Part shown: positions 1 through 64,000 of the stretch, piece by piece
How positions within the stretch are numbered: the stretch's first letter is position 1
Layout of the letters: each line of letters begins with the position of its first letter
Source: a virus
Taxonomy: Duplodnaviria; Heunggongvirae; Uroviricota; Caudoviricetes
IMG/VR virus record: IMGVR_UViG_3300021168_000019
Coordinates: 26,672 to 90,671 of that record
Direction: 5' to 3' (one strand)
Length of the DNA stretch: 64,000 bases
Translations under genes and position numbers: made by a program
The notes under the pieces: generated by a model
What the model saw: only the letters and a program-made list of their open reading frames with translations
Told to the model about the DNA's origin: nothing
Databases searched by the model: none

Positions 1-1539
1 GAATCTAGGAGTAGAGGATGTCGGCGCTCTTAGTGTAATAATTTCATTAAATGAGGCTTGCGTGCCACCGCTTATCGAGGCCGTATTAGAATACGTTGTT
101 CCAACGGAAGCTTGGTAGAATCCCGCTATTACTCCGTTCGTGGCACCAACCACGTTTCCTGTAGTTGTATAGCCAGAACTAGCACTAATGATACTTCCGG
201 GTTGAAACTCATTAGCTACCATGCCTACTACTAAATCTCCTACTGGAGCAAACATCTGTTCAGAGGATAATGAAGCAGATGTAGAAGTTACAAGCAGACT
301 TGCTCCCTCTAAAGGTTTAGAATCGACTCCTGAGAATTCTTGCACGTACATTGTTATTTGACCGGCACCTGTACAAGTATATGTGATTGTATCTGAGCCA
401 GCCGAAACGTTTCCAGCTACGGCAACTACCGCTGAAGCAAACGTTGAATTTGTGGAACTAACTACTTTGAATCCATTACTTGCACTATCAGTAAGTGATA
501 CGTATGGGCCGGGATATGGACTAGCGTTGCACACAGCCATTACTACCAGAGCATCACCGGCAGTTATACCTGTTAAAGTTAATGTCTTTGATGTAGCTGT
601 GGTCGTAGTCGATGATCCGGCACTTTGGACAAAGCAAGGCGCGGACCCCGCTCCTGTAGTAAAGTTTTCTCCTGTAAGATTTGCCCCGCTAACTGTTATG
701 CTGATAGTTGCTGGTGAGAAATTAATACATCCGCCTGCGGGTACTATTGTGTAGCTACCATTAGGTATACCTGATATGGTATAGGAAGTTGAACCTGTTA
801 CAGATGTAGTAGCTACTATTGTCGATCCAGATTTTACAGCAATGTTTGTAGGAGTAGCTGTACTGGGGATGCTACCGGAAACAGAGAACGTGGATGTTGT
901 GAAAGCCAATACAGGCAGGTTATACTGTGTGCTGCCGCCTGAAATAGTAAATGATGACGTATATGTTCCCGAAGTGGCGGCTGAAAAGTAAGAAGTTGCC
1001 AGCGCATCTGCACCATTGTTTTGACCACCTAGAGTAAATGGTGAGTTTGCTGTGAAAGTGTTAGAACTATGGAATCCATCAATTGCTGAAACTATCAATT
1101 CATTAGCACTTCCTACAGTTATACTTTTAGTTACTGTTCCTGCTGACGTTCCTGTAGTAGTAACTGAGGTATCAAAAGCTGTTACATTTGAGTATTCATC
1201 TACGGCTAGCTGGTTAAATGCGTTAGAAGGAGTTACTGTTATAGTAGTTGCAGCATTTGTATTTGCAAAGGCATACCAAGTAGACAGGAATGACCCTGAT
1301 ATATTAGTATTAGTTGCCATAGTCCAAGTATTAGAATGGTTATCTGATACAGTTGGAGTAGATGAACTTTCCGTGTGAAACGATAGAACTAGCAAATTCC
1401 CTGTAGTAACTGGTGTAATGTTAATTGTAGTTACACTACCGCCTGTGTGTACATTTTGTACGTGAGCCGCGTGTGCAACCGGGGCCATCAGTGCTGCAAA
1501 AAGTACCACCGACGATAGTAGTTTTTTAATGAGTCCCAT
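1..1539 (-). CDS. secreted Thr/Ser/Gly-rich tail-fibre/adhesin-like protein, partial (start at 1539, runs off window start)
   Basis: minus-strand ATG 1539-1537 preceded by GGAGGAG RBS (1549-1555); N-terminal signal-peptide-like MGLIKKLLSSVVLFAALMAPVAHA; open frame to window edge; plus-strand ORFs 383..754 and 1052..1378 are antisense artefacts. Confidence 0.5.
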   Translation of the reverse strand, partial: MGLIKKLLSSVVLFAALMAPVAHAAHVQNVHTGGSVTTINITPVTTGNLLVLSFHTESSSTPTVSDNHSNTWTMATNTNISGSFLSTWYAFANTNAATTITVTPSNAFNQLAVDEYSNVTAFDTSVTTTGTSAGTVTKSITVGSANELIVSAIDGFHSSNTFTANSPFTLGGQNNGADALATSYFSAATSGTYTSSFTISGGSTQYNLPVLAFTTSTFSVSGSIPSTATPTNIAVKSGSTIVATTSVTGSTSYTISGIPNGSYTIVPAGGCINFSPATISITVSGANLTGENFTTGAGSAPCFVQSAGSSTTTTATSKTLTLTGITAGDALVVMAVCNASPYPGPYVSLTDSASNGFKVVSSTNSTFASAVVAVAGNVSAGSDTITYTCTGAGQITMYVQEFSGVDSKPLEGASLLVTSTSASLSSEQMFAPVGDLVVGMVANEFQPGSIISASSGYTTTGNVVGATNGVIAGFYQASVGTTYSNTASISGGTQASFNEIITLRAPTSSTPRF

Positions 1540-3028
1540 GTATAGCTCCTCCTATGGTAGCTAACGTAGCATCAGCAGTTGCCGGTCCTGTAATTTCAAC
1601 GTAGTCCCCTGCCGCTAATGATCCGCCGCTCCCTGAGAGGGTCGCAGAGGTACCCGATGCTGAAAATACTGCCGTGCAAAGTGTTGTAGGGCTTCCGGTA
1701 GGTCCACCGGCCAATTTGGTAACAGTAAATGTTGTAGAACCAGTTGCGGCTACTAGTGCGCCCATGTACGATCCTGTGCAAGACGATGGGATAGTTATAG
1801 TTAGAGAGATTGGAATAAACAGCATAACTTGATTGTTAGCCGGAACGCCTACGAATGTAGAAGATATCTGTACTGCTCTTGGTGTGACACTTACTACTAC
1901 AGCGCCCGTTGTAGGACTCACTGTTATCGTACCATCTGAGTTCGTTACAGATGTAACACCACCGCCCGAAATTCCGCACGGTCCCCCTGCATCTACCATT
2001 GACCATGTACCGCCGCTTACGACAGGTTCATAGCAATCTCCACTAACTGGAGATGCTGGAAAAGGGATAAGAAGGGTATCAGCACCATTTTTCCAAATGT
2101 GCCAGTTTTTGTTAGTAGAGTCGTATATAATTTCACCGTTAGCCGCAGACGCTCCTCCAGCCGTTACGGGTAGCTTAAATTGGGTTGCGCCACTTGCATC
2201 GGGTGTTCCCGTAAATGCAGGACTTGCTTTTGGAGCTAATGATGCAACTGGTGTTCCACTATCTTGTGTAGTACCACTCGTATCAGAATACGTAACAACA
2301 TCGCCTGCTGTAGTACCAGACGTAGGTCCTGTAGTCAGTCCTGCGCCACTTCCTGCTAAAGCTTTACTGCTGGTAATTGTAGATGATGACCCCATAATGG
2401 CAGCTTGGCCGGATGTGCCACCTGATATTCCACTGCTAAAGGTATAATTGGGAATATTCAAGGTTCCACCGCTAAATGTAGCTGCTCCACTAGAACCAAT
2501 TGTGGTTAGAGTAATTTGACCTTGATACTGTGGAATGTTAAGAATGCTGCCGCTAAATGTAGCTGCTCCACTTGTGCCAGTTGTGGTTAGAGTAAATGAA
2601 GTTCCAACTGTAACAATAGAGAAGAAGGTTCTGTCATCAACGATACCGTTTGAGTTAATAGCACTAGACCCGGTTGTGACAATAGCGATAGGAAATTGAC
2701 TTGCACCAAATCCTGAAGTATTAGAGGCTGGAGTACAGCTACTAGCACCATTAAGGTATACATAATTAGTCGCGTTCGCCGCCATTGTCAGTGTTCCACC
2801 GGGATAGGTTACGAACGTTCCTAGAGAACAGTACACAGTTCCCGGCCCTATTTTCAAAACCAATCCAGTTCCGGCAGTTGGATAATAGCCGGGAGCCACG
2901 CCGTTCGTTGTAGTGGCATCGGCGTTAAACGGAGGAGTACCGGGAGCAGCTTGGGGCTGCTGCGCGATAAGGCCCATAGTACTCGCCATCAGGGCTAGAC
3001 TAAGAATGATATTCTTGATAAATTTCAT
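1526..3028 (-). CDS. secreted Thr/Ser/Gly-rich repeat protein (tail fibre or adhesin-like)
   Basis: 500 aa; N-terminal signal peptide MKFIKNIILSLALMASTMGLIAQQ; internal repeat ...GAATFSGSILNIPQY / GAATFSGGTLNIPNY; composition typical of fibre or Ig-like beta proteins. Confidence 0.5.
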   Translation of the reverse strand: MKFIKNIILSLALMASTMGLIAQQPQAAPGTPPFNADATTTNGVAPGYYPTAGTGLVLKIGPGTVYCSLGTFVTYPGGTLTMAANATNYVYLNGASSCTPASNTSGFGASQFPIAIVTTGSSAINSNGIVDDRTFFSIVTVGTSFTLTTTGTSGAATFSGSILNIPQYQGQITLTTIGSSGAATFSGGTLNIPNYTFSSGISGGTSGQAAIMGSSSTITSSKALAGSGAGLTTGPTSGTTAGDVVTYSDTSGTTQDSGTPVASLAPKASPAFTGTPDASGATQFKLPVTAGGASAANGEIIYDSTNKNWHIWKNGADTLLIPFPASPVSGDCYEPVVSGGTWSMVDAGGPCGISGGGVTSVTNSDGTITVSPTTGAVVVSVTPRAVQISSTFVGVPANNQVMLFIPISLTITIPSSCTGSYMGALVAATGSTTFTVTKLAGGPTGSPTTLCTAVFSASGTSATLSGSGGSLAAGDYVEITGPATADATLATIGGAIHGTH

Positions 3029-3036
3029 GTATCTCC

Positions 3037-3318
3037 TTAAACTGTTATCTTATTAGGCCCTGAAACTAGTTGGCCGTTTGCTTCGTATACTTGAATGATA
3101 TAGTAACTTCCCGCAGGGGTAATACTCGCGTTCGGCCAAAACAACGGAGTCCCAATTAAGTTACCGCTTGAATCTAATAGAAGCTTTGTAAAATTACTCT
3201 GAATTTGATCCCCCGAAGCCATTCCATCATCGCTCAAACGGATCAAAACGTACCCATTGACAACGGGATTTCCATCCGGTGTTTGAAAATTAGTGATTGG
3301 AAGTGGGCTTCTTGCCAT
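3037..3318 (-). CDS. small tail-fibre N-terminal-domain paralog
   Basis: 93 aa; clear similarity to N-terminus of 5564..6265 product (DGNPVVNGYVLIRLSDDG...LLLDSSGNLIG...GQLVSGPN vs AGNPLANGFLILELSQDG...ILLDSSGNVVT...GQLVWGPN). Confidence 0.5.
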   Translation of the reverse strand: MARSPLPITNFQTPDGNPVVNGYVLIRLSDDGMASGDQIQSNFTKLLLDSSGNLIGTPLFWPNASITPAGSYYIIQVYEANGQLVSGPNKITV

Positions 3319-4244
3319 TAGATCGCTCCCTTTGCTTGATGTCCTTGTTGTAGATTTTGACCTTTAACAGTGGATGCCCCGGTTACCTGTTCCCAATTAT
3401 TGAGCCAGATATTCAGTTGCGTATCAGTCAGGCCCTCAGCCGTACTTAATAGGTTGGTTACAAACTTCTGGCTAGCCATTTGCCATCTATTATCATCGGC
3501 AAACTGATACATAAACATTAGAAAACCCCAGTTATAAAGACGGGAGTACTCGTCTGGAATTGGTGACCATGTATCATCCAATCCGTCGATAATGGGCGGC
3601 TTCTGTTGAAGTTGAATGACAACTGGATATGCTTTATCAGGACAAGGCATTAGACGGAATGTTACATTATTATTACCTACGTCGAATTGGGCGGATATAC
3701 TATGTGGTCTAGCTGTTTGGGTTTCCAAAGCAAGGTCAAGGTGCGGAGTAATCTGCTTCCATACTAACGCGCATGTATTCTGATCTTGATCTTGAATAGA
3801 TGCGTTTTCAATCCAGTTTAGAGAATATGTTTGGCTGAGATTTGATGTTCCAATATGGCCCATATTGGTCCAGATAGCGGAGCCATCCGTAGTCGTTTGG
3901 CCTACAGTTACATTGAATGGAGTTGGAATGGTGCTTCCAGTTGTACCCGCTGTGGTTACTTGCTGAGAGAACCCATTTGAATCTACCAGTACATAACCAA
4001 GTGAAACCGATGTGGTCGCTCCCCAGTTGAATATGGTGTAATCCTGTTGACCGGGATTGGTAATAAATCCAGTTGCCACTCTATTCCAGCGCCATGCAAA
4101 AGGAGCGCCAATGATAGTTTGAAGAATGGTATTAGCGCTCGTGATAGCAGGCTCTAGAAAATTACCAAGTGCCAACGGGCGGCGGAATACAAAACGCTTT
4201 GCCCACTCAACGGTTTGAAGTACTGTTATTGAAGAATTTGCCAT
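3318..4244 (-). CDS. putative tail fibre/structural protein
   Basis: 308 aa ORF in fibre cluster; T/S/N-rich; start overlaps upstream gene stop. Confidence 0.4.
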   Translation of the reverse strand: MANSSITVLQTVEWAKRFVFRRPLALGNFLEPAITSANTILQTIIGAPFAWRWNRVATGFITNPGQQDYTIFNWGATTSVSLGYVLVDSNGFSQQVTTAGTTGSTIPTPFNVTVGQTTTDGSAIWTNMGHIGTSNLSQTYSLNWIENASIQDQDQNTCALVWKQITPHLDLALETQTARPHSISAQFDVGNNNVTFRLMPCPDKAYPVVIQLQQKPPIIDGLDDTWSPIPDEYSRLYNWGFLMFMYQFADDNRWQMASQKFVTNLLSTAEGLTDTQLNIWLNNWEQVTGASTVKGQNLQQGHQAKGAI

Positions 4245-4252
4245 TAGGTTCC

Positions 4253-5554
4253 TTATTTTTGTTTTCTGGTGTTACCTACGCTTACCCAAACTACAGGAAT
4301 GTGAGAAAGTACTATAAGGCTTGCAAATATAGTAATAGATAGTCCGTTCAAATTAACTTGACTGTTATCTGCTATGGTGCCATATATGTTTACACCTAAT
4401 CCATTGCTGCCGTTAACTTGGCTCAAGCTGAGTCCACCTGTACCCCATAAATCTGTTGAATTTCCTAGCACATAACTAGTAGACCAACTTCCTACTGTGA
4501 TAGATTTTGGTGTACCAATAGGTGTACCTGCCACAGTAAGTTGTATATCCAATGTACAGGATGTTCCTGATGCTATGCCAGTACTGAATGCTACTTCCAC
4601 TCCGTTGACTACTGATCCTACAGGTAGAGCGAACCCTGAATCAGTTCCCTCAAGGGTCTGTAGTTGATTGGGTGGAGTTGGAGTGCCGCCGCCCGGTAAT
4701 GTATACACGATGGCGAATCCCGCGTAACCTACTCCACCATAATACCCACCAATGCCTGCTAAAGTTGCTTCGATGCCTAGTTGAAAAAAGGCTGTATTTA
4801 AAATGGCTAGGTTCGTTCCTAGAGTACCTGTAACTTCTGCCGTGCTGTTCATAAGAAATGAACTAGGACTTCCTGCCCCTGAATAAAATAACTTTAATGA
4901 AATGAACGATCCAGAAACTGAAGTTGATAAGGCGTTAGCTACTCCATATATACCTACTACAGTTGCTCCGGCAGGTAAAGTAGGAATTGTAGCAAATGGA
5001 CTAGTAGTAGAAATTTGTGGATTAAAAGAACCTCCACCAAATCCGGCGCATCCTCTATCAAATACACTATATGCACATGGTTCATGTAGTTGATTAGAAG
5101 TAACAGTACCCCCTCCGGTCCAAGGCCCTTCACAGGCAGCGTATACCACGAATTGACCGGGACCGGGAGTAAAAGCACCGTCAATGTTCTGCGCGAATGA
5201 ATATGTGGTAGTAGGAGTTGCTGTGCCTGCGTCTGTTGTAGTAGAAATATTAGTGTGTGTGTAATTAGCTGAGAACGAAGTTGTACTTAATCCGCTTGAA
5301 AGAACCACAAGACTAACACCATTCAAAAATGTACTATTTACCATGTTCCCCATTATTACAGTCTGTCCTGCTACTAATGGGGTGAATTGTGTCGTGGTGA
5401 CAAAGGATACTACGTTTGAAGATATCGTAACTGATTGTACAATAACTGTACTGGTAGAGCCTATTCCAGAACCAGTTGCCTCAGTAGGATTCTGCCAAGG
5501 AACACCGGTTCCCGCACTTACAAGAGATGTAGGAGATTCTGTATAGGTTGCCAT
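4253..5554 (-). CDS. putative tail fibre protein (T/S/G-rich)
   Basis: 433 aa; extreme Thr/Ser/Gly composition, no signal peptide; in fibre gene cluster. Confidence 0.45.
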   Translation of the reverse strand: MATYTESPTSLVSAGTGVPWQNPTEATGSGIGSTSTVIVQSVTISSNVVSFVTTTQFTPLVAGQTVIMGNMVNSTFLNGVSLVVLSSGLSTTSFSANYTHTNISTTTDAGTATPTTTYSFAQNIDGAFTPGPGQFVVYAACEGPWTGGGTVTSNQLHEPCAYSVFDRGCAGFGGGSFNPQISTTSPFATIPTLPAGATVVGIYGVANALSTSVSGSFISLKLFYSGAGSPSSFLMNSTAEVTGTLGTNLAILNTAFFQLGIEATLAGIGGYYGGVGYAGFAIVYTLPGGGTPTPPNQLQTLEGTDSGFALPVGSVVNGVEVAFSTGIASGTSCTLDIQLTVAGTPIGTPKSITVGSWSTSYVLGNSTDLWGTGGLSLSQVNGSNGLGVNIYGTIADNSQVNLNGLSITIFASLIVLSHIPVVWVSVGNTRKQK

Positions 5555-5563
5555 TATTCATCC

Positions 5564-6265
5564 TTAGTTCAAAGCGGTTCCACTTAGTAGGAATCCAATG
5601 TTCGCTAGAGTTGCGTCTAGGCCGGATGGTGCAATGATTGTCAAAACATCTCCGGCAAAGAACGTAGCTCCCGCACTGGCGTATACTCCTACTGAAGAAC
5701 TAGGTGAGAAGGTTACCGTTGCGAACTGTACGCCATTTTGTTGTATAGAAAAAACTACGGTTCCTGTTGAATCGGTCCCGCAAGCCGCTGTACTTGGAAC
5801 CATATTAGCTGCAAATCTTACTGATCGTTCCAAGGCTAGTAGAAGTAACGTTTGAACTGTTGTGTATGTGCCTACAAAACAACCTATATCATAAGTTACA
5901 ACTGTAGGAACTGGAGATAACCCCCCACCGGGAGGCCAAGTGCCGATAGGAAACGGAGAAGGCGTACTGAATACTTGTACCGCGTTAGGTCCCCATACCA
6001 ATTGTCCCGCTGCTGTGTAAGCAGATGCAATATAGAATGTGTTGGACGGGGTAATTACATCATTAGGCCACACATACTGAGGCGGGGAAGTGACCACATT
6101 GCCACTAGAGTCTAGTAGGATTTTGATCTTTCTTCCCGCAGCAACCTCTGTAGAAGTATTTACTTGCCCGTCTTGTGATAGTTCCAAGATAAGAAAGCCA
6201 TTAGCCAACGGGTTTCCAGCGGCATCTTGATAGTTTCCGCCTGTAAGTTGAACCTTAGTGCTCAT
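5564..6265 (-). CDS. putative tail fibre protein
   Basis: 233 aa; N-terminal domain paralogous to 3037..3318 product. Confidence 0.45.
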   Translation of the reverse strand: MSTKVQLTGGNYQDAAGNPLANGFLILELSQDGQVNTSTEVAAGRKIKILLDSSGNVVTSPPQYVWPNDVITPSNTFYIASAYTAAGQLVWGPNAVQVFSTPSPFPIGTWPPGGGLSPVPTVVTYDIGCFVGTYTTVQTLLLLALERSVRFAANMVPSTAACGTDSTGTVVFSIQQNGVQFATVTFSPSSSVGVYASAGATFFAGDVLTIIAPSGLDATLANIGFLLSGTALN

Positions 6266-6717
6266 AATCCACCCCTTAGATACTTTGCCATTTTCTCTAA
6301 CAGGTCAGGATCATCATTGACCTTACCTATAACCAAATTGCATCGTGAACATAAGATGCCGCGATGGTTGGCAGTGCCATCGTGTTTATGATCTATGTGC
6401 CACTTGTTTTCAAATCCTTTTCCCCATGTACAGGTATCGGTTCCACAAATGGCACATTTATTGTCTTGAGCGGTTAGCAATGCTTCCCGTTCTTCTAAAG
6501 ATTCAATACCGTAACGGGAACGTAACTGGAAATGCGTTCTATTCCTGTAAAAAGTTCCGTTCTTATCTTCCAAGGCGTTCTTTTTTACTCGTTCGTTGTG
6601 GCACTTTCGGCACCTACGTCCATTCTTAATGCCGTTCTTAAACAACTGAATAGCATTCGCTTCGGTGAACTCGTGTCCGCGTTTACAGTGTGTTTTGTGA
6701 GCAGGTCCAGTACGCAT
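6262..6717 (-). CDS. HNH homing endonuclease
   Basis: 151 aa; N-terminal CKRGHEF zinc-binding module, HNH core WHIDHKHDG...NHRGILCSRCN; inserted between fibre genes. Confidence 0.7.
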   Translation of the reverse strand: MRTGPAHKTHCKRGHEFTEANAIQLFKNGIKNGRRCRKCHNERVKKNALEDKNGTFYRNRTHFQLRSRYGIESLEEREALLTAQDNKCAICGTDTCTWGKGFENKWHIDHKHDGTANHRGILCSRCNLVIGKVNDDPDLLEKMAKYLRGGL

Positions 6718-6730
6718 AAGTCCTTTGTTA

Positions 6731-8077
6731 TCACCAACCTGACCAGGGGCCGAAGGGTTGAGCCGGGTTCAAAGGATTTACTCCCCAACCCGTGTCCATT
6801 ACAAGGCTGGCAGGATAGAAGCCAAAGTCATCCATCTCACGGTCAGCCTGACGTACAGCCTTATCGAGTGATTCTAACCACCATTGTCTTTCTTGCTGAT
6901 ACTTAGCTCTCACACGAGGATCAGGGTTACGTCTAAAGCATTCTGCAAAGAAACCTTGCTTGAATGCCCATTCCCAGTCATCGGGAATTGGATTGAGATA
7001 TTGTGATAGGTTATAGAAGCGTGGAGCCTTCATTTGTCCTACTGCCTGAATCTGCCATACCACTCCGGTCTGAGGCGGGATAGGTAGAAGTCTAATACCC
7101 TGTCCTACAGGATTAATTGCCGTCCATACGGATGTACCATCTACTACCGTTGTCGCCAAGATGTTTGGGTTACGGAGAGTGGGGAACGTTGGGTTAGTAG
7201 GCCAAGCGGGTTGAGTTGCACCGCACGTACCGAATGTTGTCAAGCACCATAGGTTTCCATAAGGGTCCTTAATCGCCGTAATAGCATTCTGTGGGGTTAG
7301 TAAAGTTCCAATAGGATTAGTGTATACTACGTTCGGGCCGGGATTCTGTTGTCCGGTTGCTCCGGGTCCAGATACTACCGTCTCGCCTGCTGGATTTGCA
7401 GCCGTAGGCCCTAATGGGTGCTGTCCCCATGTTCCTGTATTCAACATTGAATTTGGAAGCCAGCTAATCTTACCGGGATACGAAGTCTGGTTATTTGTTA
7501 CCATCAAATCCTTCGTAACTTCTAGGTATGTTTTCTGCTTAGGCACAGATGTCTGATTAAGATTTACTGCCCATGCGGATTCTAACCAACCAAGGTTGAC
7601 AAGTCCGGGGATAAAGTAATCTTGCTGAAGACTGATAGTTGTAAACGCTGGAATGTTGTATCTATTCCATTTCCAGTTGTAGGGTTGCCCACCGGGACCA
7701 CCGTTAATCAACTGCTGCATTACGTCATTGGCAATCGACATAGCAGGTTGCATGGCAGACCCGCCCGTTGATAGAGCCGGAGCAACATCTCCTAGCGTAT
7801 TAGCATCATCTACAACATCTTGTAGTCTAATTGTGGAATTACCGTATACTGTGCACGCTGGAGTAACACTGGCAAATATAATTGCAAATCCTGTTATACC
7901 TACACCAGACGCCACTAGATACAGGTTATTAGCATCATATTTAGTAGATTGGAACCAAATTGCCCCGCCTGATGTAAGCTCGAATATTACGCTTCCGGGA
8001 ACGACTCCCAGATTGTGTGGCAAGGTAAAGTTACCGGGCGCGGTAGTTGTAAATGCTACTTGAACTTGTGTTAACAT
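6731..8077 (-). CDS. putative tail protein / receptor-binding protein
   Basis: 448 aa; N-terminal ~75 aa duplicated as the separate small gene 8087..8311. Confidence 0.45.
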   Translation of the reverse strand: MLTQVQVAFTTTAPGNFTLPHNLGVVPGSVIFELTSGGAIWFQSTKYDANNLYLVASGVGITGFAIIFASVTPACTVYGNSTIRLQDVVDDANTLGDVAPALSTGGSAMQPAMSIANDVMQQLINGGPGGQPYNWKWNRYNIPAFTTISLQQDYFIPGLVNLGWLESAWAVNLNQTSVPKQKTYLEVTKDLMVTNNQTSYPGKISWLPNSMLNTGTWGQHPLGPTAANPAGETVVSGPGATGQQNPGPNVVYTNPIGTLLTPQNAITAIKDPYGNLWCLTTFGTCGATQPAWPTNPTFPTLRNPNILATTVVDGTSVWTAINPVGQGIRLLPIPPQTGVVWQIQAVGQMKAPRFYNLSQYLNPIPDDWEWAFKQGFFAECFRRNPDPRVRAKYQQERQWWLESLDKAVRQADREMDDFGFYPASLVMDTGWGVNPLNPAQPFGPWSGW

Positions 8078-8086
8078 CTTATCTCC

Positions 8087-8311
8087 TTAACAACTGCTGC
8101 ATGTTGCGAACACTATTGCAACGCCTGTAATTCCTGTACCTGATGCTACTAAATAGAGATTCATGGAGTCGTATCGTGGATTTTGAAACCACACGACTCC
8201 ACCGTTTGTAAATTCAAAGATCACCGTGGTAGGGACCATTCCAAGGTTATGAGCCAAGGTAAAATTACCCGGTGCTGATGTTGTGAATGGAATGGTCACA
8301 TTTTCCTGCAT
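8087..8311 (-). CDS. small paralog of N-terminal domain of 6731..8077 product
   Basis: 74 aa; FTTSAPGNFTLAHNLGMVPTTVIFEFTNGGVVWFQ...NLYLVASGTGITG nearly colinear with N-terminus of neighbouring 448-aa protein. Confidence 0.45.
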   Translation of the reverse strand: MQENVTIPFTTSAPGNFTLAHNLGMVPTTVIFEFTNGGVVWFQNPRYDSMNLYLVASGTGITGVAIVFATCSSC

Positions 8312-8319
8312 GTGTCTCC

Positions 8320-8928
8320 TTATCGAAGTGTCGTACTCGCGGTTACTTCACGATAAAACGCACCGTTGTCCGAGAAGCGGAACTGTACCGAACCAGATGC
8401 CACATTACGCGTCTGGAAATTGATAGCAGTCTCGTATTCAACCACTGCCTTCAAGAAGTCCTGCTCACTGTTGTAGCTTTCCTTAACGGGAGGCTTCCAT
8501 GTCTTGGCGCAACGTAGACAGCGTACCCACATGTCGCCGTTGCAGAAGGTATGCTTCATAACTGCGTACTGCGAGTCTGTACCCTGTCCACCTACAATAG
8601 CGTGGAGTCCGTCACCACCTTTGCGGTGATTGCAGCGCTTCTGTGCCGCGTTATCCTGCTGTGCAAGTTGCTTCAAGGTAGCGCCGTTTGTGAGGCTACG
8701 CTGACGTTTAGTTTCGCGGCGTAGCTCACGTTCTGCAAGACGTTCCTGAAGGTCTTGAATGTTTGCTTGCTTCTCAAGAAGTTCAAGCTTTAGTCTCTGC
8801 TGTTCAAGCTTCGCGTTTTCTAGAGCGATGCTTTCTAGCTCTGTAGGCAGCGCTTTAGCGGCCAATTGATTTGTCTGGGGAGCAGACTGTTGATTCGCCC
8901 CCTCTACGATATCTCCAAGTTTACCCAT
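8320..8928 (-). CDS. coiled-coil protein with C-terminal Cys cluster (structural/assembly?)
   Basis: 202 aa; heptad-like ELLEKQANIQDLQERLAERELRRE; CNHRKG...CNGDMWVRCLRC. Confidence 0.3.
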   Translation of the reverse strand: MGKLGDIVEGANQQSAPQTNQLAAKALPTELESIALENAKLEQQRLKLELLEKQANIQDLQERLAERELRRETKRQRSLTNGATLKQLAQQDNAAQKRCNHRKGGDGLHAIVGGQGTDSQYAVMKHTFCNGDMWVRCLRCAKTWKPPVKESYNSEQDFLKAVVEYETAINFQTRNVASGSVQFRFSDNGAFYREVTASTTLR

Positions 8929-8937
8929 GAATCTCCT

Positions 8938-9597
8938 CTATTCACCTAAACTACTACCTGCGTTTCTGAATGCCTGTAGTGTTGAATTGTATCTGGCAAA
9001 AGCTTTGCCTTGACCGGGCCTTCCAAATACTTCGTTTGCTTTTTCCTCAGTCAGAATTCCTTTAAGAATGATCTGAAGCAAACATGTACGCCACCCTCTG
9101 CGACGTTCTGCTAGAGGCGCACCGTACTGGTCAAAGTTCATAATGGACAGTTCCGGCATTTGTCCGTATTGCGCCCAACATGCTATTTCCGGCTCGGCTA
9201 CACCAAGTTTTGTATACAATAGTGTAACTTTATCCGCATGTGGATGTTGTCTATAATGGCAGGATACTCCGGCCTGTCTAAGTTTAGTAATAAACTCAGC
9301 ATGTGACATTACCTTGCCGATTCTAGCTTCCACATCGGCATAGTCACCGGGTTGGAGCCATTGATACTGACTGGCGATGCCTTCATTGATTTCTTGGTTC
9401 TCAGCTAGTAGTTCTTTAGTCTGGGAACTTACAGGCGCGTCTTGATGTCTCTTGTTAGCGTAATCCGCGATCTGCGCGGCCAGTTCAGGGGTTACCTGAC
9501 GGCCAACTAGTTCCTTTTCATAAGACTCCCAAGGGGCAGTTTCGCTTAAACGCGTTCCCTGTGCCGCTTGTATTTCCTGCATTGTAGGCTGTGTCAT
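8938..9597 (-). CDS. hypothetical protein
   Basis: 219 aa ORF, RBS-like sequence upstream, no recognised motif. Confidence 0.35.
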   Translation of the reverse strand: MTQPTMQEIQAAQGTRLSETAPWESYEKELVGRQVTPELAAQIADYANKRHQDAPVSSQTKELLAENQEINEGIASQYQWLQPGDYADVEARIGKVMSHAEFITKLRQAGVSCHYRQHPHADKVTLLYTKLGVAEPEIACWAQYGQMPELSIMNFDQYGAPLAERRRGWRTCLLQIILKGILTEEKANEVFGRPGQGKAFARYNSTLQAFRNAGSSLGE

Positions 9598-9760
9598 TAG
9601 GCTCCTCTCCTAAAAACATGTCTCCCATCCAAACGAAGTCTATAACACTCATAAGGTGGGAGTCTCTTTACCCGGCTGTACACACCTGACAGAAAGAGAT
9701 GTAGTCGTATAGTTATTGAGTAACTTCGGGTAATCCACCCTATTTACGTTTACCCATACA

Positions 9761-9788
9761 ACAAAAAAGGTGCGGCCACAAGGGCCGC
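9761..9788 (-). terminator. rho-independent terminator (minus strand)
   Basis: GCGGCC-acaag-GGCCGC hairpin 9772-9788 flanked by A6 run 9763-9768 (U-tract on minus RNA), directly after stop of 9794..10114. Confidence 0.55.
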
Positions 9789-9793
9789 GATGG

Positions 9794-10114
9794 TTAATCA
9801 AAGAAATATTGGCTCTGGGTTGGCTTAGTAGCCGTGTCACGATAGGCTTTCAACGCTCGTATGGACACATCGATTATGGTGTCATAATCCTCTGGACTAC
9901 AGGGAGGTTGAAACCCGCCTTCTTCCCAGAGTCTCCGCAGGGCCAATGCAGCCTCTTGATTCTTGTCTGCATGACATAGTTCTTTAAATAGAGTATCATT
10001 ATACTCTTGTGTAATTCGGTGAGAACTACGAAGGGCTTTATTCACCCTCCGTAGTACTCGATTGTGGTTCTTGATAACAAGTTCTCGCTCGTTATCATCA
10101 TTCCATTCCGCCAT
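9794..10114 (-). CDS. hypothetical protein
   Basis: 106 aa ORF. Confidence 0.35.
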   Translation of the reverse strand: MAEWNDDNERELVIKNHNRVLRRVNKALRSSHRITQEYNDTLFKELCHADKNQEAALALRRLWEEGGFQPPCSPEDYDTIIDVSIRALKAYRDTATKPTQSQYFFD

Positions 10115-10139
10115 AATACCCTCCTCAAAGTATTACTGC

Positions 10140-11333
10140 TTAGGGCAGGACTTGAACGTTCACGGTAGCGTAAATCTTACCCAAAGGTAGGTTACCCGCA
10201 AATGTATTTCCTGTGGTTCCTGATGTGTTGTTAAACGCCGGGAACGATACTTCAACTTCAACTCCGCCCGGAGCAACGGCGGTAATTACACCGGACGTTG
10301 ATACGGTAGCAACTGCTGTGCTTGTACCTGAAGGCTGATAGGTATTCCCGGTCAGGGTCTTTGCGGGGTAAGCCACATAAGTCAGCAGGTTGGACAGAGG
10401 AACACCCGTAGCCGTAGCTGCGTGCGTTTCCGAAACAGCCGCCGTGTTAGCAAGAGTAAGTGTAGTGCTGCCGTTATTAGCAGTAGCTACGAACGTACCG
10501 TTGTTTGCAGGAGTTGTTACGAATCCTGTTACAGTGAATGTCTTACCTACGAGACTGCTTGCGGCTACGCCAATGGTTCCCGTATAAACTGCTACACCAC
10601 CGCTTGTGGTAGCTACTGATGTAAGAGTGAATACAGGTTCACTTGATTCCTGAGAAGTTGCAGATGCTGTAGCAGTTTCCGAGACAGCAAAGTTGTTCTC
10701 AAGAGTGATTGTGGTGCTGCCGTTGTTCGCTGTGCAAATGAATGTACCGTTATTCGAAGGGTTAGTTACGAATCCAGCAATAACAAATGTTTGACCAACA
10801 AGGCTGTTCGCCTTCACGCCGATAGTACCAGTGTATACGGCTGTTCCTTCTTCCGAAGTTGCAGTTCCCGCATGAGTTTCTGCCGTCGCACCTACGTTAG
10901 CCAGTGTAAGAGCAAGTGTGGTTGATGCCACACAAACGAATGTACCATTGTTGTTAGCACCGGTAAATCCTGCAACAGTAAATAGCAAACCTACAAAAGC
11001 GTTTGAACCGCCGCTTGTGATAGTACCAGCGTAAACAGCATCACCATTTACAGATGCCGCAACTGAAGTCAGAGTCAGTGACCCCGGTGAAGAGTTGGCG
11101 ACACTGGTAATTGCGAATACGGTGTCTGTGCTAGGATCATAAGCTGCACCTGAAGCATCCTGAATTTGTGGGTTCAACTGGAAAGTTGTCTGTCCGTTAG
11201 TTCCGCCCACTGAAAGGGTCACGTTGTTGTAACCGGGCTTAGTACTTGTTCCTAGATTGCCCTGCACTGCAATCTTAGCAGCTACACCAAGACCGGTAGT
11301 TTGTGCAGGATAAGATTCTTGAATATTAGCCAT
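10140..11333 (-). CDS. structural protein with three tandem ~90-aa Ig-like repeats (decoration or tail protein?)
   Basis: 397 aa; repeats ...TF(V/T)(I/V)AGFVTxPxNNGTF(I/V)xTANNGSTTxTLxN..AVSET..A.AT... x3. Confidence 0.4.
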   Translation of the reverse strand: MANIQESYPAQTTGLGVAAKIAVQGNLGTSTKPGYNNVTLSVGGTNGQTTFQLNPQIQDASGAAYDPSTDTVFAITSVANSSPGSLTLTSVAASVNGDAVYAGTITSGGSNAFVGLLFTVAGFTGANNNGTFVCVASTTLALTLANVGATAETHAGTATSEEGTAVYTGTIGVKANSLVGQTFVIAGFVTNPSNNGTFICTANNGSTTITLENNFAVSETATASATSQESSEPVFTLTSVATTSGGVAVYTGTIGVAASSLVGKTFTVTGFVTTPANNGTFVATANNGSTTLTLANTAAVSETHAATATGVPLSNLLTYVAYPAKTLTGNTYQPSGTSTAVATVSTSGVITAVAPGGVEVEVSFPAFNNTSGTTGNTFAGNLPLGKIYATVNVQVLP

Positions 11334-11345
11334 TATATCTCCTGA

Positions 11346-11885
11346 TTACCCCAACCAAGTAAAACGAACCTTGATATTGTAGGTTAATGCTGTTCCGCTA
11401 CCGGCAGCATAGCTTGTCGTAGCAACGACGATGTTTGTACCACCCTTTGCGTTTGCGTATAGAATACCTTGGTTGACAACGCCAGCCGCAGATACACTTC
11501 CAACAGATGCAAGAGTGTTTGTTACTGAAGTACCAAGGTCAATATCCGTAAATGTCACGGTTACCGCAGGCAGTGTAGCGCCTGTTGGGGTATTTGACGA
11601 TACTTCATAAATTTCAACGCTATATAGGCCACCTAGGCTGGCAGGAACGGCAAACGTTGACACGTTGGCTACGTTAGCTGACTGATTCAATAGAAATGCC
11701 TTTTGTAGCATTGAGGGGACTCCGGGTTGCCATCCATTTCCGGCACTTAGATACAGAACGTTATTGACTGTATCAATGGCGACGTTAGGGGCAATTGGAC
11801 TTCCACCCGCTGCCGTAGCACCTAATGAAAGGGGCGACCCTTGGAAAACTTGATTAAGCAGACTCATTTTTCTCCTTTTTACCAA
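11346..11885 (-). CDS. hypothetical virion protein
   Basis: 179 aa directly downstream of capsid candidate. Confidence 0.3.
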   Translation of the reverse strand: MVKRRKMSLLNQVFQGSPLSLGATAAGGSPIAPNVAIDTVNNVLYLSAGNGWQPGVPSMLQKAFLLNQSANVANVSTFAVPASLGGLYSVEIYEVSSNTPTGATLPAVTVTFTDIDLGTSVTNTLASVGSVSAAGVVNQGILYANAKGGTNIVVATTSYAAGSGTALTYNIKVRFTWLG

Positions 11886-11919
11886 AGAACAAGGGGCATA
11901 ATTAAATGCCCCTCATTGG

Positions 11920-12954
11920 TTAGCTAATGGCGCTAGCTGCATCAATCTCACGGATACGGATAGTGGTATCAGGTCCAAGAGATGTGGTGAAGTGAACACG
12001 ATAGCTTGTCCATCCGGGGATTAGACCTTCAGGATCAGCAACAGTTGGCTCTGCGTTCTGCACAATGTTGCACTTAATGTTCTGCCATTCACCGTCGCCG
12101 AAGCCGGTATCACCCTGCGCTCCAAGCTTGATGCTAAAGATACCGTCACGTCCGAAGATGTAGGTACGAAGCGCGGTTAGACCGGTTACGCCCTTGTAGT
12201 TCGAAGTGCTAGTAACTTGGTTAGTCTGGAAGAAACGAACACCGGTTGAAGGCAGTTCGATCATTTCTGTTAGGTCAACAGAGATTAGGTCTTCCATACG
12301 TGCTAGACCAACTGGGGTGTGCTTCAGGATGTCGATTGGGGAATCGTTGCTGTTATCAGCAAGCACGTCGCCAAGGGCGAACGGGTGGATTACACCGCAG
12401 AAAGACTTTGAAGCTTCATCGAACGGACGAACCGAACGACCAGCTAGGCTCTGAACAGAGTTACGAATCTGGTTAAGGCTCAGAGTGGTGAATGAAGTTG
12501 TTGAAGTTGCACCTAGAGATACCAGAACGCTAGAGTCAACAGCGTTTGCACCGTCAGCAGTTGCACGGACAAGAGCGCTTAGAGACTCACCAAGGCGATA
12601 TGCAAGTTCACGAGCAACGTTCTCTACAGTGTTGTCAATTGCCGTAGCAAGAGATAGACTTGAGAAGTTGGCGTAGTCGGCATATTCACCGATAGTTGCA
12701 GTAGTAGTCAGCACGTTAATGCTGATACCGCTACCTACTGTACCTTCAGTTGTCTGCGTAGTGTTTGCAGCGAACGGAACGTACATGAACATTTCGTACT
12801 GGTTACCACTCTTCATAGGAAGGTCCAGACGTTCTGAACATGCTACGAAGGGGGTTTGTGCCTTCAGGTTTTCACGGAACTTTTTGTCGTAGTAACGTAC
12901 CGTTGACTGAGGCAGATTTGACTGACTAATACTTGATGGACTGTATGCGGCCAT
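11920..12954 (-). CDS. major capsid protein candidate
   Basis: 344 aa; position after terminase-portal-scaffold; strong GGAGG-like RBS; no motif-level confirmation possible. Confidence 0.5.
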   Translation of the reverse strand: MAAYSPSSISQSNLPQSTVRYYDKKFRENLKAQTPFVACSERLDLPMKSGNQYEMFMYVPFAANTTQTTEGTVGSGISINVLTTTATIGEYADYANFSSLSLATAIDNTVENVARELAYRLGESLSALVRATADGANAVDSSVLVSLGATSTTSFTTLSLNQIRNSVQSLAGRSVRPFDEASKSFCGVIHPFALGDVLADNSNDSPIDILKHTPVGLARMEDLISVDLTEMIELPSTGVRFFQTNQVTSTSNYKGVTGLTALRTYIFGRDGIFSIKLGAQGDTGFGDGEWQNIKCNIVQNAEPTVADPEGLIPGWTSYRVHFTTSLGPDTTIRIREIDAASAIS

Positions 12955-13139
12955 GTTAGTCTTCCTTTTTTAGTGGAATTCCTACTATTCCTCCCAGAAT
13001 AGAAATCCATGTCCTTATGCGTCATCTACTCACATCAGTAATCCGACTGTGCTATTCGATGCCCTTTGTTAAGACTTCAACTAAGGTTGCCTCACGCTCA
13101 TTGGTGGCTCTACTGTAATCCGACAGCGAATGCCCTATC

Positions 13140-13589
13140 TTAAAACTGTGCTAGTGGACGGCTACTTTTATACATGCATAACGCATGTTTAGCCCATCCA
13201 TAGTAATTCGGGTCTACCCAACCAACTCTGTATCCTAAGTCGAAATACAGCTTTTGAGCGGGGTTATCCGATTGAACCTGAAGCCAGAAAATAGTGCTCT
13301 CAGGTTTTTGATTCATTCCAAATAATTCTTCAAACTTTGCAAATAGAAGCTTTGCAATTCCTTTACCACGATAGGCAGGATCAACGGCTACATTATTTAC
13401 ATAAGGTGTGTTGTGCTTCATCTTGCCGATTAGGAATCCGACAATTACGTCATCCTCAATAGCTACCCAAGCTTTGCCATCTGTAATACTATCTAGGACA
13501 AACTTCCTAGTAGCTGGCGCATCGAAGGATGCATCGTTAATCTGCATTACGCGGTCAAAATCTTTAGCTTCGAAGTCTCTGATTACCAT
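13140..13589 (-). CDS. GNAT family N-acetyltransferase
   Basis: 149 aa; GNAT motifs VAVDPAYRGKGIAKLL and QVQSDNPAQKLYFDLGY. Confidence 0.65.
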   Translation of the reverse strand: MVIRDFEAKDFDRVMQINDASFDAPATRKFVLDSITDGKAWVAIEDDVIVGFLIGKMKHNTPYVNNVAVDPAYRGKGIAKLLFAKFEELFGMNQKPESTIFWLQVQSDNPAQKLYFDLGYRVGWVDPNYYGWAKHALCMYKSSRPLAQF

Positions 13590-13590
13590 G

Positions 13591-14535
13591 TTAACCTCTC
13601 GGCTTTCTGGCTTCAGTTTCCAACTTCTCTACCTTCTTACCAAATTCACGGTCAGTAAGCAGACGGCGCTTGTACTCTTCTCCCGGCATGGCATTAATTG
13701 CTGCCAGTCCAGTTAGCACTCTCTTCTGTCCACCAACGGTAAGTTCATAAGTTATATCGCTTCCTGTTTTCACTAGTACACCGGAGTCAGATGCTTCTTC
13801 CCTAGTTAGGCCAGTGGGAATGCGAACTACCGGAACTACCGGAACAGGTTCAACCACAACGGGTTCTACCGGAACAACTACAGGTTCTACGGGAGCAACC
13901 GGCTCAGGCGGCAACGCTGCACCTTCAATAAGGATACCTTGCGCCTTAAGCGTATCGTATGCCTTTTGGAAGTTATCCTTGACAGGAGCAAGATTGTAGC
14001 GTACAATCCAACTAGCCAATGCTTCAAAGTTCTCTTGACACTTGTAATAGTCAGGATTCTCCGCGACGAATGCATTAGCTTCTACCTTGGCTCTTAGACT
14101 AATGTTGTCCTGCTGAATGGTCTGCATCGTTCTGCCGATTTGTGACAGCGGTGCGCCAAGCTGCGCTTCTACTAGAGCGGAAGCCGCTTCAGCAGAAGTT
14201 GTAGGATCGAGTAGTCTACGCGAAATATCGTACCGCTCGTCCTGTGTAAGTTCACGAGGATTGAATTCCAGAGGATCACTAAAGCGCTGTGCATTCTCGG
14301 GAACTACTTCATCCTCACCAATACCAAGACGGCCTTTCTTTGTCTCCTGACGTAGCTTACGAATTAGAAGTGTATTCTGCGTGCGTAGCTTGTCCACTAG
14401 CTCATCTTGAGTAGTGTACTTGATTACTTGTTTTCCACCAATAGGTCTGCCTTCTTCATCGGTAGGCTGATACGTATATGTCTTTTCGATTAGCTGTTCG
14501 CTCACGATTGTTTCCCTCCAGAAACATGAGGGCAA
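13591..14535 (-). CDS. scaffolding-like protein with Pro/Val repeat tract
   Basis: 314 aa; charged helical N-part; PVEPVVVPVEPVVVEPVPVVPVV encoded by tandem ~9-nt repeats 13822-13900; between portal and capsid. Confidence 0.4.
   Translation of the reverse strand: MPSCFWRETIVSEQLIEKTYTYQPTDEEGRPIGGKQVIKYTTQDELVDKLRTQNTLLIRKLRQETKKGRLGIGEDEVVPENAQRFSDPLEFNPRELTQDERYDISRRLLDPTTSAEAASALVEAQLGAPLSQIGRTMQTIQQDNISLRAKVEANAFVAENPDYYKCQENFEALASWIVRYNLAPVKDNFQKAYDTLKAQGILIEGAALPPEPVAPVEPVVVPVEPVVVEPVPVVPVVRIPTGLTREEASDSGVLVKTGSDITYELTVGGQKRVLTGLAAINAMPGEEYKRRLLTDREFGKKVEKLETEARKPRG
13822..13900. repeat. tandem short (9-18 nt) imperfect repeats inside scaffold-like gene
   Basis: ggaactaccggaactaccggaacagg...ggttctaccggaacaactacaggttctacggg periodicity. 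Confidence 0.6.
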
Positions 14536-14927
14536 ATTCCCCCATTTCGTTCTCTACCCATGTTGCAATTAAAACATAAGATTCTATATCTATCTTGCGG
14601 GTAGTTCAGTTCCCTTAATTTTCGGTAAATGTGTTTGCCTTTTCCAGACTCACGGCGTTCTATATTTCCATCGTTAAATATATGATCGATGGTGAAGAAG
14701 TATTTATTAGTTTCCCCACAACATGAGCACTTATTACCATAAGCCTGATATAGCTCATCCACAAGAGCACTCTGTATAGAAAAATCCCGTTCTTTGCGGC
14801 ATATTTTACAAGAGAAATAGTTATATAAAATATTACCGTCACTATCTTTGCGATGAAAATACTTAGTATCTTCTGTGAATACGTGACCGTTTTTACAATG
14901 AGTTCTGTTGAAATTGGGTTTTACCAA
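14502..14927 (-). CDS. HNH homing endonuclease
   Basis: 141 aa; HCKNGHVFTED zinc module; FTIDHIFNDGN...CFNCN. Confidence 0.65.
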   Translation of the reverse strand: MVKPNFNRTHCKNGHVFTEDTKYFHRKDSDGNILYNYFSCKICRKERDFSIQSALVDELYQAYGNKCSCCGETNKYFFTIDHIFNDGNIERRESGKGKHIYRKLRELNYPQDRYRILCFNCNMGRERNGGICPHVSGGKQS

Positions 14928-15280
14928 GGTTCCTCTTCCGTAATAGTTTCCTCACTAGTGTACTCACCAATGTCTATATTTTCTGCTGACTGTATCGGCT
15001 TGTCATTTGGGGCCGAATGGATGTACTCTTGAACTTCGTTGTTGATAGAGTTTACTACCCAAGTGTAAAACTGTGCTGCCGTTCTCGCTGCATTATGCCG
15101 CGCTAGAACTTCTTTCTCATTCTTCTGATCTGCGTTAATCATTTGAACTGCAAACTGATCTACGCCACTTCTGAAAATCTTCTGTAAAATCTTAAATCCC
15201 GGTTGGCTAACGAGAGCAGCTAGATATGCAACTTCCTCTCTTTCTAGCACAAGGTCAGGATTAAAACCAAACTCTTCCAT
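14921..15280 (-). CDS. hypothetical protein
   Basis: 119 aa between portal and HNH. Confidence 0.35.
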   Translation of the reverse strand: MEEFGFNPDLVLEREEVAYLAALVSQPGFKILQKIFRSGVDQFAVQMINADQKNEKEVLARHNAARTAAQFYTWVVNSINNEVQEYIHSAPNDKPIQSAENIDIGEYTSEETITEEEPW

Positions 15281-15481
15281 CGTCCCCTCCCAAGGATGAA
15301 GCTGGCGCTTTTGTAAGGGAAAAGCACCTGAAAACCCGGCTTTTGTGGGGTTCTTGAGATGACTCTAAGCGGTCACGTTTACACGTACACGCTTGGAAAA
15401 AGTACCCACCCATCTCGGCTTACGGACGTGATATACCCTCTCGTTTAATATGTCCCGGTTATCTGGCACATATCCATATTT

Positions 15482-17587
15482 TTATTGTACTTCAGGTTCG
15501 CCGCCGCCTAAACCTGCGTCAGTAGGAGAACCTTCGTTAGCTTCACCTTTTGCACTATTCAAAACTGCGCCTACAGTAAGTCTTTCTTGAATGCGTTGCT
15601 GAGTAGCTTCCGCCTGTAGCTTTGATTTCTGTTGTGCATTTTGTGCGCTAACTGCCTGTTGTGTTGCTAGTTTAGACTGTTGCTGTGCGGCCTGAGACTG
15701 TTGCTGTCTCTTCTGAATCATCTTAGGCGTCATAGGTTTGATGATGTCATCAATGTCCTTCCATTCTGAAGCTTCCATTTCCATCTTAATGATTCGCTTC
15801 CAATCAATATATTCTTCATTGATATCTGCTAGGAATTCAGATATGTTCGGATTCTCTAGAAGCTGAGTGATAAGAGTCATTGACTGACTCATAGTTCTCT
15901 TCGCAGCTAGTGACGCACCGGCTAGAGTTTCAAACTCAATCGCGCCGTCATGATATTCTTGCAAGTCTACTTCAAAGTCTTTACCGTGCTCTTCGCCTAG
16001 GATTCTATAAATCTCTGCGTCAGAGAAATATTCGAATACAAGCATGTCCAGAATGTACAGCCAAGGCTTGAAGACTTGCTCAATAAAGTTATCGAGTGGT
16101 CCATCAAGACGTGTAGCAGATGCTCCTGCTAGATTGGTAGCACCCGTTGCCGTGCGCCCCATTGACGATCTTGGGCCTGCTGATGAGCCTTGAATCAATT
16201 GACTATCGGCTCCTGAGCTACTTTCCGTAGCCTTTTCGGACTCCTGCAACGCGGACCAAATATCATTAGGAACTTTAGGACTTTCAAGTAACTTGTAAGC
16301 CTTATCAACTTCACCATCTACTGTCAGGATTTTACCCAATCCCGTGCGAATCATTTGAGTAGGCGCGTTTGAATCACGTCTACGCAAATAAATAGGATTG
16401 ACACCGAATGACAGGATTTTTAGAATTGCGTTGATAGTTCCCTGATCTACACGTTGATTCTGTCCAACAATCAGGCCAAGTCCCATTCCGTAAAATGCTC
16501 TTGGTCTATTCCACCAATTAGCTGAAAGGAAGGGGATAACTCCGAATTGATTGTCCTGTGCACAGATTTTCTTCTTACGCTGGACAACAATAATCTTTCT
16601 ACGCTTATCCCAGTACTCAAGAACTTCTAACTTCTTAAAGAGCACATCTGGGCTAACTTGAATGTTAATATCCTCTGAGTGATGTACGATACCTTTTACG
16701 TAAGTTGCTTGCTGACTTACAGATTCTCCAAGCTGACCGGCGTCTGTAGGAGGCATGAACCAACTCTTCAACTCAGATTCAGTAGGAAGTGTCCATCCCT
16801 CTTTATCAGGATGGTCATCAGGAAGAGTAGCAATACCTTTAATCAAATCTTGCAACTGATAAAAGTCCATGAAACGAACGTCAATTGCCCAATCTGCTCT
16901 ACGAATATCACCCACGCATGTATGAGGGTCTACCATTACTCTATCTACTGGACGGCTTTCGATGTAAGGTCTAGGCGCGTAGCGAGTAGAAATAGTGATA
17001 TCTGGCGCGTCTTCAGTAGGAATCATTGCGGTTCCCACCGCGCCTACTGGACCTGCTGAAAGTTTATGTACAGTTGCTTTTCTCTTCTTAGTAATAATCT
17101 TCTTGTACTTTATTCCCCACTTCCAAATACCTGTACCAAGATGGGCCATTTGTTCTAAGCCAATTTTAGTTTCCATCTTGAAGTCACATTGATCTAATAG
17201 AGTAGAAAACATGGCTGTCTTCGCGTCTATTACGTTCTGTGATGTTCCCGGACGGGGACGCAGGATCATTGGAGGGTCTTGGTAGAACAAACCCTTGTAT
17301 AATTGAGGAACAATACTATTTACTACCTTAGCGACTGTGAAACGCTGTACGTTAGGTTCTAGGATATATGTATTCTCGAACACTGACATTGGGCGCGGAC
17401 TTTGAAAAAGCAAATCCGCATCACGCCATAGTAGAGCATATTGCTTATTCTGAATAAATGCTTCGGCTTGACCGGCTGCACCTACTACAAGCGCAACTTC
17501 AGCGGCAGTATTTGTCAGATCACCTTGTGAATTGTAATCTGTGGGAATCAACTCCACTTTATTGTGCGCTTCATTTTCAAGCAACAT
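15482..17587 (-). CDS. portal protein candidate
   Basis: 701 aa; immediately downstream of terminase-like gene; Gln-rich C-terminus; size and position only. Confidence 0.5.
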   Translation of the reverse strand: MLLENEAHNKVELIPTDYNSQGDLTNTAAEVALVVGAAGQAEAFIQNKQYALLWRDADLLFQSPRPMSVFENTYILEPNVQRFTVAKVVNSIVPQLYKGLFYQDPPMILRPRPGTSQNVIDAKTAMFSTLLDQCDFKMETKIGLEQMAHLGTGIWKWGIKYKKIITKKRKATVHKLSAGPVGAVGTAMIPTEDAPDITISTRYAPRPYIESRPVDRVMVDPHTCVGDIRRADWAIDVRFMDFYQLQDLIKGIATLPDDHPDKEGWTLPTESELKSWFMPPTDAGQLGESVSQQATYVKGIVHHSEDINIQVSPDVLFKKLEVLEYWDKRRKIIVVQRKKKICAQDNQFGVIPFLSANWWNRPRAFYGMGLGLIVGQNQRVDQGTINAILKILSFGVNPIYLRRRDSNAPTQMIRTGLGKILTVDGEVDKAYKLLESPKVPNDIWSALQESEKATESSSGADSQLIQGSSAGPRSSMGRTATGATNLAGASATRLDGPLDNFIEQVFKPWLYILDMLVFEYFSDAEIYRILGEEHGKDFEVDLQEYHDGAIEFETLAGASLAAKRTMSQSMTLITQLLENPNISEFLADINEEYIDWKRIIKMEMEASEWKDIDDIIKPMTPKMIQKRQQQSQAAQQQSKLATQQAVSAQNAQQKSKLQAEATQQRIQERLTVGAVLNSAKGEANEGSPTDAGLGGGEPEVQ

Positions 17588-17595
17588 TGTAGCTC

Positions 17596-17826
17596 CTATA
17601 GGTCAATATCAACCCCTCTCATGATGATTTGTCTGCATAGATCGTAGTTTTCTACAGCACGACAGTACACGTCCAAAATGTACGTACTGAATACTACACT
17701 GTTGATGCTCTCTCCGGGAAAGTCCCTTTGAAAGCTGGCGATTACTGCTTTTCTAATCTCGTCACTCGTTCTTAAACGTGTACGCATGAAACCCTCCTCA
17801 GAACAAGTCAGATAAAGGGTCCACAT
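17596..17826 (-). CDS. hypothetical small protein
   Basis: 76 aa, overlaps terminase stop. Confidence 0.3.
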   Translation of the reverse strand: MWTLYLTCSEEGFMRTRLRTSDEIRKAVIASFQRDFPGESINSVVFSTYILDVYCRAVENYDLCRQIIMRGVDIDL

Positions 17827-19828
17827 AGGTATCAGCTATAGGAGAGGACGCTACCGATTGTTCTAACTGGTATGTTGTAGTCGGACTATCGCTCTGTTGT
17901 GCGTATTTTGCATACTTCCCTAAGCAGTACATTTGGTCATGCATGTCTTTAGATTTTTGATCGGCAACGAAGTTTGACTGATAAGAGTTAATTCGTTTAT
18001 CAACGTCTGCATAGCCAATGAATTGTTCCACAAGCAAGGATATGGCAGATACGATATCATCGTGCTTGTCGTCACTTGTTCCTGTGAACTTTTCCAATTC
18101 ATTGTATATCTCGTCCAGACCTTCACATGAGTTCAAGAAATATAAGCGTTCATCGCCAAGCAGTCTAAGGACTGGTTTAGCTTTCAATTGCTTTGATCTT
18201 AACTTTGAGCCTTTTCCTAACGAGATGAATTCAACCGGAACGGAAATCTTCATGTTATCCATTTCGCGGCGAAGTTCACGGGCCATCCATTTGACGCCTA
18301 CCGACTCTTCAATAGCTATGCTCTTCGGTTTCCACTTGTGAGCAACACCAGCTATTACCTTTGGTAGATCATATTCATTAAAGCGACCCCGCACCATATT
18401 GATGATATAGAATCTACCACCAAAAATGAGAGCAGTCATGATGACCGTGTAATCGGCCCATGATTTAATACTGTATGCAGTATCAACAGTCGTAACAATG
18501 ATTCCTTGTGGCGGAAACTGACTGTGCGGAATTGTACGTCGCATCAGTAGTTCTCTTGGAAATTTAACTCTGTTAATCTTTCTAGGGTTGTTTAGATACT
18601 TAATTGCAAAGTATCCAGTGTCCCCTTCCTCATCATCCAAGTCTGAGTCATCTACTTGCTTGCTTCTCAAAAACTCGTAACTAAGTCTCTCTGGGAACCA
18701 TAGCACCCAGTCCTTCTTAGTCATCTCCTCTTCAATCTTCCCGGCCTTAGTCGCTTCCTCAGTGGGCCACCAACATGCGCGTAGGTAAAGTTTGAATCCA
18801 AGATTTGCATTAAAACGTCCGCTATCTACAGAACCCTTGATAGACTCAAGAAGTCCTTCTTCCTTAGCGCGTTTCTCAATCTTCTTAATTGTCACACCGT
18901 AGTAATCACGTTCGTCGTACCATGTACCGATTACATCATAAAATCCGTTAGGATTCAATAGACCGTTATCAATACTGATTTGCTTGTTCGTGTCCTTGAT
19001 GCGGTTCTCTGTTTTTGTGTTTTCGTTAGTAACAACGTCATCAAGTTTTAATACGTTATAGTGACTACCTGACAAAGCCTGATCGATAGATGCGGCTCTG
19101 ACAGATGGTTCTTTTTGTTCTTCGGCGGCGGGAGTCTGAAATTCTAACTGGTTACCTTCAAGGGGAGACAGACAATGTTCAGGAAATAAGACTTGGAAAT
19201 AGCTGTCCGACCAATCGCCAGTTTGCTTATCCATGATTTGTCTTACGCCGTATTGTGCTTTCCCTTTTCCGTCTGTGCCGGTTTCTTGGTAAGTAAAATG
19301 CTTCTTCACTTCACCAACGAAGTCCTTTGCAAGTTGCAAAACTCCGGTCAGAATGGCGATTGTAATTGCGGGAAAACAAATTACCCACTGCACACAATCG
19401 GCCATGTTGAGAGAAGATTTAAATCCGCCTCTTGGAACTAATAACATTCTCTGTTTCAAATCTGTATATTGATCTGCGAAGTGGTCGAATGTTATGAATG
19501 TTGGGTCTTTCTGTACGAAGAATTCATTGCAGATATCTTCATGTGTATTTTCTGTAGTGGAGTTATAACTCTCTAGTAGGTGACATAGAAAATATAAGTT
19601 AGTCTGCGAAAGGAATCTATAACGGAGCATGGAGTTGACAGAATCTTCAGAATCATCCTTCGTCTTACTCAGCCAACTTTGAAGTACTTGCTTCTTTTGG
19701 GAATCCTTTAACTTCTGAAAACTCTTCTTAGCCTTTTCTAAGAATTCCTCATCGCTCAAATCTTTAAAATGATAATGTGGAAGATGTCTACACGTCTCGT
19801 ATAATTGTTTTAGATTTTCTAGACGCAT
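17798..19828 (-). CDS. terminase large subunit candidate
   Basis: 676 aa; Walker-A-like PRGGFKSS, acidic Walker-B-like VLKLDDVV, C-terminal nuclease-like IVTTVDTAYS...D; upstream of portal. Confidence 0.55.
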   Translation of the reverse strand: MRLENLKQLYETCRHLPHYHFKDLSDEEFLEKAKKSFQKLKDSQKKQVLQSWLSKTKDDSEDSVNSMLRYRFLSQTNLYFLCHLLESYNSTTENTHEDICNEFFVQKDPTFITFDHFADQYTDLKQRMLLVPRGGFKSSLNMADCVQWVICFPAITIAILTGVLQLAKDFVGEVKKHFTYQETGTDGKGKAQYGVRQIMDKQTGDWSDSYFQVLFPEHCLSPLEGNQLEFQTPAAEEQKEPSVRAASIDQALSGSHYNVLKLDDVVTNENTKTENRIKDTNKQISIDNGLLNPNGFYDVIGTWYDERDYYGVTIKKIEKRAKEEGLLESIKGSVDSGRFNANLGFKLYLRACWWPTEEATKAGKIEEEMTKKDWVLWFPERLSYEFLRSKQVDDSDLDDEEGDTGYFAIKYLNNPRKINRVKFPRELLMRRTIPHSQFPPQGIIVTTVDTAYSIKSWADYTVIMTALIFGGRFYIINMVRGRFNEYDLPKVIAGVAHKWKPKSIAIEESVGVKWMARELRREMDNMKISVPVEFISLGKGSKLRSKQLKAKPVLRLLGDERLYFLNSCEGLDEIYNELEKFTGTSDDKHDDIVSAISLLVEQFIGYADVDKRINSYQSNFVADQKSKDMHDQMYCLGKYAKYAQQSDSPTTTYQLEQSVASSPIADTYVDPLSDLF

Positions 19829-19845
19829 ACCCCTCCCAAGGTGCG

Positions 19846-20040
19846 TTACTTCCAGCTTTTCATAGTGTGAGCAAGATTCGCCATCTTTGCTACATGTTCA
19901 TTCTTACTATTCATCGCCGCTTGTAGCTTATCTGTAGGGATTGTTTCGCCTTCAGGTACGCCAAGTGCTCTGTGAAGTCCACCTTTATTAAGGTGCATCA
20001 CTACGCGATGATGTGAAAGTTTTACTGTTTCTTTTGCCAT
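19846..20040 (-). CDS. hypothetical small protein
   Basis: 64 aa. Confidence 0.3.
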   Translation of the reverse strand: MAKETVKLSHHRVVMHLNKGGLHRALGVPEGETIPTDKLQAAMNSKNEHVAKMANLAHTMKSWK

Positions 20041-20049
20041 TTCTACTCC

Positions 20050-20364
20050 TTACATACCGGGAGTTGGGGCGGCTGCTGGCGCTCCGGCCGCGGCTGGCGC
20101 TGCTCCACCTTGACCCGCATCTGCTTCCGCTTCACCGGGATTAGGTGTTCCCATGCTTTGCATCATGTGCTCTGCCATTGAATCCTGATCTGGCGTTACG
20201 TGTGTTTCCATAGGGTGATGATCTGGATGAGTGTGGTGATGTTCGTGAACATATCCGCCACTGTGAGCCTTCTTCGTCACGATATGACTAATCTCTTTCT
20301 TCGGTGCTTTTTCCTTACCACCAAGGGCTTCGGATGCGCCACGCATTGCGTCACTTGCTTTCAT
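20050..20364 (-). CDS. His-rich low-complexity protein (possible metal binding)
   Basis: 104 aa; HEHHHTHPDHHPMETH plus Ala/Pro-rich tail. Confidence 0.35.
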   Translation of the reverse strand: MKASDAMRGASEALGGKEKAPKKEISHIVTKKAHSGGYVHEHHHTHPDHHPMETHVTPDQDSMAEHMMQSMGTPNPGEAEADAGQGGAAPAAAGAPAAAPTPGM

Positions 20365-20866
20365 TATTTTCTCCTAGTTCCATTCGGTCTAGCTCGGCCC
20401 AATGGCTTCTTGCGACTTGTCGCATTCCCATACCCGGATCGAACTTAGGGTATAACGTTCGATATATCTGCTCTGATTTAACGAAATGATAAGGCATATC
20501 GCCGATTGCTCTTAGAAACATAAGGCCCGTTGTCGGCCCCCTACTGTGTCCAGAATTGCAGGCGATTAGTACCTTCTTTCCTTCATCCATTTTCTTTTTA
20601 ATGTAATCTAGTGCTTTGGTGATGCACTCGAATGGAATCATATTAGGGTCTTCCATATCGATGATGTTGATTGCAATATGATCGTCCTTCTCTACTGAAA
20701 GATAGTTCTTACCCTTGGGTGCTGCTAGTGTGGTATAGCCAAGTGTTTGTTGATGACCACCGGGTCCATATTTACACATTCTAGCTGCGGCCCAATCAGG
20801 CTTATCTTTGATCTTTTCATAATCTAAATCGTCACCCACATAAATATTAGTATAAATTTCTTCCAT
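20351..20866 (-). CDS. Cys-X5-Arg (dual-specificity/tyrosine) phosphatase-like protein
   Basis: P-loop VLIACNSGHSRG = CX5R; start placed at internal Met (MEEIYT) because the longer ORF start at 20902 would overlap the tRNA-Arg gene. Confidence 0.5.
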   Translation of the reverse strand: MEEIYTNIYVGDDLDYEKIKDKPDWAAARMCKYGPGGHQQTLGYTTLAAPKGKNYLSVEKDDHIAINIIDMEDPNMIPFECITKALDYIKKKMDEGKKVLIACNSGHSRGPTTGLMFLRAIGDMPYHFVKSEQIYRTLYPKFDPGMGMRQVARSHWAELDRMELGENNESK

Positions 20867-20869
20867 AAA

Positions 20870-20944
20870 TGGTATTCCCTTCAGGATTCGCACCTGAATC
20901 ACCGGTTTCGTAGACCGGAGTCCTATCTGTTGAACGAAAGGAAC
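20870..20944 (-). tRNA. tRNA-Arg(ACG)-like
   Basis: cloverleaf on minus strand: acceptor GTTCCTT/AGGGAAT (two G.U), D GTTC/GGAC, anticodon stem CCGGT/ACCGG loop CTACGAA, T-arm TCAGG-TGCGAAT-CCTGA, CCA encoded; T-loop has G at position 55 (atypical). Confidence 0.55.
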
Positions 20945-20945
20945 A

Positions 20946-21022
20946 TGGCTCCGCAGACAGGATTCGAACCTGTATCGTGGGCATTAACAGTGCCTCGTCT
21001 TGCCAAATTAGACGACCGCGAA
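20946..21022 (-). tRNA. tRNA-Asn(GTT)
   Basis: minus strand: acceptor TTCGCGG/CTGCGGA, D GTCT/AGAC, anticodon loop CTGTTAA, T-arm ACAGG-TTCGAAT-CCTGT, GCCA end. Confidence 0.8.
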
Positions 21023-21029
21023 ATAAAAC

Positions 21030-21254
21030 TTACTTAATACCTTCCATGATGATCTTAGGCTTTGCGGCTTCATTTGCTGCAACCTGCGCCTGAGCGTTAG
21101 CCTGACACATCTGGATAAAATTATTGAGAACAACGTTACTGAAGTCAGTAGCAAAGTCAATTGCCACATCTGGGAGGATCATTGAGATGCCACCTTTGTT
21201 CCATACTTGTGCGAACTTCTGTGCTTCTATTCTCTGTACTTGGAATACACTCAT
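21030..21254 (-). CDS. hypothetical small protein
   Basis: 74 aa. Confidence 0.3.
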   Translation of the reverse strand: MSVFQVQRIEAQKFAQVWNKGGISMILPDVAIDFATDFSNVVLNNFIQMCQANAQAQVAANEAAKPKIIMEGIK

Positions 21255-21559
21255 GACTTTCCCCCTAACCTATCCATCAAGTCCTGTACCTTAGCATCAA
21301 TTGGGTCAGGTTCGCTCGGTTCGCCTACTTGTGTAGACGGCTTGTATCCGAGACGCTTACCATAAAATGCAATCAATGCAAGCTTGCGAAGTTCCTTCTC
21401 TTCTTCGGTTTCTGCACAAAGATACATAAGGTTGTTCACAGCTTCGGTTTGATGATATGGGGTCGAGTTTATGTTTTCGATGATAGACTTCCAATAACTC
21501 TTGAGCATGTTAATGCCCGTGTAGAATTTAGGTGTATCATCACTTTTAGCGAATGGCAT
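21251..21559 (-). CDS. hypothetical protein
   Basis: 102 aa. Confidence 0.3.
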   Translation of the reverse strand: MPFAKSDDTPKFYTGINMLKSYWKSIIENINSTPYHQTEAVNNLMYLCAETEEEKELRKLALIAFYGKRLGYKPSTQVGEPSEPDPIDAKVQDLMDRLGGKS

Positions 21560-21577
21560 AGTCTCTCCTACTAGGCA

Positions 21578-21994
21578 TTACGTATAAATGATTTCGCAAG
21601 GTTTTGCTGAGGTAGGAGTCCAGAATCGTGCGCGTGTTCTGCGCCCGTATACTGATATAATACCACAAAGTATATGTCCTTCTATTAGACAACATGAATA
21701 ATCATCGGGACTCATGACTGCATCCCATTCAGGGTGCGAGTGAATGAATCCTACAATTCTTAGACCGGCTTCGTCAGCTTTTGCTTGAACTTTAGTATAT
21801 TCTTCAGTAGACCATTGAACTGTGTTCTCTGTTTGAAGATAATAATTCTTAGTGTACACGAATGAGTGCACTTCAACTGTTTCAGGAGATGTTACTTCTC
21901 CAATCAGGTATGCGAGTATTTCTAGGGGGCTTTCGCGTGATAGCTTTCGAAAGTGATTAAGCGCCCCTCTTTTCAGTCGGACTTGACTAAACAT
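21578..21994 (-). CDS. JAB/MPN (JAMM) metalloprotease-domain protein
   Basis: 138 aa; exact JAMM motif HSHPEWDAVMSPDD (HxHx7Sx2D) plus upstream E. Confidence 0.6.
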   Translation of the reverse strand: MFSQVRLKRGALNHFRKLSRESPLEILAYLIGEVTSPETVEVHSFVYTKNYYLQTENTVQWSTEEYTKVQAKADEAGLRIVGFIHSHPEWDAVMSPDDYSCCLIEGHILCGIISVYGRRTRARFWTPTSAKPCEIIYT

Positions 21995-22362
21995 TGGTCA
22001 CCATCTAAATAGACAATGGCCTTCTTTAGAATTGATATATTATCGTAAGATAGGCCCAAAAGTTTGTTACAACTACTGCAAATTATACCACGTATACATT
22101 TGCCACAGCTTCTCTTACCGGGACAGCAACCATGATTATGATCTACACAAGCAGCGTGTCGTCCTTTCCCAAAAGTCATAGACTTTTCACAAATTTTACA
22201 CTTACCTTCTTGATCTACTACTTTTTCAAGAAACTCCTCAAATGTTATACCATATCTATATTTAATCTGATATTCATATCTTTGAGTCTTATATCTTTTC
22301 TGATATTCCTTGAACTGAGCTTTATGACTTTGATAGTATGCTTGTCTCTCTTCTTTAGTCAT
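21973..22362 (-). CDS. HNH endonuclease
   Basis: 129 aa; ACVDHNHGCCPGKRSCGKCIRGIICSSCN. Confidence 0.65.
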   Translation of the reverse strand: MTKEERQAYYQSHKAQFKEYQKRYKTQRYEYQIKYRYGITFEEFLEKVVDQEGKCKICEKSMTFGKGRHAACVDHNHGCCPGKRSCGKCIRGIICSSCNKLLGLSYDNISILKKAIVYLDGDQCLVKSD

Positions 22363-22467
22363 TCTCGGCCCTTGGCAGGGACTCGTTCTAAGAAGTCCCT
22401 GCCCTAAAATGGGGTCTTTGCCCCATAGCCACGCTGTCAGGAATCTAACGATTCGGTGGCCTAAACT

Positions 22468-23013
22468 CTAACCAATAAACCAACCCGTTCCATCACAGTA
22501 AACTGGAACTTTATGAGTGCTGCTACCTACGTATGCACTGGCGAATGTCGCAACAGTTGCATCGCTTACGAAAGCACGAGCGCCTTCAAGTCCGGTGGGG
22601 GAGGGAAGAGGCGTACCCGCTACGCTATAAATAACGCTAGGCAACGTATATGGAGTTTCAACAGGACCGCTAAAAGGATTAGTTCCTGTACCTAAAGATG
22701 TAATATTTCCTGTAAAAGAACTAGATGAAGCAGACGTTACATTCAGGGGGTTACTCACTGTAACCTTACCAGCAGATGTAACACCGTCATCAATAGATGA
22801 ATTACCAATTACGGCACCTGCTGTAAACTTTGGAACGAAGCCCGTAGTACCTGATCCAGAAATATCACCAGCACCAATGATCGGTTGCCAGCCACTTCCG
22901 GCTGAGTAGTACAATTCGGCATTTGTAACGTCGATGCCAAATGTAGGTGATTGTGCCGTACCGGGTGCGTTCACACCACTTGGCGGTCCTTGAAATACAC
23001 TATCAAATGCCAT
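22468..23013 (-). CDS. T/S/G-rich structural-like protein
   Basis: 181 aa; composition like fibre proteins. Confidence 0.35.
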   Translation of the reverse strand: MAFDSVFQGPPSGVNAPGTAQSPTFGIDVTNAELYYSAGSGWQPIIGAGDISGSGTTGFVPKFTAGAVIGNSSIDDGVTSAGKVTVSNPLNVTSASSSSFTGNITSLGTGTNPFSGPVETPYTLPSVIYSVAGTPLPSPTGLEGARAFVSDATVATFASAYVGSSTHKVPVYCDGTGWFIG

Positions 23014-23021
23014 TATTGCTC

Positions 23022-23288
23022 CTAAACTGCTGCGTATGAAAGAACATCACTAGCTGTACCAATATAATAAAATTGATTAGTATTGCCTACTCCGATAACA
23101 AAAGTAACGGATGTGCCTTTTTCTAGTGCATATCCATTGGCGGAACTAACTGTACTAGACGTTCCAATGTAAACAATACCGGTATTCGTAGACTTGGCAG
23201 TAAACGTAACCTGTTGTTGCGTTGGAATATTAGGCATCTGTGTCGATGTTGCTGCAACTGTTTCTTGTCCTAAATTTGCCTGTGCCAT
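23022..23288 (-). CDS. hypothetical small structural-like protein
   Basis: 88 aa. Confidence 0.3.
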   Translation of the reverse strand: MAQANLGQETVAATSTQMPNIPTQQQVTFTAKSTNTGIVYIGTSSTVSSANGYALEKGTSVTFVIGVGNTNQFYYIGTASDVLSYAAV

Positions 23289-23298
23289 TGTGTCTCCA

Positions 23299-23332
23299 AA
23301 TAATAAGGGCTAGACCCTTGCAGCCTAGCCCC
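23299..23332 (-). terminator. candidate rho-independent terminator (minus strand)
   Basis: GGGCTAG-11nt-CTAGCCC hairpin 23308-23332 with AATAATAA on plus 23300-23307 (U-rich on minus RNA). Confidence 0.4.
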
Positions 23333-23599
23333 GGTTCCTCTCGGTGTATGTATAATATAAGGAGACAGGACGCTAGACCGTGGCCTAACGTGGAGGAGCC
23401 TGTCCCCTGTGCTTTATCTTATCTATACCTCTAGTATACACCCATTTTCCTATAAGTCAAGCTTATTTCCCAGATGTTGTTGATTTTAAAGAAGAAAGAT
23501 TTTTCTTTCTCAGCATGTCTGTTTCCTTCTTTCGTTCCTGTCTGATTTTCATTTCTTCTTGACGCTCGATAATCCTCTCTTTGTCTGAATAAATAGCCA

Positions 23600-23989
23600 T
23601 TACTCCTCGAATTGTTTTTGAAAATACCAAGTACGTGTTATTTCATTTTCCTTCAAATACTTAATTGCTGATTTCAATCTGTATATGTTGTCTTTAAAAT
23701 GTCCTAATCCCATGTTACAATTGCCGCAAAGTATACCCCGTACATGCTCAAGTTGATGACAATGATCTATGGACGGTAGTCTTCCTTCAGAACTGTCAGT
23801 TGACAATATATCATTACAAATGGCGCATCGTCCATCCTGTTCTTTAATAATTTTATCATACTCCTTGACAGTTAATCCATATTTATTTACATATGGACGC
23901 AATTTAGTACAACGATCACATATACATTTACGTCCACTTGAAGCTGGTAGTTCAGTGTCACAATATGGGCAAATATTCTCATAATTCAT
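23600..23989 (-). CDS. HNH endonuclease
   Basis: 129 aa; DGRCAICN...SIDHCHQLEHVRGILCGNCN. Confidence 0.65.
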   Translation of the reverse strand: MNYENICPYCDTELPASSGRKCICDRCTKLRPYVNKYGLTVKEYDKIIKEQDGRCAICNDILSTDSSEGRLPSIDHCHQLEHVRGILCGNCNMGLGHFKDNIYRLKSAIKYLKENEITRTWYFQKQFEE

Positions 23990-24427
23990 ATACTACTCCG
24001 TCTGAAAGGTACACGAAGGGCTTCCCTCGTCCAAAGGTCGGGTAACCATCAAGGGCTATGTAAACACCCTCTACAGGCTAACTTTAACCGTTTTGGCAGG
24101 CTATTGGCACTTATAGGCCATGCAATAGAGCTAAATCCCCGTCTTTCAACAAGATACACTGAGATACCTGTTGATTTTAAATGATTTAGACAGCTTGTGA
24201 AGGTTTTTCATTTAGTCTTGGAACTATCGACAGGACGTAGGCCGCGCTCATGCGCTGTTATGGTTACCCTTCGCCAATGTAGCATCTATTAGCTACCCGT
24301 TGCCTGAAAACTGGTTGTTTATTCCCAGAACCTATCTTACTGTTTCTATTACCTTTCTATGATTCCGTCCATAGAAGACGCAGCGGCCCGTTAATTAAGG
24401 AATACGCAGTGCCGCGAAGCTACCGTT

Positions 24428-24850
24428 TTATCTATACTCTGTACTAAGTTTATCAGCTTCTTTATTCATTTCTCTGGGTACCCAATCAAAAGAAACATTA
24501 ACATAGCGACTTCTGATGCTAGTTAGCGCATTCTTGGCCTTCTCATAAGCAGGATAGTATAAACTACTACTCTTGCCTTTGAATTTACCAGACATAATGT
24601 TTATCACGAGTTGGGAATCTCCTCTTACAAAGAGCCGATCACCTTTATTTAAAACTAGGTCTGCCCACGCTAATCCTTTATACACGGCGTAGAATTCTGC
24701 ATAGTTGTTACTAAGCAATTCTGCTACCAATGGGCCGGATTCGCTGTAAACCAGTGTTCCTTCTCTTTTAATTACAACACCATAGCCCCCAAACGGTCCG
24801 GGGTTGGTCGGTCCGCAGCTTCCGTCAAAGTACAATGAATAATCAGACAC
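24428..24850 (-). CDS. ribonuclease H (type 1)
   Basis: 140 aa; YFDGSCGPTNPG, NNYAEFYAV, GDSQLVIN, WVPREMNKEADKL = DEDD RNase HI motifs. Confidence 0.75.
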   Translation of the reverse strand: MSDYSLYFDGSCGPTNPGPFGGYGVVIKREGTLVYSESGPLVAELLSNNYAEFYAVYKGLAWADLVLNKGDRLFVRGDSQLVINIMSGKFKGKSSSLYYPAYEKAKNALTSIRSRYVNVSFDWVPREMNKEADKLSTEYR

Positions 24851-24876
24851 AGAGACTCCTTAGTTCAAACTCTATT

Positions 24877-24905
24877 ACCAGAGTACCACAAGTCTACAGC
24901 GATGT
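24877..24905 (-). promoter_or_regulatory. sigma70-like promoter (minus strand) for RNase H and downstream operon
   Basis: minus strand TTGACA (plus 24900-24905) -17 nt- TGG-TACTCT (plus 24877-24885). Confidence 0.5.
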
Positions 24906-24936
24906 CAAGCTTTTTTAGAAAATAAATTCAATTATG

Positions 24937-24968
24937 TTGTTGACAAGCGGAGAAATGTGTGCTATAAT
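24937..24968 (+). promoter_or_regulatory. sigma70-like promoter with extended -10
   Basis: TTGACA 24937-24942, TGcTATAAT 24960-24968 (spacer ~20 nt to TTGACA, so extended -10 probably dominant); precedes HNH/polymerase operon. Confidence 0.5.
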
Positions 24969-24975
24969 AGGTATT

Positions 24976-25518
24976 ATGAATCAGAAACTTTGTATCAATT
25001 GTAATAAGATGAAGGATTTGGAAGACTTTGGAATTCGCCGGGCCGAGAAAGATGGACTTCATTACTATTGTAAGAAGTGCCATAAAGAGAAATCGGCTCA
25101 ATACCGTAAAGATAACCCAGATTCTACTAGACAATGTGTATCTAATTATCGCAAGCAGAATCCAGAAAAAGTAAAAGACTCACAACTTCGTACAAAATAC
25201 GGCATATCTCTTGACAAAAGAAACGAAATGATAGATAATCAAGGAGGTAAATGCCTCTTATGTGACGTTGAGTTCTCTGAAAAATGGGATGAGCGTCCGG
25301 GAGTAGACCACGACCATACTTGCTGTCCGGGATCGAGTACATGTGGTAAATGTATTAGAGGAATTCTTTGCCTTAGATGCAACGCTTGGTTAGGGAGATT
25401 TGAAGATAAGCCTGAGATGTTTATCAAGGCTTTGGACTATTTGAGGAATAATGATCATAGACGAAAGGGAATTGAAGCCGTTTGTAGCCAATCCGCCGAT
25501 GAATGTGTTGCGGATTAG
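24976..25518 (+). CDS. HNH homing endonuclease
   Basis: start MNQKL after AGG RBS; CKKCHKEK zinc module; VDHDHTCCPGSSTCGKCIRGILCLRCN. Confidence 0.65.
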   Translation: MNQKLCINCNKMKDLEDFGIRRAEKDGLHYYCKKCHKEKSAQYRKDNPDSTRQCVSNYRKQNPEKVKDSQLRTKYGISLDKRNEMIDNQGGKCLLCDVEFSEKWDERPGVDHDHTCCPGSSTCGKCIRGILCLRCNAWLGRFEDKPEMFIKALDYLRNNDHRRKGIEAVCSQSADECVAD

Positions 25519-28225
25519 TCAAGAATCTGAAGATAAATTACTATCTTTCTTAGATAACACATTTGATTTCGGATTTGACGTTGAAACTACCCCTGTTTCT
25601 GATTTTTATTGGAGACGACTTCGTACAATACAGTTTGGAAACTCAAAAGAACAGTATGTAATTGATCTTCTAGACTACTGTGACAGAGATAGCGAGTTAC
25701 TACATAATTGTCAAGGTGAGTACGGTAAACATCTCTGGAAAGCTCCAAAATTACAAGCACTTTTAGAAAAACTTAAAAAGTATTTGATTTCATCAGATTG
25801 GACCAAAACCGGCGTAAACGTTGGATTTGAGTACGAGTGTCTGTATTGGTTACTAGGGATACGTTCATCTGGTTACTACGATTGCATGTTAGCAGAAAAA
25901 TGCATATACGCAGGCATGGGAGGAAGTGCTTCATTAAAGAATTATGAATACTTTAGTATGTCCTCTATGTTCGAACGCTATTTTGGAATAACCATTGACA
26001 AAGCACTACAGACATCATTTAATTTAGATGACGATCTTTCTGATGCTCAATTCGAATACGCCGCACTTGATACGCGTACTCCATTGGCTATAAAGGCTGT
26101 TCAAAATCTTATAGCAAGTGGAGAGACTATTGAATCTCTAAAAGCCAAGGGAAAGCCGAAGCTGGCAGATTATCTATACTATTTGGACCGGATTATTCTA
26201 GGCGATAATCTTCATGAAGTCATTCAGATTGAAAACGAAGCACTCGGCGCTTTTATTGACATGCATGTGCACGGCGAACGTCTAGACCGTGAAAAGTGGC
26301 TTGCGCGTGTACAGAAGGCCAAGGATAAACTAGTAGCTGTTATTAAAGAGTTGGACAAGATTTTCCTCCCGTGGGTAGGTTCAAAGTTAGATGCCGTAGA
26401 CGATGACACGATTGCCGCACTTGAGATACAGTGGAAGTCGTTGCGTGATAATCCTACTGAGGCCGAGATTGAGCTAAAGCTTGCTATTTCACAGGCTAAC
26501 AGAGAGATTAAAAAGCTAATTAAACAGAACCTCGACATTGGAGAACTGCAACTTGCGCGTGCTGAAGCCGAAATTAAACTCAATCAGCTACAAGATGTAA
26601 GACTAGAGCAGAAAGAAATCATCAAGAAGAAGCATGGCGACCTGAGTAAAAAACGCACAAAGATTAGAAATCTTGCTGCCGACTGTGAAGGTGAAGCTCT
26701 TATTAACTATGGGTCAGATGCACAATTGATGCACTGTCTCAGAGAGAACATTAAGAAGCTTGAAAAGCTAGAAGGCATGGATGACGAGATTCTTGAGAAG
26801 TATGAATCTATTCCTGTCATGAAGCTTATCCGCGAGTACCACGGGTTATCGAAAGATGTGGGAACTTACGGCGATCAATGGGCGACTCAATGGACAACTC
26901 ACCCCTGTAAAGAGGAAGGATGGCTTCACCCCGGCGACGGTAGACTCCACTGCGAGTTCAACCAATATGATGCCGGTACTGGGCGAAGCAGTAGCTCTAA
27001 GCCAAATGCACAAAACCTTCCCCAAGATAAGGAAGTGCGTGGATCGTTCATTGCGGACCCGCCGAACGAGGACATTCGGATTAGTGATTGTTGCGAGGCT
27101 GATACGTATGAAGACGAATGGAACGGTGTAACTTACAATCTTATTTGCTCCAAATGTGAAAAACAATGTACTACACACGCTGAAGAATACGTACTCGTTA
27201 CGGCTGATATGTCCGGTGCCGAGTTGCGTATCATTGCCGATGACGCGAACGATGAGGTATGGATCGGTGCTTTCCGCAGAGGCGAAGACGTTCACTCAGT
27301 AGGAACAGAACTTTTGTACGATGAGAAGTGGCACAAGGCTCAGTATAAAGGACAGGAGTTAAAGAACAAGAAGGGAGAATTAGTACCATATTGGTGCGAG
27401 TATTATAAGCTTCATACTGAGGAAACCGTCAAGAAGAATCCATTGTGCACGGTTGGTGAACCAATGCGCCGAAAGTGCGAGTGTCCTGAGCATAAGCAGA
27501 TGCGTGATAATAACAAGGCCACTAACTTCCTATTGGCGTATGGTGGAGGGCCGGGTGCTCTTGCCGCCGCTATCAAACAGGCTCAGAAGATTGCTAAAGA
27601 ATTAATGGCGCTTCATGAGCATAAGAATCCTCGAATCTGGGCTTATCTGGAGAAATCTGGAAAAGATGCAGCGAGGGACTTCAGGGCATTTGATTTATTC
27701 GGCAGACGTAGATTGTTACCTGAGCCGACAAACGCCCGTGCAAGAGATAACTGCAAGGAGTGGAACGAAAAGCAGCTTAGACTTACTCCTGAAGATGCTG
27801 AGAAGAATGTTGCCATCTTTACGCAAGTGAAGGGCCGCAAGCCTACTCAAAGTGAGATGTTCGATTTAACTCACAGACAGCCTACTCAGGATGAGGTTAG
27901 CCGTAGTTACTTCCAAATGACAAGTCGTGTTTCTCGTCAAGGAAAGAATACGCGCATTCAGGCAACTAATGCAAGTATTGCTAAGAAAGCGATGGGATGC
28001 GGGTATTGTCCCAATGGAAAGCTGTTCTTGTGGCACACACTTCCACTCTACCGCGCGAAGCTAATTAAGTTCGTGCATGACGAATTGGTCGTACAATGTC
28101 CTAAGCAGCATGGTGAGAAGGTAGCCGCTCTCATTGGTGATGCTTTTAAGAGAGCAGCGGCTATTAAGATGAAACGTGTCGTGATGGAATTCGATTATTC
28201 AATCGCAAGTTATTGGAAGAAATAA
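25451..28225 (+). CDS. family A DNA polymerase with 3'-5' exonuclease domain
   Basis: 924 aa; ExoI FDVETT, ExoIII YAALDT, motif A DMSGAELR, motif B RDNNKATNFLLAYGG, motif C VHDELVVQ. Confidence 0.85.
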   Translation: MIIDERELKPFVANPPMNVLRISQESEDKLLSFLDNTFDFGFDVETTPVSDFYWRRLRTIQFGNSKEQYVIDLLDYCDRDSELLHNCQGEYGKHLWKAPKLQALLEKLKKYLISSDWTKTGVNVGFEYECLYWLLGIRSSGYYDCMLAEKCIYAGMGGSASLKNYEYFSMSSMFERYFGITIDKALQTSFNLDDDLSDAQFEYAALDTRTPLAIKAVQNLIASGETIESLKAKGKPKLADYLYYLDRIILGDNLHEVIQIENEALGAFIDMHVHGERLDREKWLARVQKAKDKLVAVIKELDKIFLPWVGSKLDAVDDDTIAALEIQWKSLRDNPTEAEIELKLAISQANREIKKLIKQNLDIGELQLARAEAEIKLNQLQDVRLEQKEIIKKKHGDLSKKRTKIRNLAADCEGEALINYGSDAQLMHCLRENIKKLEKLEGMDDEILEKYESIPVMKLIREYHGLSKDVGTYGDQWATQWTTHPCKEEGWLHPGDGRLHCEFNQYDAGTGRSSSSKPNAQNLPQDKEVRGSFIADPPNEDIRISDCCEADTYEDEWNGVTYNLICSKCEKQCTTHAEEYVLVTADMSGAELRIIADDANDEVWIGAFRRGEDVHSVGTELLYDEKWHKAQYKGQELKNKKGELVPYWCEYYKLHTEETVKKNPLCTVGEPMRRKCECPEHKQMRDNNKATNFLLAYGGGPGALAAAIKQAQKIAKELMALHEHKNPRIWAYLEKSGKDAARDFRAFDLFGRRRLLPEPTNARARDNCKEWNEKQLRLTPEDAEKNVAIFTQVKGRKPTQSEMFDLTHRQPTQDEVSRSYFQMTSRVSRQGKNTRIQATNASIAKKAMGCGYCPNGKLFLWHTLPLYRAKLIKFVHDELVVQCPKQHGEKVAALIGDAFKRAAAIKMKRVVMEFDYSIASYWKK

Positions 28226-28596
28226 TGAGAGAGACTAAAACATTCGTACCATTCCCGCCGTACAACTATCGAATCTACGTTATCTTTACTGACGATTTGA
28301 TAGCTACGGCGGATAAACTGGCAAAGCAGGGCCACTTGACAAAAACCCACGGAGTAGACGATACTACAGATGGCTTCCACGTTCGGATGCCGAATCAGTC
28401 GTTCAGCTACATCGTCCTGAAATTTGATGCAAACATTAACCAGATTACGCACGAGTCGTACCACTCGGTTACCAATATGTTCAGGTGGATCAGCGCGAAG
28501 CACGAAGAGGAACTATTTGCGTACCATCTGGGATATCTGGTCGAAATGGTCGTAGCGGACCAAGAAAAAGCGAACTTGACAAAGAAGAAAAAGTAG
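28213..28596 (+). CDS. HExxH motif protein (possible small metallopeptidase)
   Basis: 127 aa; ITHESYH. Confidence 0.3.
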   Translation: MEEIMRETKTFVPFPPYNYRIYVIFTDDLIATADKLAKQGHLTKTHGVDDTTDGFHVRMPNQSFSYIVLKFDANINQITHESYHSVTNMFRWISAKHEEELFAYHLGYLVEMVVADQEKANLTKKKK

Positions 28597-28615
28597 GATA
28601 CAATGGGGATATTAG

Positions 28616-29092
28616 ATGAAACTAGATGAGATAGAAATGGTTGATCTAGGTAGGTGGCATTCCGCCCATCTAGCATTTACAGATGAAGGACCGTGGAAGA
28701 TAGGGGCCAAGACTAGGCAGTTTAATGTCTATTCAAGGAGCAATCGCTCGTTGCTTGGATACATTAAATGGTGGAACGGCTGGAGAAAGTACGTTTTCAT
28801 GCCCCTAAATTCCGTTTTTGATGACAAGTGCATGATCCAGATAGCTACATTTCTCAAACAAGCTACGGATATACACATGGCCCGTTTGCCAAACAAACAG
28901 CGGGTTAAAGATATGCAGAAAGCTAGGCGAGAACGTAGAATCCAACAGTTGGCCTTGACAAAGCAACAAAAGAGTGGTAATATAGATTCTGTTGGTTCTT
29001 GTGTACCAGAGTTTCACAAAACACAAGTGGTGGAGGGCAGTCAGGAAACTCTGACGCCCCTAGAAATCGAACTTGGGACCATAAAGGTCTAG
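28616..29092 (+). CDS. hypothetical protein
   Basis: 158 aa. Confidence 0.35.
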   Translation: MKLDEIEMVDLGRWHSAHLAFTDEGPWKIGAKTRQFNVYSRSNRSLLGYIKWWNGWRKYVFMPLNSVFDDKCMIQIATFLKQATDIHMARLPNKQRVKDMQKARRERRIQQLALTKQQKSGNIDSVGSCVPEFHKTQVVEGSQETLTPLEIELGTIKV

Positions 29093-29103
29093 AGAGGAGA
29101 AAT

Positions 29104-29340
29104 ATGGCAGGATTTTTTAGTAACCTATTGGGCGCGGCTAAGGCCGATGGTTCCGCGTTCGTAAAGCTAGCAGAAGCCGATTCTTCAGAGCTAGAAGCGA
29201 AGGGCCGGATCGTTGCGCTTGATGCGGCACATTCAGTAAAGACTGAAGTGGTAGACTTTCTCGAAAAGGAAGTTGACCGCGTTCACGCAACTGCTGATGC
29301 ACTTAACGCACGTTTTAAGTCAGTTCTGGGAAAGCTTTAA
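29104..29340 (+). CDS. hypothetical small protein
   Basis: start at internal Met after GAGGAG RBS (29092-29097). Confidence 0.35.
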   Translation: MAGFFSNLLGAAKADGSAFVKLAEADSSELEAKGRIVALDAAHSVKTEVVDFLEKEVDRVHATADALNARFKSVLGKL

Positions 29341-29406
29341 CAAGTACGCACGTATGAAGCGCAGCCGCGCTATCGGACGCGGGTTCGATTCCCGCCATCT
29401 CCACCA
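29341..29406 (+). ncRNA. ssrA: tmRNA (ssrA) acceptor piece of a circularly permuted two-piece tmRNA
   Basis: GGACGCGGGTTCGATTCCCGCCATCTCCACCA 29375-29406 matches canonical tmRNA 3' end (T-arm plus acceptor 3' strand plus CCA); partner 5' strand GGGGATG lies 92 nt downstream. Confidence 0.8.
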
Positions 29407-29497
29407 ATTTTTGTATCAAGCGGTTAGCCGTATGTAAGAACTAAATACGGACTAATGAAGGTAGAGTTGGTTCTTCTGTAGACTCTGCTCTAAAAAT

Positions 29498-29800
29498 GGG
29501 GATGCCAAGGTTTCGACGGTAGATGTTGAATGTTGTTAGCAGACGTGCAGGTAGACGACTAACCTTAACAGCGTAACCTAATAAATGGCGCAACCATTTA
29601 TGACGAGATGATTAACGGACTTCAGGTGGCAACATCTGAGCGCGTTAGTGGCCTCGTGATGGCCTAGTAATAGGACCGGGGTCTGACCCACCTAGCAACA
29701 GAAAGGGTCATAAGACTGAGGCAGAGGGAATACTATCAAACCCAGTATGAGTCGCTACCCTTCAATGGGTGGGACGAGCAAGAGTACGAAACTCGGTAGT
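29498..29800 (+). ncRNA. ssrA: tmRNA coding piece (5' acceptor strand GGGGATG, D-analog TTCGACGG, tag ORF, pseudoknots); 3' boundary approximate
   Basis: GGGGATGCCAAGGTTTCGACGG 29498-29519 resembles canonical tmRNA 5' end; GGGGATG pairs with CATCTCC (one G.U); candidate tag frames end in TAATAA or TAGTAATAG stop clusters; ~470 nt without any ORF. Confidence 0.65.
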
Positions 29801-29866
29801 TGACTGTGTTAAGAGGCAGGGGAATTTCTGTCAATACGATCAGAAAACCTAGAAATTTGAGGCAAC

Positions 29867-30253
29867 ATGGCAAAGCCGTTTATTCACGCGATGTCGTCAG
29901 TTCGCAAATGGGGAGGAGTTCCAGAGGATTATCTTCCTGTTCATGATCTACTGGACTCCTCCAAGGGGCAGATTGCAGATAGCCGCCATCGAGCATTGAC
30001 GCATAATGCATGGTTCCTATCGACAATTCTTGAAAAGGTATTTGGTCACAACATTACTAACAGCGATGGGCGGCTCGTATCAGTACGTGATATTGGTGAG
30101 CAGCATGTTCTAGAAGACTTCGGCGGCAGATATATTCCATCTGCCCAAGATTATCTTCAAGAAATTGAAATAAAGGATTGGATGGTAAAAGGCGCAGGCG
30201 CACCGCCATCTTTCGCAAAACTTGTGCCGAAAACAGTGAGGAGAGAAATATGA
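29867..30253 (+). CDS. hypothetical protein
   Basis: 128 aa; TGAGG RBS. Confidence 0.4.
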   Translation: MAKPFIHAMSSVRKWGGVPEDYLPVHDLLDSSKGQIADSRHRALTHNAWFLSTILEKVFGHNITNSDGRLVSVRDIGEQHVLEDFGGRYIPSAQDYLQEIEIKDWMVKGAGAPPSFAKLVPKTVRREI

Positions 30254-30756
30254 GCGTTTTGTCAGAGATTAAAACTATCAAGGCAGAAATCGAAAAGCTA
30301 CGTAAAGAAGCCAAGGAGAAGGTAGAAGCTATCTTCAAGACGGCTGTGCTAGAACTATTCACTGAGTATCCTAATCTGAAGCGTCTAAGCTGGACGCAGT
30401 ATACCCCTTACTTCAACGATGGCGACCCGTGCACGTTCCGGTCATCGCATGACTCTCCGGCCATTTATTTCACTAGCCCTGCTCCTGATGAGGAAGAAGT
30501 TGAAGACGACGACTATGACCGCTACGAAGAGGAATGGAATACTTGGAGTTACTACGATTGGTCCAAGGATTATAAAACCAAGACTCTCAAGGCTTCTTTG
30601 ACTGAAGACCAACTTGCTCAGTTGAAGACTGGCGAAGCTGTACAGGAATTTCTACATAACTTTGACGATGAGGATATGGAAAATCTCTTTGGTGATGGCT
30701 ATAAGGTAATTATCACCGCAAAGGGAATTGAAGTGGACGATTTCGACCACGAGTAA
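30250..30756 (+). CDS. hypothetical protein with acidic C-terminal region
   Basis: start at internal Met after GGAGAG; DEEEVEDDDYDRYEEEW. Confidence 0.4.
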   Translation: MSVLSEIKTIKAEIEKLRKEAKEKVEAIFKTAVLELFTEYPNLKRLSWTQYTPYFNDGDPCTFRSSHDSPAIYFTSPAPDEEEVEDDDYDRYEEEWNTWSYYDWSKDYKTKTLKASLTEDQLAQLKTGEAVQEFLHNFDDEDMENLFGDGYKVIITAKGIEVDDFDHE

Positions 30757-30761
30757 ATAAC

Positions 30762-30838
30762 GTGTCGGTAGCATAAATGGCAATGCGCAGGACTGTGACT
30801 CCTTGCATGATGTTGGTTCGAATCCAACCCTTCACTCC
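30762..30838 (+). tRNA. tRNA-His(GTG)-like, possibly degenerate
   Basis: D GCAT/ATGC, anticodon stem CAGGA/TCCTG loop CTGTGAC, T-arm GTTGG-TTCGAAT-CCAAC, CCA; acceptor GTGTCGG/CCTTCAC has two adjacent mismatches. Confidence 0.4.
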
Positions 30839-30924
30839 ATGTCAGACTGGAAAAACAACTGAGGCAAAGAACCTGTTCAGCGGATAACAGAGCCAAGGTA
30901 GTCCGGTCAGTCCGCATAACTTTT

Positions 30925-31012
30925 CGGTGTGTAAAACGGTAGCAGGGAGCCGTCCCGCTTTGGAAGCGGGAGCTTAAGAGCACTGCAAGTTCGAATCTTG
31001 CCACGCCGACCA
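30925..31012 (+). tRNA. atypical type-II-like tRNA (anticodon loop TTTGGAA, reads as UGG)
   Basis: acceptor CGGTGTG/CACGCCG (7 bp with G.U), canonical T-arm GCAAG-TTCGAAT-CTTGC, ACCA end, anticodon stem CCCGC/GCGGG, extra variable hairpin; irregular D-region. Confidence 0.35.
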
Positions 31013-31026
31013 TTTTTAGGAGAAGT

Positions 31027-31209
31027 ATGCCGATATATACGTACCAATGCCCCCGATGCGGGGAGACAGTTGACAAACTCCGCAAGATGAGCGATACTAA
31101 TCCTGTACATTGCACTTGCACGGATACTGAAGATTCAGCGTTCGCCGTGGAGATGCAACAAGTGCCAGCCGTGCCGTCGCCTATGCAATGGGGCTGCAAG
31201 AGGTTCTAA
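31027..31209 (+). CDS. FmdB-like zinc-ribbon protein
   Basis: 60 aa; MPIYTYQCPRCG...HCTC; AGGAGAAG RBS. Confidence 0.5.
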   Translation: MPIYTYQCPRCGETVDKLRKMSDTNPVHCTCTDTEDSAFAVEMQQVPAVPSPMQWGCKRF

Positions 31210-31481
31210 TGGATAATGCATTTGCTAATACATTTGCCGTCGAAACCTTTATCGGCATGAACGATCATCCGTCGATTACGTTTCACTTCGACACGATGAA
31301 CTTCCATGACCCGGATACTAAGTGGTTCTTGGACGAACTGTACTTTGATGGATGCAGAGTGGACTGTGTTCCGATGTCGTTCTATCAGGACATTATCGAT
31401 TTCTGCCAGCACAAGATAAAACAGATTCCACATTTTGACGCAGTAGACGGTGAATTAGAGTGGAATGATGGAAATGGATGA
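31209..31481 (+). CDS. hypothetical protein
   Basis: TAATG overlap with upstream gene. Confidence 0.35.
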   Translation: MDNAFANTFAVETFIGMNDHPSITFHFDTMNFHDPDTKWFLDELYFDGCRVDCVPMSFYQDIIDFCQHKIKQIPHFDAVDGELEWNDGNG

Positions 31482-31580
31482 ACCCCTGATGGCGAAAGCC
31501 GTGTTATCGAAAGATAGCTTGTTGCCGAAAGGCTAGACCGACAAGGGCATCCAAACAACATGATCTAAGGGGTTAGGATC

Positions 31581-32435
31581 ATGCGAAAGGAAGATATGAA
31601 AAGTGTAATGAAGGCGATTGCTGCGGCAATCATAGCAGTTGGACTTATGTCAACAGTTGGATGTACTGTAGCGTCCCCTGATGCTGGTCATCAAGCGGTA
31701 TGGGTGGAAAAGCCAATGCTATTTGGGCATGGCGGAGTTGACCAAACTCCCGTTTCAGCAGGACAAGAATACGGAGCATTTACTAGCAATGCCATTGATG
31801 TAACTATGCAGCCACAACGCATCGACATGGAATTTGATGACATGATGACTAAATCAGGAGTACCTGTTAGTTTTCACGTATTGTTTGTGTTCCGAGTAAC
31901 GGATGCTGTCAGACTCGTTCAAGGATATGGCGTAGATGAAAAGACTGGCGAAGCAAAGGGCGCATGGAATCGTGTAATGGATTCGCAGATTAATCAACTT
32001 GTGCGCGACTCTGTGAAGGCGTATGATATGCAGGATATCGCTATCAGTCAGTCAGCAGTGGATGCTGTGTCAAAGCAAATCAGTACAGGTTCATTTAACA
32101 TTGCCAAGTCTACTGGACTCCCAATCGAATTGCTTTCAGTCAACGTGGGACGTATCCTTCCACCTGATGCTATTAAGCACCAACGTATTGAGACGGCAGC
32201 ACAAGAGCAGCGTGTAATCACCGAGCAGCAGAAGAAGCTTGCTGAAGATGCACGTAAGGCAGCAGAGGAAAGCCGCGCAGCAGCAGACAAGGCTTACCTT
32301 GAAAAGATGCAACTTTCTCCTCAGCAGTACGTTGAGTTGGAACGTATCAAGATGCTGGATAACATTTGCGGAAAGTCAGCATGTACATTCATCCAAGGCA
32401 CGGGAGCGGTTCCTACTCTGGATGTGAAGAAGTAA
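31581..32435 (+). CDS. SPFH/band-7 domain lipoprotein
   Basis: 284 aa; signal peptide with lipobox LMSTVGC; SPFH-like core followed by Ala/Glu-rich coiled coil. Confidence 0.45.
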   Translation: MRKEDMKSVMKAIAAAIIAVGLMSTVGCTVASPDAGHQAVWVEKPMLFGHGGVDQTPVSAGQEYGAFTSNAIDVTMQPQRIDMEFDDMMTKSGVPVSFHVLFVFRVTDAVRLVQGYGVDEKTGEAKGAWNRVMDSQINQLVRDSVKAYDMQDIAISQSAVDAVSKQISTGSFNIAKSTGLPIELLSVNVGRILPPDAIKHQRIETAAQEQRVITEQQKKLAEDARKAAEESRAAADKAYLEKMQLSPQQYVELERIKMLDNICGKSACTFIQGTGAVPTLDVKK

Positions 32436-32615
32436 ATTGCCGGGGCGCATAGTGTGCTAGGAAGTCTCATAAGCTTTCCCTAACTAGGTGCGATACCTAG
32501 CTTCGGCACCAAGGCACAGATACTCTGTTTCAACCGAGGAGTAACTGGTATCCCTATCGGTTGGCACTTCCGAAAGGACGGTAGTACCAACCGGAAAAGG
32601 TACAGGGGCGAACTT

Positions 32616-32690
32616 GCCGGGTTAGCTCAATGGTAGAGCAACTCTTTTACACGGAGAAGGCTACAGGTTCGAGTCCTGTACGCGGCACCA
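32616..32690 (+). tRNA. tRNA-Val(TAC)
   Basis: acceptor GCCGGGT/ACGCGGC (one G.G mismatch), D GCTC-AATGGTA-GAGC, anticodon loop TTTACAC, T-arm ACAGG-TTCGAGT-CCTGT, CCA. Confidence 0.7.
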
Positions 32691-32865
32691 AGCTGTGAAA
32701 TGTTTCACTTGCTTTTAGTAGCACATTGTCAACTAGTAAAAAGCAGGGGTTTGATAACTTCCGTAAAATGTTATCGCGTCGTGGCGCAAACACGCAACTT
32801 ACCGTTAAAAAGCAAACGGGTGACTTTTTGGCCCCAGTTTTCAATAGTAAAACGGGGACTATTTT

Positions 32866-32953
32866 GGGTGTATGGCTGAGAGGCTAAAAGCACCTGACTG
32901 TAAATCAGGCCCTCTTCGGAGGTACGGTAGTTCAAATCTATCTGCACCCACCA
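32866..32953 (+). tRNA. tRNA-Tyr(GTA), type II
   Basis: acceptor GGGTGTA/TGCACCC, anticodon stem CCTGA/TCAGG loop CTGTAAA, long variable arm CCCTCTTCGGAGG, T-arm GGTAG-TTCAAAT-CTATC, ACCA. Confidence 0.75.
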
Positions 32954-32969
32954 AACTTTTAAAGGAACA

Positions 32970-33425
32970 ATGACAATTAAACCCGGACAAATAGCGGCAA
33001 CAAAGAAAAAATCAGAACAACTTAGAATGTCATTTTGTAAAGCTTCTGCTAAGTTGAGAAATAAGTTGTTCTTTTCTATGCTACAGCAATTGAATCGGGA
33101 TATATGTTACAGGTGTGGCACTAGAATACTCAATGAAGACGACTTTAGTGTAGATCATAAGGAACCGTGGTTAGACGCTAGTGCAACTCTGTTCTGGGAT
33201 TTAGACAACATCGCTTTTTCACATCGAAGTTGCAACAGCGCTGCTAGTAGAGTTCCACATAAGATAATCTGCCCAGTTGGTAAAAATTGGTGTAATGTAT
33301 GCAAAGATTTTTTAGATAGTGATAATTTTGGAAACAACAGAACTACATTATCTGGCAAGCAGAGGTACTGCAAAAGTTGTAGAAAGAAGCGTAAAATATC
33401 ATTGTCGTGTATCTCAATTGGATAG
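32970..33425 (+). CDS. HNH endonuclease
   Basis: 151 aa; DFSVDHKEPW...FSHRSCNSAAS, inside tRNA cluster. Confidence 0.6.
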   Translation: MTIKPGQIAATKKKSEQLRMSFCKASAKLRNKLFFSMLQQLNRDICYRCGTRILNEDDFSVDHKEPWLDASATLFWDLDNIAFSHRSCNSAASRVPHKIICPVGKNWCNVCKDFLDSDNFGNNRTTLSGKQRYCKSCRKKRKISLSCISIG

Positions 33426-33487
33426 AGGACTTTCCTTATAAGAGAGCGGTTAGATGTTCGATGCATCTCACGACAGCCAAAGTTTTA

Positions 33488-33575
33488 CCCCGGATGACGT
33501 AATTTAGAAGCCGTAGTGGTCTTAGAAGCCACTGTCCGTAAGGGCGTGGGGGTGCAAGTCCCTCTCCGGGGACCA
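33488..33575 (+). tRNA. tRNA-Leu(TAG)-like, atypical
   Basis: perfect acceptor CCCCGGA/TCCGGGG, anticodon stem GTGGT/GCCAC loop CTTAGAA, long variable arm; D-loop lacks GG and T-loop is TGCAAGT (G at 55). Confidence 0.5.
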
Positions 33576-33577
33576 AT

Positions 33578-33664
33578 GCCGTTATGGTGGAATTGGCAGA
33601 CACAGCGGACTTAAAATCCGCCGCCCGTAAGGGCATGGGGGTTCAAGTCCCTCTCGCGGCACCA
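33578..33664 (+). tRNA. tRNA-Leu(TAA), type II
   Basis: D GTG-GAATTGGCAGA-CAC, anticodon stem GCGGA/TCCGC loop CTTAAAA, variable arm CGCCCGTAAGGGCAT, T-arm GGGGG-TTCAAGT-CCCTC; 3 nt after preceding tRNA. Confidence 0.75.
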
Positions 33665-33800
33665 AGTTAGGGATGCGCCCATCGTAAGGGCATGGAAATG
33701 CTGGCGGCTAAAAGAGGGTCCGATTCCCCTGTTTCTGTTACGAGCATCCCTATTGACAAACAGACCCTACAGTGGTAGTATAGCTGTAGGGTTTTATTTT

Positions 33801-33891
33801 GGAAGGTTGACAGAGCGGTAATGTGCCTGTTTGCTAAACAGAGGCTATCCTGAAAGGGATACGTAGGTTCGATTCTCTACACCTTCCGCCA
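33801..33891 (+). tRNA. tRNA-Ser(GCT), type II
   Basis: perfect acceptor GGAAGGT/ACCTTCC, D ACA-GAGCGGTAA-TGT, anticodon loop TTGCTAA, variable arm TATCC-TGAAA-GGATA; T-loop appears 8 nt (TTCGATTC). Confidence 0.6.
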
Positions 33892-33906
33892 ATTTGAAAG
33901 GAAGCT

Positions 33907-34137
33907 ATGAAAGACTTGTGCAAAGAGTGTACCTGTGACTCACATCATATTAAACTCTTTTTAGTATTTTGCTTTGACTTGACAGATAATCGTGTAGAGT
34001 TAGTTGCTATTTGTCGCACAAGTGAATTGGCAGAGAAATACAAAACAGGTTACAAAAAACTAACAACTCGCACTTGGATAGAAGAACGTTTGACAGACCA
34101 CGCTCTAGGTGCGATTATGTTAGGTAAGAAGTTTTAG
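33907..34137 (+). CDS. hypothetical small protein
   Basis: 76 aa between Ser tRNAs. Confidence 0.3.
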   Translation: MKDLCKECTCDSHHIKLFLVFCFDLTDNRVELVAICRTSELAEKYKTGYKKLTTRTWIEERLTDHALGAIMLGKKF

Positions 34138-34231
34138 GGTGAGTGGCAGAGTGGTTGAATGCACCGGTCTTGAAAACCGGAGAGCCGGTTAAGACCCGGC
34201 TCCGTGGGTTCGAATCCTACCTCACCCGCCA
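34137..34231 (+). tRNA. tRNA-Ser(TGA), type II
   Basis: perfect acceptor GGGTGAG/CTCACCC, anticodon stem CCGGT/ACCGG loop CTTGAAA, long variable arm, T-arm GTGGG-TTCGAAT-CCTAC, GCCA. Confidence 0.8.
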
Positions 34232-34242
34232 GAAAGGATAAC

Positions 34243-34647
34243 ATGGGTTACTACACTAACTACACGCTCACACAGGTAAAGAATTCTATCCCTGATAGTT
34301 GGTTCGCCGGTTATATCAAGGCGCACAAAGATGACATGTACGGCGTAGATGAAGATGGTGATACTACTGATGCCTGCAAATGGTATGAGCACGATGTTGC
34401 TATGCAAGCCTTCAGTAAGGCTTTTCCTACAACTGTTTTCAAACTGCACGGTGAGGGAGAGGAAAGCGGTGACCTATGGGAGAAGTATTACTACGGAGGT
34501 AAACTTCTTTTCAACGCTACAGTAAAGATGACCTTTGACCAACCTGACCTTAGTACGATTCCACGTGTCACCATTGAAGAGGCTCCCGTAACTCTTAAGG
34601 CAGAACCTCCTGAAGTAACTGGTAGAAAGTTTAAGAAAGGTTTGTAA
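34243..34647 (+). CDS. hypothetical protein with C-terminal TGRKFK tail
   Basis: start at Met 14 of track ORF (avoids tRNA overlap); ends ...PEVTGRKFKKGL. Confidence 0.45.
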   Translation: MGYYTNYTLTQVKNSIPDSWFAGYIKAHKDDMYGVDEDGDTTDACKWYEHDVAMQAFSKAFPTTVFKLHGEGEESGDLWEKYYYGGKLLFNATVKMTFDQPDLSTIPRVTIEEAPVTLKAEPPEVTGRKFKKGL

Positions 34648-35276
34648 TGAGTATCTTTTTCACAGCAGATGAGCATCACGGTCACGAGAACATCATCCGT
34701 TTCTGTAAGCGTCCTTTTAGTGGCATCGAAGAGATGACAGAGAAGCTTGTCACTAACCATAACGAAGTAGTCAAGCCGGGGGACCATGTATTCCATCTCG
34801 GAGATATGTTCTGGAGAACCTTTGGGCTGGACCCGGCGCTAAAGCTGATGGCCCGTTTGAACGGAAGACACTTCTACATTTATGGCAACCATTGTGAACT
34901 ATTCCGACACAAGGAACTGCGCGATTGTTTTGAATGGTGCAAGGACGTGGATAACTTGAAGGTTCAAGGCTATCCTAATATCTGGCTATCACATTATGCC
35001 CATCGGGTATGGAACGGCTCACACCGAGGCGCGTACCATGTGTACGGTCATACTCATAATGTTCTCCCCGAGGGCGATTACCTTTCGACTGATGTAGGAG
35101 TTGACGCCCAAAATTTTTACCCAATTAGCCTTGAAGATTTAGATAAGAAGCTTAAGGCGCGGAAGGGAAGATTCGACGGCGGTCAGTGGGTTTGTGAGTG
35201 TGGTAACAAATTCTTAGCAACCAATACTTCACCTACAGTTTGCGCGAAGTGTACAAAGGAGATGAGATTAGTATGA
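34647..35276 (+). CDS. calcineurin-like metallophosphoesterase (Ser/Thr phosphatase-like) with C-terminal zinc ribbon
   Basis: motifs ADEHHGH, HLGDMF, YGNHC, GHTH; CECGNKF...CAKC. Confidence 0.65.
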   Translation: MSIFFTADEHHGHENIIRFCKRPFSGIEEMTEKLVTNHNEVVKPGDHVFHLGDMFWRTFGLDPALKLMARLNGRHFYIYGNHCELFRHKELRDCFEWCKDVDNLKVQGYPNIWLSHYAHRVWNGSHRGAYHVYGHTHNVLPEGDYLSTDVGVDAQNFYPISLEDLDKKLKARKGRFDGGQWVCECGNKFLATNTSPTVCAKCTKEMRLV

Positions 35277-35602
35277 ACGCACCAAAGATGCCAGTAACGG
35301 AACCAAAGCCTAAAAACCCTAACAGTCTGTTCCTTACAGCGCAAGAGGCGAGGGATATTCTTTACAGCGAGAATGAAGCGTTTGAAGTTGAAGTAGATGA
35401 AATCATTAGCACCGGAAGATGGTCAGTCCATCATAGGTTAGTTGTCTACAACCTTCAAACATCTAAGTACTATATGTGTACTTATTCTAAAGGCGCAACC
35501 GAGAACCAAGACGAGCAACCTTGGGAATATGATAAAGAAGTAGAGTTTGTGCAAGTGGAACCTTATGCGACAACCATCATCAAGTATCAGATAAAGCTAT
35601 GA
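35273..35602 (+). CDS. hypothetical protein
   Basis: ORF, start at Met after GAGATGAG. Confidence 0.3.
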   Translation: MNAPKMPVTEPKPKNPNSLFLTAQEARDILYSENEAFEVEVDEIISTGRWSVHHRLVVYNLQTSKYYMCTYSKGATENQDEQPWEYDKEVEFVQVEPYATTIIKYQIKL

Positions 35603-35796
35603 GCGAAGCACTGGCGCACGTAGTTGACGCATACGGGGATTACATGGCGACCATTAAGGTTCCTATCGTGTTTGACGGGCCGACGCCAGATGTCCCCCGC
35701 CTAGTCGAATGTAACGGTTGGTTTGCGTACTTGCACGAAACTAACCCATTGACTTATAGCTGGATTGAACCGCCTACAAAAGTGGAGAAGATATGA
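35599..35796 (+). CDS. hypothetical small protein
   Basis: 65 aa, ATGA overlap. Confidence 0.3.
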   Translation: MSEALAHVVDAYGDYMATIKVPIVFDGPTPDVPRLVECNGWFAYLHETNPLTYSWIEPPTKVEKI

Positions 35797-36014
35797 CATA
35801 CGAAGGTACGCCGATTCAAGCAAAGATTTTCTGGGGACCGTCGATAACCGACCCCGTGCATTTAATCGACATTGCGCTGCCAGATGGCGCAGCAATGACT
35901 GGAACTAGATGGCAGAGATTTCTTATCAAGCTTTTAGCGAAGTCTATTCTAAAGAGACGTAAGAAAGCTATGAAGAATCTAGGCGATAAATACAACAAAG
36001 TAGTTATAGGATAA
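35793..36014 (+). CDS. hypothetical small protein
   Basis: 73 aa. Confidence 0.3.
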   Translation: MTYEGTPIQAKIFWGPSITDPVHLIDIALPDGAAMTGTRWQRFLIKLLAKSILKRRKKAMKNLGDKYNKVVIG

Positions 36015-36016
36015 AC

Positions 36017-36682
36017 ATGAAGATTGTAGCCCTATCAGACACCCACGGACAGCACCGAGACGTTACCGTTCCTGACGGTGACGTTCTTATGTTTGCAGGC
36101 GACCTGATGGGTTCTGGATACAAGCATTCTGAGGTAAAGGATTTTGCAGAGTGGTTCTCGAATCAGCCACACAAGTACAAAATTCTGGTAGCAGGTAATC
36201 ATGACCGGATGTTTGAAACTAACCTAGACTACTGTCTGTCAAAGTTTTCCAATGTTGTCTACCTTCAGGATAGCGGGACTGAAATCAATGGTGTAAAGTT
36301 CTGGGGCAGTCCGTGGCAACCTTGGTTTTACAACTGGGCATTTAATGTCCCGAGAGGACCAGAGATAGCAAAGTATTGGGCGAAAATCCCCGGAGATACG
36401 GACGTATTGATTACGCACGGGCCTCCTTATGGCATTCTAGACCAAGCTATTCCTGATGAAGTTAGGGGAGAGTGGAGCAGTGATATCATCGTCCATCCGT
36501 CTGAGCATCTCGGCTGTGAGGAACTGGGCAAACAGTTTGGTAGGATTATGCCAAAAGTTCACATCTTCGGACATATTCATGGCAGCTACGGAACTTACAA
36601 TGATGGGATTAGATTCTACAATGTATCCATCTGTGACGAGCAGTACAACCCTGTAAACCCGGTGACGGTAATCGAGGTATAA
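36017..36682 (+). CDS. calcineurin-like metallophosphoesterase
   Basis: motifs LSDTHGQH, FAGDLMG, VAGNHD, ITHGPP, GHIHGSYG. Confidence 0.65.
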   Translation: MKIVALSDTHGQHRDVTVPDGDVLMFAGDLMGSGYKHSEVKDFAEWFSNQPHKYKILVAGNHDRMFETNLDYCLSKFSNVVYLQDSGTEINGVKFWGSPWQPWFYNWAFNVPRGPEIAKYWAKIPGDTDVLITHGPPYGILDQAIPDEVRGEWSSDIIVHPSEHLGCEELGKQFGRIMPKVHIFGHIHGSYGTYNDGIRFYNVSICDEQYNPVNPVTVIEV

Positions 36683-36939
36683 TGGTAACAACTACACAAC
36701 ACGTTCTTAAGAATATTGCTCGTATGTCTAACTTCAACGTTGACATTCAGTGTAAGGTTACCCTTGGTATTAACTGCTACCGTGCTATCTGTACTGCTTG
36801 TAATGATAGTATACCTATCAGCCAAGATGTTTCCCTTAGAAGTGAGTTTGATGATAACTTCATAAAGTTCTGTAAAGAACATAGGCACGATATAGAAGCA
36901 AGAGTGGTAGAGGAAGTTACGGGGCGAAAGTTCAGATGA
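36682..36939 (+). CDS. small Cys-rich protein with C-terminal TGRKF tail
   Basis: CKVTLGINCYRAICTACND; ends EEVTGRKFR. Confidence 0.45.
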   Translation: MVTTTQHVLKNIARMSNFNVDIQCKVTLGINCYRAICTACNDSIPISQDVSLRSEFDDNFIKFCKEHRHDIEARVVEEVTGRKFR

Positions 36940-37733
36940 ATGTCAGTAATGCTGAAAGGGATAAAATTCGAGCACGCATACAAATGTTACTAGGTGGCGT
37001 GGAGTATCCTCACGGCATTATGGCTATGGAGATTAGTTATATTGCCGGATTGAGCGGTTCTTACCAAGACCTAGCTATCTATCAGGCGGCTTTGGGACAG
37101 TTAATCGCTAAGGGAGCCGATCCGATACTGCAAGACTTATTAAAAAAGCAGATTCAAGAGATGGCCGCAAAGCTTCAGCAGGAAGAAGTAGAGGCTGTCA
37201 ACGCTAATAAAGCTTGGGCCGACAAGTATGGGGACTTGCATTATGTTCAGAAGAATGGTAAGGTAAAGGCAGTATGGGAAGAAGACAAACCGGTCCCGTT
37301 GCCCGAACCTGAGTGTAAACTGTGCGTCGATGGTAAGATTAGCTCAACTCTTAGTAAACATTCAGGAGCATGGTATCCCTGTGAATGTCCCTTGGGGGAT
37401 AAGTGGGCGAAGAATACGGGGTATATGGGACCGCCCGTTGGACAGGTAACAAAAGCAGGCGCACAGCAGACAGTAGGAAAGTATTACGGTAAGAAGTTTG
37501 TAGAAGATTTGAAAAAGAATACTCAGAATTTTGCAGTATCTACTACCACTACTACTCAGAATATTGCCGCTTATGAACAATACACGGGAACTTTTACTGT
37601 ACCAATAGAGGCTGCAATTAACGAAGTAAAAATGAAATGGAAAGACGCGCCCACGCAGACTACATGGAAACCAGAAGTTTTGGTTAAGGAAGTAGAAGAA
37701 CCAACTGGCAGGAAGTTTAAGGAGAAACTATGA
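36936..37733 (+). CDS. hypothetical protein with C-terminal TGRKFKEKL tail
   Basis: 265 aa; ends EEPTGRKFKEKL; ATGA overlaps. Confidence 0.45.
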   Translation: MNVSNAERDKIRARIQMLLGGVEYPHGIMAMEISYIAGLSGSYQDLAIYQAALGQLIAKGADPILQDLLKKQIQEMAAKLQQEEVEAVNANKAWADKYGDLHYVQKNGKVKAVWEEDKPVPLPEPECKLCVDGKISSTLSKHSGAWYPCECPLGDKWAKNTGYMGPPVGQVTKAGAQQTVGKYYGKKFVEDLKKNTQNFAVSTTTTTQNIAAYEQYTGTFTVPIEAAINEVKMKWKDAPTQTTWKPEVLVKEVEEPTGRKFKEKL

Positions 37734-38467
37734 GACGGACTAAACCGGTATCTCATCCAATGTTTCAAGCCAAACAAAAAGAACTTAAGGAGAAGGAAAT
37801 GCTTAACGAAAAGAAGAGACTAGAACCGCCCACGGAATACACACTTGAAAGTCATCCAACGAATAGCCTGAACATCAACCCCAGTGTAGTGACGGACACG
37901 AAGGACTGGACTAAACTTTGGAAGAAGTCTGAGTTAGTTTCTAACCCACCGACTGGGCATTACTATACTACCGGGGTTCCGTATGTCCCCCCAGTCCACC
38001 AACCCTTTACCCTGACGTGGAATGGTCAGCATTATGTCCCTGACTTCGTGCCTGCTGATATCCGAGTGACTGCCTACCACGCCAAGGATTACATGGAACT
38101 TAAAAAAGCTTTTAGGGAACTTCAGACGAAGGCCGATATGTCAACCTCATTAACCCAAGCTTTGGACGGAACTATCAAGTACCTACGGCAACTTAACCTA
38201 GACATTTATGACCGTGTGGACTACCTCCATGAGAAACTGGATGCATATAAGCATGTGTGGTCAGCTAGGGAATACCTTAAGGTAGTAGAACCGGACAACA
38301 CGGAAGCATACAGGCTCCTTACTGACACAATGTTAAATATTAGATGGGAGGCACAAGACTGGCCGATGATTAAAGAGAGGTACGCGCGTATTAATATGAA
38401 GGGTATTGATTTGTCTGTACGTGGAAAAAGCGACCACGAGGATTCACCAGAGGAACATTCCATATAG
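37730..38467 (+). CDS. hypothetical protein
   Basis: 245 aa. Confidence 0.4.
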   Translation: MRRTKPVSHPMFQAKQKELKEKEMLNEKKRLEPPTEYTLESHPTNSLNINPSVVTDTKDWTKLWKKSELVSNPPTGHYYTTGVPYVPPVHQPFTLTWNGQHYVPDFVPADIRVTAYHAKDYMELKKAFRELQTKADMSTSLTQALDGTIKYLRQLNLDIYDRVDYLHEKLDAYKHVWSAREYLKVVEPDNTEAYRLLTDTMLNIRWEAQDWPMIKERYARINMKGIDLSVRGKSDHEDSPEEHSI

Positions 38468-38487
38468 CCATTAACCTATTTGGCTTA

Positions 38488-38518
38488 GCCTCCTGCTACG
38501 GCGGGGGGCTTTTCTGTT
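38488..38518 (+). terminator. candidate rho-independent terminator
   Basis: GCCTCC-loop-GGGGGC hairpin followed by CTTTTCTGTT. Confidence 0.45.
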
Positions 38519-38586
38519 ATACAAACATATAACCTCCTTAACAACTTCCCTGACACTACCTATTCTGTACGTCCCTCTGAAAACAA

Positions 38587-38637
38587 TAGGGTCCCCTTTA
38601 TGTCCTTAAGCCTATTAGGTTTAGGGTCCCCTTTTCT
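38587..38637. repeat. direct repeat TAGGGTCCCCTTT x2 in 700-nt non-coding region
   Basis: 38587-38601 and 38622-38637. Confidence 0.6.
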
Positions 38638-39087
38638 ATACGTGTTGGCCGGGTCCGTGTCCAACGCGCCACGCGCTATACGGGAATCCCCCCGGCCACC
38701 CCGGAAGAGAGGGTTGGTTTGGTCATAGTACTGATCCTAAAAGACTTACAGCAACTAATCTATTGTGGGCAAGAATCTTGACAATACTTCTATCAGATTC
38801 CCTGTTAGCCTGTAATCGTGTTTGTCCCTAACTGCCTGATAATAGGAGGGTTACCCTCCGGTATACACAATACACGCTAATGTTGAATTTCTCCTAAGCT
38901 GCTTAGGTGTACTTGAACGATCATTCAACTATCAGCCTAGCTAATCGAATGCTGACAGCAAACTACAGCGTATCCTATACGTAAGGTAAATCACTTTACT
39001 AGTCTATAGGGTTAATCTTTAGGCTATTATTAGCTCATGTTCGGGCCACTTAGAAGTGTTGTATCAGTTCATGGGTGAAAGTTGAAA

Positions 39088-39104
39088 GGGTATTACCAAA
39101 GTGA
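39088..39104 (+). promoter_or_regulatory. conserved element AAAGTGATGTTGTATTC (copy 1) embedded in promoter-like sequence
   Basis: identical 17-mer at 44919-44935; TTGTAT-N18-TATTCT downstream; ~55 nt upstream of ATG 39160. Confidence 0.45.
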
Positions 39105-39159
39105 TGTTGTATTCACTGGCCGAATTAACGTATTCTGTACATGCAATCAAGGAGAGTAT

Positions 39160-39393
39160 ATGAATTATCACATGATCGAATCTGAAATCAACGATATGAT
39201 GGCTGCTCGGATGTGTACCGGGTTGCACCAAAATCGTATAGTGTGCGGTTTCACTGTCAACCTGTATCGTGACGGATACTTTGTCGTAGGGTGTGACATG
39301 CTTACAACAGAGTCCGGGATGCGCGTATCTGAGTTTATATATGAGCGCAAATATGAACGTGTAAATCGCTTTACTAACCTTGTAGTTCGATAA
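39160..39393 (+). CDS. hypothetical small protein
   Basis: start MNYHMIE after AAGGAGAG RBS. Confidence 0.4.
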   Translation: MNYHMIESEINDMMAARMCTGLHQNRIVCGFTVNLYRDGYFVVGCDMLTTESGMRVSEFIYERKYERVNRFTNLVVR

Positions 39394-39504
39394 ACACAAC
39401 GGGCCGGTATCCACTCCGGCCCAAACCTAGGAAAAAACTATGCTCTCTATTCTGATTGCATTTCCACTCATTGTCCTAACAGGATACGCATTCGGGGGCA
39501 GGCG

Positions 39505-39897
39505 ATGACAACCAATCAACGCAAGCATGTTACCCAAATGTCTAGGCGGGAGATTACGCGCGTCCTAGAGCATATCCAAGGGTTAACACTATCCGGGTTT
39601 GACAATCCCCATGTGCGTGAGCGTAAGAGCAAGTGGGATGTGTCCGATGCGGATATCAGGCAGGCGATACGCTCGGGTGAGCTAATCGAATGCCATGCGA
39701 ACAATTACCCGGATATCCGCTTTGTGATGCGCAACGATAGCGGTTTACGCTCAATTTGCGTATGCTCGAATGTCTCAGGGGAAATCATTACAGTTTGGGT
39801 TAATACTGTTAATGATAATCATTCCACTCTCAGGTTAGCGGAGTATCAATGGAAAGCTGACTTGACAAACGTATTCGATGCGCTCGGGGGCAAGTAG
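39505..39897 (+). CDS. hypothetical protein
   Basis: 130 aa. Confidence 0.35.
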   Translation: MTTNQRKHVTQMSRREITRVLEHIQGLTLSGFDNPHVRERKSKWDVSDADIRQAIRSGELIECHANNYPDIRFVMRNDSGLRSICVCSNVSGEIITVWVNTVNDNHSTLRLAEYQWKADLTNVFDALGGK

Positions 39898-40130
39898 TGA
39901 CTTTAGTTATATTGCTAGTTGCTTGGATTGCCTGTAGTGTATTTCTAGGCTGTATCGGAGGGATAAACGCATGGGGAGCACGATAGCACAAGTAATCGGA
40001 TATGTGATTTGCTTCAGCTTTGGTTACATTGCTTTCAAGGGATGCAAGTGAAGCGCTTAACCGTTGGTCCGTTTTGGCTTGAACGGATTATAACCTTTTA
40101 CGTAGAACTAACCGATGTACTGAGAGGGTT

Positions 40131-40556
40131 TTGACCGTGGCAAAGCGCAAAGCAATTACCGGGACTCTAACCCCCGTCCAGTTCGAACGTTTGACAGTGA
40201 TCCAACAAACCCGCCGTTCATTCTCTCGGGGTGCACGTCTAGCGGGGGTTATTGGGCTTGTAATCGGGGGATTCGTACCCGTGGCAACCTATACCGTTGT
40301 ACACTTCGAAGTTGCTGCAATCCCCGCGTTATGGGTTTTGGTAGCAGGCGGATTAGTCTACAGCGCGATGACGGTATTCATGTGGGCCAAATCCGCATTC
40401 GGGTCAACCGTCAAGGCTATCGGGTTTTGCATACTGCTTGAGGGTATTCTTACTTTCGCTCATTCTATTGTACTTTCGTTGTCTGCTCTGGCCGTGCTGG
40501 TATTCATTAACGCTGTAAGCGCTGCTTGCTCTTTGCAAGTCAGAAAGGAAGCCTAA
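40131..40556 (+). CDS. integral membrane protein (about 4 TM helices)
   Basis: 141 aa; hydrophobic segments LAGVIGLVIGGFVPVATYTVV, IPALWVLVAGGLVYSAMTVFMW, AIGFCILLEGILTFAHSIVL, ALAVLVFINAVSAA. Confidence 0.45.
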   Translation: MTVAKRKAITGTLTPVQFERLTVIQQTRRSFSRGARLAGVIGLVIGGFVPVATYTVVHFEVAAIPALWVLVAGGLVYSAMTVFMWAKSAFGSTVKAIGFCILLEGILTFAHSIVLSLSALAVLVFINAVSAACSLQVRKEA

Positions 40557-40729
40557 TGCCGAATACGTTCGAATATGCGCTGTATTCTAATGTCCCGGTA
40601 ACCTTGTGCATTATCGGGGATATCCTGAGCGCAACGGCCATAGTCAACGGATTGCATACATGCAAGGATGAATTCATTCTGACTGAGGAAGCATTAGACG
40701 CTAACGGAAATCCAATAGAGGAATGGTAA
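40557..40729 (+). CDS. hypothetical small protein
   Basis: 57 aa after GGAAG. Confidence 0.3.
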
Positions 40730-40791
40730 CTTTCGTACCGTTGCACTATCCTTGCAATTCGCCTAAGATGTTTACAGGTTTAGGAGGGTTT

Positions 40792-42327
40792 ATGGGTTTT
40801 ATCGATCAGTTTAAAGCAGCGCATCGGGTTTCTACTCCGCTGCTCTCAATCCGCACATTCGACGCGAAAAGCACGATTGACCGCATCAAGGGTATTTGGA
40901 CGAATGCTAACAAGGAATTGCCCCCGGTTATGTACTGGGATTGCATCAAAGGGTTTACGGTATCGGCCAAAGATGAAAAGAGCAAAACCGTTCTAACCGA
41001 TGCTATGCAAAAGTCTAGCAGTATGCCTGAGTTAACGGCATCACTGAAAGAAACCCTCCGGGTATGCAACTTTCTAGCAGAGGATTGCATAATCTTTGTG
41101 TCGAATGCTCACATGCAATTGGATGGCCCTGATAGGGTTGAAATCATCCAAGCTATTTGGAACTTGCGCGACTATTTCAAGGCAAAAGGTTGCATGCTGC
41201 TCTTGATGACTTCCAACGGGGCAATAATGCCCGTAGAACTTGCGTCCGATGTGCTTACCCTTGACGAACCATTGCCAACGAAAGCTGAACTGGCCGTAAT
41301 CGTATCTGATACGTTTAAGAATGGCAAAGCGGAAAAGAATCTGACCGATGCTATTACAGCCGATGCTACCAAAGCGTTAATCGGGTTGCCAGCATTTCCA
41401 GCGGAGCAAGCAACTGCTATGTGTCTGGAGAATGGCAAGCTTGACATGTCCGGGTTGTGGGAGCGTAAACGGCAGGCTATCAATGCTACGCGGGGATTGC
41501 AAGTATTACAGACGGATGCGAACCTTGACAACATCGGCGGATTGGAACAATTCAAAACGTTTTTAGAGCAAGTGATGACGGGCAATAACCCCCCGAACGT
41601 TATTCTATTGTGGGATGAAATCGAAAAGAGTTTCGCGGGGATGGGAACAGACACGTCCGGGACAACTACCAAAATGGGGGGCAATGTTCTTTCATGGTCA
41701 AATGATACCGGTATGGCGGGAATCATCGGCGTAGGTGTACCGGGGGCAGGAAAGAGTGAAGTAGTCAAGGCAGTTGCGAACAAGTACGGAAAGCTTTGCA
41801 TCGCGTTCAATCTGGCCGATATGGAAAGCGGACTAGTAGGCAGTTCGAACGAATATTTGCGCAACGCTCAGGCAGTCATTGATTCGATATCGGATAAAAA
41901 GGTTCTATCAATCGCAACGTGCAATAGCATCGAATCCCTGCCCCCGGAGATTAAGCGTAGATTCGCAAACAAAGGTATATTCTTCTTTGATGCACCTACG
42001 GAAGTAGAACGCGCGTCCATTTGGGATGTCTACCGTAATAAGTATTCCATCCCCGCATCGGACCCTACACCGAACGATAAGGGTTGGACTGGAGCGGAAA
42101 TCCGCAATTGCGCTTTGAACGCATACGAACTGAAAATTACGCTCAGGCAGGCTGCAAATTACATTGTACCGGTTACCGTTTCCGATGCTGGCAAAATTGC
42201 AACGTTGCGTAATGCTTGCTCGGGGAAGTACTTGTCAGCATCACATCCCGGAGTCTACCAGTACATGGGGGAAGAAACGGAAACCCCATCTATCCCTGAA
42301 ACGGTAACCGGGCGAAAGATGCGGTAA
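40792..42327 (+). CDS. AAA+-like ATPase with C-terminal TGRKMR tail
   Basis: start MGFIDQF after AGGAGGG; ILLWDEIEKS (Walker B-like), GVPGAGKSE (P-loop), SIATCN...RRF sensor/Arg-finger-like; ends ETVTGRKMR. Confidence 0.45.
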   Translation: MGFIDQFKAAHRVSTPLLSIRTFDAKSTIDRIKGIWTNANKELPPVMYWDCIKGFTVSAKDEKSKTVLTDAMQKSSSMPELTASLKETLRVCNFLAEDCIIFVSNAHMQLDGPDRVEIIQAIWNLRDYFKAKGCMLLLMTSNGAIMPVELASDVLTLDEPLPTKAELAVIVSDTFKNGKAEKNLTDAITADATKALIGLPAFPAEQATAMCLENGKLDMSGLWERKRQAINATRGLQVLQTDANLDNIGGLEQFKTFLEQVMTGNNPPNVILLWDEIEKSFAGMGTDTSGTTTKMGGNVLSWSNDTGMAGIIGVGVPGAGKSEVVKAVANKYGKLCIAFNLADMESGLVGSSNEYLRNAQAVIDSISDKKVLSIATCNSIESLPPEIKRRFANKGIFFFDAPTEVERASIWDVYRNKYSIPASDPTPNDKGWTGAEIRNCALNAYELKITLRQAANYIVPVTVSDAGKIATLRNACSGKYLSASHPGVYQYMGEETETPSIPETVTGRKMR

Positions 42328-42398
42328 CTAAAGTAATGGGGGTGGGGATTGTAACCTGCCCCCGTTCTATGCTAATCTTTTAGCAGATTGGGGGAGCA

Positions 42399-42839
42399 AT
42401 GAGCGAATACAGTACGAATAAGACGATTTTCAAGGATGCAAGCTTGCTTGTAGCTGCATTGGTTGAAATGGGGTTTCCGCTTGAGGAAATCGAACAGAAC
42501 ACCGATGCAAAGCAACTTCTTGACTATCACGGCAGAGCAACCCATTACACCGATGCAGCGGGGGATAAAGCAGAAATCGTAATCCGTCGTCAATCAGTTA
42601 ACCGTCATCTCTCTAGTGGCGCATCGAACGATATCGGTTTCAAACGTCAACCCGATGGGACCTACGCGGGGATTATTTCAGCGTATGACTCCAACTTCGC
42701 TAACACTGCTTGGATGGGAAGATTGACCGCTGCATACACTCGCAAAGCAATCATCCAGAAAGCAACTAAGCAAGGTTTGCGCGTGCTCGGGTCCGTCAAG
42801 GTTAATGGTAAGACGCAATTCCAAATCGCAAAAGCTTAG
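42399..42839 (+). CDS. hypothetical protein (DUF1257-like from memory)
   Basis: 146 aa. Confidence 0.3.
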   Translation: MSEYSTNKTIFKDASLLVAALVEMGFPLEEIEQNTDAKQLLDYHGRATHYTDAAGDKAEIVIRRQSVNRHLSSGASNDIGFKRQPDGTYAGIISAYDSNFANTAWMGRLTAAYTRKAIIQKATKQGLRVLGSVKVNGKTQFQIAKA

Positions 42840-42847
42840 GGGGGATT

Positions 42848-43039
42848 ATGCAAGTTATCAAGATTTCAGTAGATGACAATACCGGGGAATTCGATGTTGA
42901 TTTAACCGGATTCCACGGGCAGGGATGCGCAGCAATCATAGACGCATTCGGCGAATTAGGGGAAATCACATCCCGGACACATAAACCCGAATACCGCGAA
43001 AAGACGGTTACACAAAGAGTAGTCAAAGCGGGGGCATAA
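42848..43039 (+). CDS. small protein (DUF2997-like from memory)
   Basis: 63 aa; SVDDNTGEFDVDL...GQGCAAII...EYREK. Confidence 0.3.
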   Translation: MQVIKISVDDNTGEFDVDLTGFHGQGCAAIIDAFGELGEITSRTHKPEYREKTVTQRVVKAGA

Positions 43040-43377
43040 TGGAAAACGCTAACCGGTTTACAGTCAGTATCGATGACACAACGGGGGAGTATCAATTCCT
43101 CTTGTCTAATCTTTCTGCCTGCCTGCTAGATGAGACAAGCAACGTTAGACGGGCAAGTCATGTAGAACCTGTAAACCGGTTAGCACGTCTATGCTTCTAT
43201 CTTGCCCGTAGAACGTTCGGAGATACGGGCAGGGTTGCAAACCTTACTCGGAGATATCCGGGACTCTGGAGAGTCAATCTTGCCCCGATAGATGGCCCTG
43301 TATTACCGGGGGTGTATTCGATACGCTCGGAAGCGATACAGGCAGAGGTATCCTATCTAGAGGAAAACTTCCTATAA
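43039..43377 (+). CDS. hypothetical protein, N-terminus paralogous to 42848..43039
   Basis: SIDDTTGEYQFLLSNLSAC aligns with SVDDNTGEFDVDLTGFHGQGC. Confidence 0.35.
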   Translation: MENANRFTVSIDDTTGEYQFLLSNLSACLLDETSNVRRASHVEPVNRLARLCFYLARRTFGDTGRVANLTRRYPGLWRVNLAPIDGPVLPGVYSIRSEAIQAEVSYLEENFL

Positions 43378-43450
43378 CTTTAGTACTGTTGTGTAGGGAT
43401 GGATTCTCGCCTAAACTGTATATGGATTTCAATTCGACCAAGGAGTTAGC

Positions 43451-44371
43451 ATGGCAAACAACCAAAGCATTACAGAGAATGCGGTATTCTTTCGGGTCAA
43501 CTTTGGCCTAATGGGGAATTCTACGCAAGTATCTAACAGGGAAGTACTGAAAACGGATGCTAACACAAAGTTGCTTAAGATTCAAAAGACGCTGCTCGAA
43601 TCCCCCGAACTTGAAGCAATCAAAACGGCGGATGGCAAGCTAAGAGCAAGGGTTGCAAAGCTTTGCCTGCCCTACGTTGACATGGGGATTATGCTTGCCC
43701 TGAATTCTGACTTGCCCGAACTGGAAAGCATCCTGAAAGATTATCAAGAGACGCGCAACGGACTGGTAGATACTTACGTCTCATTCTATCCCCAACGGGT
43801 TGAGGAAGCGAAAGTCAAGACTCAAGAACTAGCAGCGGAGTTAAACATTCCGTTCGATGTGCTTTGGAATAGCGCTTCTTACCCGGATGTGTTTAACGTT
43901 CGGAAGAAGTTTCGCTTTGACTGGCAATATTTGTCTTTTATGACTCCTGAGAGTCTCAAGCTTCAGGGCATGTACGAACAAGAGCAAGCCAAAGCAGCGG
44001 AAAAGATGTCTCAAGCAGCGGATGAGATTACGCTTTTGATGCGCTCAACACTGGCCGAACTGGTAAACCATCTGAAGGAGTCACTTGAGCCTAATGCGGA
44101 TGGGAAGCCAAAGCGCTTGTTTGCATCGGCTGTCACCAACATCCAAGACTTTGTGAAGTCATTCCCCACCCGGAACATCACGAACGATACCGAACTAGAC
44201 AAACTAATTGCAGAGATTAGTACACTTATCACCCCGGAGTTACACGTTGATACCATCAAGAAGGATGAGTCATTCAAGGCTAGCATCCTTGCGGGGGTTT
44301 CTGCATTCGGTCAATCCCTAAACGCATTGGTTGAGGAAGTACCGGGCAGGAAGTTTAAAGAAGCGCTTTAA
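43451..44371 (+). CDS. hypothetical protein with C-terminal PGRKFKEAL tail
   Basis: 306 aa; ends EEVPGRKFKEAL. Confidence 0.45.
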   Translation: MANNQSITENAVFFRVNFGLMGNSTQVSNREVLKTDANTKLLKIQKTLLESPELEAIKTADGKLRARVAKLCLPYVDMGIMLALNSDLPELESILKDYQETRNGLVDTYVSFYPQRVEEAKVKTQELAAELNIPFDVLWNSASYPDVFNVRKKFRFDWQYLSFMTPESLKLQGMYEQEQAKAAEKMSQAADEITLLMRSTLAELVNHLKESLEPNADGKPKRLFASAVTNIQDFVKSFPTRNITNDTELDKLIAEISTLITPELHVDTIKKDESFKASILAGVSAFGQSLNALVEEVPGRKFKEAL

Positions 44372-44396
44372 CCCTCAGTCAACACCCCCAACCCCT

Positions 44397-44428
44397 AAAC
44401 CCCCGGATTCTTCCGGGGGTTTCACTTT
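44397..44428 (+). terminator. rho-independent terminator
   Basis: CCCCCGG-attctt-CCGGGGG hairpin followed by TTTCACTTT. Confidence 0.65.
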
Positions 44429-44787
44429 GCCCTGAGCTACCGGAAATCCCCCAGACCAACTGCTAGTTACAATTCGCATCATTCTACAAAGTCACCGCAT
44501 CTAAGCCGCGTTATCGCTCTCTCAGGTTTCAACTACAAGAACGACGATGCTTTAGTAACGCTGGTATGTACTCGCGCGGATAAGAGATATGCACGTACAC
44601 ATCCCAGTCAAGATATCGAAGAATGGGGCAAGTACTTTAAGCCTAAGAATATCTATGCTATCAACCGCAATGAAGCAATGCGGCGGGATGTGGCAAAGTA
44701 TCATCCGGGGGCATATTTCTTTAAAGGTGAAGCGGTTGAACAGATGGTTGGTTTGGCTCGTGCGGGGGTTGTCGGCATGTACCTATC

Positions 44788-44815
44788 TTGATATGATGTG
44801 CACGTTTGATACTAT
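44788..44815 (+). promoter_or_regulatory. sigma70-like promoter
   Basis: TTGATA -16- TACTAT. Confidence 0.35.
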
Positions 44816-44816
44816 C

Positions 44817-44987
44817 ATGAAAGATAGAAATCTGCAAACCTTTTTTGACGTTGCTCACTCTGGTACAGTTATTGCTGTGAATTGCATGTTCTATTATATT
44901 TCGACGCAAGTAGTTACTAAAGTGATGTTGTATTCGTTTTTCAACCGTGGTACTCTGTATTTGAAAGTGAGGAACAAATGGAACTGA
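44817..44987 (+). CDS. possible small leaderless ORF (56 aa)
   Basis: ATG 2 nt after -10 hexamer; only the last 56 codons of track ORF 44589..44987 look plausible; overlaps regulatory element. Confidence 0.2.
   Translation: MKDRNLQTFFDVAHSGTVIAVNCMFYYISTQVVTKVMLYSFFNRGTLYLKVRNKWN
44919..44935 (+). promoter_or_regulatory. conserved element AAAGTGATGTTGTATTC (copy 2) with TTGTAT-N17-TGG-TACTCT promoter-like arrangement
   Basis: identical to 39088-39104; ~45 nt upstream of ATG 44978. Confidence 0.45.
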
Positions 44988-45250
44988 ACGAAGCAATCGA
45001 AGTAGGCTCGACAATGGCCGATGCAACGGAAGCCCTGTATAGTATGGAGTCCGACGCACGGGAAATCGCTGACCGCATTCTTGCCCTTGCAAAGCGCATG
45101 GAAGAAAAAGGACTTCCCGCGATTCTCTTGCTTCCCGCGATGAGTGACATTTGCACCGTGGGCAAGGCATTCGGCAGCGCAGGGGATTTCGGTTTGGCTG
45201 CTACCCTTGCATCACTTCAAGATATCATCGAAGTGAAAGTCAAGAACTAA
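44978..45250 (+). CDS. hypothetical protein
   Basis: 90 aa; GAGGAA RBS. Confidence 0.4.
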   Translation: MELNEAIEVGSTMADATEALYSMESDAREIADRILALAKRMEEKGLPAILLLPAMSDICTVGKAFGSAGDFGLAATLASLQDIIEVKVKN

Positions 45251-45372
45251 AGTAACGTTGACATACCGGTAGCACAATAGTATAGTTGGTACAAGTAAGC
45301 AAACAAGGAACCGAACAAGGAGAATGTATGCTAACAGGCAGGGAAAGCCTGCCCCTTAACTGCTAACGGAAA

Positions 45373-45464
45373 TGGGTTAAGGAGAATGCTAGTAGACGCG
45401 ATATAGTGGCCCGATTAAAGACGGCAGCACTTGATTGTCCTACTTACTAGCATTCTCCTTAACC
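45373..45464. repeat. 21-bp perfect inverted repeat (GGGTTAAGGAGAATGCTAGTA / TACTAGCATTCTCCTTAACCC) with 50-nt spacer
   Basis: arms 45373-45393 and 45444-45464; lies in 5' leader of gene starting 45478. Confidence 0.7.
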
Positions 45465-45477
45465 CATTGGAGAGATA

Positions 45478-45647
45478 TGGAAATCACGCGAACAGTACGC
45501 AATGGACAGTCAGTGAACATGCATAGGTGTGAGCTATGCTGGCCGCTAGTATCCACGATTGACAACGGTTTTAAACTGGTAGCCTTGCCCGTGGTACACG
45601 CCAAGGGTTGCCCATTCGGAAAGGAAACGCATGGCAAGGAGATTTAA
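45478..45647 (+). CDS. hypothetical small Cys-containing protein
   Basis: start MEITRT after GGAGAG RBS. Confidence 0.35.
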
Positions 45648-45957
45648 TTCAACTGTGAGAGAGATTCCCCCCGACCCTCCAGTACTGGCCGAAGTCAACG
45701 CGTCGAAGCCTTGGACTGAGGGAACCATACGGGGCAAAGTGGTAATCCTCAAGAAGTCTGCTCTATTGCCCGACTATCAGCTTATGGACAGGCGATTCAA
45801 ACCTACTGATGGTTTTGGTACTTCACTTGGTACGCGCGGCAGTGCCGTATATGGTACGCTGTACATAGACGGCGAAGTTTGTCGATTTGAGCGCAGTGAC
45901 ATCGAAGGACTAGCAGTTAACCCCGAATTGCCCGTTGTACATTACGGGAAGAACTGA
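45631..45957 (+). CDS. hypothetical protein
   Basis: 108 aa. Confidence 0.35.
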   Translation: MARRFNSTVREIPPDPPVLAEVNASKPWTEGTIRGKVVILKKSALLPDYQLMDRRFKPTDGFGTSLGTRGSAVYGTLYIDGEVCRFERSDIEGLAVNPELPVVHYGKN

Positions 45958-45964
45958 GGAGCAC

Positions 45965-46213
45965 ATGAAAGTTACCATTGATATTAGTTCCGAGGAAGCG
46001 GAAAACATATTATTTGCCTTGACATTACGCTCGAAGCAGAGTAAGCTTAGTAGTGTAAGGCAGGATGAGACTGTGGAACTTGGAAAGAGTCTCGATGGTA
46101 CCTTTGCTCAGGCTTTTGGATGGGATAAGTCAATCGACCGCATGAATCTTATGCGCCGTCCTATTAAAAACGTTTCTATCAAATGCTACGATTTGTCACC
46201 ACACGAGGGATGA
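45965..46213 (+). CDS. hypothetical protein
   Basis: start MKVTID after GAGGAG. Confidence 0.35.
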   Translation: MKVTIDISSEEAENILFALTLRSKQSKLSSVRQDETVELGKSLDGTFAQAFGWDKSIDRMNLMRRPIKNVSIKCYDLSPHEG

Positions 46214-46410
46214 TGCGATTTAAAGGTTACTGGCGAAAGGTTTCGCCCAATTCGCCCGAATTCATTCTATTTGACGAGAGTCACTACCGGGAAGCTGGCG
46301 TAGGATACTCACCGTCAATCGGTATGCCAGTTCTTGAGGCTTATCAACTTGTCAACAAATGGAATATGGCCGAAGCTACCCGGAACCGGTTTCGCTATTG
46401 GTTGCAATAG
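46210..46410 (+). CDS. hypothetical small protein
   Basis: ATGATG start after CACGAGGG. Confidence 0.3.
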   Translation: MMRFKGYWRKVSPNSPEFILFDESHYREAGVGYSPSIGMPVLEAYQLVNKWNMAEATRNRFRYWLQ

Positions 46411-46417
46411 GAGACGT

Positions 46418-46621
46418 ATGGAAACCCGAACTGTTAAAATGTGTCTATCGGCTTGTTGTGGCAATGGAGCAGAGGTTCAGCGTTCACTGACCAAAGAGCA
46501 GTACGACTATCTCAAGTCACTGGCCGAACAGTTGAGCGAGAATGACGGCCACTCAACCCCGTTTACTGTACCGTTTTTCTACGTGGCAGATTGGGAGGAA
46601 TGTGAAGTATGGACCCGATAG
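46418..46621 (+). CDS. hypothetical small Cys-rich protein
   Basis: AGGAGA RBS; CLSACCGNG. Confidence 0.35.
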   Translation: METRTVKMCLSACCGNGAEVQRSLTKEQYDYLKSLAEQLSENDGHSTPFTVPFFYVADWEECEVWTR

Positions 46622-46822
46622 CGGCACTCTGTATAATCGTTGTGGTAATTCTCGCCATTGCTGACAGGTTCGCAATCGAAACTGACAACGGAAACGACAT
46701 AGGAGAGGGATGGTAATGAAAGCTTTCAAATACGTTTCAGAGATTATGATGTCCATCTGTATCCTTGCTTGTGTCATGAGCATCCCGGTTAACTTGACGT
46801 ACACAGCCATTTTTAGTATATT

Positions 46823-47542
46823 ATGGGAATCAAGGAAACTCACCCGAGTTATGGTACCATCTCTATCAGTCATGTTTCTGGACAAGTTCCACTGTTCAAC
46901 AGTGACATCCAGCACAATCATTTTGTAGAGATTACCGTCCAAGAGGCTACTAAGTATATCGACGGTGACCGCGAGATGGTGATGGGTCACGGTAAGTCAT
47001 TAGTTCGTGTATGGCTGAGTGCCGCACAATTCGCCGAACTCATCACAACACCGAACAGGGGGAGCGGTACGCCGTGCACCATTCGACACGCGCAAGGTGA
47101 CCCTCAGTGGGATACGCGATTCGGTGACCGTCCAGAGGCACCAAAGCCTCAACCGTTCGCGGACAGGTTCAAGGATGAGGGTAAACGCCGCGCTCAGTTG
47201 ATGAATGAGCACATGCGTTACGCCAAGTCTCTTGTGGACAAGTTGGTTGACGGAACTGAGAAGCCGACAAAGGCGAACCTCAAGGACGTGGCCCAACGAC
47301 TCGCTCAATCAATGCAGGAGATTCAAAGCAATCTGCCCTACGTGATGGAGTGCATGGAAGAGGCAACCGAGAAGCGTATGCAGAACGCGGTAACAGAGTT
47401 TGAAAGCTATGTTGGTACTCGTCTTAGAACGATGGGACTTGAGCATTTACAGGCTACTGCTCCGAAACTGCCAAGCCCTACGTATGATACTCTAGCACTG
47501 CCTGAGCCGATAGTAGATGCGGACGCATGGACGGAGGACTAA
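46823..47542 (+). CDS. hypothetical protein
   Basis: 239 aa; overlaps a possible 70-aa hydrophobic ORF (46716..46928), true start uncertain. Confidence 0.35.
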   Translation: MGIKETHPSYGTISISHVSGQVPLFNSDIQHNHFVEITVQEATKYIDGDREMVMGHGKSLVRVWLSAAQFAELITTPNRGSGTPCTIRHAQGDPQWDTRFGDRPEAPKPQPFADRFKDEGKRRAQLMNEHMRYAKSLVDKLVDGTEKPTKANLKDVAQRLAQSMQEIQSNLPYVMECMEEATEKRMQNAVTEFESYVGTRLRTMGLEHLQATAPKLPSPTYDTLALPEPIVDADAWTED

Positions 47543-47739
47543 TGTTTAGGATATTCACATTTAAAGGATTCAAACGTGCTGCGTTTCTAATTTTTACATT
47601 TACAGGACTCATATCAGTCATAACTGTAACTGTTAATTGGATATTAACAAAGTTTCCCTATATTGTTCTGCATCCGGGAATAATCTTATGGCCGGTCGCT
47701 TTCATCTTCTTAACGCTGTGGGTGATGTTGAGTGAGTAG
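47542..47739 (+). CDS. small membrane protein (2 TM)
   Basis: MFRIFTFKGFKRAAFLIFTFTGLISVITV...PGIILWPVAFIFLTLWVM. Confidence 0.35.
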   Translation: MFRIFTFKGFKRAAFLIFTFTGLISVITVTVNWILTKFPYIVLHPGIILWPVAFIFLTLWVMLSE

Positions 47740-47768
47740 TTGACAACCGAAACAAGCTGTGGTACTAT
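47740..47768 (+). promoter_or_regulatory. sigma70-like promoter with extended -10
   Basis: TTGACA -17- TGG-TACTAT. Confidence 0.55.
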
Positions 47769-47800
47769 CATGAAGTCGCCCAATGGGCAGAAAGGTACAA

Positions 47801-48169
47801 ATGTCTCATAAGAAGCACAACGTTCAAGCTTTCAGTGATTCCGATATCGTTATTCGCGCGGTTGAACCGGAGATTCCTGCCGAGGAACCAACTGAGGAAA
47901 TCAAGGAATCTGCTCCAACAGTTGATGGGTACGTGTTTGCTACCAAGCCCATCCCTACGACTGGCCGCAAGGAAAGGCTTAACTATCCGATTGGTAAACT
48001 GGAAGCTGGCAGCACTGTTAGCTTTCTGGTCCCTGCTGCTCCTGACAAGGTGAAGCAAGTCACGGTAAGCATTCGCCAGTATGCTTACAGGCATGAGTTT
48101 AACGTGGTACTTCGCGCGGAAGAGGGTGGTGTTCGCGTGTGGAGAGCCAAGGAAAAGCCGATAGTTTAA
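47801..48169 (+). CDS. hypothetical protein
   Basis: start MSHKKHN after GAAAGG. Confidence 0.35.
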   Translation: MSHKKHNVQAFSDSDIVIRAVEPEIPAEEPTEEIKESAPTVDGYVFATKPIPTTGRKERLNYPIGKLEAGSTVSFLVPAAPDKVKQVTVSIRQYAYRHEFNVVLRAEEGGVRVWRAKEKPIV

Positions 48170-48355
48170 CACGACGTATGGCCGACAAAGCCTACGAGAA
48201 GCACAAGACGTGGCCGGAGTGCTCGAAAGCTGAAGCCCGATGTTTATCGTAAACGCTACACTGTAGCATAACCGGTCCCAATACGTAATTGGGTGGTGGG
48301 CTGTAGCAATCCCGCGTTGCCAGTCGCGTAATACTGGCATGATCTAAGGAGAGAT

Positions 48356-48766
48356 ATGGAAAACGTTTATGGATTCACAACCGTCCCTAGTGACGAATAC
48401 TTTGACCGGGTGCTTGCTGAGGCAACTCCTGAAACCAATTTTGTAATTTCAACTGAGCGCAACACTGTAACCGGTGACGGTAGTGACACAATCGTGCTCC
48501 ATGTCCGCAAGCGTATATTCATTCTGGCCTTGGCTATCCCTGATGATACGCTTGTTGGTACTCCGCTGGCCGATTTGCTGGATGCAGCGGCAGAGGATTT
48601 CATCCAGAGTGACCGCGATGCGTCTGAGGAGGGTAACGACTGGGCGCAAGCTATCATTGTTACTAATGATGTGGAGCGTTCTCTGGAGTCTCTTCGCCAT
48701 GAGATTCGGCGCATTGACAACGTGCTGAATGGCCGTGTGGTTCGTGTCACGGTAGAAAGTTACTAA
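48356..48766 (+). CDS. hypothetical protein
   Basis: 136 aa; AAGGAGAG RBS. Confidence 0.4.
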   Translation: MENVYGFTTVPSDEYFDRVLAEATPETNFVISTERNTVTGDGSDTIVLHVRKRIFILALAIPDDTLVGTPLADLLDAAAEDFIQSDRDASEEGNDWAQAIIVTNDVERSLESLRHEIRRIDNVLNGRVVRVTVESY

Positions 48767-48770
48767 ACTT

Positions 48771-48846
48771 GCATACGTGGTATAATGGTCATTATCTCTG
48801 CCTCTTAAGCAGAAGGATGTTCGTTCAAATCGAGCCGTATGCACCA
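48771..48846 (+). tRNA. tRNA-Lys(CTT)
   Basis: perfect acceptor GCATACG/CGTATGC, anticodon stem TCTGC/GCAGA loop CTCTTAA, T-arm GTTCG-TTCAAAT-CGAGC, ACCA. Confidence 0.75.
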
Positions 48847-48847
48847 T

Positions 48848-48923
48848 GCACGTTTCGTATAGTGGCTATTATACCGGGCTTTTAACCCGATTGACGTTGG
48901 TTCGAATCCAGCAACGTGCACCA
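48848..48923 (+). tRNA. tRNA-Lys(TTT)-like
   Basis: acceptor GCACGTT/AACGTGC, D GTAT/ATAC, anticodon loop CTTTTAA, T-arm GTTGG-TTCGAAT-CCAGC, ACCA; D/anticodon junction 1 nt short. Confidence 0.6.
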
Positions 48924-48933
48924 AAGGAGAATT

Positions 48934-49164
48934 ATGAAATACCTTATTGCAGGATTAGCGCTTGTTTTGGGAATAATCGTATTAGTTGTAGTCATTGGAC
49001 TACTTCTAGCATTCCCCGTGATGTGGCTTGTAAACTTTCTGTTTGCACCTAGCGCGTTGCTTGTAGTCTTTGGCACTGTCAAGCTTGGCTTTTGGCAGGC
49101 ATACGGGTTGTTGGTACTTGCAGGATTGTTGTTCAAAAGTTCCAGCACAACTGGTAGCAAGTAA
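48934..49164 (+). CDS. small membrane protein (2 TM)
   Basis: start MKYLIAG after AAAGGAGAA; hydrophobic helices. Confidence 0.4.
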   Translation: MKYLIAGLALVLGIIVLVVVIGLLLAFPVMWLVNFLFAPSALLVVFGTVKLGFWQAYGLLVLAGLLFKSSSTTGSK

Positions 49165-49173
49165 CCCCCTATC

Positions 49174-49250
49174 CCCCGGTTAGCTCAACCGGCTAGAGCG
49201 TTCGCTTGATAAGCGAGAGGTTGGTGGTTCAAACCCATCACTGGGGACCA
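49174..49250 (+). tRNA. tRNA-Ile(GAT)
   Basis: acceptor CCCCGGT/ACTGGGG, D GCTC-AACCGGCTA-GAGC, anticodon stem TTCGC/GCGAG loop TTGATAA, T-arm GGTGG-TTCAAAC-CCATC, ACCA. Confidence 0.75.
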
Positions 49251-49259
49251 AAGGAAACT

Positions 49260-49781
49260 ATGCAGCATTTAACTCAAGACGAAATAAAGCAACTGCTCCG
49301 ACAGGTACAGAAGCCGCGCCAAAGGTTGATGCTTAAGGTTGGATTCTTGCATGGACTGCGCGTGTCGGAGCTAATCGGACTGACTAAAGAGGACATCCGT
49401 GACGGCTATGTGAAGTGTCAAAGGCTGAAAGGGTCACTTAAGACCATACAGCCATACGTATCGAGTACGGACCCGGAGCTAGACGAAGCAACCGAACTGA
49501 AAGCGTTATTTGGTACTCTCAAGAGCGGTGAGCGGTTGTTTCCTATGACCCGTTTTGGAGTCTACAAGCTGATGGAACGGGCCGGAGAAAAAGCTGGCCT
49601 ACCTAAGCACAAGGTTCACCCGCACGTCTTAAAGCATTCTTGCGCGATGGCTACAATCAAGGTAGCAGGAATCGAAATGGTACGGCAGTATTTGGGCCAC
49701 AAGACAATCAGTTCAACCGGAGAGTACTTGCGCGAATCTGATGAGACGGCGAGTAAAGCAGTAGCAGGCGCGTTCTCTTGA
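49260..49781 (+). CDS. minimal tyrosine recombinase (catalytic domain only; integrase or invertase)
   Basis: 173 aa from MQHLTQDE after AAGGAA; box I GLRVSELIGL, box II HPHVLKHSCAMATI (K where the HxxR Arg is expected), LGHKTISSTGEYLR with Tyr. Confidence 0.6.
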   Translation: MQHLTQDEIKQLLRQVQKPRQRLMLKVGFLHGLRVSELIGLTKEDIRDGYVKCQRLKGSLKTIQPYVSSTDPELDEATELKALFGTLKSGERLFPMTRFGVYKLMERAGEKAGLPKHKVHPHVLKHSCAMATIKVAGIEMVRQYLGHKTISSTGEYLRESDETASKAVAGAFS

Positions 49782-49806
49782 CATTCAAAACTGACCGTGG
49801 TACTAT
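49778..49806 (+). promoter_or_regulatory. sigma70-like promoter with extended -10
   Basis: TTGACA -17- TGG-TACTAT. Confidence 0.55.
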
Positions 49807-49814
49807 GGAGGAAT

Positions 49815-50210
49815 ATGACAAAGCTGACGAAGAAATCATCGCACAAGCGCATCATCGCTACATGGCTGGAAGCGCTTAGAAGTGGTGAGTACAAGCAAAC
49901 GAAGGGAGCACTCCACACAAAGAAAGGCAAGAAAGAGGGATTCTGTTGCCTTGGAGTACTCTGTGACTTGGCCGTTAAAGCCAAGGTTATCCCTGAGCCG
50001 TTAACTCTCGAAATAGGTGGGATACAGGAATTTAGATATGAAGGTTACAGTGGTAACCTTCCTGAAGAGGTAATGAAATGGGCAGGACTTGAAGATAGTA
50101 GCGGCAGTTACGAGGGCGATAGTCTCGCTGACCTAAACGACAATGGTAAGAAGTTTACAACTATTGCCAAGATTATCGAGTCCCGGCCTGAAGGGTTGTT
50201 TAGGGAGTAA
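49815..50210 (+). CDS. hypothetical protein, tandem paralog A (CCLGVLCDLAVKA motif)
   Basis: GGAGGAA RBS. Confidence 0.4.
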   Translation: MTKLTKKSSHKRIIATWLEALRSGEYKQTKGALHTKKGKKEGFCCLGVLCDLAVKAKVIPEPLTLEIGGIQEFRYEGYSGNLPEEVMKWAGLEDSSGSYEGDSLADLNDNGKKFTTIAKIIESRPEGLFRE

Positions 50211-50212
50211 CA

Positions 50213-50629
50213 ATGGAACTGACTAAAGCAACCAAGGCTTCCGATGTGCGAAAGGCATGGACGGAAGCCTTGGATAGTGGGAACTACAAGCAGGGTACTA
50301 TCTTTCTTAGGCAGTCTGGTACATTCGGCGAAGAGTTTTGCTGCTTCGGCGTACTATGTGACCTAGCTGTCAAGGCGGGTGTAATTCCTGAACCGTTAAC
50401 TGTTGCTTCAGACGATGCCGACGCGCCTAGTTTTACCAAGACGGCGTATCAGTACGGGCCGGGGCGAACACAAAACTTTCACCTTCCCGACCCCGTAAAA
50501 GAATGGGCTGGATTTGGTACTGAACGCGGTCAATTCTTTGTAGCTGATTTGGAAGAACTAAACGATACTGGCAAATCGTTTAAGCAAATTGCCAAGATAA
50601 TTTCTGAGGAGAGGGAAGCGTTCGAGTAA
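50213..50629 (+). CDS. hypothetical protein, tandem paralog B
   Basis: WTEALDSGNYKQG...FCCFGVLCDLAVKAGVIPEPLT colinear with preceding gene product. Confidence 0.4.
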   Translation: MELTKATKASDVRKAWTEALDSGNYKQGTIFLRQSGTFGEEFCCFGVLCDLAVKAGVIPEPLTVASDDADAPSFTKTAYQYGPGRTQNFHLPDPVKEWAGFGTERGQFFVADLEELNDTGKSFKQIAKIISEEREAFE

Positions 50630-50636
50630 GGAGCGA

Positions 50637-51047
50637 ATGCTTAAAAGAATAGCACTACTGGTACTCATGGGGGCAAGTTTACTACATGCTGCCCCCATCA
50701 AGGCGTCATTCTATGCAAACTTCTTTGAAGGGCGCAAGATGGCAAATGGTAGTATCTATCATGCAAGGACTATTACAGCGGCAAGTCTCACGTATCCGTT
50801 GAATAGTATTGTGAATGTAGTAAACCTTGAAACGGGTAAGGTACTTCACGTCCGCATTACTGACCGTGGGCCGTACTCGCACAAGTACAGTTTGGACCTT
50901 AGCATTGCAGCAGCAAGAGCGTTAGGGATTACTCGACGCGCCGGGTGGGGATGGGTCGAAGTGATGCGCGATGACATCCTCACCCAACCGGACAACTCAT
51001 TGGAAGGATTGGAGATACCACTTGAACCTGTTCTGGACTTTGAATGA
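50637..51047 (+). CDS. secreted RlpA-like double-psi beta-barrel protein
   Basis: signal peptide MLKRIALLVLMGASLLHA; HVRITDRGPY...DLSIAAARALG. Confidence 0.55.
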   Translation: MLKRIALLVLMGASLLHAAPIKASFYANFFEGRKMANGSIYHARTITAASLTYPLNSIVNVVNLETGKVLHVRITDRGPYSHKYSLDLSIAAARALGITRRAGWGWVEVMRDDILTQPDNSLEGLEIPLEPVLDFE

Positions 51048-51075
51048 TGAATGGCATTCACGGCGGTTAGTCCTC

Positions 51076-51104
51076 TTGACAGCCGCCATCTTTTGTGCTA
51101 TAAT
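51076..51104 (+). promoter_or_regulatory. sigma70 consensus promoter with extended -10 (leaderless transcript likely)
   Basis: TTGACA -17- TGcTATAAT; ATG 51111 is ~7 nt after -10. Confidence 0.55.
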
Positions 51105-51110
51105 GATCCT

Positions 51111-51383
51111 ATGAAGAATAAAAAAAGCATCAAGCCATTCCGTAAGCCGGTCCTAGCAGTATCTACCGCAGCATTCACTCATTTAACCGAGTCCAATGCG
51201 CTCCGAGGAGGAGAGGGCGCTTTCAAGATTCGGGTACCGATTTACAACAATCCGTATAATGACAATCCCCTGAAGTCTGCGTGGATTCGTGGATACAAAC
51301 GGGCAGAGCGGCAGTTCTTCGAAAGCGTAAAGAATTCTCAACGCGTCCAAGCAACTATTGGATTTGAGGAAGTAGAAGCATAA
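51111..51383 (+). CDS. hypothetical basic protein
   Basis: start MKNKKSIKPF at predicted transcription start. Confidence 0.35.
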   Translation: MKNKKSIKPFRKPVLAVSTAAFTHLTESNALRGGEGAFKIRVPIYNNPYNDNPLKSAWIRGYKRAERQFFESVKNSQRVQATIGFEEVEA

Positions 51384-51390
51384 GGAAAAA

Positions 51391-51615
51391 GTGAAGAAGA
51401 AACTGGCAGTTAAGGAACCCGTGCGGTACTTACCATTGCCTACTGGAGTCACTGTAGGGGGACTGGTACGGTACTACGATGAAGGGTGGCGCACTGGTTA
51501 CCTTATGGAGACAGACAAGAACGAAGCAGGCATTCGTCCTTGTGGGCCGATTAGAAAACGCCTGACATGGGTCAACATTAGTGACCTAGAAGCATTAACA
51601 AAAGGAGAAAAATGA
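51391..51615 (+). CDS. hypothetical small protein
   Basis: 74 aa. Confidence 0.3.
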   Translation: MKKKLAVKEPVRYLPLPTGVTVGGLVRYYDEGWRTGYLMETDKNEAGIRPCGPIRKRLTWVNISDLEALTKGEK

Positions 51616-51851
51616 AGAACCTTTTTGCAAAACTTAGCATCGTAGCTATTCTCATGTTCGCAGCTATGACCGCTAGCGGTAGTCCCGGTGCAACCGTTCC
51701 GTGTCCAACGATGCCAACGTTTGCTCCAGTATTTTCAACCACGCTCAACTCACAACTCTGTATGCCGATTCCTGATGGCTACGGTGGCTATTGGTGGTGC
51801 TGCTTCGGTAGTAGCTGCCTGAAGGCTTACCGCTACAACAAAGTATTCTAA
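51612..51851 (+). CDS. small secreted Cys-rich protein
   Basis: signal peptide MKNLFAKLSIVAILMFAAMTASG; 6 Cys. Confidence 0.4.
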   Translation: MKNLFAKLSIVAILMFAAMTASGSPGATVPCPTMPTFAPVFSTTLNSQLCMPIPDGYGGYWWCCFGSSCLKAYRYNKVF

Positions 51852-51895
51852 TCCGGGGCAGGACTGCCCCAACCCCTTTACTAACTGGAGAAAGA

Positions 51896-52369
51896 ATGAA
51901 GATTTTCAATTGCATTATGACGTTTGTGTTAGCTCTTGGCATGGTGGCAACTGCCGCCGCGCAAACCGTGACGTTCACTACCCAAGTTCCTACATCGTGT
52001 GGAGTCCTGCAATACACCATCGGTGCAGCGGACTCTCAGTATGTTTCCTGCAACCAACGGGTATTGACAGACAAAGGTTCGGTAGGGTATAATCCGATTT
52101 GGGGTCAGAGATTGAATCCTCCTTACGCCGGATACAACCTTGTTACTTTGCCCGGTTATGGGAGTGCAAAGGTGACATCATTTGTCCGTACCGATACGCA
52201 TACTCAGGTTAATGGCCGAGAAGTCTACCTAGACACTCTGACATTCATCGCTTTGGACGGTAGTTACTTTGGGTCCGCATCGGTCTTTACGGATGTATGG
52301 TGGTTCAATCCTAACAAGAAGCAATGGGATGTACTGCCCGGAAGTGTGTTTCACATTACATTAGGATGA
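51896..52369 (+). CDS. secreted protein
   Basis: signal peptide MKIFNCIMTFVLALGMVATAAAQ; GGAG RBS. Confidence 0.4.
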   Translation: MKIFNCIMTFVLALGMVATAAAQTVTFTTQVPTSCGVLQYTIGAADSQYVSCNQRVLTDKGSVGYNPIWGQRLNPPYAGYNLVTLPGYGSAKVTSFVRTDTHTQVNGREVYLDTLTFIALDGSYFGSASVFTDVWWFNPNKKQWDVLPGSVFHITLG

Positions 52370-52381
52370 CCTAGGGTAAGG

Positions 52382-53527
52382 GTGGGTCAAGGGGGTGGGA
52401 AACTGCCCCCCATTTTTAAGGAAGAAATGGACAACGAGTTAGATCAGTTTATAAAGAAGTTCGGAAAGTTTACTGAGAGCTATTGGTTTTATGATAAGAC
52501 CATTGAGTTAAGGTATGACCCAAAGGATCACGTATACCTGTTAGTTACCCCTGACGGCCTAGAAGTTCAAGATGGCGTGACGACGATCTGCCACATCATG
52601 GACAAGAGCAACATCCTCATTCCGTGGGGGTGTAAAATGATGGGGCAGAAGCTTAAAGCTAGTCTTGAGCCGCATCTTGAACCTGATAGAGTAAATGGTA
52701 CTAGTAATGAATACATCATTTATGAGAGTGACTTTGACGAACTGCTAAGACTATCAAAGTCTGCCCACAAAGATAAGCTAGAAGACGCCGGAGAGGTAGG
52801 ACACAAGGCGCACGATTGGATCGAAACGCACATTAAGAGTTGCATCGCTCATAAAGATGACGATACAACTTACGCTATAGATGTTCCAAGAGGAGACGAG
52901 CGGGTAACAAACTGTACCGTTGCATCCCTTCACTGGATGGCGAACCACAACGTTAGGTGGCTTGGTACTGAGCGTAAAGTATACAGTAGAACGTTTAAAT
53001 ATGCTGGTACTATGGATGGACTGGCGTTCGTTGACTCATGTAACGATCCGAAGTGTTGCCGACAGCCGTTCAAGGATCACCTAGCTATCATTGACTGGAA
53101 GACTAGTAACTACCTGTACGTGGAATACCTGCTACAAACCGCCGCATACAAGCAAGCTTACCAAGAGGAAACTGGTGGAAGTATTGAGGACATCTTCATT
53201 ATCAGACTTGGTAAAGAAGATGGAGAGTTTGAGGCTTGGCACGTAGAGCAAGATTTATCTGAAGCCGCATGGAGCGCTTTTGTACGGGCGTTAGAATTAA
53301 GCCGATCAATGGTTGAAGTCAACCGATTAGTAGACGAAGCCAAGGACGAACGTAAAGCGATCAAGAAAGCTGAAAAGAAAGCGGAGAAAGAAGCACAGCT
53401 AGCAATCAAATGTGCATACGCTGATAAGTACAAGGGAGTGCGTTCTCCTACTTGTAACAACGGGAAACCATGTGTTTCCTGTTTAAATAAATACCAAGAA
53501 GTTCAACTTGGTAAGGAAACAAAGTGA
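52382..53527 (+). CDS. PD-(D/E)XK nuclease (RecB/Cas4-like exonuclease)
   Basis: GLAFVD, IIDWKTS (D/ExK), QTAAYKQAY (QxxxY), Cys cluster CNDPKCC. Confidence 0.55.
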   Translation: MGQGGGKLPPIFKEEMDNELDQFIKKFGKFTESYWFYDKTIELRYDPKDHVYLLVTPDGLEVQDGVTTICHIMDKSNILIPWGCKMMGQKLKASLEPHLEPDRVNGTSNEYIIYESDFDELLRLSKSAHKDKLEDAGEVGHKAHDWIETHIKSCIAHKDDDTTYAIDVPRGDERVTNCTVASLHWMANHNVRWLGTERKVYSRTFKYAGTMDGLAFVDSCNDPKCCRQPFKDHLAIIDWKTSNYLYVEYLLQTAAYKQAYQEETGGSIEDIFIIRLGKEDGEFEAWHVEQDLSEAAWSAFVRALELSRSMVEVNRLVDEAKDERKAIKKAEKKAEKEAQLAIKCAYADKYKGVRSPTCNNGKPCVSCLNKYQEVQLGKETK

Positions 53528-54075
53528 AAATTGATTTAATTGGTTGTAAATTTGGAAGATTTGTGGTACAATATGAGGTAGAAAGGGCTAATAAGCACAG
53601 AAGATGGCATTGTCTCTGTGAATGCGGGACTGAAAAAGATGTATTACAGAGCAGTCTCATTACCGGACGAACACAAAGCTGCGGATGTTTAGGAGCAGAG
53701 AGAAGCCGCAAAAGGATGCAACTAAGGCACGATAGTGGTCAGTCAAGGAAGGTAAATTCTGGCCGCAATGATTTTCTTCGAAGCTATAAGCAGAATGCTA
53801 AAGTTAGAAATTTGAACTTCGATTTAACAGATTCTCAATTTGATGTTCTAATTACTGGGAATTGTGTTTACTGCGGTGAGCCACCTTCGGAACGTATAGC
53901 AAGTAACAATGTTATAATTGTAAATGGAATTGACAGATTGAATTCTACTAAAGGTTATACAACTGATAATTGTGCATCATGTTGTAAGTATTGTAATCTC
54001 ATGAAGTTAGAGATGAGTCCCAAAGAATTCGTGGATCACTGCACAAAAGTATATAGGAGACAGAGCATAGTATGA
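53524..54075 (+). CDS. HNH endonuclease
   Basis: 183 aa; CVYCGEPP...NGIDRLNSTKGYTTDNCASCCKYCN. Confidence 0.6.
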   Translation: MKIDLIGCKFGRFVVQYEVERANKHRRWHCLCECGTEKDVLQSSLITGRTQSCGCLGAERSRKRMQLRHDSGQSRKVNSGRNDFLRSYKQNAKVRNLNFDLTDSQFDVLITGNCVYCGEPPSERIASNNVIIVNGIDRLNSTKGYTTDNCASCCKYCNLMKLEMSPKEFVDHCTKVYRRQSIV

Positions 54076-54926
54076 GCACAGCACTTACAGTATTAAACAA
54101 CAACTCGATTCAAGAGGGTGGACTTGGGATCGATTTTAGCAGCAAGTTTCTACAAGCTAAACCGGCTAACCTCATCATCGTGCAGCCAAATAACCAAACC
54201 GAAGGAGCCATTAAGGGTAACCTACGTATCAATGAGACGGGCGATCAGTACGAGGAAATGTGGGCCACGTTCCTAGCTCTGCCCACTGAGCAGCGCCAGT
54301 ATCACATCGGTGACCCCGGCGAACTAAACCGCACTCCTGAAAACCTGATGTGCTTCAGTAGTGATATGGTACAGCCACACGCTAAGGCACGTCAACCACA
54401 AGCTATCAACTGCGCGAACTGCCCCCGACAGGACTGGGGTCCGTGGCGTGAGTACAAGGAGAAGAATGACGGCAGAACGAGCAAGGCCCTTATTCCCCCT
54501 TGTGACGCGCATTACAGGGCATTGCTGATTGACGACAAGTACAAGCTACCCTTGAGTATGTACCTCCGCTCTAAGGCTAAGGAGCCGTTTGAGCAGGGCA
54601 TGGAGAACTTCACCCGCGTTCTGCTAAAGGCTCAGGCAGAAGGACATCGGCCAAATATCTTTGACATCAAGTTCCGTATCCGTACCAAGCTTGTAGTTCA
54701 AGGAAAGTTTCAATTCTATGTACCAGTTTTTGACAGTTTCAAGTTTATCGAGCCGGAAGAAAGAGAGCAATTTGGTGCAGTCTATTTGAACTATGTTGCA
54801 TCTAAACAGAGGAAGGAACAAGATGCCGCTGTAGCCGCCGCTGAGGCCGAAGTCTCTACCTCACAGGCGTCAGTTGACAATTCGGTCACAGAGGGTGAAT
54901 ATGTAGATGGGGACATCATAATCTAG
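54072..54926 (+). CDS. hypothetical protein (possible recombination partner of upstream exonuclease)
   Basis: 284 aa; CANCPRQDW...CDAHY; position only. Confidence 0.3.
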   Translation: MSTALTVLNNNSIQEGGLGIDFSSKFLQAKPANLIIVQPNNQTEGAIKGNLRINETGDQYEEMWATFLALPTEQRQYHIGDPGELNRTPENLMCFSSDMVQPHAKARQPQAINCANCPRQDWGPWREYKEKNDGRTSKALIPPCDAHYRALLIDDKYKLPLSMYLRSKAKEPFEQGMENFTRVLLKAQAEGHRPNIFDIKFRIRTKLVVQGKFQFYVPVFDSFKFIEPEEREQFGAVYLNYVASKQRKEQDAAVAAAEAEVSTSQASVDNSVTEGEYVDGDIII

Positions 54927-54934
54927 GAGGAAAC

Positions 54935-55198
54935 ATGGCAAAGACGACTAAGACGATGAAGACGGCCACGGGAGTTAGACTTTTCGTGGCAGAACCGGAA
55001 ACCGATAGGACTTGGAAAATTGCTCTTGAACAGGATTCCGAGGGCGTAACAGTGAAAGCCGTTAGTAGCGGTGACAACTGGTATCTCTTGAAGCTGAAGA
55101 ACGATGGTACACTTTACCGTCATACCTATATCGATAAGGAATCTGGATTCAACCTTGACTCACAAGGACGTATTACTGAATCGGAAGAGGAGTATTGA
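54935..55198 (+). CDS. hypothetical small protein
   Basis: 87 aa; GGAGGAAAC RBS. Confidence 0.35.
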   Translation: MAKTTKTMKTATGVRLFVAEPETDRTWKIALEQDSEGVTVKAVSSGDNWYLLKLKNDGTLYRHTYIDKESGFNLDSQGRITESEEEY

Positions 55199-55572
55199 TG
55201 CACACACTACTGCTTGGACTCGTACTGGCTATCGGCATGGGGGATAAGGTTCCCCCGGCACCAACCGTCACTGTTGTACCCACCACCTTTTCTACTGCAT
55301 ACTTTGAAGAAGTTGACAAGGCCAACACAATCTTCGATAAGTATATGAAAACTAGTTGCAGGGATGCCGGTTACGCCGAGGTTGACAGCGCCATGAAAAA
55401 CGAGTATTATACTCTTAAGGGCATGGCAAAGACGATTCAGACGAACGAGCCGGATGAAATTAAGCAGGACCATGAGTTTGAAACGTTTGTGGGATTGCAG
55501 GTTCTTCTGAAGTCCTCAGTTGATGACCATCAAAAGTGTGAAGCAGAACTGGAACATAGTCCTACTACATAG
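55195..55572 (+). CDS. hypothetical protein with N-terminal hydrophobic segment
   Basis: 125 aa. Confidence 0.3.
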   Translation: MMHTLLLGLVLAIGMGDKVPPAPTVTVVPTTFSTAYFEEVDKANTIFDKYMKTSCRDAGYAEVDSAMKNEYYTLKGMAKTIQTNEPDEIKQDHEFETFVGLQVLLKSSVDDHQKCEAELEHSPTT

Positions 55573-55580
55573 GAGATACG

Positions 55581-56597
55581 ATGAAATTGTCAGAGTACAT
55601 CGATACCGCGAAGTTACAGCGACATGTTAGCAATGGGCTAGTAACTGCTCGTAGGCACAATACCCTCCCCCTGACTATTTACTGCTACGGCAAGACGGCA
55701 GTCTTTAATCGCGTTTGGGATGATGTGACTACTAAGACTCGTGGATTAATTGTCGATGACTCTGGCGAAATCATTGCCCGTCCTTATGAGAAGTTCTTTT
55801 CTATCGACCAACTGCCGACTCTTGTAGATGTACATGAGATTGATACTCAGTTTGGACCGCCAGTTATCACCGAGAAGGTTAACGGATGTCTTGGAATCTT
55901 CTGGAAGTATGGAATCCATTGGGGCATTGCATCCAAAGGTTCGTTCCATTCACCGCACGCAGAGTTTGCTACGAAGTGGATGGAGCAGCATATTGAAGAG
56001 CATGGGCCGCTTGTATTTCCTGAAGGTTACACGCCAGTCTTTGAAATAGTTTGCCAAGAAGTACAGCCTCATGTTATCAAGTACGCGAAAGATGGCTTAG
56101 TTCTGCTGTCGTTTGTGAAGGTTGAAACTGGCGAAGAGGGTGACCGGGCTGAGGTTGTAAACTACTACGGTAATCTTAACAGTTTGGACAGAGCTTTTAG
56201 CTTTAATGGTACGCTAGACGAAGCTTTGAGTATGGACCGTGAGCATTATGAGGGACTGGTTGCAACGTATAACATCCCCGGACAGGCACCGTTCAAGTTG
56301 AAGATTAAGTTTCCTACATTCCTTAAGAACCGCAAGGCATTCTACGAGGAGCAGCGTTTGAAGGGCAATGACGGCGGCAAGGAAGCGTACAACCGCATTC
56401 ATAGTAAGGCCGCTGAGATAGTCAAGGAAGCACTGATAGTCTGTACCGAGCAAAAGGAATTCGCAATGTTCTTTCAGAAGCCGGAGAACGTATTCTATGC
56501 GCCAGCCTGCTTCGCTATGTTGAACTACGACGAAGACAAAGAGCGCCAGAAGAGAGCAATCTGGCGACTGGTCGATAAGGAGAAGAATGCCAGTTAA
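55581..56597 (+). CDS. Rnl1-family (T4 RNA ligase 1-like) RNA ligase
   Basis: TRGLIVDDSGEIIARPYEKFFSIDQ matches Rnl1 RGIMFE..GE.PVRIASRPMEKFFNLNE from memory; motif I ITEKVNG (KxNG). Confidence 0.55.
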   Translation: MKLSEYIDTAKLQRHVSNGLVTARRHNTLPLTIYCYGKTAVFNRVWDDVTTKTRGLIVDDSGEIIARPYEKFFSIDQLPTLVDVHEIDTQFGPPVITEKVNGCLGIFWKYGIHWGIASKGSFHSPHAEFATKWMEQHIEEHGPLVFPEGYTPVFEIVCQEVQPHVIKYAKDGLVLLSFVKVETGEEGDRAEVVNYYGNLNSLDRAFSFNGTLDEALSMDREHYEGLVATYNIPGQAPFKLKIKFPTFLKNRKAFYEEQRLKGNDGGKEAYNRIHSKAAEIVKEALIVCTEQKEFAMFFQKPENVFYAPACFAMLNYDEDKERQKRAIWRLVDKEKNAS

Positions 56598-56790
56598 ATA
56601 TCAAGTAGGTGATGTAGTAATGGTCAGTTCTATAGTCGTTCCTGACTACAGAGAAGCCTGTAAAGTACTCGCCGTAACTGAGAACTTTGAGGCTCTTAAA
56701 CTTCGCACTGTAAAATGGCATTTTCCATTTGGATTTACAACTTTCTGGATGGATAATAACTCTTTCTACATTAAAGGAAAAGTATGCTGA
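56587..56790 (+). CDS. hypothetical small protein
   Basis: 67 aa. Confidence 0.3.
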   Translation: MPVKYQVGDVVMVSSIVVPDYREACKVLAVTENFEALKLRTVKWHFPFGFTTFWMDNNSFYIKGKVC

Positions 56791-57233
56791 CACCGGAAGA
56801 GAAGGAAAAGCGGAAGGCTGACAGGTTAGGGAAGGATTACATCTATCCGTGGATAGGATTCGACCTTGACAAAACCTTGGCAGTCTATGACGAATTCAAA
56901 GGTGAGGACCATATCGGCGCACCTATTCCCAAGACGGTCGAACTTGTTAAACAGTATCTTGCACAAGGAACTATTGTAAAGATATTTACGGCACGGGCGT
57001 CTGAGCCTAATCCGACTAAACTGGTACGAGCGCTGGCGGCTATCGCCAAATGGAGCCAAGAAGTATTTGGTACTTCACTTCCTGTCACTTGCATAAAGGA
57101 CTACGGTTGTGTTAGAATATACGACGACAGGGCTGTACAGATTCAGGAGAACACCGGGGAATTGATGACCGATGTAACTTACATACAGGGATTCCAACAC
57201 GGTCAACTTCACAAGCACATTGAGGAGGTTTAA
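56784..57233 (+). CDS. HAD-superfamily phosphatase (polynucleotide 3'-phosphatase-like)
   Basis: DxDxT motif IGFDLDKTLAV; KIFTARA; 149 aa. Confidence 0.5.
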   Translation: MLTPEEKEKRKADRLGKDYIYPWIGFDLDKTLAVYDEFKGEDHIGAPIPKTVELVKQYLAQGTIVKIFTARASEPNPTKLVRALAAIAKWSQEVFGTSLPVTCIKDYGCVRIYDDRAVQIQENTGELMTDVTYIQGFQHGQLHKHIEEV

Positions 57234-57638
57234 TTGAAGGCATATCTAGCAGCACAGTATGCTCGTAGGGACGAGCTAAGAGAACACAAGGCGGTCCTTG
57301 AACCGCTAGGGATCGAGGTTACTTCGCGCTGGCTTGACGAGCAAGAGCCTCTTAACAGTCAAATGGGAGAGAAGACGGACGATTGGTACGTTGAAACTGC
57401 CACCATCGATCTAGAAGATGTGGACAGGGCCGAGGCGGTAATCTTCTTCAGTGAGAATCCCCGCGTAGGCATTCCGAGGGGCGGCAGGCACGTAGAGTTT
57501 GGCTACGCACTTGGTACTAGTAAACCTATTTATGTAATTGGGCCAAAGGAAAATGTGTTCCATTACATTGACAGAGTGTATCACTTTGAGACGTTGGAAC
57601 AGTTTATTGAATCATATAAGAAGTATTCAGGAGACTAA
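57234..57638 (+). CDS. nucleoside 2-deoxyribosyltransferase-like protein
   Basis: TTG start after GAGGAGG; GRHVEFGYALG; weak call. Confidence 0.3.
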   Translation: MKAYLAAQYARRDELREHKAVLEPLGIEVTSRWLDEQEPLNSQMGEKTDDWYVETATIDLEDVDRAEAVIFFSENPRVGIPRGGRHVEFGYALGTSKPIYVIGPKENVFHYIDRVYHFETLEQFIESYKKYSGD

Positions 57639-58315
57639 TGGAAGTATTTGAGAATGTCCCGGCTATCATCGGACAACAGGTAGCCGGGGAAGCTGCTAAG
57701 GTTAGAAAGGAACTAGAGCAGTTAATTAGTAAAGTAAACACATCGGCTTACGACATCGGAGAACTACTTCATAAGATCAAGAAGAACGGGTACTATGATG
57801 GGTTCGTAACTTTCCAAGAATATGTAAAGACACTTCAGATCAAGCCGAGAAAGGCGCAGTATCTAAGACGGATCGCAGAGGTAATGGACATCATGGAAGT
57901 TCCCCGCGAGAAGTATGAACCGCTAGGGATCGCAAAGCTTAGGGAGATTACCAGTCTAGACGTAAATGGTACTTGGACGAACCCGGACACGCAAGTAGAA
58001 ATCTCACTGAAGACTTTCATTACAGCCTTTATTGAGAAGGGTGAAGAGATGAACCTAGAGGATATCAAGCTTCATGTTCAGACTCTTAAAGGTTTGGCCG
58101 ATGAAGATGCTATGGGATGGGTCAATCTGTACATGAAGAAGATGGCAATCGAACAGGTAGTCCGTCCAGCATTGGACATGGCAAAGATGATGATCGGTTC
58201 AGTAGGCAAGGACGATGAGGGCGTTTCAAAGGATGCATCTGACGGAGCGGCTGCTGAAGTTGTATTCGTTTCGTTCCTTAATGACCCGGCGAACACGGTA
58301 TTAGCAGGAGGATAA
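57638..58315 (+). CDS. hypothetical protein
   Basis: 225 aa. Confidence 0.4.
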   Translation: MEVFENVPAIIGQQVAGEAAKVRKELEQLISKVNTSAYDIGELLHKIKKNGYYDGFVTFQEYVKTLQIKPRKAQYLRRIAEVMDIMEVPREKYEPLGIAKLREITSLDVNGTWTNPDTQVEISLKTFITAFIEKGEEMNLEDIKLHVQTLKGLADEDAMGWVNLYMKKMAIEQVVRPALDMAKMMIGSVGKDDEGVSKDASDGAAAEVVFVSFLNDPANTVLAGG

Positions 58316-58606
58316 ATGGCTCAGGAATTGATTGCAGCGTCTATTGATTATATTGACCCGGCTGATTGTGGCTCGACAGTAGGCTACAAACTGCTTACTA
58401 GTACTACGTACTCGTCTGGGAAGAGTTTACCAAGCTTTTACGGCGAAATTGACCTTACAGATTGTAGTAGAAAGATTTGCTGGCAATTCAATAACAATGA
58501 GCACGCTCTTGAGAAAATCAACCATGCAATCACTATGCTGACAAACTTCAAGAAGGAGTTTGTAAAAGCACAGAAGAAGTATCCTAATAAGGAGAAAGAT
58601 GAATAA
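58316..58606 (+). CDS. hypothetical protein
   Basis: 96 aa. Confidence 0.35.
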   Translation: MAQELIAASIDYIDPADCGSTVGYKLLTSTTYSSGKSLPSFYGEIDLTDCSRKICWQFNNNEHALEKINHAITMLTNFKKEFVKAQKKYPNKEKDE

Positions 58607-58641
58607 GATTATCCTCAATATCCAGTGGTTTTTGGTAAACT

Positions 58642-58902
58642 ATGCTAGCTATCTACCAGCGTTGTTTTACTAGGGATGGGTGGAAGTGCCGCCATTGTAA
58701 TAACCGGAACGGACTTCACCCCCACCACATCGTATATCGTTCGCACCAAGGGGAGGATGCTCTCAACAACCTGATAACTCTCTGTAACTGCTGCCACATT
58801 GAGGGTATTCATGGGGGCCGGTTACTTATGACTGTCCTTGACAAGACCACGGATGACGTGGTAGTATCATTTCAGAGGTTAAAAGGATGGAAACCTTCCT
58901 AA
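58642..58902 (+). CDS. HNH endonuclease (small)
   Basis: CRHCNNRNGLHPHHIVYRSHQGEDALNNLITLCNCCH. Confidence 0.65.
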   Translation: MLAIYQRCFTRDGWKCRHCNNRNGLHPHHIVYRSHQGEDALNNLITLCNCCHIEGIHGGRLLMTVLDKTTDDVVVSFQRLKGWKPS

Positions 58903-58905
58903 CGT

Positions 58906-59448
58906 TTGTATTGGTACTTGGAGCGGTTGGCTATGGATGCACCTACTTGGGCAGAATTCTTGAAATGGCCAGACGCGCCCCGAGTCGTAAATCCAGACCC
59001 GAAGCCATTGACTTTGATTGCCCATCCACAACAGGCAGAAAGTTTAAGCCAAGAATTTAATAAGTTGGGACTTATGACGTGCAACCACTGCCAAGATACG
59101 GGACTAGTTCATGACTCTTATTTTGGCATTACTAGTATGCCGTGCACTTATTGCAATGTATCTAATATCAAATCAAAACCTGTGATGATAAAGAAGGATA
59201 AATGCCAGCACAATGATTGGCGGTCTTTTATAATTGACGGTAATTACAAGATTGAATGCGATAGTTGTGACTATTGGTGGGTAGGAGACGACTGGGATGA
59301 AGTATGGGAATCGTTCAACTCTGGGGAACCCTGTGAGCACATGGAAGATGTGACGCCTACACCGAGCCTGAAGCTTACACAATACATTGGACGTGGAATT
59401 AGAGTCATAGAAGAGCCTAGTGGTCGGAAGTTTAAGGAAGCACTATAA
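58906..59448 (+). CDS. Cys-rich protein with C-terminal SGRKFKEAL tail
   Basis: 180 aa; CNHCQD...CTYCN...CDSCDYWW; ends EEPSGRKFKEAL. Confidence 0.45.
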   Translation: MYWYLERLAMDAPTWAEFLKWPDAPRVVNPDPKPLTLIAHPQQAESLSQEFNKLGLMTCNHCQDTGLVHDSYFGITSMPCTYCNVSNIKSKPVMIKKDKCQHNDWRSFIIDGNYKIECDSCDYWWVGDDWDEVWESFNSGEPCEHMEDVTPTPSLKLTQYIGRGIRVIEEPSGRKFKEAL

Positions 59449-59457
59449 AAGGAAGGA

Positions 59458-61101
59458 ATGCTAAGACCATACCAAACAAAAGCCACTAACAATATCGACG
59501 TAGGACTAGCTGCCGGGATCAATCGGCAGCTTTTAGTTATGGCTACAGGAACAGGAAAGACTGAAGTCTTCGCCCATCTTCCTGAAACATTGAAGCGTAG
59601 ACTACCGGGGCAGATGATGGTACTCTTGCACCGTGACGAGCTAGCTCAACAGGCTCTTAATAAACTGCGTCTACGCAATCCTAGTCTAAACATTCAACAA
59701 GAAGCCGGAAAGATTACCTGTGATCCTACGCTGTCCGATGTGATCGTAACGAGCGTGCAAACCCTTGGCCGGAAGAATACCGAGCGTGTGAAGAAGTTCA
59801 ACTGGGGCCGAATTGACAAGCATGTGACAGATGAAGCCCACCGTAGTATAGCAGAAAGTTACATGAATGTCTACAACGCTGGCGGGTATCTGCATCCCGA
59901 CAGCAAGCGGCTATTACTTGGAGTAACCGCTACACCCCAACGCGGGGACGGACAAGGACTAGGATCATTATACCAGAAGATTGTATTTACGTATACGTTA
60001 CGAGAAGCTATCGAGGATGGTTACCTTGTAGACGTGCGCGGAATCAGAGTAAACACGGAGGTTTCACTTGACAAAATTAAAACAACTAATGGTGATTTTA
60101 ACGAAAATGATCTGGCTAAAGAGGTTGACAATCATCTTCGTAATAATCTTGTTGCATCTGCTTATATACAAAATTGTAAGGGACGCCAAGCCATCGGATT
60201 TGGAGTCAACATCGCACATTCGCGTAACCTTGCAGATACATTTAAGGCTAGGGGAATCAACGCCGAAGCCGTCTGGGGAGACGACAAAGACAGAGCCGAT
60301 AAAATCAACCGATTCAGAGACGGTAAAATAGATGTACTCTTTAATGCACAGCTTCTAACAGAAGGATTCGATCTAGCAACTATTGAATGTGTAATTCTAG
60401 CAGCACCTACTAAGAGTGGAGTAGTATTCTCTCAGAGAGTTGGGCGCGGTACCAGACTCAATCCGCCGCTAAAGAAAGACTGCATTGTACTTGATGTTGT
60501 GGACAGCACAACCCGCCACAACCTTATTACACTGCCGACACTACTTGGACTACCCAAGGGCCTAGATATGAGGGGCCGGAGCCTGCTAGGGACCGCCAAG
60601 GCGATTGAGGACATCCTAGAGAAGTACCCGCATCTGGACTTTACAACGCTTGAGTATGCTGATAAGATTGAAGCATTCGTACAAGATGTAAACCTTTTTG
60701 AAGTAAAGTATCCGAAGGAAGTAGAGGCGAACAGTCAGTTGACGTGGCACCCGTCTTACGAGGGCGGTTACGTTCTACTCTTGCCGGAGAAAGATGAGAT
60801 TCGGATTGAGCAGGACCTTCTTGACAAGTGGCAAATTCGTGGTAAGATAAAAGGAAAGACGTATAAGGGAGAACGCGATTCAATGAGTGACGCCTTCTCT
60901 GCCGCCGACGATCTTGTTAGAAAGACTTCACCAGAAGTACTGAAGCTAGTGAATAGAGAAGCACACTGGCATAGGGACCCACCAACCGAAGGGCAGTTAA
61001 AGGCATTACGATACTACTACAAGGGAAAACAAATCCCGGACAACCTGACTAAAGGTGAAGCTAGTAGTCTAATAGGAGCGGCCAAGGCCGGAAGGAGCTA
61101 A
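59458..61101 (+). CDS. SF2 DEAH-box DNA helicase
   Basis: motif I MATGTGKTEV, II TDEAHRS, VI QRVGRGTR. Confidence 0.8.
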   Translation: MLRPYQTKATNNIDVGLAAGINRQLLVMATGTGKTEVFAHLPETLKRRLPGQMMVLLHRDELAQQALNKLRLRNPSLNIQQEAGKITCDPTLSDVIVTSVQTLGRKNTERVKKFNWGRIDKHVTDEAHRSIAESYMNVYNAGGYLHPDSKRLLLGVTATPQRGDGQGLGSLYQKIVFTYTLREAIEDGYLVDVRGIRVNTEVSLDKIKTTNGDFNENDLAKEVDNHLRNNLVASAYIQNCKGRQAIGFGVNIAHSRNLADTFKARGINAEAVWGDDKDRADKINRFRDGKIDVLFNAQLLTEGFDLATIECVILAAPTKSGVVFSQRVGRGTRLNPPLKKDCIVLDVVDSTTRHNLITLPTLLGLPKGLDMRGRSLLGTAKAIEDILEKYPHLDFTTLEYADKIEAFVQDVNLFEVKYPKEVEANSQLTWHPSYEGGYVLLLPEKDEIRIEQDLLDKWQIRGKIKGKTYKGERDSMSDAFSAADDLVRKTSPEVLKLVNREAHWHRDPPTEGQLKALRYYYKGKQIPDNLTKGEASSLIGAAKAGRS

Positions 61102-61437
61102 ATGGAGTTGACTGAAGAGCAGTTTCAAATACTTAAAGCGATGTGTGCCTCTAACGTTTATTTTATCGTTGTTCCTGATATCTTGGAAACCGATACAGAC
61201 CAGATAAAAGTCAACCATGCGGCCCATGTAAAGATGCTTTCTACATTTGTAACTCTTGGGTTTGCAGAAAACATCACGGACAAATTCCTTGATACCATTA
61301 AGGAAGTTCAAGAGGAGCAGCGAAAGGCTATTGAAGCTGGCGAGGCAGATGCTACTATGATGCGCGGATTCTCTGCTTACTGCCTAACCGAAGCTGCTAT
61401 TAGTATGTTCTCCGCGCCGGAAGGAATGATAAATTAA
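61102..61437 (+). CDS. hypothetical protein
   Basis: 111 aa. Confidence 0.35.
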   Translation: MELTEEQFQILKAMCASNVYFIVVPDILETDTDQIKVNHAAHVKMLSTFVTLGFAENITDKFLDTIKEVQEEQRKAIEAGEADATMMRGFSAYCLTEAAISMFSAPEGMIN

Positions 61438-61691
61438 TGAGCCTATTTGATAAACCACAATCGCTACCTCAGTTTATGGACCCAAAGAATAGCCGTAGCT
61501 ATGAGACTTTGCTCAGTTTTGTTACCTATTGTGAGCAGAATCCCGAGCAAAGGTTCTGGCAGGCATTGCGGAACTGGAGTGGATATCACTACATTCTTAC
61601 CAGTGATGTTCCATTGTACAAAGTCAACAATGAGACTCCACTACGAGATACATTTTATTTGGAAGGAAAAAGGCATGACGAAGAAAGCTAA
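61437..61691 (+). CDS. hypothetical small protein
   Basis: 84 aa. Confidence 0.3.
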   Translation: MSLFDKPQSLPQFMDPKNSRSYETLLSFVTYCEQNPEQRFWQALRNWSGYHYILTSDVPLYKVNNETPLRDTFYLEGKRHDEES

Positions 61692-62886
61692 CCATCAAGT
61701 GAATATAGTTCGTATCACCGAGATTAAGGAACATACTAACGCTGATACGTTGGTTATTATTCCTATCGGCGGCTATCAGGTTGTGTCCAAGAAAGGCCAA
61801 TTCAACATCGGTGACCTTGGCGTTTACCTTCAGCCTGACAGTGTTGTTCCTCAGACGGAGCCTTTCAAGTTCATTTGGGGTCCGTACTATGAAAGCTTGC
61901 TAGCCAATCCAGATTACGAGCAATTCAACAGTCCAGTAATTGTACCAGAGAAAAGACGTAGAATTACTGTCCGTAAGTTTCGTAAGGAATGGTCAGAGGG
62001 CTTGTTATTACCTATTAGTGACTTTACATTGAATGAACTTATCATTGACCCTCATGGAAAGTGTGCACCGTTCCTGCCCAAAGAAGGTGATGATGTATCG
62101 GACATTCTTGGTATTACCCATTATGACCCGGATACGGAGAGCACGAGGGGTGAGAACTCTGCGGCTCCTCGTAAGGCAAAACGCTATCCCCGTTCGTTCC
62201 ACGGATGGGTCAAGTTTATTTGGCGCAGAGTCAAGCAAGTATTCGGTCTGGGAGCAGTCACGGACGGCGTAGCTGACAACGTAGGGCTAGGAATTCCTAC
62301 CTACGATGTGGACGCACTGAAGAACTATCCCGACACGTTTGAAGAGGGTGAGCAGGTAATTGTCACTGAGAAGATTCACGGCAGTAACGCCCGGTTTATT
62401 TTCCTTGACGGCGTGATGTATGCGGGCTCACGTAACCTCTGGAAAGCACCCGGTTCGACTTGCATTTTCCGCCGTGCTGTGAGAGAATTGCCTTGGATTG
62501 AAGAATGGTGCAGAGCGCATGAGGGTCACGTTCTCTGGGGCGAGGTAACTCCCACCCAAGGCGGATTCGAATACGGTAGCAAGAACGTACAGTTCTTTGT
62601 ATTCGATGTTCGTGACCCTAACGGGAATTGGCTAGACGAGTCTACGCCCGAGGGTTTGGAGATTCTGACCCATCTTCAGGATAGGACTGTTCCCGTGTTG
62701 TATAAGGGACCTTTCAACCTACAAGTTATTAAGCAGTTGTTAGTTGACGGACCCTCTACTATTAAAAATGCTAAGAACATTCGTGAAGGTGTGGTTGTCA
62801 AAACTGCAACAGAGCGCGGTAGAAATAGCAGACGCGCACAGATGAAAATCGTATCGAATGCGTATTTGGAGAAGGAGACGAAGTGA
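61676..62886 (+). CDS. Rnl2-like RNA ligase fused to N-terminal tRNA-binding OB-fold domain
   Basis: start MTKKANHQ after AAGGAAAAAGG; N-terminus VNIVRITEIKEHTNADTLVII..GGYQVVSKKGQFNIGDLGVYLQPDSVVP resembles Myf/EMAP-type tRNA-binding domains; motif I VTEKIHGSN matches Rnl2 KIHG. Confidence 0.5.
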
Positions 62887-63221
62887 GCGTATACATTGAG
62901 AACTTTGGAGATAACGCGGACATCATCCGGGAGTATACGGCACCCGCTGATGCCCTTGACGGAGCTACCGTGCACCTTGCATGGTATGGATACGGAAGTT
63001 ATTGCGGTTCGTCCTTGGTCGTGTTTGAGAAGGACGGGCAGCTTTATGAAGTCAACGGGAGCCATTGTTCCTGCTACGGACTAGAGGGCCAATGGGACGT
63101 TGAGGAGACTTCGTGGGAAGCACTTTCTGCGCGTAGGTATTGGAGCGATGAGTGTGACGGTAGTCAAGCGGCCCATGAAGCGCTTACGCAACTTGTGGCG
63201 GAACATGTCACTTCACATTAG
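62883..63221 (+). CDS. hypothetical protein
   Basis: 112 aa. Confidence 0.35.
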   Translation: MSVYIENFGDNADIIREYTAPADALDGATVHLAWYGYGSYCGSSLVVFEKDGQLYEVNGSHCSCYGLEGQWDVEETSWEALSARRYWSDECDGSQAAHEALTQLVAEHVTSH

Positions 63222-63305
63222 TACCTTACAAGGTGATTATGATGTGCTGGACGGCAACAAATGGCTGACTGGGTTTAACCGATTGTGGAAAGCGAGGTTA
63301 TACGT

Positions 63306-63854
63306 ATGGATGTTGAAAATATGCCACAAACGGTACCGATGAGCGAACGGGAGTGGTTTGTCCTGTTCGCCATCTGTGTTGCCGGGAAAAGTGCCAAGCA
63401 GACGCAGGCGAAGCTTAACGAATACTTGAATTTCGGATTTAGTTCACCTTTTGACACTGTTAGACTTGACATTGCCAACAATTCATTGCTACCTTATTTG
63501 AAAGCTGTCAAGATGGGACAGTACAAACGTATCGAGAAAGCTTTCAGGGAAGTTGTCAAGCTTGATGTCACTAAAGACTTGACAGTTGAAAAGCTTGAAG
63601 CTATCCCCGGTATCGGTCCTAAGACTGCCCGGTTCATTGTCCTATATACTGACCCGGATTCTCAATGTGTTCCCTTAGATACCCACATTCTAAAGTATCT
63701 AAGATCAAAGGGATTCGATGCACATAAGAGCACACCGCCAGCCGGGAAGAAATACAGATGGTTTGAGGAACAATTCAAAGCTTGTGCGATAGCGGCGGGT
63801 AAGACAGTTCGTGAATTAGACACGGAGGTATGGCAACGTTATGCGAAGCGTTGA
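63306..63854 (+). CDS. HhH-GPD superfamily (endonuclease III-like) protein
   Basis: helix-hairpin-helix LEAIPGIGPKTARFIV followed by PLDTHILKYL. Confidence 0.45.
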   Translation: MDVENMPQTVPMSEREWFVLFAICVAGKSAKQTQAKLNEYLNFGFSSPFDTVRLDIANNSLLPYLKAVKMGQYKRIEKAFREVVKLDVTKDLTVEKLEAIPGIGPKTARFIVLYTDPDSQCVPLDTHILKYLRSKGFDAHKSTPPAGKKYRWFEEQFKACAIAAGKTVRELDTEVWQRYAKR

Positions 63855-64000
63855 GCACCGGGCCGTATTAGGCCGATTGTATACCGGGTGGGGAGTAGTA
63901 GCAAACGGTAAGTTTTACCCGTTTCATAAAGAATTAGCTGAAGAAGTTGCACAAGAATTATTTCTCTTAAATGAATTCATCTATTATCCACTATCCGAAA
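63841..64000 (+). CDS. hypothetical protein, 5' partial (continues beyond window)
   Basis: ATG 63841 overlapping upstream stop; open to window end. Confidence 0.3.
   Translation, partial: MRSVEHRAVLGRLYTGWGVVANGKFYPFHKELAEEVAQELFLLNEFIYYPLSE

Follow-up and report, generated by a model that had tools for sequence, protein, structure and literature searches.

In tyrosine recombinases, the second catalytic arginine (Arg-II) is, together with the tyrosine nucleophile, the most conserved residue, and this position holds Arg in 99.1% and Lys in 0.5% of these enzymes (PMC2943603, Table 1). The consequences of a lysine at Arg-II have been described for laboratory mutants, which are engineered single changes of Arg enzymes: Cre R292K shows activity in vivo as well as in vitro, with a build-up of the covalent intermediate, vaccinia TopIB R223K retains about 10% of its activity, and a ligation defect makes the intermediate accumulate in Arg-II-to-Lys mutants (PMC2943603). 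Glu-I and His-II are recombinase-specific and missing from TopIB (PMC2943603). A literature search returned nothing specific on natural recombinases with Lys at Arg-II or on truncated integrases in lytic phages. FimB and FimE (NF007370, NF007371) consist of a catalytic domain only, of about 200 aa. MpsA/MpsB of SGI1 and TcpM of pCW3 are enzymes of the same fold that were proposed to nick DNA and not to recombine it, the DNA-binding module of the MpsA/MpsB pair being a separate protein (PMC6414798). A described relative of the phage studied here is Tunturi_3, a podovirus of Tunturiibacter with a genome of ~97.6 kb, for which lytic growth was reported; its 'integrase' gp84 (PP885686, XOB77265.1; 182 aa) was annotated by homology only and was not studied in that paper (PMC11924767).

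The DNA analysed here (the window, the whole stretch of 64,000 nucleotides) is part of an Acidobacteriota phage of ~98 kb that is related to Tunturi_3, with large terminases (TerL) that are 55% identical and tyrosine recombinases (YR) that are 42% identical. Megablast of a 5-kb region against GenBank phages gave no match, the links to Tunturi_3 being at the protein level only. The YR gene of the window and the features around it are as follows.

47740 to 47768, plus strand: consensus-like sigma-70 promoter, TTGACA-N17-TG-n-TACTAT (10 of 12 matches, extended -10)
48771 to 48846, plus strand: tRNA-Lys(CTT) (ARAGORN, Rfam RF00005)
48848 to 48923, plus strand: tRNA-Lys(TTT) (ARAGORN, Rfam RF00005)
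48934 to 49164, plus strand: 76-aa hydrophobic small ORF between tRNA-Lys(TTT) and tRNA-Ile (ORF call, homologues)
49174 to 49250, plus strand: tRNA-Ile(GAT), complete, with encoded CCA, its end 9 nt ahead of the start codon of YR (ARAGORN, Rfam 61.6 bits)
49260 to 49781, plus strand: catalytic-domain-only tyrosine recombinase gene (PF00589, PHROG, AF2 fold, dN/dS)
49778 to 49806, plus strand: next consensus-like promoter, its -35 hexamer overlapping the YR stop codon (repeat family D5, promoter match)

The gene encodes a protein of 173 aa that starts with ATG, 3 nt downstream of the end of an AAGGAAA motif, and relatives begin at the same Met, immediately 3' of a promoter. Residues 3-161 aligned to positions 2-170 of the 172 positions of the Phage_integrase profile (PF00589; 73.4 bits, E 2.5e-20), exceeding the gathering cut-off of 27.1 bits, which bore out the original prediction of a minimal recombinase with the catalytic domain only. 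As the profile fills the whole protein, there is no space for a core-binding or arm-binding domain; of the two parts of the 'simple YR' architecture (CB plus CAT), the N-terminal core-binding domain is absent and CAT occupies all 173 aa. Matches were also obtained to PHROG 216 and PHROG 1, both termed 'integrase'. The AF2 model (pLDDT 92) has the fold of tyrosine recombinase catalytic domains, and a Foldseek search with it returned such domains only (probability 1.0, TM-score ~0.7), with TM-scores of ~0.7 also against the isolated catalytic domains of P2, HP1 and lambda Int. With 629 homologues, the confident model and a dN/dS of 0.10 (measured against an 84%-identical relative), the ORF is not a chance one; the gene is genuine and conserved, and its product is a tyrosine recombinase superfamily catalytic domain, intact and standing alone.

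The catalytic positions were located by alignment, the register of Lys57 being derived from the phmmer alignment, and counts refer to representatives of family clusters.

49359 to 49361, plus strand: codon of Arg34 (Arg-I, in GLRVSEL), with Glu37 3 codons on; aligned to 'glrvsel' of XerD
49428 to 49430, plus strand: codon of Lys57 (beta-hairpin catalytic Lys, in RLKGS); opposite K172 of XerD in 'GKGNK'
49623 to 49625, plus strand: codon of His122 (His-II); H in 141 representatives
49632 to 49634, plus strand: AAG codon of Lys125, which takes the place of Arg-II in the HxxR motif (here HVLKH); aligned with the Arg-II of XerA and XerD
49698 to 49700, plus strand: codon of His147 (His-III, in LGH); H in 140 representatives, W in 5
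49725 to 49727, plus strand: codon of Tyr156 (nucleophile); Y in 144 representatives

Six of the seven catalytic residues of the superfamily are thus present (R34, E37, K57, H122, H147 and Y156), with Arg-II replaced by Lys125. Among about 146 representatives, 144 have R at Arg-I and 143 have E at Glu-I; the beta-hairpin position is K in 144, and beyond the nucleophile lies a conserved C-terminal helix (residues 161-171 in the AF2 model and the alignment). The phmmer alignment set 'phvlKhs' opposite the 'phvlRha' and 'phqlRhs' of XerA (4a8e, 5hxy) and XerD (1a0p, 5dcf), so that the predicted lysine at box II was upheld and no mis-registration had occurred. It proved, however, not to be a peculiarity of this gene, as had been assumed: Lys125 was invariant in 26 relatives, and across the family, out of 150 cluster representatives, 134 had K and 15 had R at the Arg-II position. 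Judged from these alignments, a large family normally has Lys at Arg-II and conserves the remaining active site. The expectation that an R-to-K change would alter catalysis agrees with the Cre R292K and vaccinia TopIB R223K data (PMC2943603). The mutants of Cre, XerCD and vaccinia TopIB share the residue change and its catalytic position with YR and are still active (PMC2943603), whereas the Lys of the YR family is an evolved norm for which other changes may compensate.

The best matches in both sequence and structure were the catalytic domains of Xer proteins (XerA, XerD and XerH), with an E value of 3e-11 for XerA 4a8e, Foldseek TM-scores of ~0.7 for XerH and XerA, and the motifs GLRVSEL, HxL(R/K)H, LGH and Y in common. 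XerA was also the best-scoring NCBIfam model, although YR remained below the cut-offs of the XerA, XerC and XerD models (81, 63 and 65 bits against 220, 335 and 330). Unlike Xer, YR has no core-binding domain and carries Lys at Arg-II, and no dif-like site was found in the genomes compared. Among viral proteins, the integrase of the lytic cyanopodovirus Syn5 was the top structural match in BFVD (E 1.8e-7), and nudivirus VLF-1 was matched as well (E 3.3e-4). VLF-1 functions in late transcription and in the processing of DNA. Syn5 Int and baculovirus/nudivirus VLF-1 have in common with YR a tyrosine-recombinase fold in lytically replicating viruses, but are longer (262-367 aa) and only 14-25% identical in sequence. 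MpsA differs in having kept Arg-II (R250), in being larger and in requiring oriT and conjugation machinery (PMC6414798). In place of the DNA-binding partner, oriT and conjugative context of a YR-like relaxase, the gene of the window has a phage replication arm around it and no conserved adjoining partner. DUF8296 was considered as an MpsB-like partner and was rejected, as it is present in only some loci and absent from many members of the lineage.

The phage context of the gene was examined in 21 related contigs that had been retrieved via the Cas4-like gene and not via YR, of which 20 could be assessed. All 20 carried a YR with HxLKH on the same strand, 2.5-6.8 kb upstream of the Cas4-like gene, and YR identity broadly followed that of the Cas4-like protein across the lineage. 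The neighbours are an exonuclease, a Cas4-like nuclease and endonuclease VII, while no conserved partner gene adjoins the phage YR and its flanking sequences are variable. The orthologue in Tunturi_3, gp84 (HALKH), occupies the equivalent place, with the genes for the exonuclease, the Cas4-like nuclease and an RNA ligase downstream of it, and differs from the window in having no adjoining tRNA and a promoter of its own with leaderless geometry. YR is therefore a vertically inherited core gene in the replication/recombination arm of a lytic-looking lineage of Acidobacteriota podophages of ~90-99 kb.

The three tRNA genes directly upstream, as originally predicted, were all called by ARAGORN and scored 58-62 bits with Rfam RF00005, against a gathering score of 29. 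With no promoter or terminator match between it and YR, the promoter at 47740-47768 would likely drive a unit of orf128, orf136, the two tRNA-Lys genes, the small ORF, tRNA-Ile and YR, the end of which is marked by the promoter at 49778-49806. Six relatives have a promoter of their own (TTGACA-N17-TAnnnT-N6-ATG), and by these motif matches the gene stands among genes with consensus host-type promoters. The tRNA genes themselves were not a constant feature. Only 8 of the 20 lineage loci had tRNAs within 3 kb of YR, of varying identity and at varying distances; there were none near YR in Tunturi_3 or in loci L003 and L004, tRNA-Ile(GAT) was not found at the equivalent spot in most relatives, and one locus (L042) retains tRNA-Lys(CTT) without the other two. 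The three tRNAs are thus phage tRNA genes in the YR operon and part of a variable tRNA islet. Since tRNAs of different identity abut YR in three lineages, an integron-like capture of tRNA genes upstream of YR was also considered; no repeated site flanks the tRNAs, and gain and loss within a syntenic islet fits, making such capture extremely improbable.

Given this arrangement, one original suggestion was of a candidate attP within the tRNA genes, with YR acting as a lysogeny integrase by which the phage would enter a host tRNA-Ile or tRNA-Lys gene. Such a role would suit the PF00589 and 'integrase' PHROG matches and the tRNA gene that ends 9 nt 5' of YR, tRNAs abutting the gene in L054 and L056 as well. 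Integrases of apparently lytic phages are, moreover, sometimes functional, Syn5 integrase being the best viral structural neighbour, and the culture behaviour of lytic Tunturi_3 is compatible with lysogeny. Against it, YR has neither a core-binding nor an arm-binding domain, the tRNA adjacency is not conserved, and the tRNAs are complete genes of phage-specific sequence in the same operon. An exact search with the 3' 28-mer of tRNA-Ile found it nowhere in IMG/VR and, in 241 million JGI metagenome records, only in a sister strain of the same phage (L043). Furthermore, no integrated form was found: in 36 genome loci with YR homologues, all from Acidobacteriota, there were no shared phage genes within 6 kb, the exception being L007, a short MAG contig with one more ORF in common with the window. 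The longest contigs with relatives of the terminase or of YR reach about 99 kb (for the terminase at most ~99.6 kb, leaving out one 142-kb contig with a related terminase). In place of an int-att/tRNA linkage at a module boundary with lysogeny genes, YR lies in the middle of the arm, surrounded by replication genes; in Tunturi_3 neither an excisionase nor partition genes are annotated, gp78 is the sole annotated regulator, and this cultured relative is lytic (PMC11924767). Integration at a tRNA attP was consequently judged improbable, and a phage 'integrase' beside a tRNA should not always be taken as a marker of lysogeny. The second role that had been suggested, that of a FimB/FimE-type invertase flipping a short stretch of phage or host DNA that bears a promoter or a gene, was matched as to size and architecture, YR being a catalytic-domain-only protein like these proteins of about 200 aa; the NCBIfam models align nearly end to end with it (residues 3-156 on model positions 12-176 of 200, E 7e-16), and the solitary homologues on chromosomes of the host phylum resemble orphan Fim-like recombinases. 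The scores of 58.4 and 54.0 bits with NF007370 and NF007371 nevertheless lie far below the cut-offs of 221 and 222, YR differs from FimB/FimE in its Lys at Arg-II and in a phage replication context as opposed to a fimbrial switch, its flanking sequences are variable, and the switch itself was not seen. Searches for inverted and direct repeats, which covered an 11-kb region and the whole window and which, being made on sequence alone, pass over 9-bp Fim-type repeats and minority orientations, found no pair of ≥14 nt bounding a segment near YR, only chance-level pairs (by our own estimate ~3 twenty-nt pairs with ≤2 mismatches are expected in 64 kb) and, at a distance of 4 kb, a single local hairpin of 24 nt. 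Around 10 chromosomal homologues there was likewise no recurrent pattern and no flanking pair of ≥14 nt, and no inversion was seen among three near-identical strains (the window, L041 at 99.95% and L043 at 97%). An invertase was accordingly considered quite unlikely.

A TopIB-like or nicking enzyme, giving low-specificity relaxation or nicking during replication or transcription, with Lys favouring long-lived covalent complexes, would be consistent with the missing core-binding domain, with a core gene in the replication arm and with the failure of the palindrome and non-coding comparisons to detect a target site. The isolated catalytic fragment of lambda Int has topoisomerase activity. The chemistry is common to tyrosine recombinases and TopIB, and the Arg-II-to-Lys change is tolerated in the vaccinia enzyme at ~10% activity (PMC2943603). 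However, the recombinase-specific Glu-I and His-II are both strongly conserved in the YR family, the helix after Tyr is conserved as in recombinases that exchange C-terminal segments, no TopIB was among the Pfam and Foldseek matches listed, and a ligation-slow enzyme would make a poor topoisomerase. TopIB is characterised by its own sequence family, an N-terminal clamp and the R-K-R-H-Y pentad without Glu-I and His-II, a combination that YR does not show, and a role of this kind is rather unlikely. The rarity of Lys at Arg-II among tyrosine recombinases (0.5%, against 99.1% Arg; PMC2943603) could alternatively suggest that the change inactivated the enzyme and that a dead relic was kept as a DNA-binding or regulatory factor. 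This was considered very improbable, as about 95% or more of the 150 divergent representatives retain the six other catalytic residues, Tyr included, dN/dS is 0.10, Lys and Arg interchange within the family (134 against 15) and Cre R292K works in vivo as well as in vitro. A bolder proposal, unlikely in our estimation, is that catalytic-domain-only proteins with Lys at Arg-II form a separate functional class common to Acidobacteriota and the virulent phages that infect them, in which a slow-religating Lys site would be the point of the design and would leave replicating DNA with 3'-phosphotyrosyl nicks or end-complexes that are covalent and long-lived, in place of conservative integration or inversion. 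If true, its uses would be the processing or marking of phage replication intermediates, or action on host DNA early in infection.

The reading preferred here is that YR is probably an active, non-integrative core enzyme of the phage, catalytic activity being what we infer from its conservation and from the mutants of other enzymes. Tyr156 would attack DNA to form a 3'-phosphotyrosyl link, aided by R34, K57, H122, K125 and H147, and, if Cre R292K, XerCD and vaccinia TopIB R223K are a guide, Lys125 would permit cleavage and slow religation, DNA presumably being bound without a core-binding domain, as by FimB and FimE. Most likely, the enzyme would be a site-specific recombinase that works on the replicating DNA of the phage itself at an early stage of infection, and not an integrase serving lysogeny at a tRNA attP. 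Working next to the exonuclease, the Cas4-like nuclease and endonuclease VII, it may bring about Cre/Xer-like cyclisation, or resolve replication products that are multimeric or branched. The statement as a whole, that of an active FimB/FimE-sized recombinase with a Cre/Xer-like role on the phage's own DNA and no part in lysogeny, is put forward tentatively, at somewhat under an even chance, and resolution or cyclisation specifically is a possible role that is more doubtful still.

Several observations sit less easily with this preferred reading. No recombination site was found: lox- or dif-like palindromes (the latter defined as two ~11-bp inverted arms with a 6-8 bp spacer) common to the window, Tunturi_3 and 14 partial relatives, mostly 20-kb pieces, were not detected, and comparison of the window with Tunturi_3 for conserved non-coding DNA gave coding matches only, plus one stretch behind the portal gene and none near YR. 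A phage that packages concatemers and has recombination genes of its own has no obvious need of a resolvase. The chromosomal homologues of the host phylum (Acidobacteriota) are solitary and lie beside housekeeping genes and IS elements, which fits a role in phage replication poorly; they have no conserved neighbours except IS110-family transposases in 5 loci. One such homologue is that of Granulicella sp. L46 (NZ_LMUT01000012.1, near position 1,619,000).

With Lys as the rule in at least 134 out of 150 divergent clusters, and with purifying selection acting on the other active-site residues, the family offers a natural means of testing what mutants have suggested about cleavage as against ligation. 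The lineage consists of abundant but little-studied soil phages of Acidobacteriota of ~95 kb, and since Tunturi_3 has been cultured, the gene is open to experimental study. A further feature, overlooked in the original prediction, is the 76-aa hydrophobic ORF at 48934-49164, which is conserved 5' of YR in many relatives and has homologues in loci L002, L046, L047, L049, L050 and L052.

The window is phage DNA, with the following features around the tyrosine recombinase (YR) gene:

1-23 kb, minus strand: large terminase (TerL), portal and other structural genes
plus strand: DNA polymerase, helicase, exonuclease, endonuclease VII, Cas4-like nuclease and two RNA ligases
48934-49164: 76-aa hydrophobic ORF between tRNA-Lys(TTT) and tRNA-Ile, absent from the original prediction
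49260-49781, plus strand: YR ORF of 173 aa, with an ATG start and an AAGGAAA ribosome-binding site ahead of it

The proposal of a minimal YR consisting of the catalytic domain was borne out, as residues 3-161 of the 173 align with positions 2-170 of 172 in the PF00589 profile (73.4 bits against a Pfam cut-off of 27.1). An AlphaFold model, for which 26 relatives served as alignment input, reached a pLDDT of 92 and a pTM of 0.85. Its structural matches were tyrosine-recombinase catalytic domains only, and its whole length superposed on the P2, HP1 and lambda integrase catalytic fragments taken in isolation (target-normalised TM-score about 0.7). Unlike 'simple' YRs, the protein has no core-binding domain. 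The best NCBIfam model was XerA (81 bits against 220), and the protein fell below every curated subfamily threshold compared (Xer, Fim-type invertase and integron integrase). It has both the superfamily domain and the fold, and would be expected to work like a tyrosine recombinase.

Alignment to solved XerA and XerD places the query P-H-V-L-K-H-S opposite P-H-V-L-R-H-A; Lys125 therefore occupies the Arg-II position, and the register originally given, with Lys in place of the box-II Arg, is correct. Also present are R34 (Arg-I), E37 (Glu-I), K57 (beta-hairpin Lys), H122 (His-II), H147 (His-III) and Tyr156, and the strict seven-residue YR signature fails at Arg-II. All seven residues, K125 included, are invariant across 26 relatives (60-84% identity). 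When 1.84 billion cluster representatives were searched with a profile, 155 clusters came up at E <= 1e-30, nearly all of 165-200 aa; among the best 150 of these, the Arg-II column contains K in 134 and R in 15, with Arg-I, Glu-I, Lys-beta, His-II, His/Trp-III and Tyr retained in about 95-99%. A sister group from Terriglobia MAGs (43-44% identity) carries HCLRH. The dN/dS against the 84%-identical relative was 0.10, and the YR is a member of an enzyme family under selection in which Lys is the usual second basic residue. No paper was found in the literature on a natural Lys-at-Arg-II family, or on the function of this phage YR gene.

Arg-II makes contact both with a non-bridging oxygen and with the oxygen of the tyrosine, and of more than 12,000 YRs, 99.1% have Arg at the position and 0.5% have Lys (PMC2943603). 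Cre R292K recombines in vivo as well as in vitro, and its level of covalent intermediate is the highest among the single mutants; XerCD and vaccinia TopIB R223K (~10% activity) resemble it (PMC2943603). In the phage enzyme, Tyr156 would cleave DNA, and the balance of cleavage and ligation may be moved toward the covalent complex.

A 5-kb region of the window had no nucleotide match among GenBank phages. The closest described relative of the YR is gp84 of Tunturiibacter phage Tunturi_3, a 97.6-kb podovirus of Acidobacteriota (TerL 55% and YR 42% identical at the protein level), in which the motif reads HALKH. This protein is itself uncharacterised; the describers of Tunturi_3 reported lytic infection cycles and just mentioned the integrase annotation (PMC11924767). 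The gp84 gene lies in the middle of a ~57-kb replication arm, and nowhere in the Tunturi_3 annotation are there excisionase or partition genes, the sole annotated regulator being gp78. The exact window YR protein occurs in 11 contigs, the longest of 98,604 bp, and many contigs with YR and terminase relatives measure 90-99.6 kb, the full genome size of the lineage; a terminase relative also lies on a single contig of 142 kb.

Gene order in the window and its relatives is conserved, running orf136, small hydrophobic ORF, YR, (DUF8296, variable), orf110, orf74, exonuclease, (endonuclease VII, variable), Cas4-like nuclease and RNA ligase. Core-gene status was tested without the YR as bait, in 21 IMG/VR loci fetched via the Cas4-like gene. 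The YR was found in 20 of the 21, on the same strand and 2.5-6.8 kb upstream, each copy having HxLKH and 45-69% identity; the 21st, with just 3.3 kb of upstream sequence, stands outside the count of 20. YR identity roughly parallels Cas4-like identity, which points to vertical inheritance of the gene. The analysis thus far shows that a conserved core gene of the replication arm encodes an intact YR catalytic domain in which Lys takes the Arg-II position.

Several neighbours are of note in their own right. The endonuclease VII / HNH-like ORF (53524-54075, plus strand) looks like a mobile nuclease gene; it is missing from the 97%-identical strain L043, which has ~177 nt in place of 53437-54069. 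DUF8296 / phrog_18067 is present as tandem paralogues (49815-50210 and 50213-50629, plus strand) with a common CCxGVLCDL motif, and in 0-2 copies of variable position among relatives. The small ORF orf110 (51051-51383, plus strand) is conserved and always downstream of the YR in the lineage; by eye it has an NPY...W..GY motif, which may be ribosome modulation factor-like.

An extended -10 promoter of consensus type (47740-47768) opens the unit whose last gene is the window YR, and the -35 of the next promoter (49778-49806) overlaps its stop codon. Together with a third near-consensus extended -10 promoter at 51076-51104 (12/12 positions matched), these plus-strand promoters split the region into short units; a search of 47-52 kb gave no intrinsic terminators. 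In six relatives the YR has its own promoter, TTGACA-N17-TAnnnT placed 6 nt before the ATG, a leaderless geometry (L001 5940-6003, L003 650-714, L046, L047, L048 and L050). This is a consensus sigma-70 promoter, and at that position it would make the YR mRNA leaderless; the corresponding slot in the window holds tRNA-Ile and a Shine-Dalgarno sequence. The promoter type suggests early YR expression by the host polymerase.

The three tRNA genes reported upstream of the YR are genuine. All are kept in two near-identical strains (L041 and L043), tRNA-Lys(CTT) alone is kept in the 84%-identical relative, and the related locus L002 has a single tRNA-Lys 1.9 kb upstream; none is found near the YR in Tunturi_3, L003 or L004. 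tRNAs occur within 3 kb at 8 of the 20 Cas4-fetched loci, always upstream, at varying distances and with varying identities (Ile-GAT, Leu-TAA, Leu-TAG, Lys-TTT, Met and Arg). The window tRNAs are full-length with CCA encoded, and the next gene's ribosome-binding site directly follows each. In a search for attB, the 28-nt 3' end of tRNA-Ile matched only the 97%-identical sister phage strain among 241 million JGI metagenome records, and nothing in IMG/VR. The proposed attP is not supported, since tRNA presence, identity and distance vary among the 20 loci and the strains; the tRNAs are a syntenic islet, gained and lost within an operon, and not a fixed attachment site.

When 185,579 species genomes were scanned by motif, 36 YR homologue loci came up, every one in Acidobacteriota, and several of the contigs were large and chromosomal (Granulicella sp. 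L46, 1.65 Mb, 63% identity; a 5.2-Mb closed MAG). At the 36 loci, no other gene in the 6 kb flanking the YR on each side was shared with the phage, one short MAG contig excepted. No chromosomal neighbour was recurrent except IS110-family transposases in five loci, the others being housekeeping genes, other IS elements and unannotatable ORFs, and no copy had a tRNA within ~7 kb. The chromosomal copies are thus solitary genes, and no prophage of this phage lineage was found among the 36 loci.

The YR matches PHROGs 216 and 1, each labelled 'integrase', and a true lysogeny integrase is improbable given the lack of a prophage at these loci and the variable tRNA linkage. The FimB/FimE likeness originally noted holds for architecture, which is the same because the NCBIfam invertase models align to nearly the whole YR, but not for score (58 bits, where the cut-off is 221). 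No inverted-repeat pair bounding a segment was found near the window YR or ten chromosomal homologues in a sequence-only search for repeats of at least 14 nt, Fim-type repeats being 9 bp and minority orientations needing reads. The invertible segment that had been envisaged was likewise not betrayed by any inversion among three close strains, and a Fim-like invertase is unlikely. A topoisomerase-like or nicking enzyme is also unlikely: Glu-I and His-II are recombinase-specific and absent from TopIB (PMC2943603), and the window YR keeps both, plus a conserved C-terminal helix after Tyr, so that a recombinase is more parsimonious. A decaying integrase was ruled out by the family-wide Lys, the conserved active site and the dN/dS of 0.10, and an inactive relic is very improbable. 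Core status, promoter type and neighbours tentatively favour a Cre/Xer-like enzyme that may act on the phage's own replicating DNA, in cyclisation or resolution; this is the weakest step, because no target site was found in the comparisons of the window, Tunturi_3 and partial sequences of relatives. Viruses that replicate lytically are already known to carry genes of the tyrosine-recombinase fold, as with the Syn5 integrase and nudivirus VLF-1, both structural neighbours of the window YR.

Further observations were made on the homologues and the phage genome. IS110-family (DEDD) transposase genes lie 1-4 kb from the chromosomal homologues in L006, L020, L022, L027 and L031, and L014 has a truncated IS91-type Y2 transposase directly upstream of its homologue. 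The Acidobacteriota MAG contigs L023 (7260-10690) and L035 carry Lys-variant YRs near other tyrosine-recombinase paralogues, L023 having three tyrosine recombinases in tandem, reminiscent of recombinase-in-trio elements. Some large-terminase relatives (P0289, P0295, P0297 and P0326; 1033-1055 aa) contain an intein-like LAGLIDADG (PF14528) insertion. The window encodes 13 tRNA genes and a permuted (two-piece) tmRNA (29314-29758, plus strand), called as permuted with a tag peptide by ARAGORN and matched by Rfam RF04321 at 29344-29587 (74 bits against a gathering score of 47). Directly past the portal gene, a 37-nt non-coding stretch (15430-15466) is 86% identical to Tunturi_3 4350-4386, the proteins of both phages being only ~50% identical, and may function as a regulatory or RNA element. 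In the 64-kb window the strongest inverted repeat, a perfect 24-nt pair with a 50-nt loop (45371-45394 / 45445-45468), has AAGGAG followed by ATG within its 5' arm and may occlude a ribosome-binding site.

Follow-up and report, generated by a model that had tools for sequence, protein, structure and literature searches.

Introduction

RNA ligases of the Rnl1 family act on breaks in single-stranded loops, for example in tRNA anticodon loops, where they join the 3'-OH to the 5'-phosphate end, and the residues that are essential in the T4 enzyme (gp63, RnlA) include R54, K75/F77, K99, G102, K119, E159, E227/G228 and K240/K242. The specificity for tRNA lies in the C-terminal domain. The paradigm is the tRNA repair of phage T4 against PrrC (PMC2610378, PMC1920235). 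Ligases of the Rnl5 family, represented by DraRnl and NgrRnl, are defined by the combination of an OB domain with a nucleotidyltransferase domain; they seal duplex nicks with RNA on the 3'-OH side, and phage homologues of the family have been noted before (PMC4408790). In NgrRnl, the OB domain touches the gamma-phosphate of ATP and is required for lysine adenylylation (PMC7261155).

Here, we consider a stretch of 64,000 nucleotides (called the window) from a ca 98.6-kb soil podophage, whose nearest isolate is Tunturiibacter phage Tunturi 3. A first-pass annotation had pointed to an Rnl1-like ligase, a HAD phosphatase and an OB-ligase fusion in the window, and had compared them to the T4 countermeasure against host anticodon nucleases. 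All three ORFs are present, and the motifs quoted for them could be located in the translations. The features discussed below are collected in Table 1.

Table 1. Predicted genes of the ligase block and RNA genes in the window
Feature	Position	Strand	Basis
tRNA group 1	20870-21022	-	ARAGORN, Rfam
Permuted tmRNA	29344-29587		ARAGORN, Rfam
tRNA group 2	30762-34231	+	ARAGORN, Rfam
tRNA group 3	48771-49250	+	ARAGORN, Rfam
Rnl1-family ATP-dependent RNA ligase, 338 aa	55581..56597	+	PF09511, phrog_562, Foldseek
ORF of 67 aa, function not assigned	56587..56790	+	gene call on four metagenome contigs
Capless mini-HAD phosphatase, 149 aa	56784..57233	+	DxDxT motifs, family conservation, AlphaFold model
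Nucleoside 2-deoxyribosyltransferase-like (NDT-like) protein, 134 aa	57234..57638	+	PF05014, E 7.8e-7
Conserved 225-aa protein, Tunturi 3 gp71 orthologue	57638..58315	+	49% identity to gp71; phrog_17202
SF2 (ResIII/DEAD) DNA helicase, 547 aa	59458..61101	+	PF04851, E 1e-23; phrog_16, E 4e-80
Rnl5-family nick-sealing RNA ligase (predicted), 403 aa	61675..62886	+	PF21189 and PF09414, TIGR02306, NgrRnl match

Results and Discussion

The block of Rnl1, HAD, helicase, Rnl5 and primase genes is kept across a clade of ca 100-kb soil phages, inside the replication/recombination module. The order common to the window and Tunturi 3 is exonuclease, Cas4-like nuclease, Rnl1, HAD, gp71-like protein, helicase, Rnl5 and primase/helicase, and the same order was found in the independent metagenome contigs L004-L007, L014 and L017, while contig L015 has the block without the HAD gene. 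The SF2 helicase, which is 44% identical to Tunturi 3 gp68, sits between the two ligase genes. A HAD of phrog_1238 lies directly 3' of Rnl1 in the window, L014 and L017 (E 1e-24), and gp72 occupies the equivalent downstream position in Tunturi 3. The 67-aa ORF, which has no Pfam match, shares its first 11 nt with the Rnl1 gene and its last 7 nt with the HAD gene; its Tunturi 3 counterpart, gp73, has the same length and position.

We now turn our attention to the first ligase. Its ORF contains the RGLIVDDSGEIIARPYEKFF signature from residue 54 and motif I, KVNG, from residue 99, as the first-pass annotation had it, and both profile matches and conserved residues confirm the assignment to Rnl1. 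The match to PF09511 (RNA_lig_T4_1) has 77.9 bits and an E-value of 1.4e-21, with a curated cut-off of 28.3, and that to phrog_562 has an E-value of 1e-33. The family profile matches T4 Rnl1 (2c5u) at E 1.9e-22, and T4 Rnl1 also ranks first in Foldseek for the structural model (pLDDT 93.6; E 2e-15). The motifs are I (K99), III (E155), IV (E224-G225) and V (K241/K243), and R54, K71, F72, G102 and K119 complete the catalytic set. Among 44 homologues, R54, K71, F72, K99, G102, E155, E224, G225 and K243 are invariant, while the conservation of K119 and K241 is 90% or higher. With K71/F72 equivalent to K75/F77 of the T4 enzyme, E155 to E159, E224/G225 to E227/G228, and K241/K243 to K240/K242, the alignment shows that the catalytic residues on which T4 Rnl1 depends are all retained.

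The nucleotidyltransferase fold is thus shared with T4 Rnl1, the residue numbering is near-identical, and a helical C-terminal domain follows (residues 245-337). However, the identity is only ca 17%, the C-terminal domain is shorter (ca 90 compared to ca 120 aa) and aligns to T4 residues 247-340 with low confidence only, and the gene lies in a podophage replication module without a Pnkp partner gene. The score against the NCBIfam equivalog TIGR02308 is 21.4 bits, below the cut-off of 242, which marks the protein as a member of the family and not as a close orthologue of T4 RnlA. The next-closest relatives after T4 Rnl1 are the ligase domains of fungal Trl1.

The second ligase had been described as an Rnl2-like enzyme fused to an EMAP/Myf-like tRNA-binding OB fold. 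The ligase core with its KIHG motif is indeed present, but neither the Rnl2 class nor the tRNA-binding label could be upheld. The gene starts with an ATG at 61675, one base before the position first given (61676), and the same product was called independently on four metagenome contigs. Its Pfam matches are PF09414 (RNA_ligase, E 1.3e-20) and PF21189 ('PHA02142 OB-fold', E 9e-13), and phrog_968 is matched at E 1e-47. For both ligases, the Pfam matches are in line with the ligase domains named in the first-pass annotation. The best NCBIfam model is TIGR02306 (RNA_lig_DRB0094, E 2.6e-33), for which the score of 115.3 bits falls below the equivalog cut-off of 151.15, which marks a divergent phage branch of Rnl5. 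The family profile matches NgrRnl (5cot) across both domains (E 6e-23), with profile positions 13-151 aligned to NgrRnl residues 11-128 (domain E 7e-11), and the alignment reaches the final residues of NgrRnl.

The ORF consists of an OB domain (residues ca 1-155, including D55 and H149), a basic linker of ca 55 aa, and the nucleotidyltransferase domain, with the invariant residues K233 (in EKIHG, from residue 232), E290, F310/D311, E371 and K391. It stops 12 residues past K391 of motif V and has therefore no C-terminal domain, just as in DraRnl (DRB0094) and NgrRnl, where an N-terminal OB domain is followed by a nucleotidyltransferase domain without any C-terminal appendage. Residues K233, E290, F310, E371 and K391 correspond to K170, E227, F248, E312 and K326 of NgrRnl (PMC7261155), and D55 of the OB domain to D53. 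There are also some differences. The linker is an addition compared to DraRnl and NgrRnl, motif I has His235 (as in T4 Rnl2) in place of Asp172 of NgrRnl, the position of Arg149 of NgrRnl is taken by Ala214, two residues before a nearly invariant Lys216, and Lys121 of NgrRnl aligns with the invariant His149. In the alignments of both ligases, the lysine-adenylylation motifs are present, with the motif I lysines (K99 and K233) invariant.

One option considered was a complete T4-like countermeasure, in which the tRNA-binding OB domain would target an Rnl2-type ligase to its substrates, the HAD would act as the 3'-phosphatase of Pnkp, and the phage tRNAs would be part of the system. In line with this, motif I, EKIHG, is identical to that of T4 Rnl2, and JGI names several of the homologues 'tRNA-binding EMAP/Myf-like protein'. 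However, T4 Rnl2 is matched at E 5e-4 and in the nucleotidyltransferase core only, and its C-terminal domain is lacking. PF01588 (tRNA_bind), with a threshold of 27 bits, reaches 12.7 (E 0.14, on a stretch of only 20 residues), which leaves the EMAP/Myf-like label without sequence support, and the OB domain matches instead the N-terminal domain of Rnl5. We know of no tRNA-targeting role shown for the OB domain of NgrRnl. The protein is thus assigned, by its sequence, to the Rnl5 ligases of the DraRnl/NgrRnl type, with the OB domain as the family's own catalytic accessory. Since more than 1,300 homologues (1309) have this same architecture, the fusion is not unusual, as had been suggested, but the normal Rnl5 design.

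Next, we consider the HAD protein. It has the full DxDxT catalytic set, with motif I D27-x-D29-x-T31 (DLDKT from residue 27), motif II T69 (with R71), motif III K105 and motif IV D114-D115, and no cap domain. No Pfam model matches it, and no NCBIfam model does so at E 0.01; the fold is confirmed by the conservation in the family and by the AlphaFold model (pLDDT 90). The likeness to the phosphatase half of Pnkp holds in part. A DxDxT phosphatase is indicated and T4 Pnkp is matched, but among the top structural matches the T4 Pnkp phosphatase is tied with BT_0820. The structural neighbours include Pnkp1 of the Pnkp1/Rnl/Hen1 repair complex, in favor of a link to nucleic-acid repair. The top PDB sequence matches are to T4 Pnkp, although weak (E 0.016-0.06), which would fit the complete countermeasure. 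The features shared with the T4 domain, namely the HAD fold with catalytic Asp-Asp, Ser/Thr, Lys and Asp (PMC3592404), are generic to the HAD superfamily, and compared to T4 Pnkp (5uj0, 1ltq) the protein stands alone, without a kinase domain or gene, at ca 20% identity. Among its closest known systems are PHROG 1238 and the BT0820 and EcbF-BcbF mini-HADs (NF046079, TIGR01689; 2obb, 1xpj), families annotated as capsule or sugar-phosphate phosphatases and not as nucleic-acid enzymes.

The mini-HAD family comprises more than 5,000 sequence clusters without a Pfam model, and phage annotation mislabels it as 'phosphoheptose isomerase'. HAD domains of this family are fused to a LigD 3'-phosphoesterase and ligase OB domain (P0392), a 2H phosphoesterase (P0418), a 3'-5' exoribonuclease (P0385) and an SNF2 helicase (P0373), but also to NUDIX and pyrophosphatase domains. 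Outside the clade, the neighbours are often genes of nucleotide metabolism, such as ThyX, a thymidylate-kinase-like gene and DUF4406/NDT-like genes; one context has the order ThyX, HAD, exonuclease and DNA polymerase, and in phiRSL1 a homologue is located directly upstream of PolA. In the window, the NDT-like gene begins at the base right after the HAD stop codon. Its product scores 29.7 bits against PF05014 (cut-off 28.8), and contig L014 has an orthologue, 65% identical, that also follows the HAD. These neighbours speak against RNA repair. The contexts and fusions of the family thus point both ways, towards the processing of nucleic-acid ends and towards nucleotide metabolism, and a role as 3'-phosphatase is a plausible reading, one of two that have roughly equal support.

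A repair pathway of the T4 type also requires a 5'-kinase. As the first-pass annotation had stated, no P-loop polynucleotide kinase was found in the window by Walker-A scans, and the search was also negative for the next 9 kb (contig L005) and for the whole Tunturi 3 genome. A downstream ORF annotated as 'kinase' encodes a 171-aa protein-kinase-like protein without a P-loop; it is conserved after the primase-helicase gene throughout the clade. In the absence of a kinase, the ligases and the HAD do not make up a complete T4-style tRNA-repair kit, and the usual ribotoxin ends (5'-OH and 2',3'-cyclic phosphate) would not be repairable by these genes alone. The comparison to the T4 countermeasure is plausible only and remains incomplete, since both the window and the fully sequenced Tunturi 3 lack the 5'-kinase step.

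The count of 13 tRNA genes was reproduced with ARAGORN (12 are above threshold with Rfam), but these genes, spanning 20870-49250, are not alongside the ligases as had been claimed; they lie 6-35 kb upstream. Among them are Lys(UUU), Tyr, His, Asn and Arg(ACG), all of them tRNAs that ribotoxins are known to attack, which would suit a complete countermeasure. Tunturi 3, on the other hand, has just 2-3 tRNAs and yet retains both ligases. Given the Rnl5 character of the OB domain, the lack of an Rnl2 C-terminal domain and of a kinase, and the position of the tRNA genes, we consider the complete T4-like scenario to be improbable.

What we favor is a more general role, namely that the conserved block, with its two RNA ligases and the mini-HAD, restores RNA broken during infection. 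We judge the chances of this proposal to be about even. The Rnl1-type enzyme would, like its family, act on broken single-stranded loops and join the 3'-OH to the 5'-phosphate end, and the Rnl5-type enzyme would seal duplex nicks with an RNA 3'-OH strand. Between them, the two would mend RNA, or strands with RNA termini, after breakage during infection, for which host nucleases are the most plausible cause. The HAD is linked to Rnl1 by translation and may strip a 3'-phosphate before sealing, although this step is uncertain. Because no polynucleotide 5'-kinase is encoded, sealing would be limited to breaks that already bear a 5'-phosphate, unless the host or an unrecognised kinase supplies it. 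The RNA-repair role is thus plausible but incomplete.

A variant is that the mini-HAD is a stand-alone polynucleotide 3'-phosphatase that partners Rnl1 in a pathway without a canonical kinase. 5'-phosphorylation would then either be unnecessary, because the breaks already bear a 5'-phosphate, or come from a non-canonical kinase, for which the 171-aa protein would be the candidate. This variant appears doubtful to us.

Finally, we have considered that tRNA-cleavage defence is not the purpose of these genes at all. The ligases would then be replication/recombination enzymes, with the Rnl5-type one, and perhaps Rnl1, sealing RNA-terminated nicks or RNA–DNA junctions in DNA replication and repair, possibly in place of a DNA ligase that the phage lacks. 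In this reading, the HAD and the adjacent NDT-like protein would act on (deoxy)nucleotides or sugar phosphates. The location of the ligases speaks for this and against RNA repair: they are not beside tRNA genes but embedded among those for the exonuclease, the Cas4-like nuclease, the helicase, the primase-helicase, a RecA/UvsX-like recombinase and endonuclease VII. Furthermore, a crude motif scan of the window and of Tunturi 3 gave no covalent nucleotidyltransferase besides the two ligases, and the 'DNA ligase' annotated in Tunturi 3 is only a 92-aa ORF. DraRnl works on nicks in duplexes, and Deinococcus is more sensitive to radiation when it is lost (PMC5397189). For the HAD, the contexts with ThyX, PolA (phiRSL1), the thymidylate-kinase-like gene and DUF4406, the NDT-like neighbour kept in L014, and the NUDIX and pyrophosphatase fusions fit as well. 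However, those Rnl5 enzymes that have been characterised depend on ribonucleotides at the 3'-OH end, and the preferred substrate of Rnl1 is single-stranded RNA; to our knowledge, neither family seals DNA nicks of the Okazaki type. Fusions to LigD phosphoesterase, 2H phosphoesterase and exoribonuclease domains also occur in this HAD family, and in other phages Rnl1 homologues lie beside tRNA arrays, as in Streptomyces phage BRock, where the homologue directly follows the array, near a metallophosphatase. Taken together, we regard the replication reading as possible, but on the unlikely side.

Conclusions

The two ligases are, as judged from profiles and conserved residues, new members of the already characterised families Rnl1 and Rnl5, and neither they nor the HAD overturn the current understanding. 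The gain for annotation is modest: the OB-ligase gene should be named Rnl5, and the name 'phosphoheptose isomerase' should be avoided for the HAD gene. Because it is fused elsewhere to nucleic-acid end-processing domains, the mini-HAD family would be a sensible choice for biochemical work. If the proposed RNA repair is correct, RNA-sealing enzymes would be a stable part of the core replication block in a widespread clade of ca 100-kb soil phages, the closest isolate of which, Tunturi 3, infects Acidobacteriota. RNA nicking would then be a common hazard of infection in soil bacteria.

Locus and phage clade

All three open reading frames singled out in the first-pass annotation are present in the window, together with the peptides quoted for them. 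The Rnl1-type product (338 aa) carries RGLIV from residue 54 and KVNG from residue 99, the HAD protein (149 aa) has DLDKT at residue 27, and the OB–ligase protein (403 aa) has EKIHG at residue 232. The start of the third gene has to be moved one base upstream from 61676, to an ATG preceded by the ribosome-binding stretch GGAAGGAAAAAGG. The same products are found in gene calls from four independent metagenome contigs. The packing is tight: a 67-aa ORF overlaps the Rnl1 stop codon at one end and the HAD start at the other (ATGCTGA), and the start codon of a protein resembling nucleoside 2-deoxyribosyltransferases (NDT-like) comes immediately after the HAD stop.

A megablast search with 55000-63300 gave no DNA-level relatives among phage records; they appear only at the protein level. 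For both ligases (47% and 37% identity) the nearest one is Tunturiibacter phage Tunturi 3, a cultivable 97.6-kb podophage infecting an Acidobacteriota host from tundra soil (PMC11924767); its major head protein, portal and terminase are 88%, 68% and 55% identical to those of the window. An Rnl5-type protein of identical sequence occurs, in the same gene order, on ENA and Logan contigs as well as on a JGI contig of 98.6 kb (Ga0210392_10000061). The order common to the window and Tunturi 3 is exonuclease, Cas4-like nuclease, Rnl1, small HAD, gp71-like protein and HNH, followed by helicase, Rnl5, primase-helicase, 'kinase', endonuclease VII and RecA/UvsX. This places the ligase set within a replication/recombination module of a known soil-phage type.

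The number of 13 tRNA genes reported earlier was reproduced, but not their placement alongside the ligases, as they lie 6-35 kb upstream. A permuted (two-piece type) tmRNA is encoded a short way upstream of the main tRNA cluster. Endonuclease VII-like paralogues, at least four in number, are scattered over the window, one of them among the structural genes and another immediately ahead of the gene for DNA polymerase; these may be mobile nuclease genes.

Features of the locus and its surroundings (window positions unless another sequence is named)
Feature	Position	Strand	Remarks
Endonuclease VII-like paralogue	6274-6528
Weak dual-specificity-phosphatase-like ORF	20351-20902	-	DSPc, E 5.7e-5; abuts tRNA-Arg
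tRNA genes	all within 20870-49250		13 by ARAGORN; 12 above threshold by Rfam
Endonuclease VII-like paralogue	21973-22362
Endonuclease VII-like paralogue	23600-23989
Endonuclease VII-like paralogue	25165-25446
Permuted tmRNA	29344-29587	+	RF04321, 74 bits (gathering score 47); ARAGORN span 29314-29758, tag peptide ending ...GLVMA
Calcineurin-type metallophosphoesterase	34647-35276	+	Metallophos_2 E 3.9e-5, weak
Calcineurin-type metallophosphoesterase	36017-36682	+	PF00149 E 7.7e-13
Tyrosine-recombinase-like ORF, 191 aa	49206-49781	+	PF00589 E 4e-20; homologue of Tunturi 3 gp84; starts in or beside tRNA-Ile(GAU)
Rnl1-type ligase	55581-56597
HAD protein	56784-57233
NDT-like protein	57234-57638	+	PF05014, just above threshold
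Rnl5-type ligase	61675-62886
171-aa 'kinase' orthologue	L005 15225-15740		~4 kb past window end; directly after primase-helicase gene
Tunturi 3 gp90	L001 20651-21208		PF01885 E 0.006 and PARP E 0.004, both under threshold

The two RNA ligases

The earlier assignment of the first ORF as an Rnl1-like ligase is borne out by several lines of evidence. The product matches PF09511 (77.9 bits, E 1.4e-21) and PHROG 562, the T4 gp63 family (E 1e-33). In an alignment of 44 homologues with 31-75% identity to the window protein, R54, G55, K71, F72, K99, G102, E155, E224, G225 and K243 are invariant, and K119 and K241 nearly so. Together these residues are the set known to be essential in T4 Rnl1, with almost identical numbering. 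The family profile finds T4 Rnl1 (2c5u) at E 1.9e-22 and a fungal Trl1 ligase domain at 7e-9. In a Foldseek search with an AlphaFold model (pLDDT 93.6), T4 Rnl1 ranks first (E 2e-15) and Trl1 ligase domains come next. Compared to T4 Rnl1, the C-terminal domain is helical too, but ~30 residues shorter. The score is far under the NCBIfam equivalog threshold, and the protein belongs to the family without being closely orthologous to T4 RnlA.

The second ligase had been described as an unusual fusion, in which a tRNA-binding OB domain might direct an Rnl2-type core to cleaved tRNAs. It turns out to have the ordinary Rnl5 architecture. In Pfam it is matched by PF21189 ('PHA02142 OB-fold') and PF09414, PHROG 968 spans its full length, and the top NCBIfam match is TIGR02306, RNA_lig_DRB0094 of the DraRnl family (E 2.6e-33). 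In a single-sequence PDB search, entries of the Naegleria gruberi RNA ligase (NgrRnl) were the sole significant matches, covering both the OB and the ligase domains. With a profile of 33 homologues NgrRnl is reached at E 6e-23, whereas T4 Rnl2 is found at just 5e-4 and over the nucleotidyltransferase core only, which argues against the Rnl2-type assignment. Residues K233, E290, F310, E371 and K391, and D55 of the OB domain, are all invariant in the family and align with K170, E227, F248, E312, K326 and D53 of NgrRnl, respectively (roles of the latter from PMC7261155).

Since the protein stops 12 residues past motif V, a C-terminal appendage is absent. An OB domain at the N terminus with a nucleotidyltransferase domain after it, and without a C-terminal domain, is the 'signature domain organization' that defines Rnl5; the paper that named the family already pointed out phage homologues (PMC4408790). 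This layout is shared by at least 1,309 proteins. The proposed tRNA-binding role is unsupported: Pfam tRNA_bind gives 12.7 bits (E 0.14), and both lysine adenylylation and the sealing of nicks by NgrRnl depend on its OB domain, which touches the ATP γ-phosphate (PMC7261155). The differences from NgrRnl are real but minor, namely a His in place of Asp172 in motif I (KIHG, with the His as in T4 Rnl2), an Ala opposite Arg149, and a basic interdomain linker of ~55 residues.

The HAD protein

No Pfam or NCBIfam model matched the HAD protein, and the PHROG matches are weak (PHROG 1238, 'phosphoheptose isomerase', E 1.2e-6; PHROG 415, 'polynucleotide kinase', E 2.2e-5). The catalytic set is nevertheless complete, with D27, D29, T69, A70, R71, K105, D114, D115, N123 and G125 invariant or nearly so among 36 homologues. 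The conserved core comprises only ~115 residues, which indicates that there is no cap domain.

The structural model (pLDDT 90) matches BT_0820 (2obb) and the T4 Pnkp phosphatase (5uj0, 1ltq) with the same score of 9.2, followed by class C acid phosphatase (8.9), Pnkp1 of the Pnkp1/Rnl/Hen1 repair complex (8.8), and deoxyribonucleotidases and GmhB (7.7). A BFVD fold search gave a mixed list with no discrimination between functions. By sequence, the similarity to T4 Pnkp is weak (E 0.016 to 0.06). The catalytic residues of the T4 phosphatase are D165, D167, S211, K258 and D278 (PMC3592404); the window residues correspond to the T4 Pnkp set by HAD motif assignment, with alignment confirming only T69/S211 (and R71/R213), and they are generic to HAD enzymes. 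The first-pass identification as a DxDxT HAD phosphatase is upheld for the fold, which is certain, and for the catalytic set.

Two readings of the function were considered. A role at nucleic-acid ends is suggested by the position of a HAD of the phrog_1238 type directly after Rnl1 in the window and in two further contigs of the clade (L014, L017); in Tunturi 3 the corresponding position is taken by gp72, which matches the BT0820 family. It is also suggested by fusions of homologues to a LigD 3'-phosphoesterase and ligase OB domain (P0392), a 2H/LigT phosphoesterase (P0418), a 3'-5' exoribonuclease (P0385) and an SNF2 helicase (P0373). A role in nucleotide metabolism is, on the other hand, suggested by the NDT-like protein after the HAD in the window and in L014 (orthologue 65% identical), and by the pairing of a homologue with DUF4406 on an unrelated contig (L023), DUF4406 presumably belonging to the same Pfam clan as the NDT-like protein. 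The order ThyX–HAD–exonuclease–DNA polymerase in a Vibrio phage, the HAD directly upstream of PolA in phiRSL1, the HAD after a thymidylate-kinase-like gene on a T7-like contig (L009), and fusions to NUDIX and pyrophosphatase domains point in the same direction. We consider the two readings roughly equal.

A profile search for the family yielded 5,258 cluster representatives, mostly stand-alone proteins of 120-200 aa. This mini-HAD family has no Pfam model and is mislabelled 'phosphoheptose isomerase' in phage annotation. It also occurs in giant multidomain proteins (among them P0392, P0418, P0385, P0373 and P0291), with GNAT domains and pyrophosphatase also among the partners.

The missing kinase

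A Pnk-type P-loop kinase, reported before as lacking from the window, was not found there, in the 9 kb beyond it (contig L005) or in the complete Tunturi 3 genome, from which alone the content of the ~25 kb of the phage genome past L005 is deduced. Strict and relaxed Walker-A scans of all three returned AAA ATPases, a helicase, a primase-helicase and a RecA-like protein, and nothing else. Another 30 ORFs, at 20-54 kb, were scanned with Pfam, which gave no kinase, Tpt1, 2H phosphoesterase, RtcB or CCA-adding enzyme.

A P-loop is lacking from the Tunturi 3 'kinase', gp59, and from the 171-aa orthologue, and they were not accepted as polynucleotide kinases. Neither has a Pfam or NCBIfam match, and their PDB matches, the SteC kinase among them, are non-significant. 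By eye, minimal protein-kinase-like motifs can be discerned (GxGxY..VxK, DxHxxN and IDxG; in the 171-aa ORF GNGLYREVYRI...VVKL, DVHGGN and IDMG). The 171-aa ORF follows the primase-helicase gene in those clade members whose sequence reaches that far. A split Pnkp in L009, where a P-loop protein lies beside the HAD homologue, was also discarded, as the former has no match in the PDB and its PHROG match is to a thymidylate kinase. The annotation of Tunturi 3 gp90 as an RNA 2'-phosphotransferase (Tpt1/KptA) is a weak call with no window homologue, and should not count as evidence for a Trl1/Tpt1-type pathway.

The two metallophosphoesterases, which did turn up in the Pfam scans, are encoded immediately after the main tRNA cluster. 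As members of this superfamily can open 2',3'-cyclic phosphates (PMC2190708), they are alternative candidates for end healing. CthPnkp and lambda phosphatase are examples that hydrolyse RNA 2',3'-cyclic phosphates. The second-closest annotated homologue of the Rnl1 protein, that of Streptomyces phage BRock, is encoded directly after a tRNA array, near a metallophosphatase.

Biological role

From the enzyme families, which are secure, we infer a role in RNA sealing and repair, to which we give an even chance. Both ligases would join 3'-OH/5'-phosphate breaks; Rnl1 would do so in single-stranded loops, and Rnl5 where a duplex is nicked next to an RNA 3' end. The target would, by analogy with the T4 paradigm (PMC2610378, PMC1920235), be RNA cut during infection. 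It is important to note that, with the kinase absent, the set alone cannot repair the 5'-OH and cyclic-phosphate ends left by most ribotoxins. This leaves it either to act on breaks that have a 5'-phosphate or to use a host kinase or an unrecognised one.

The main rival, that the enzymes serve replication and recombination while the HAD and NDT-like proteins adjust nucleotide pools, appears rather unlikely to us. It is favoured by the position of the genes within the replication/recombination module, by Tunturi 3, which keeps both ligases although it has only 2-3 tRNAs, and by a crude motif scan in which a normal DNA ligase appears to be missing. The full model of the first-pass annotation, a T4-like tRNA-repair toolkit with an OB-targeted ligase, we regard as improbable. 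The observation behind it is confirmed and its interpretation partly supported, but the feature that it took to be most unusual is ordinary for the Rnl5 family.

The two ligases and the HAD protein are new members of known families (Rnl1, Rnl5 and HAD) in a little-studied phage clade. What remains noteworthy is the mini-HAD family, as yet uncharacterised, and the arrangement without a kinase.
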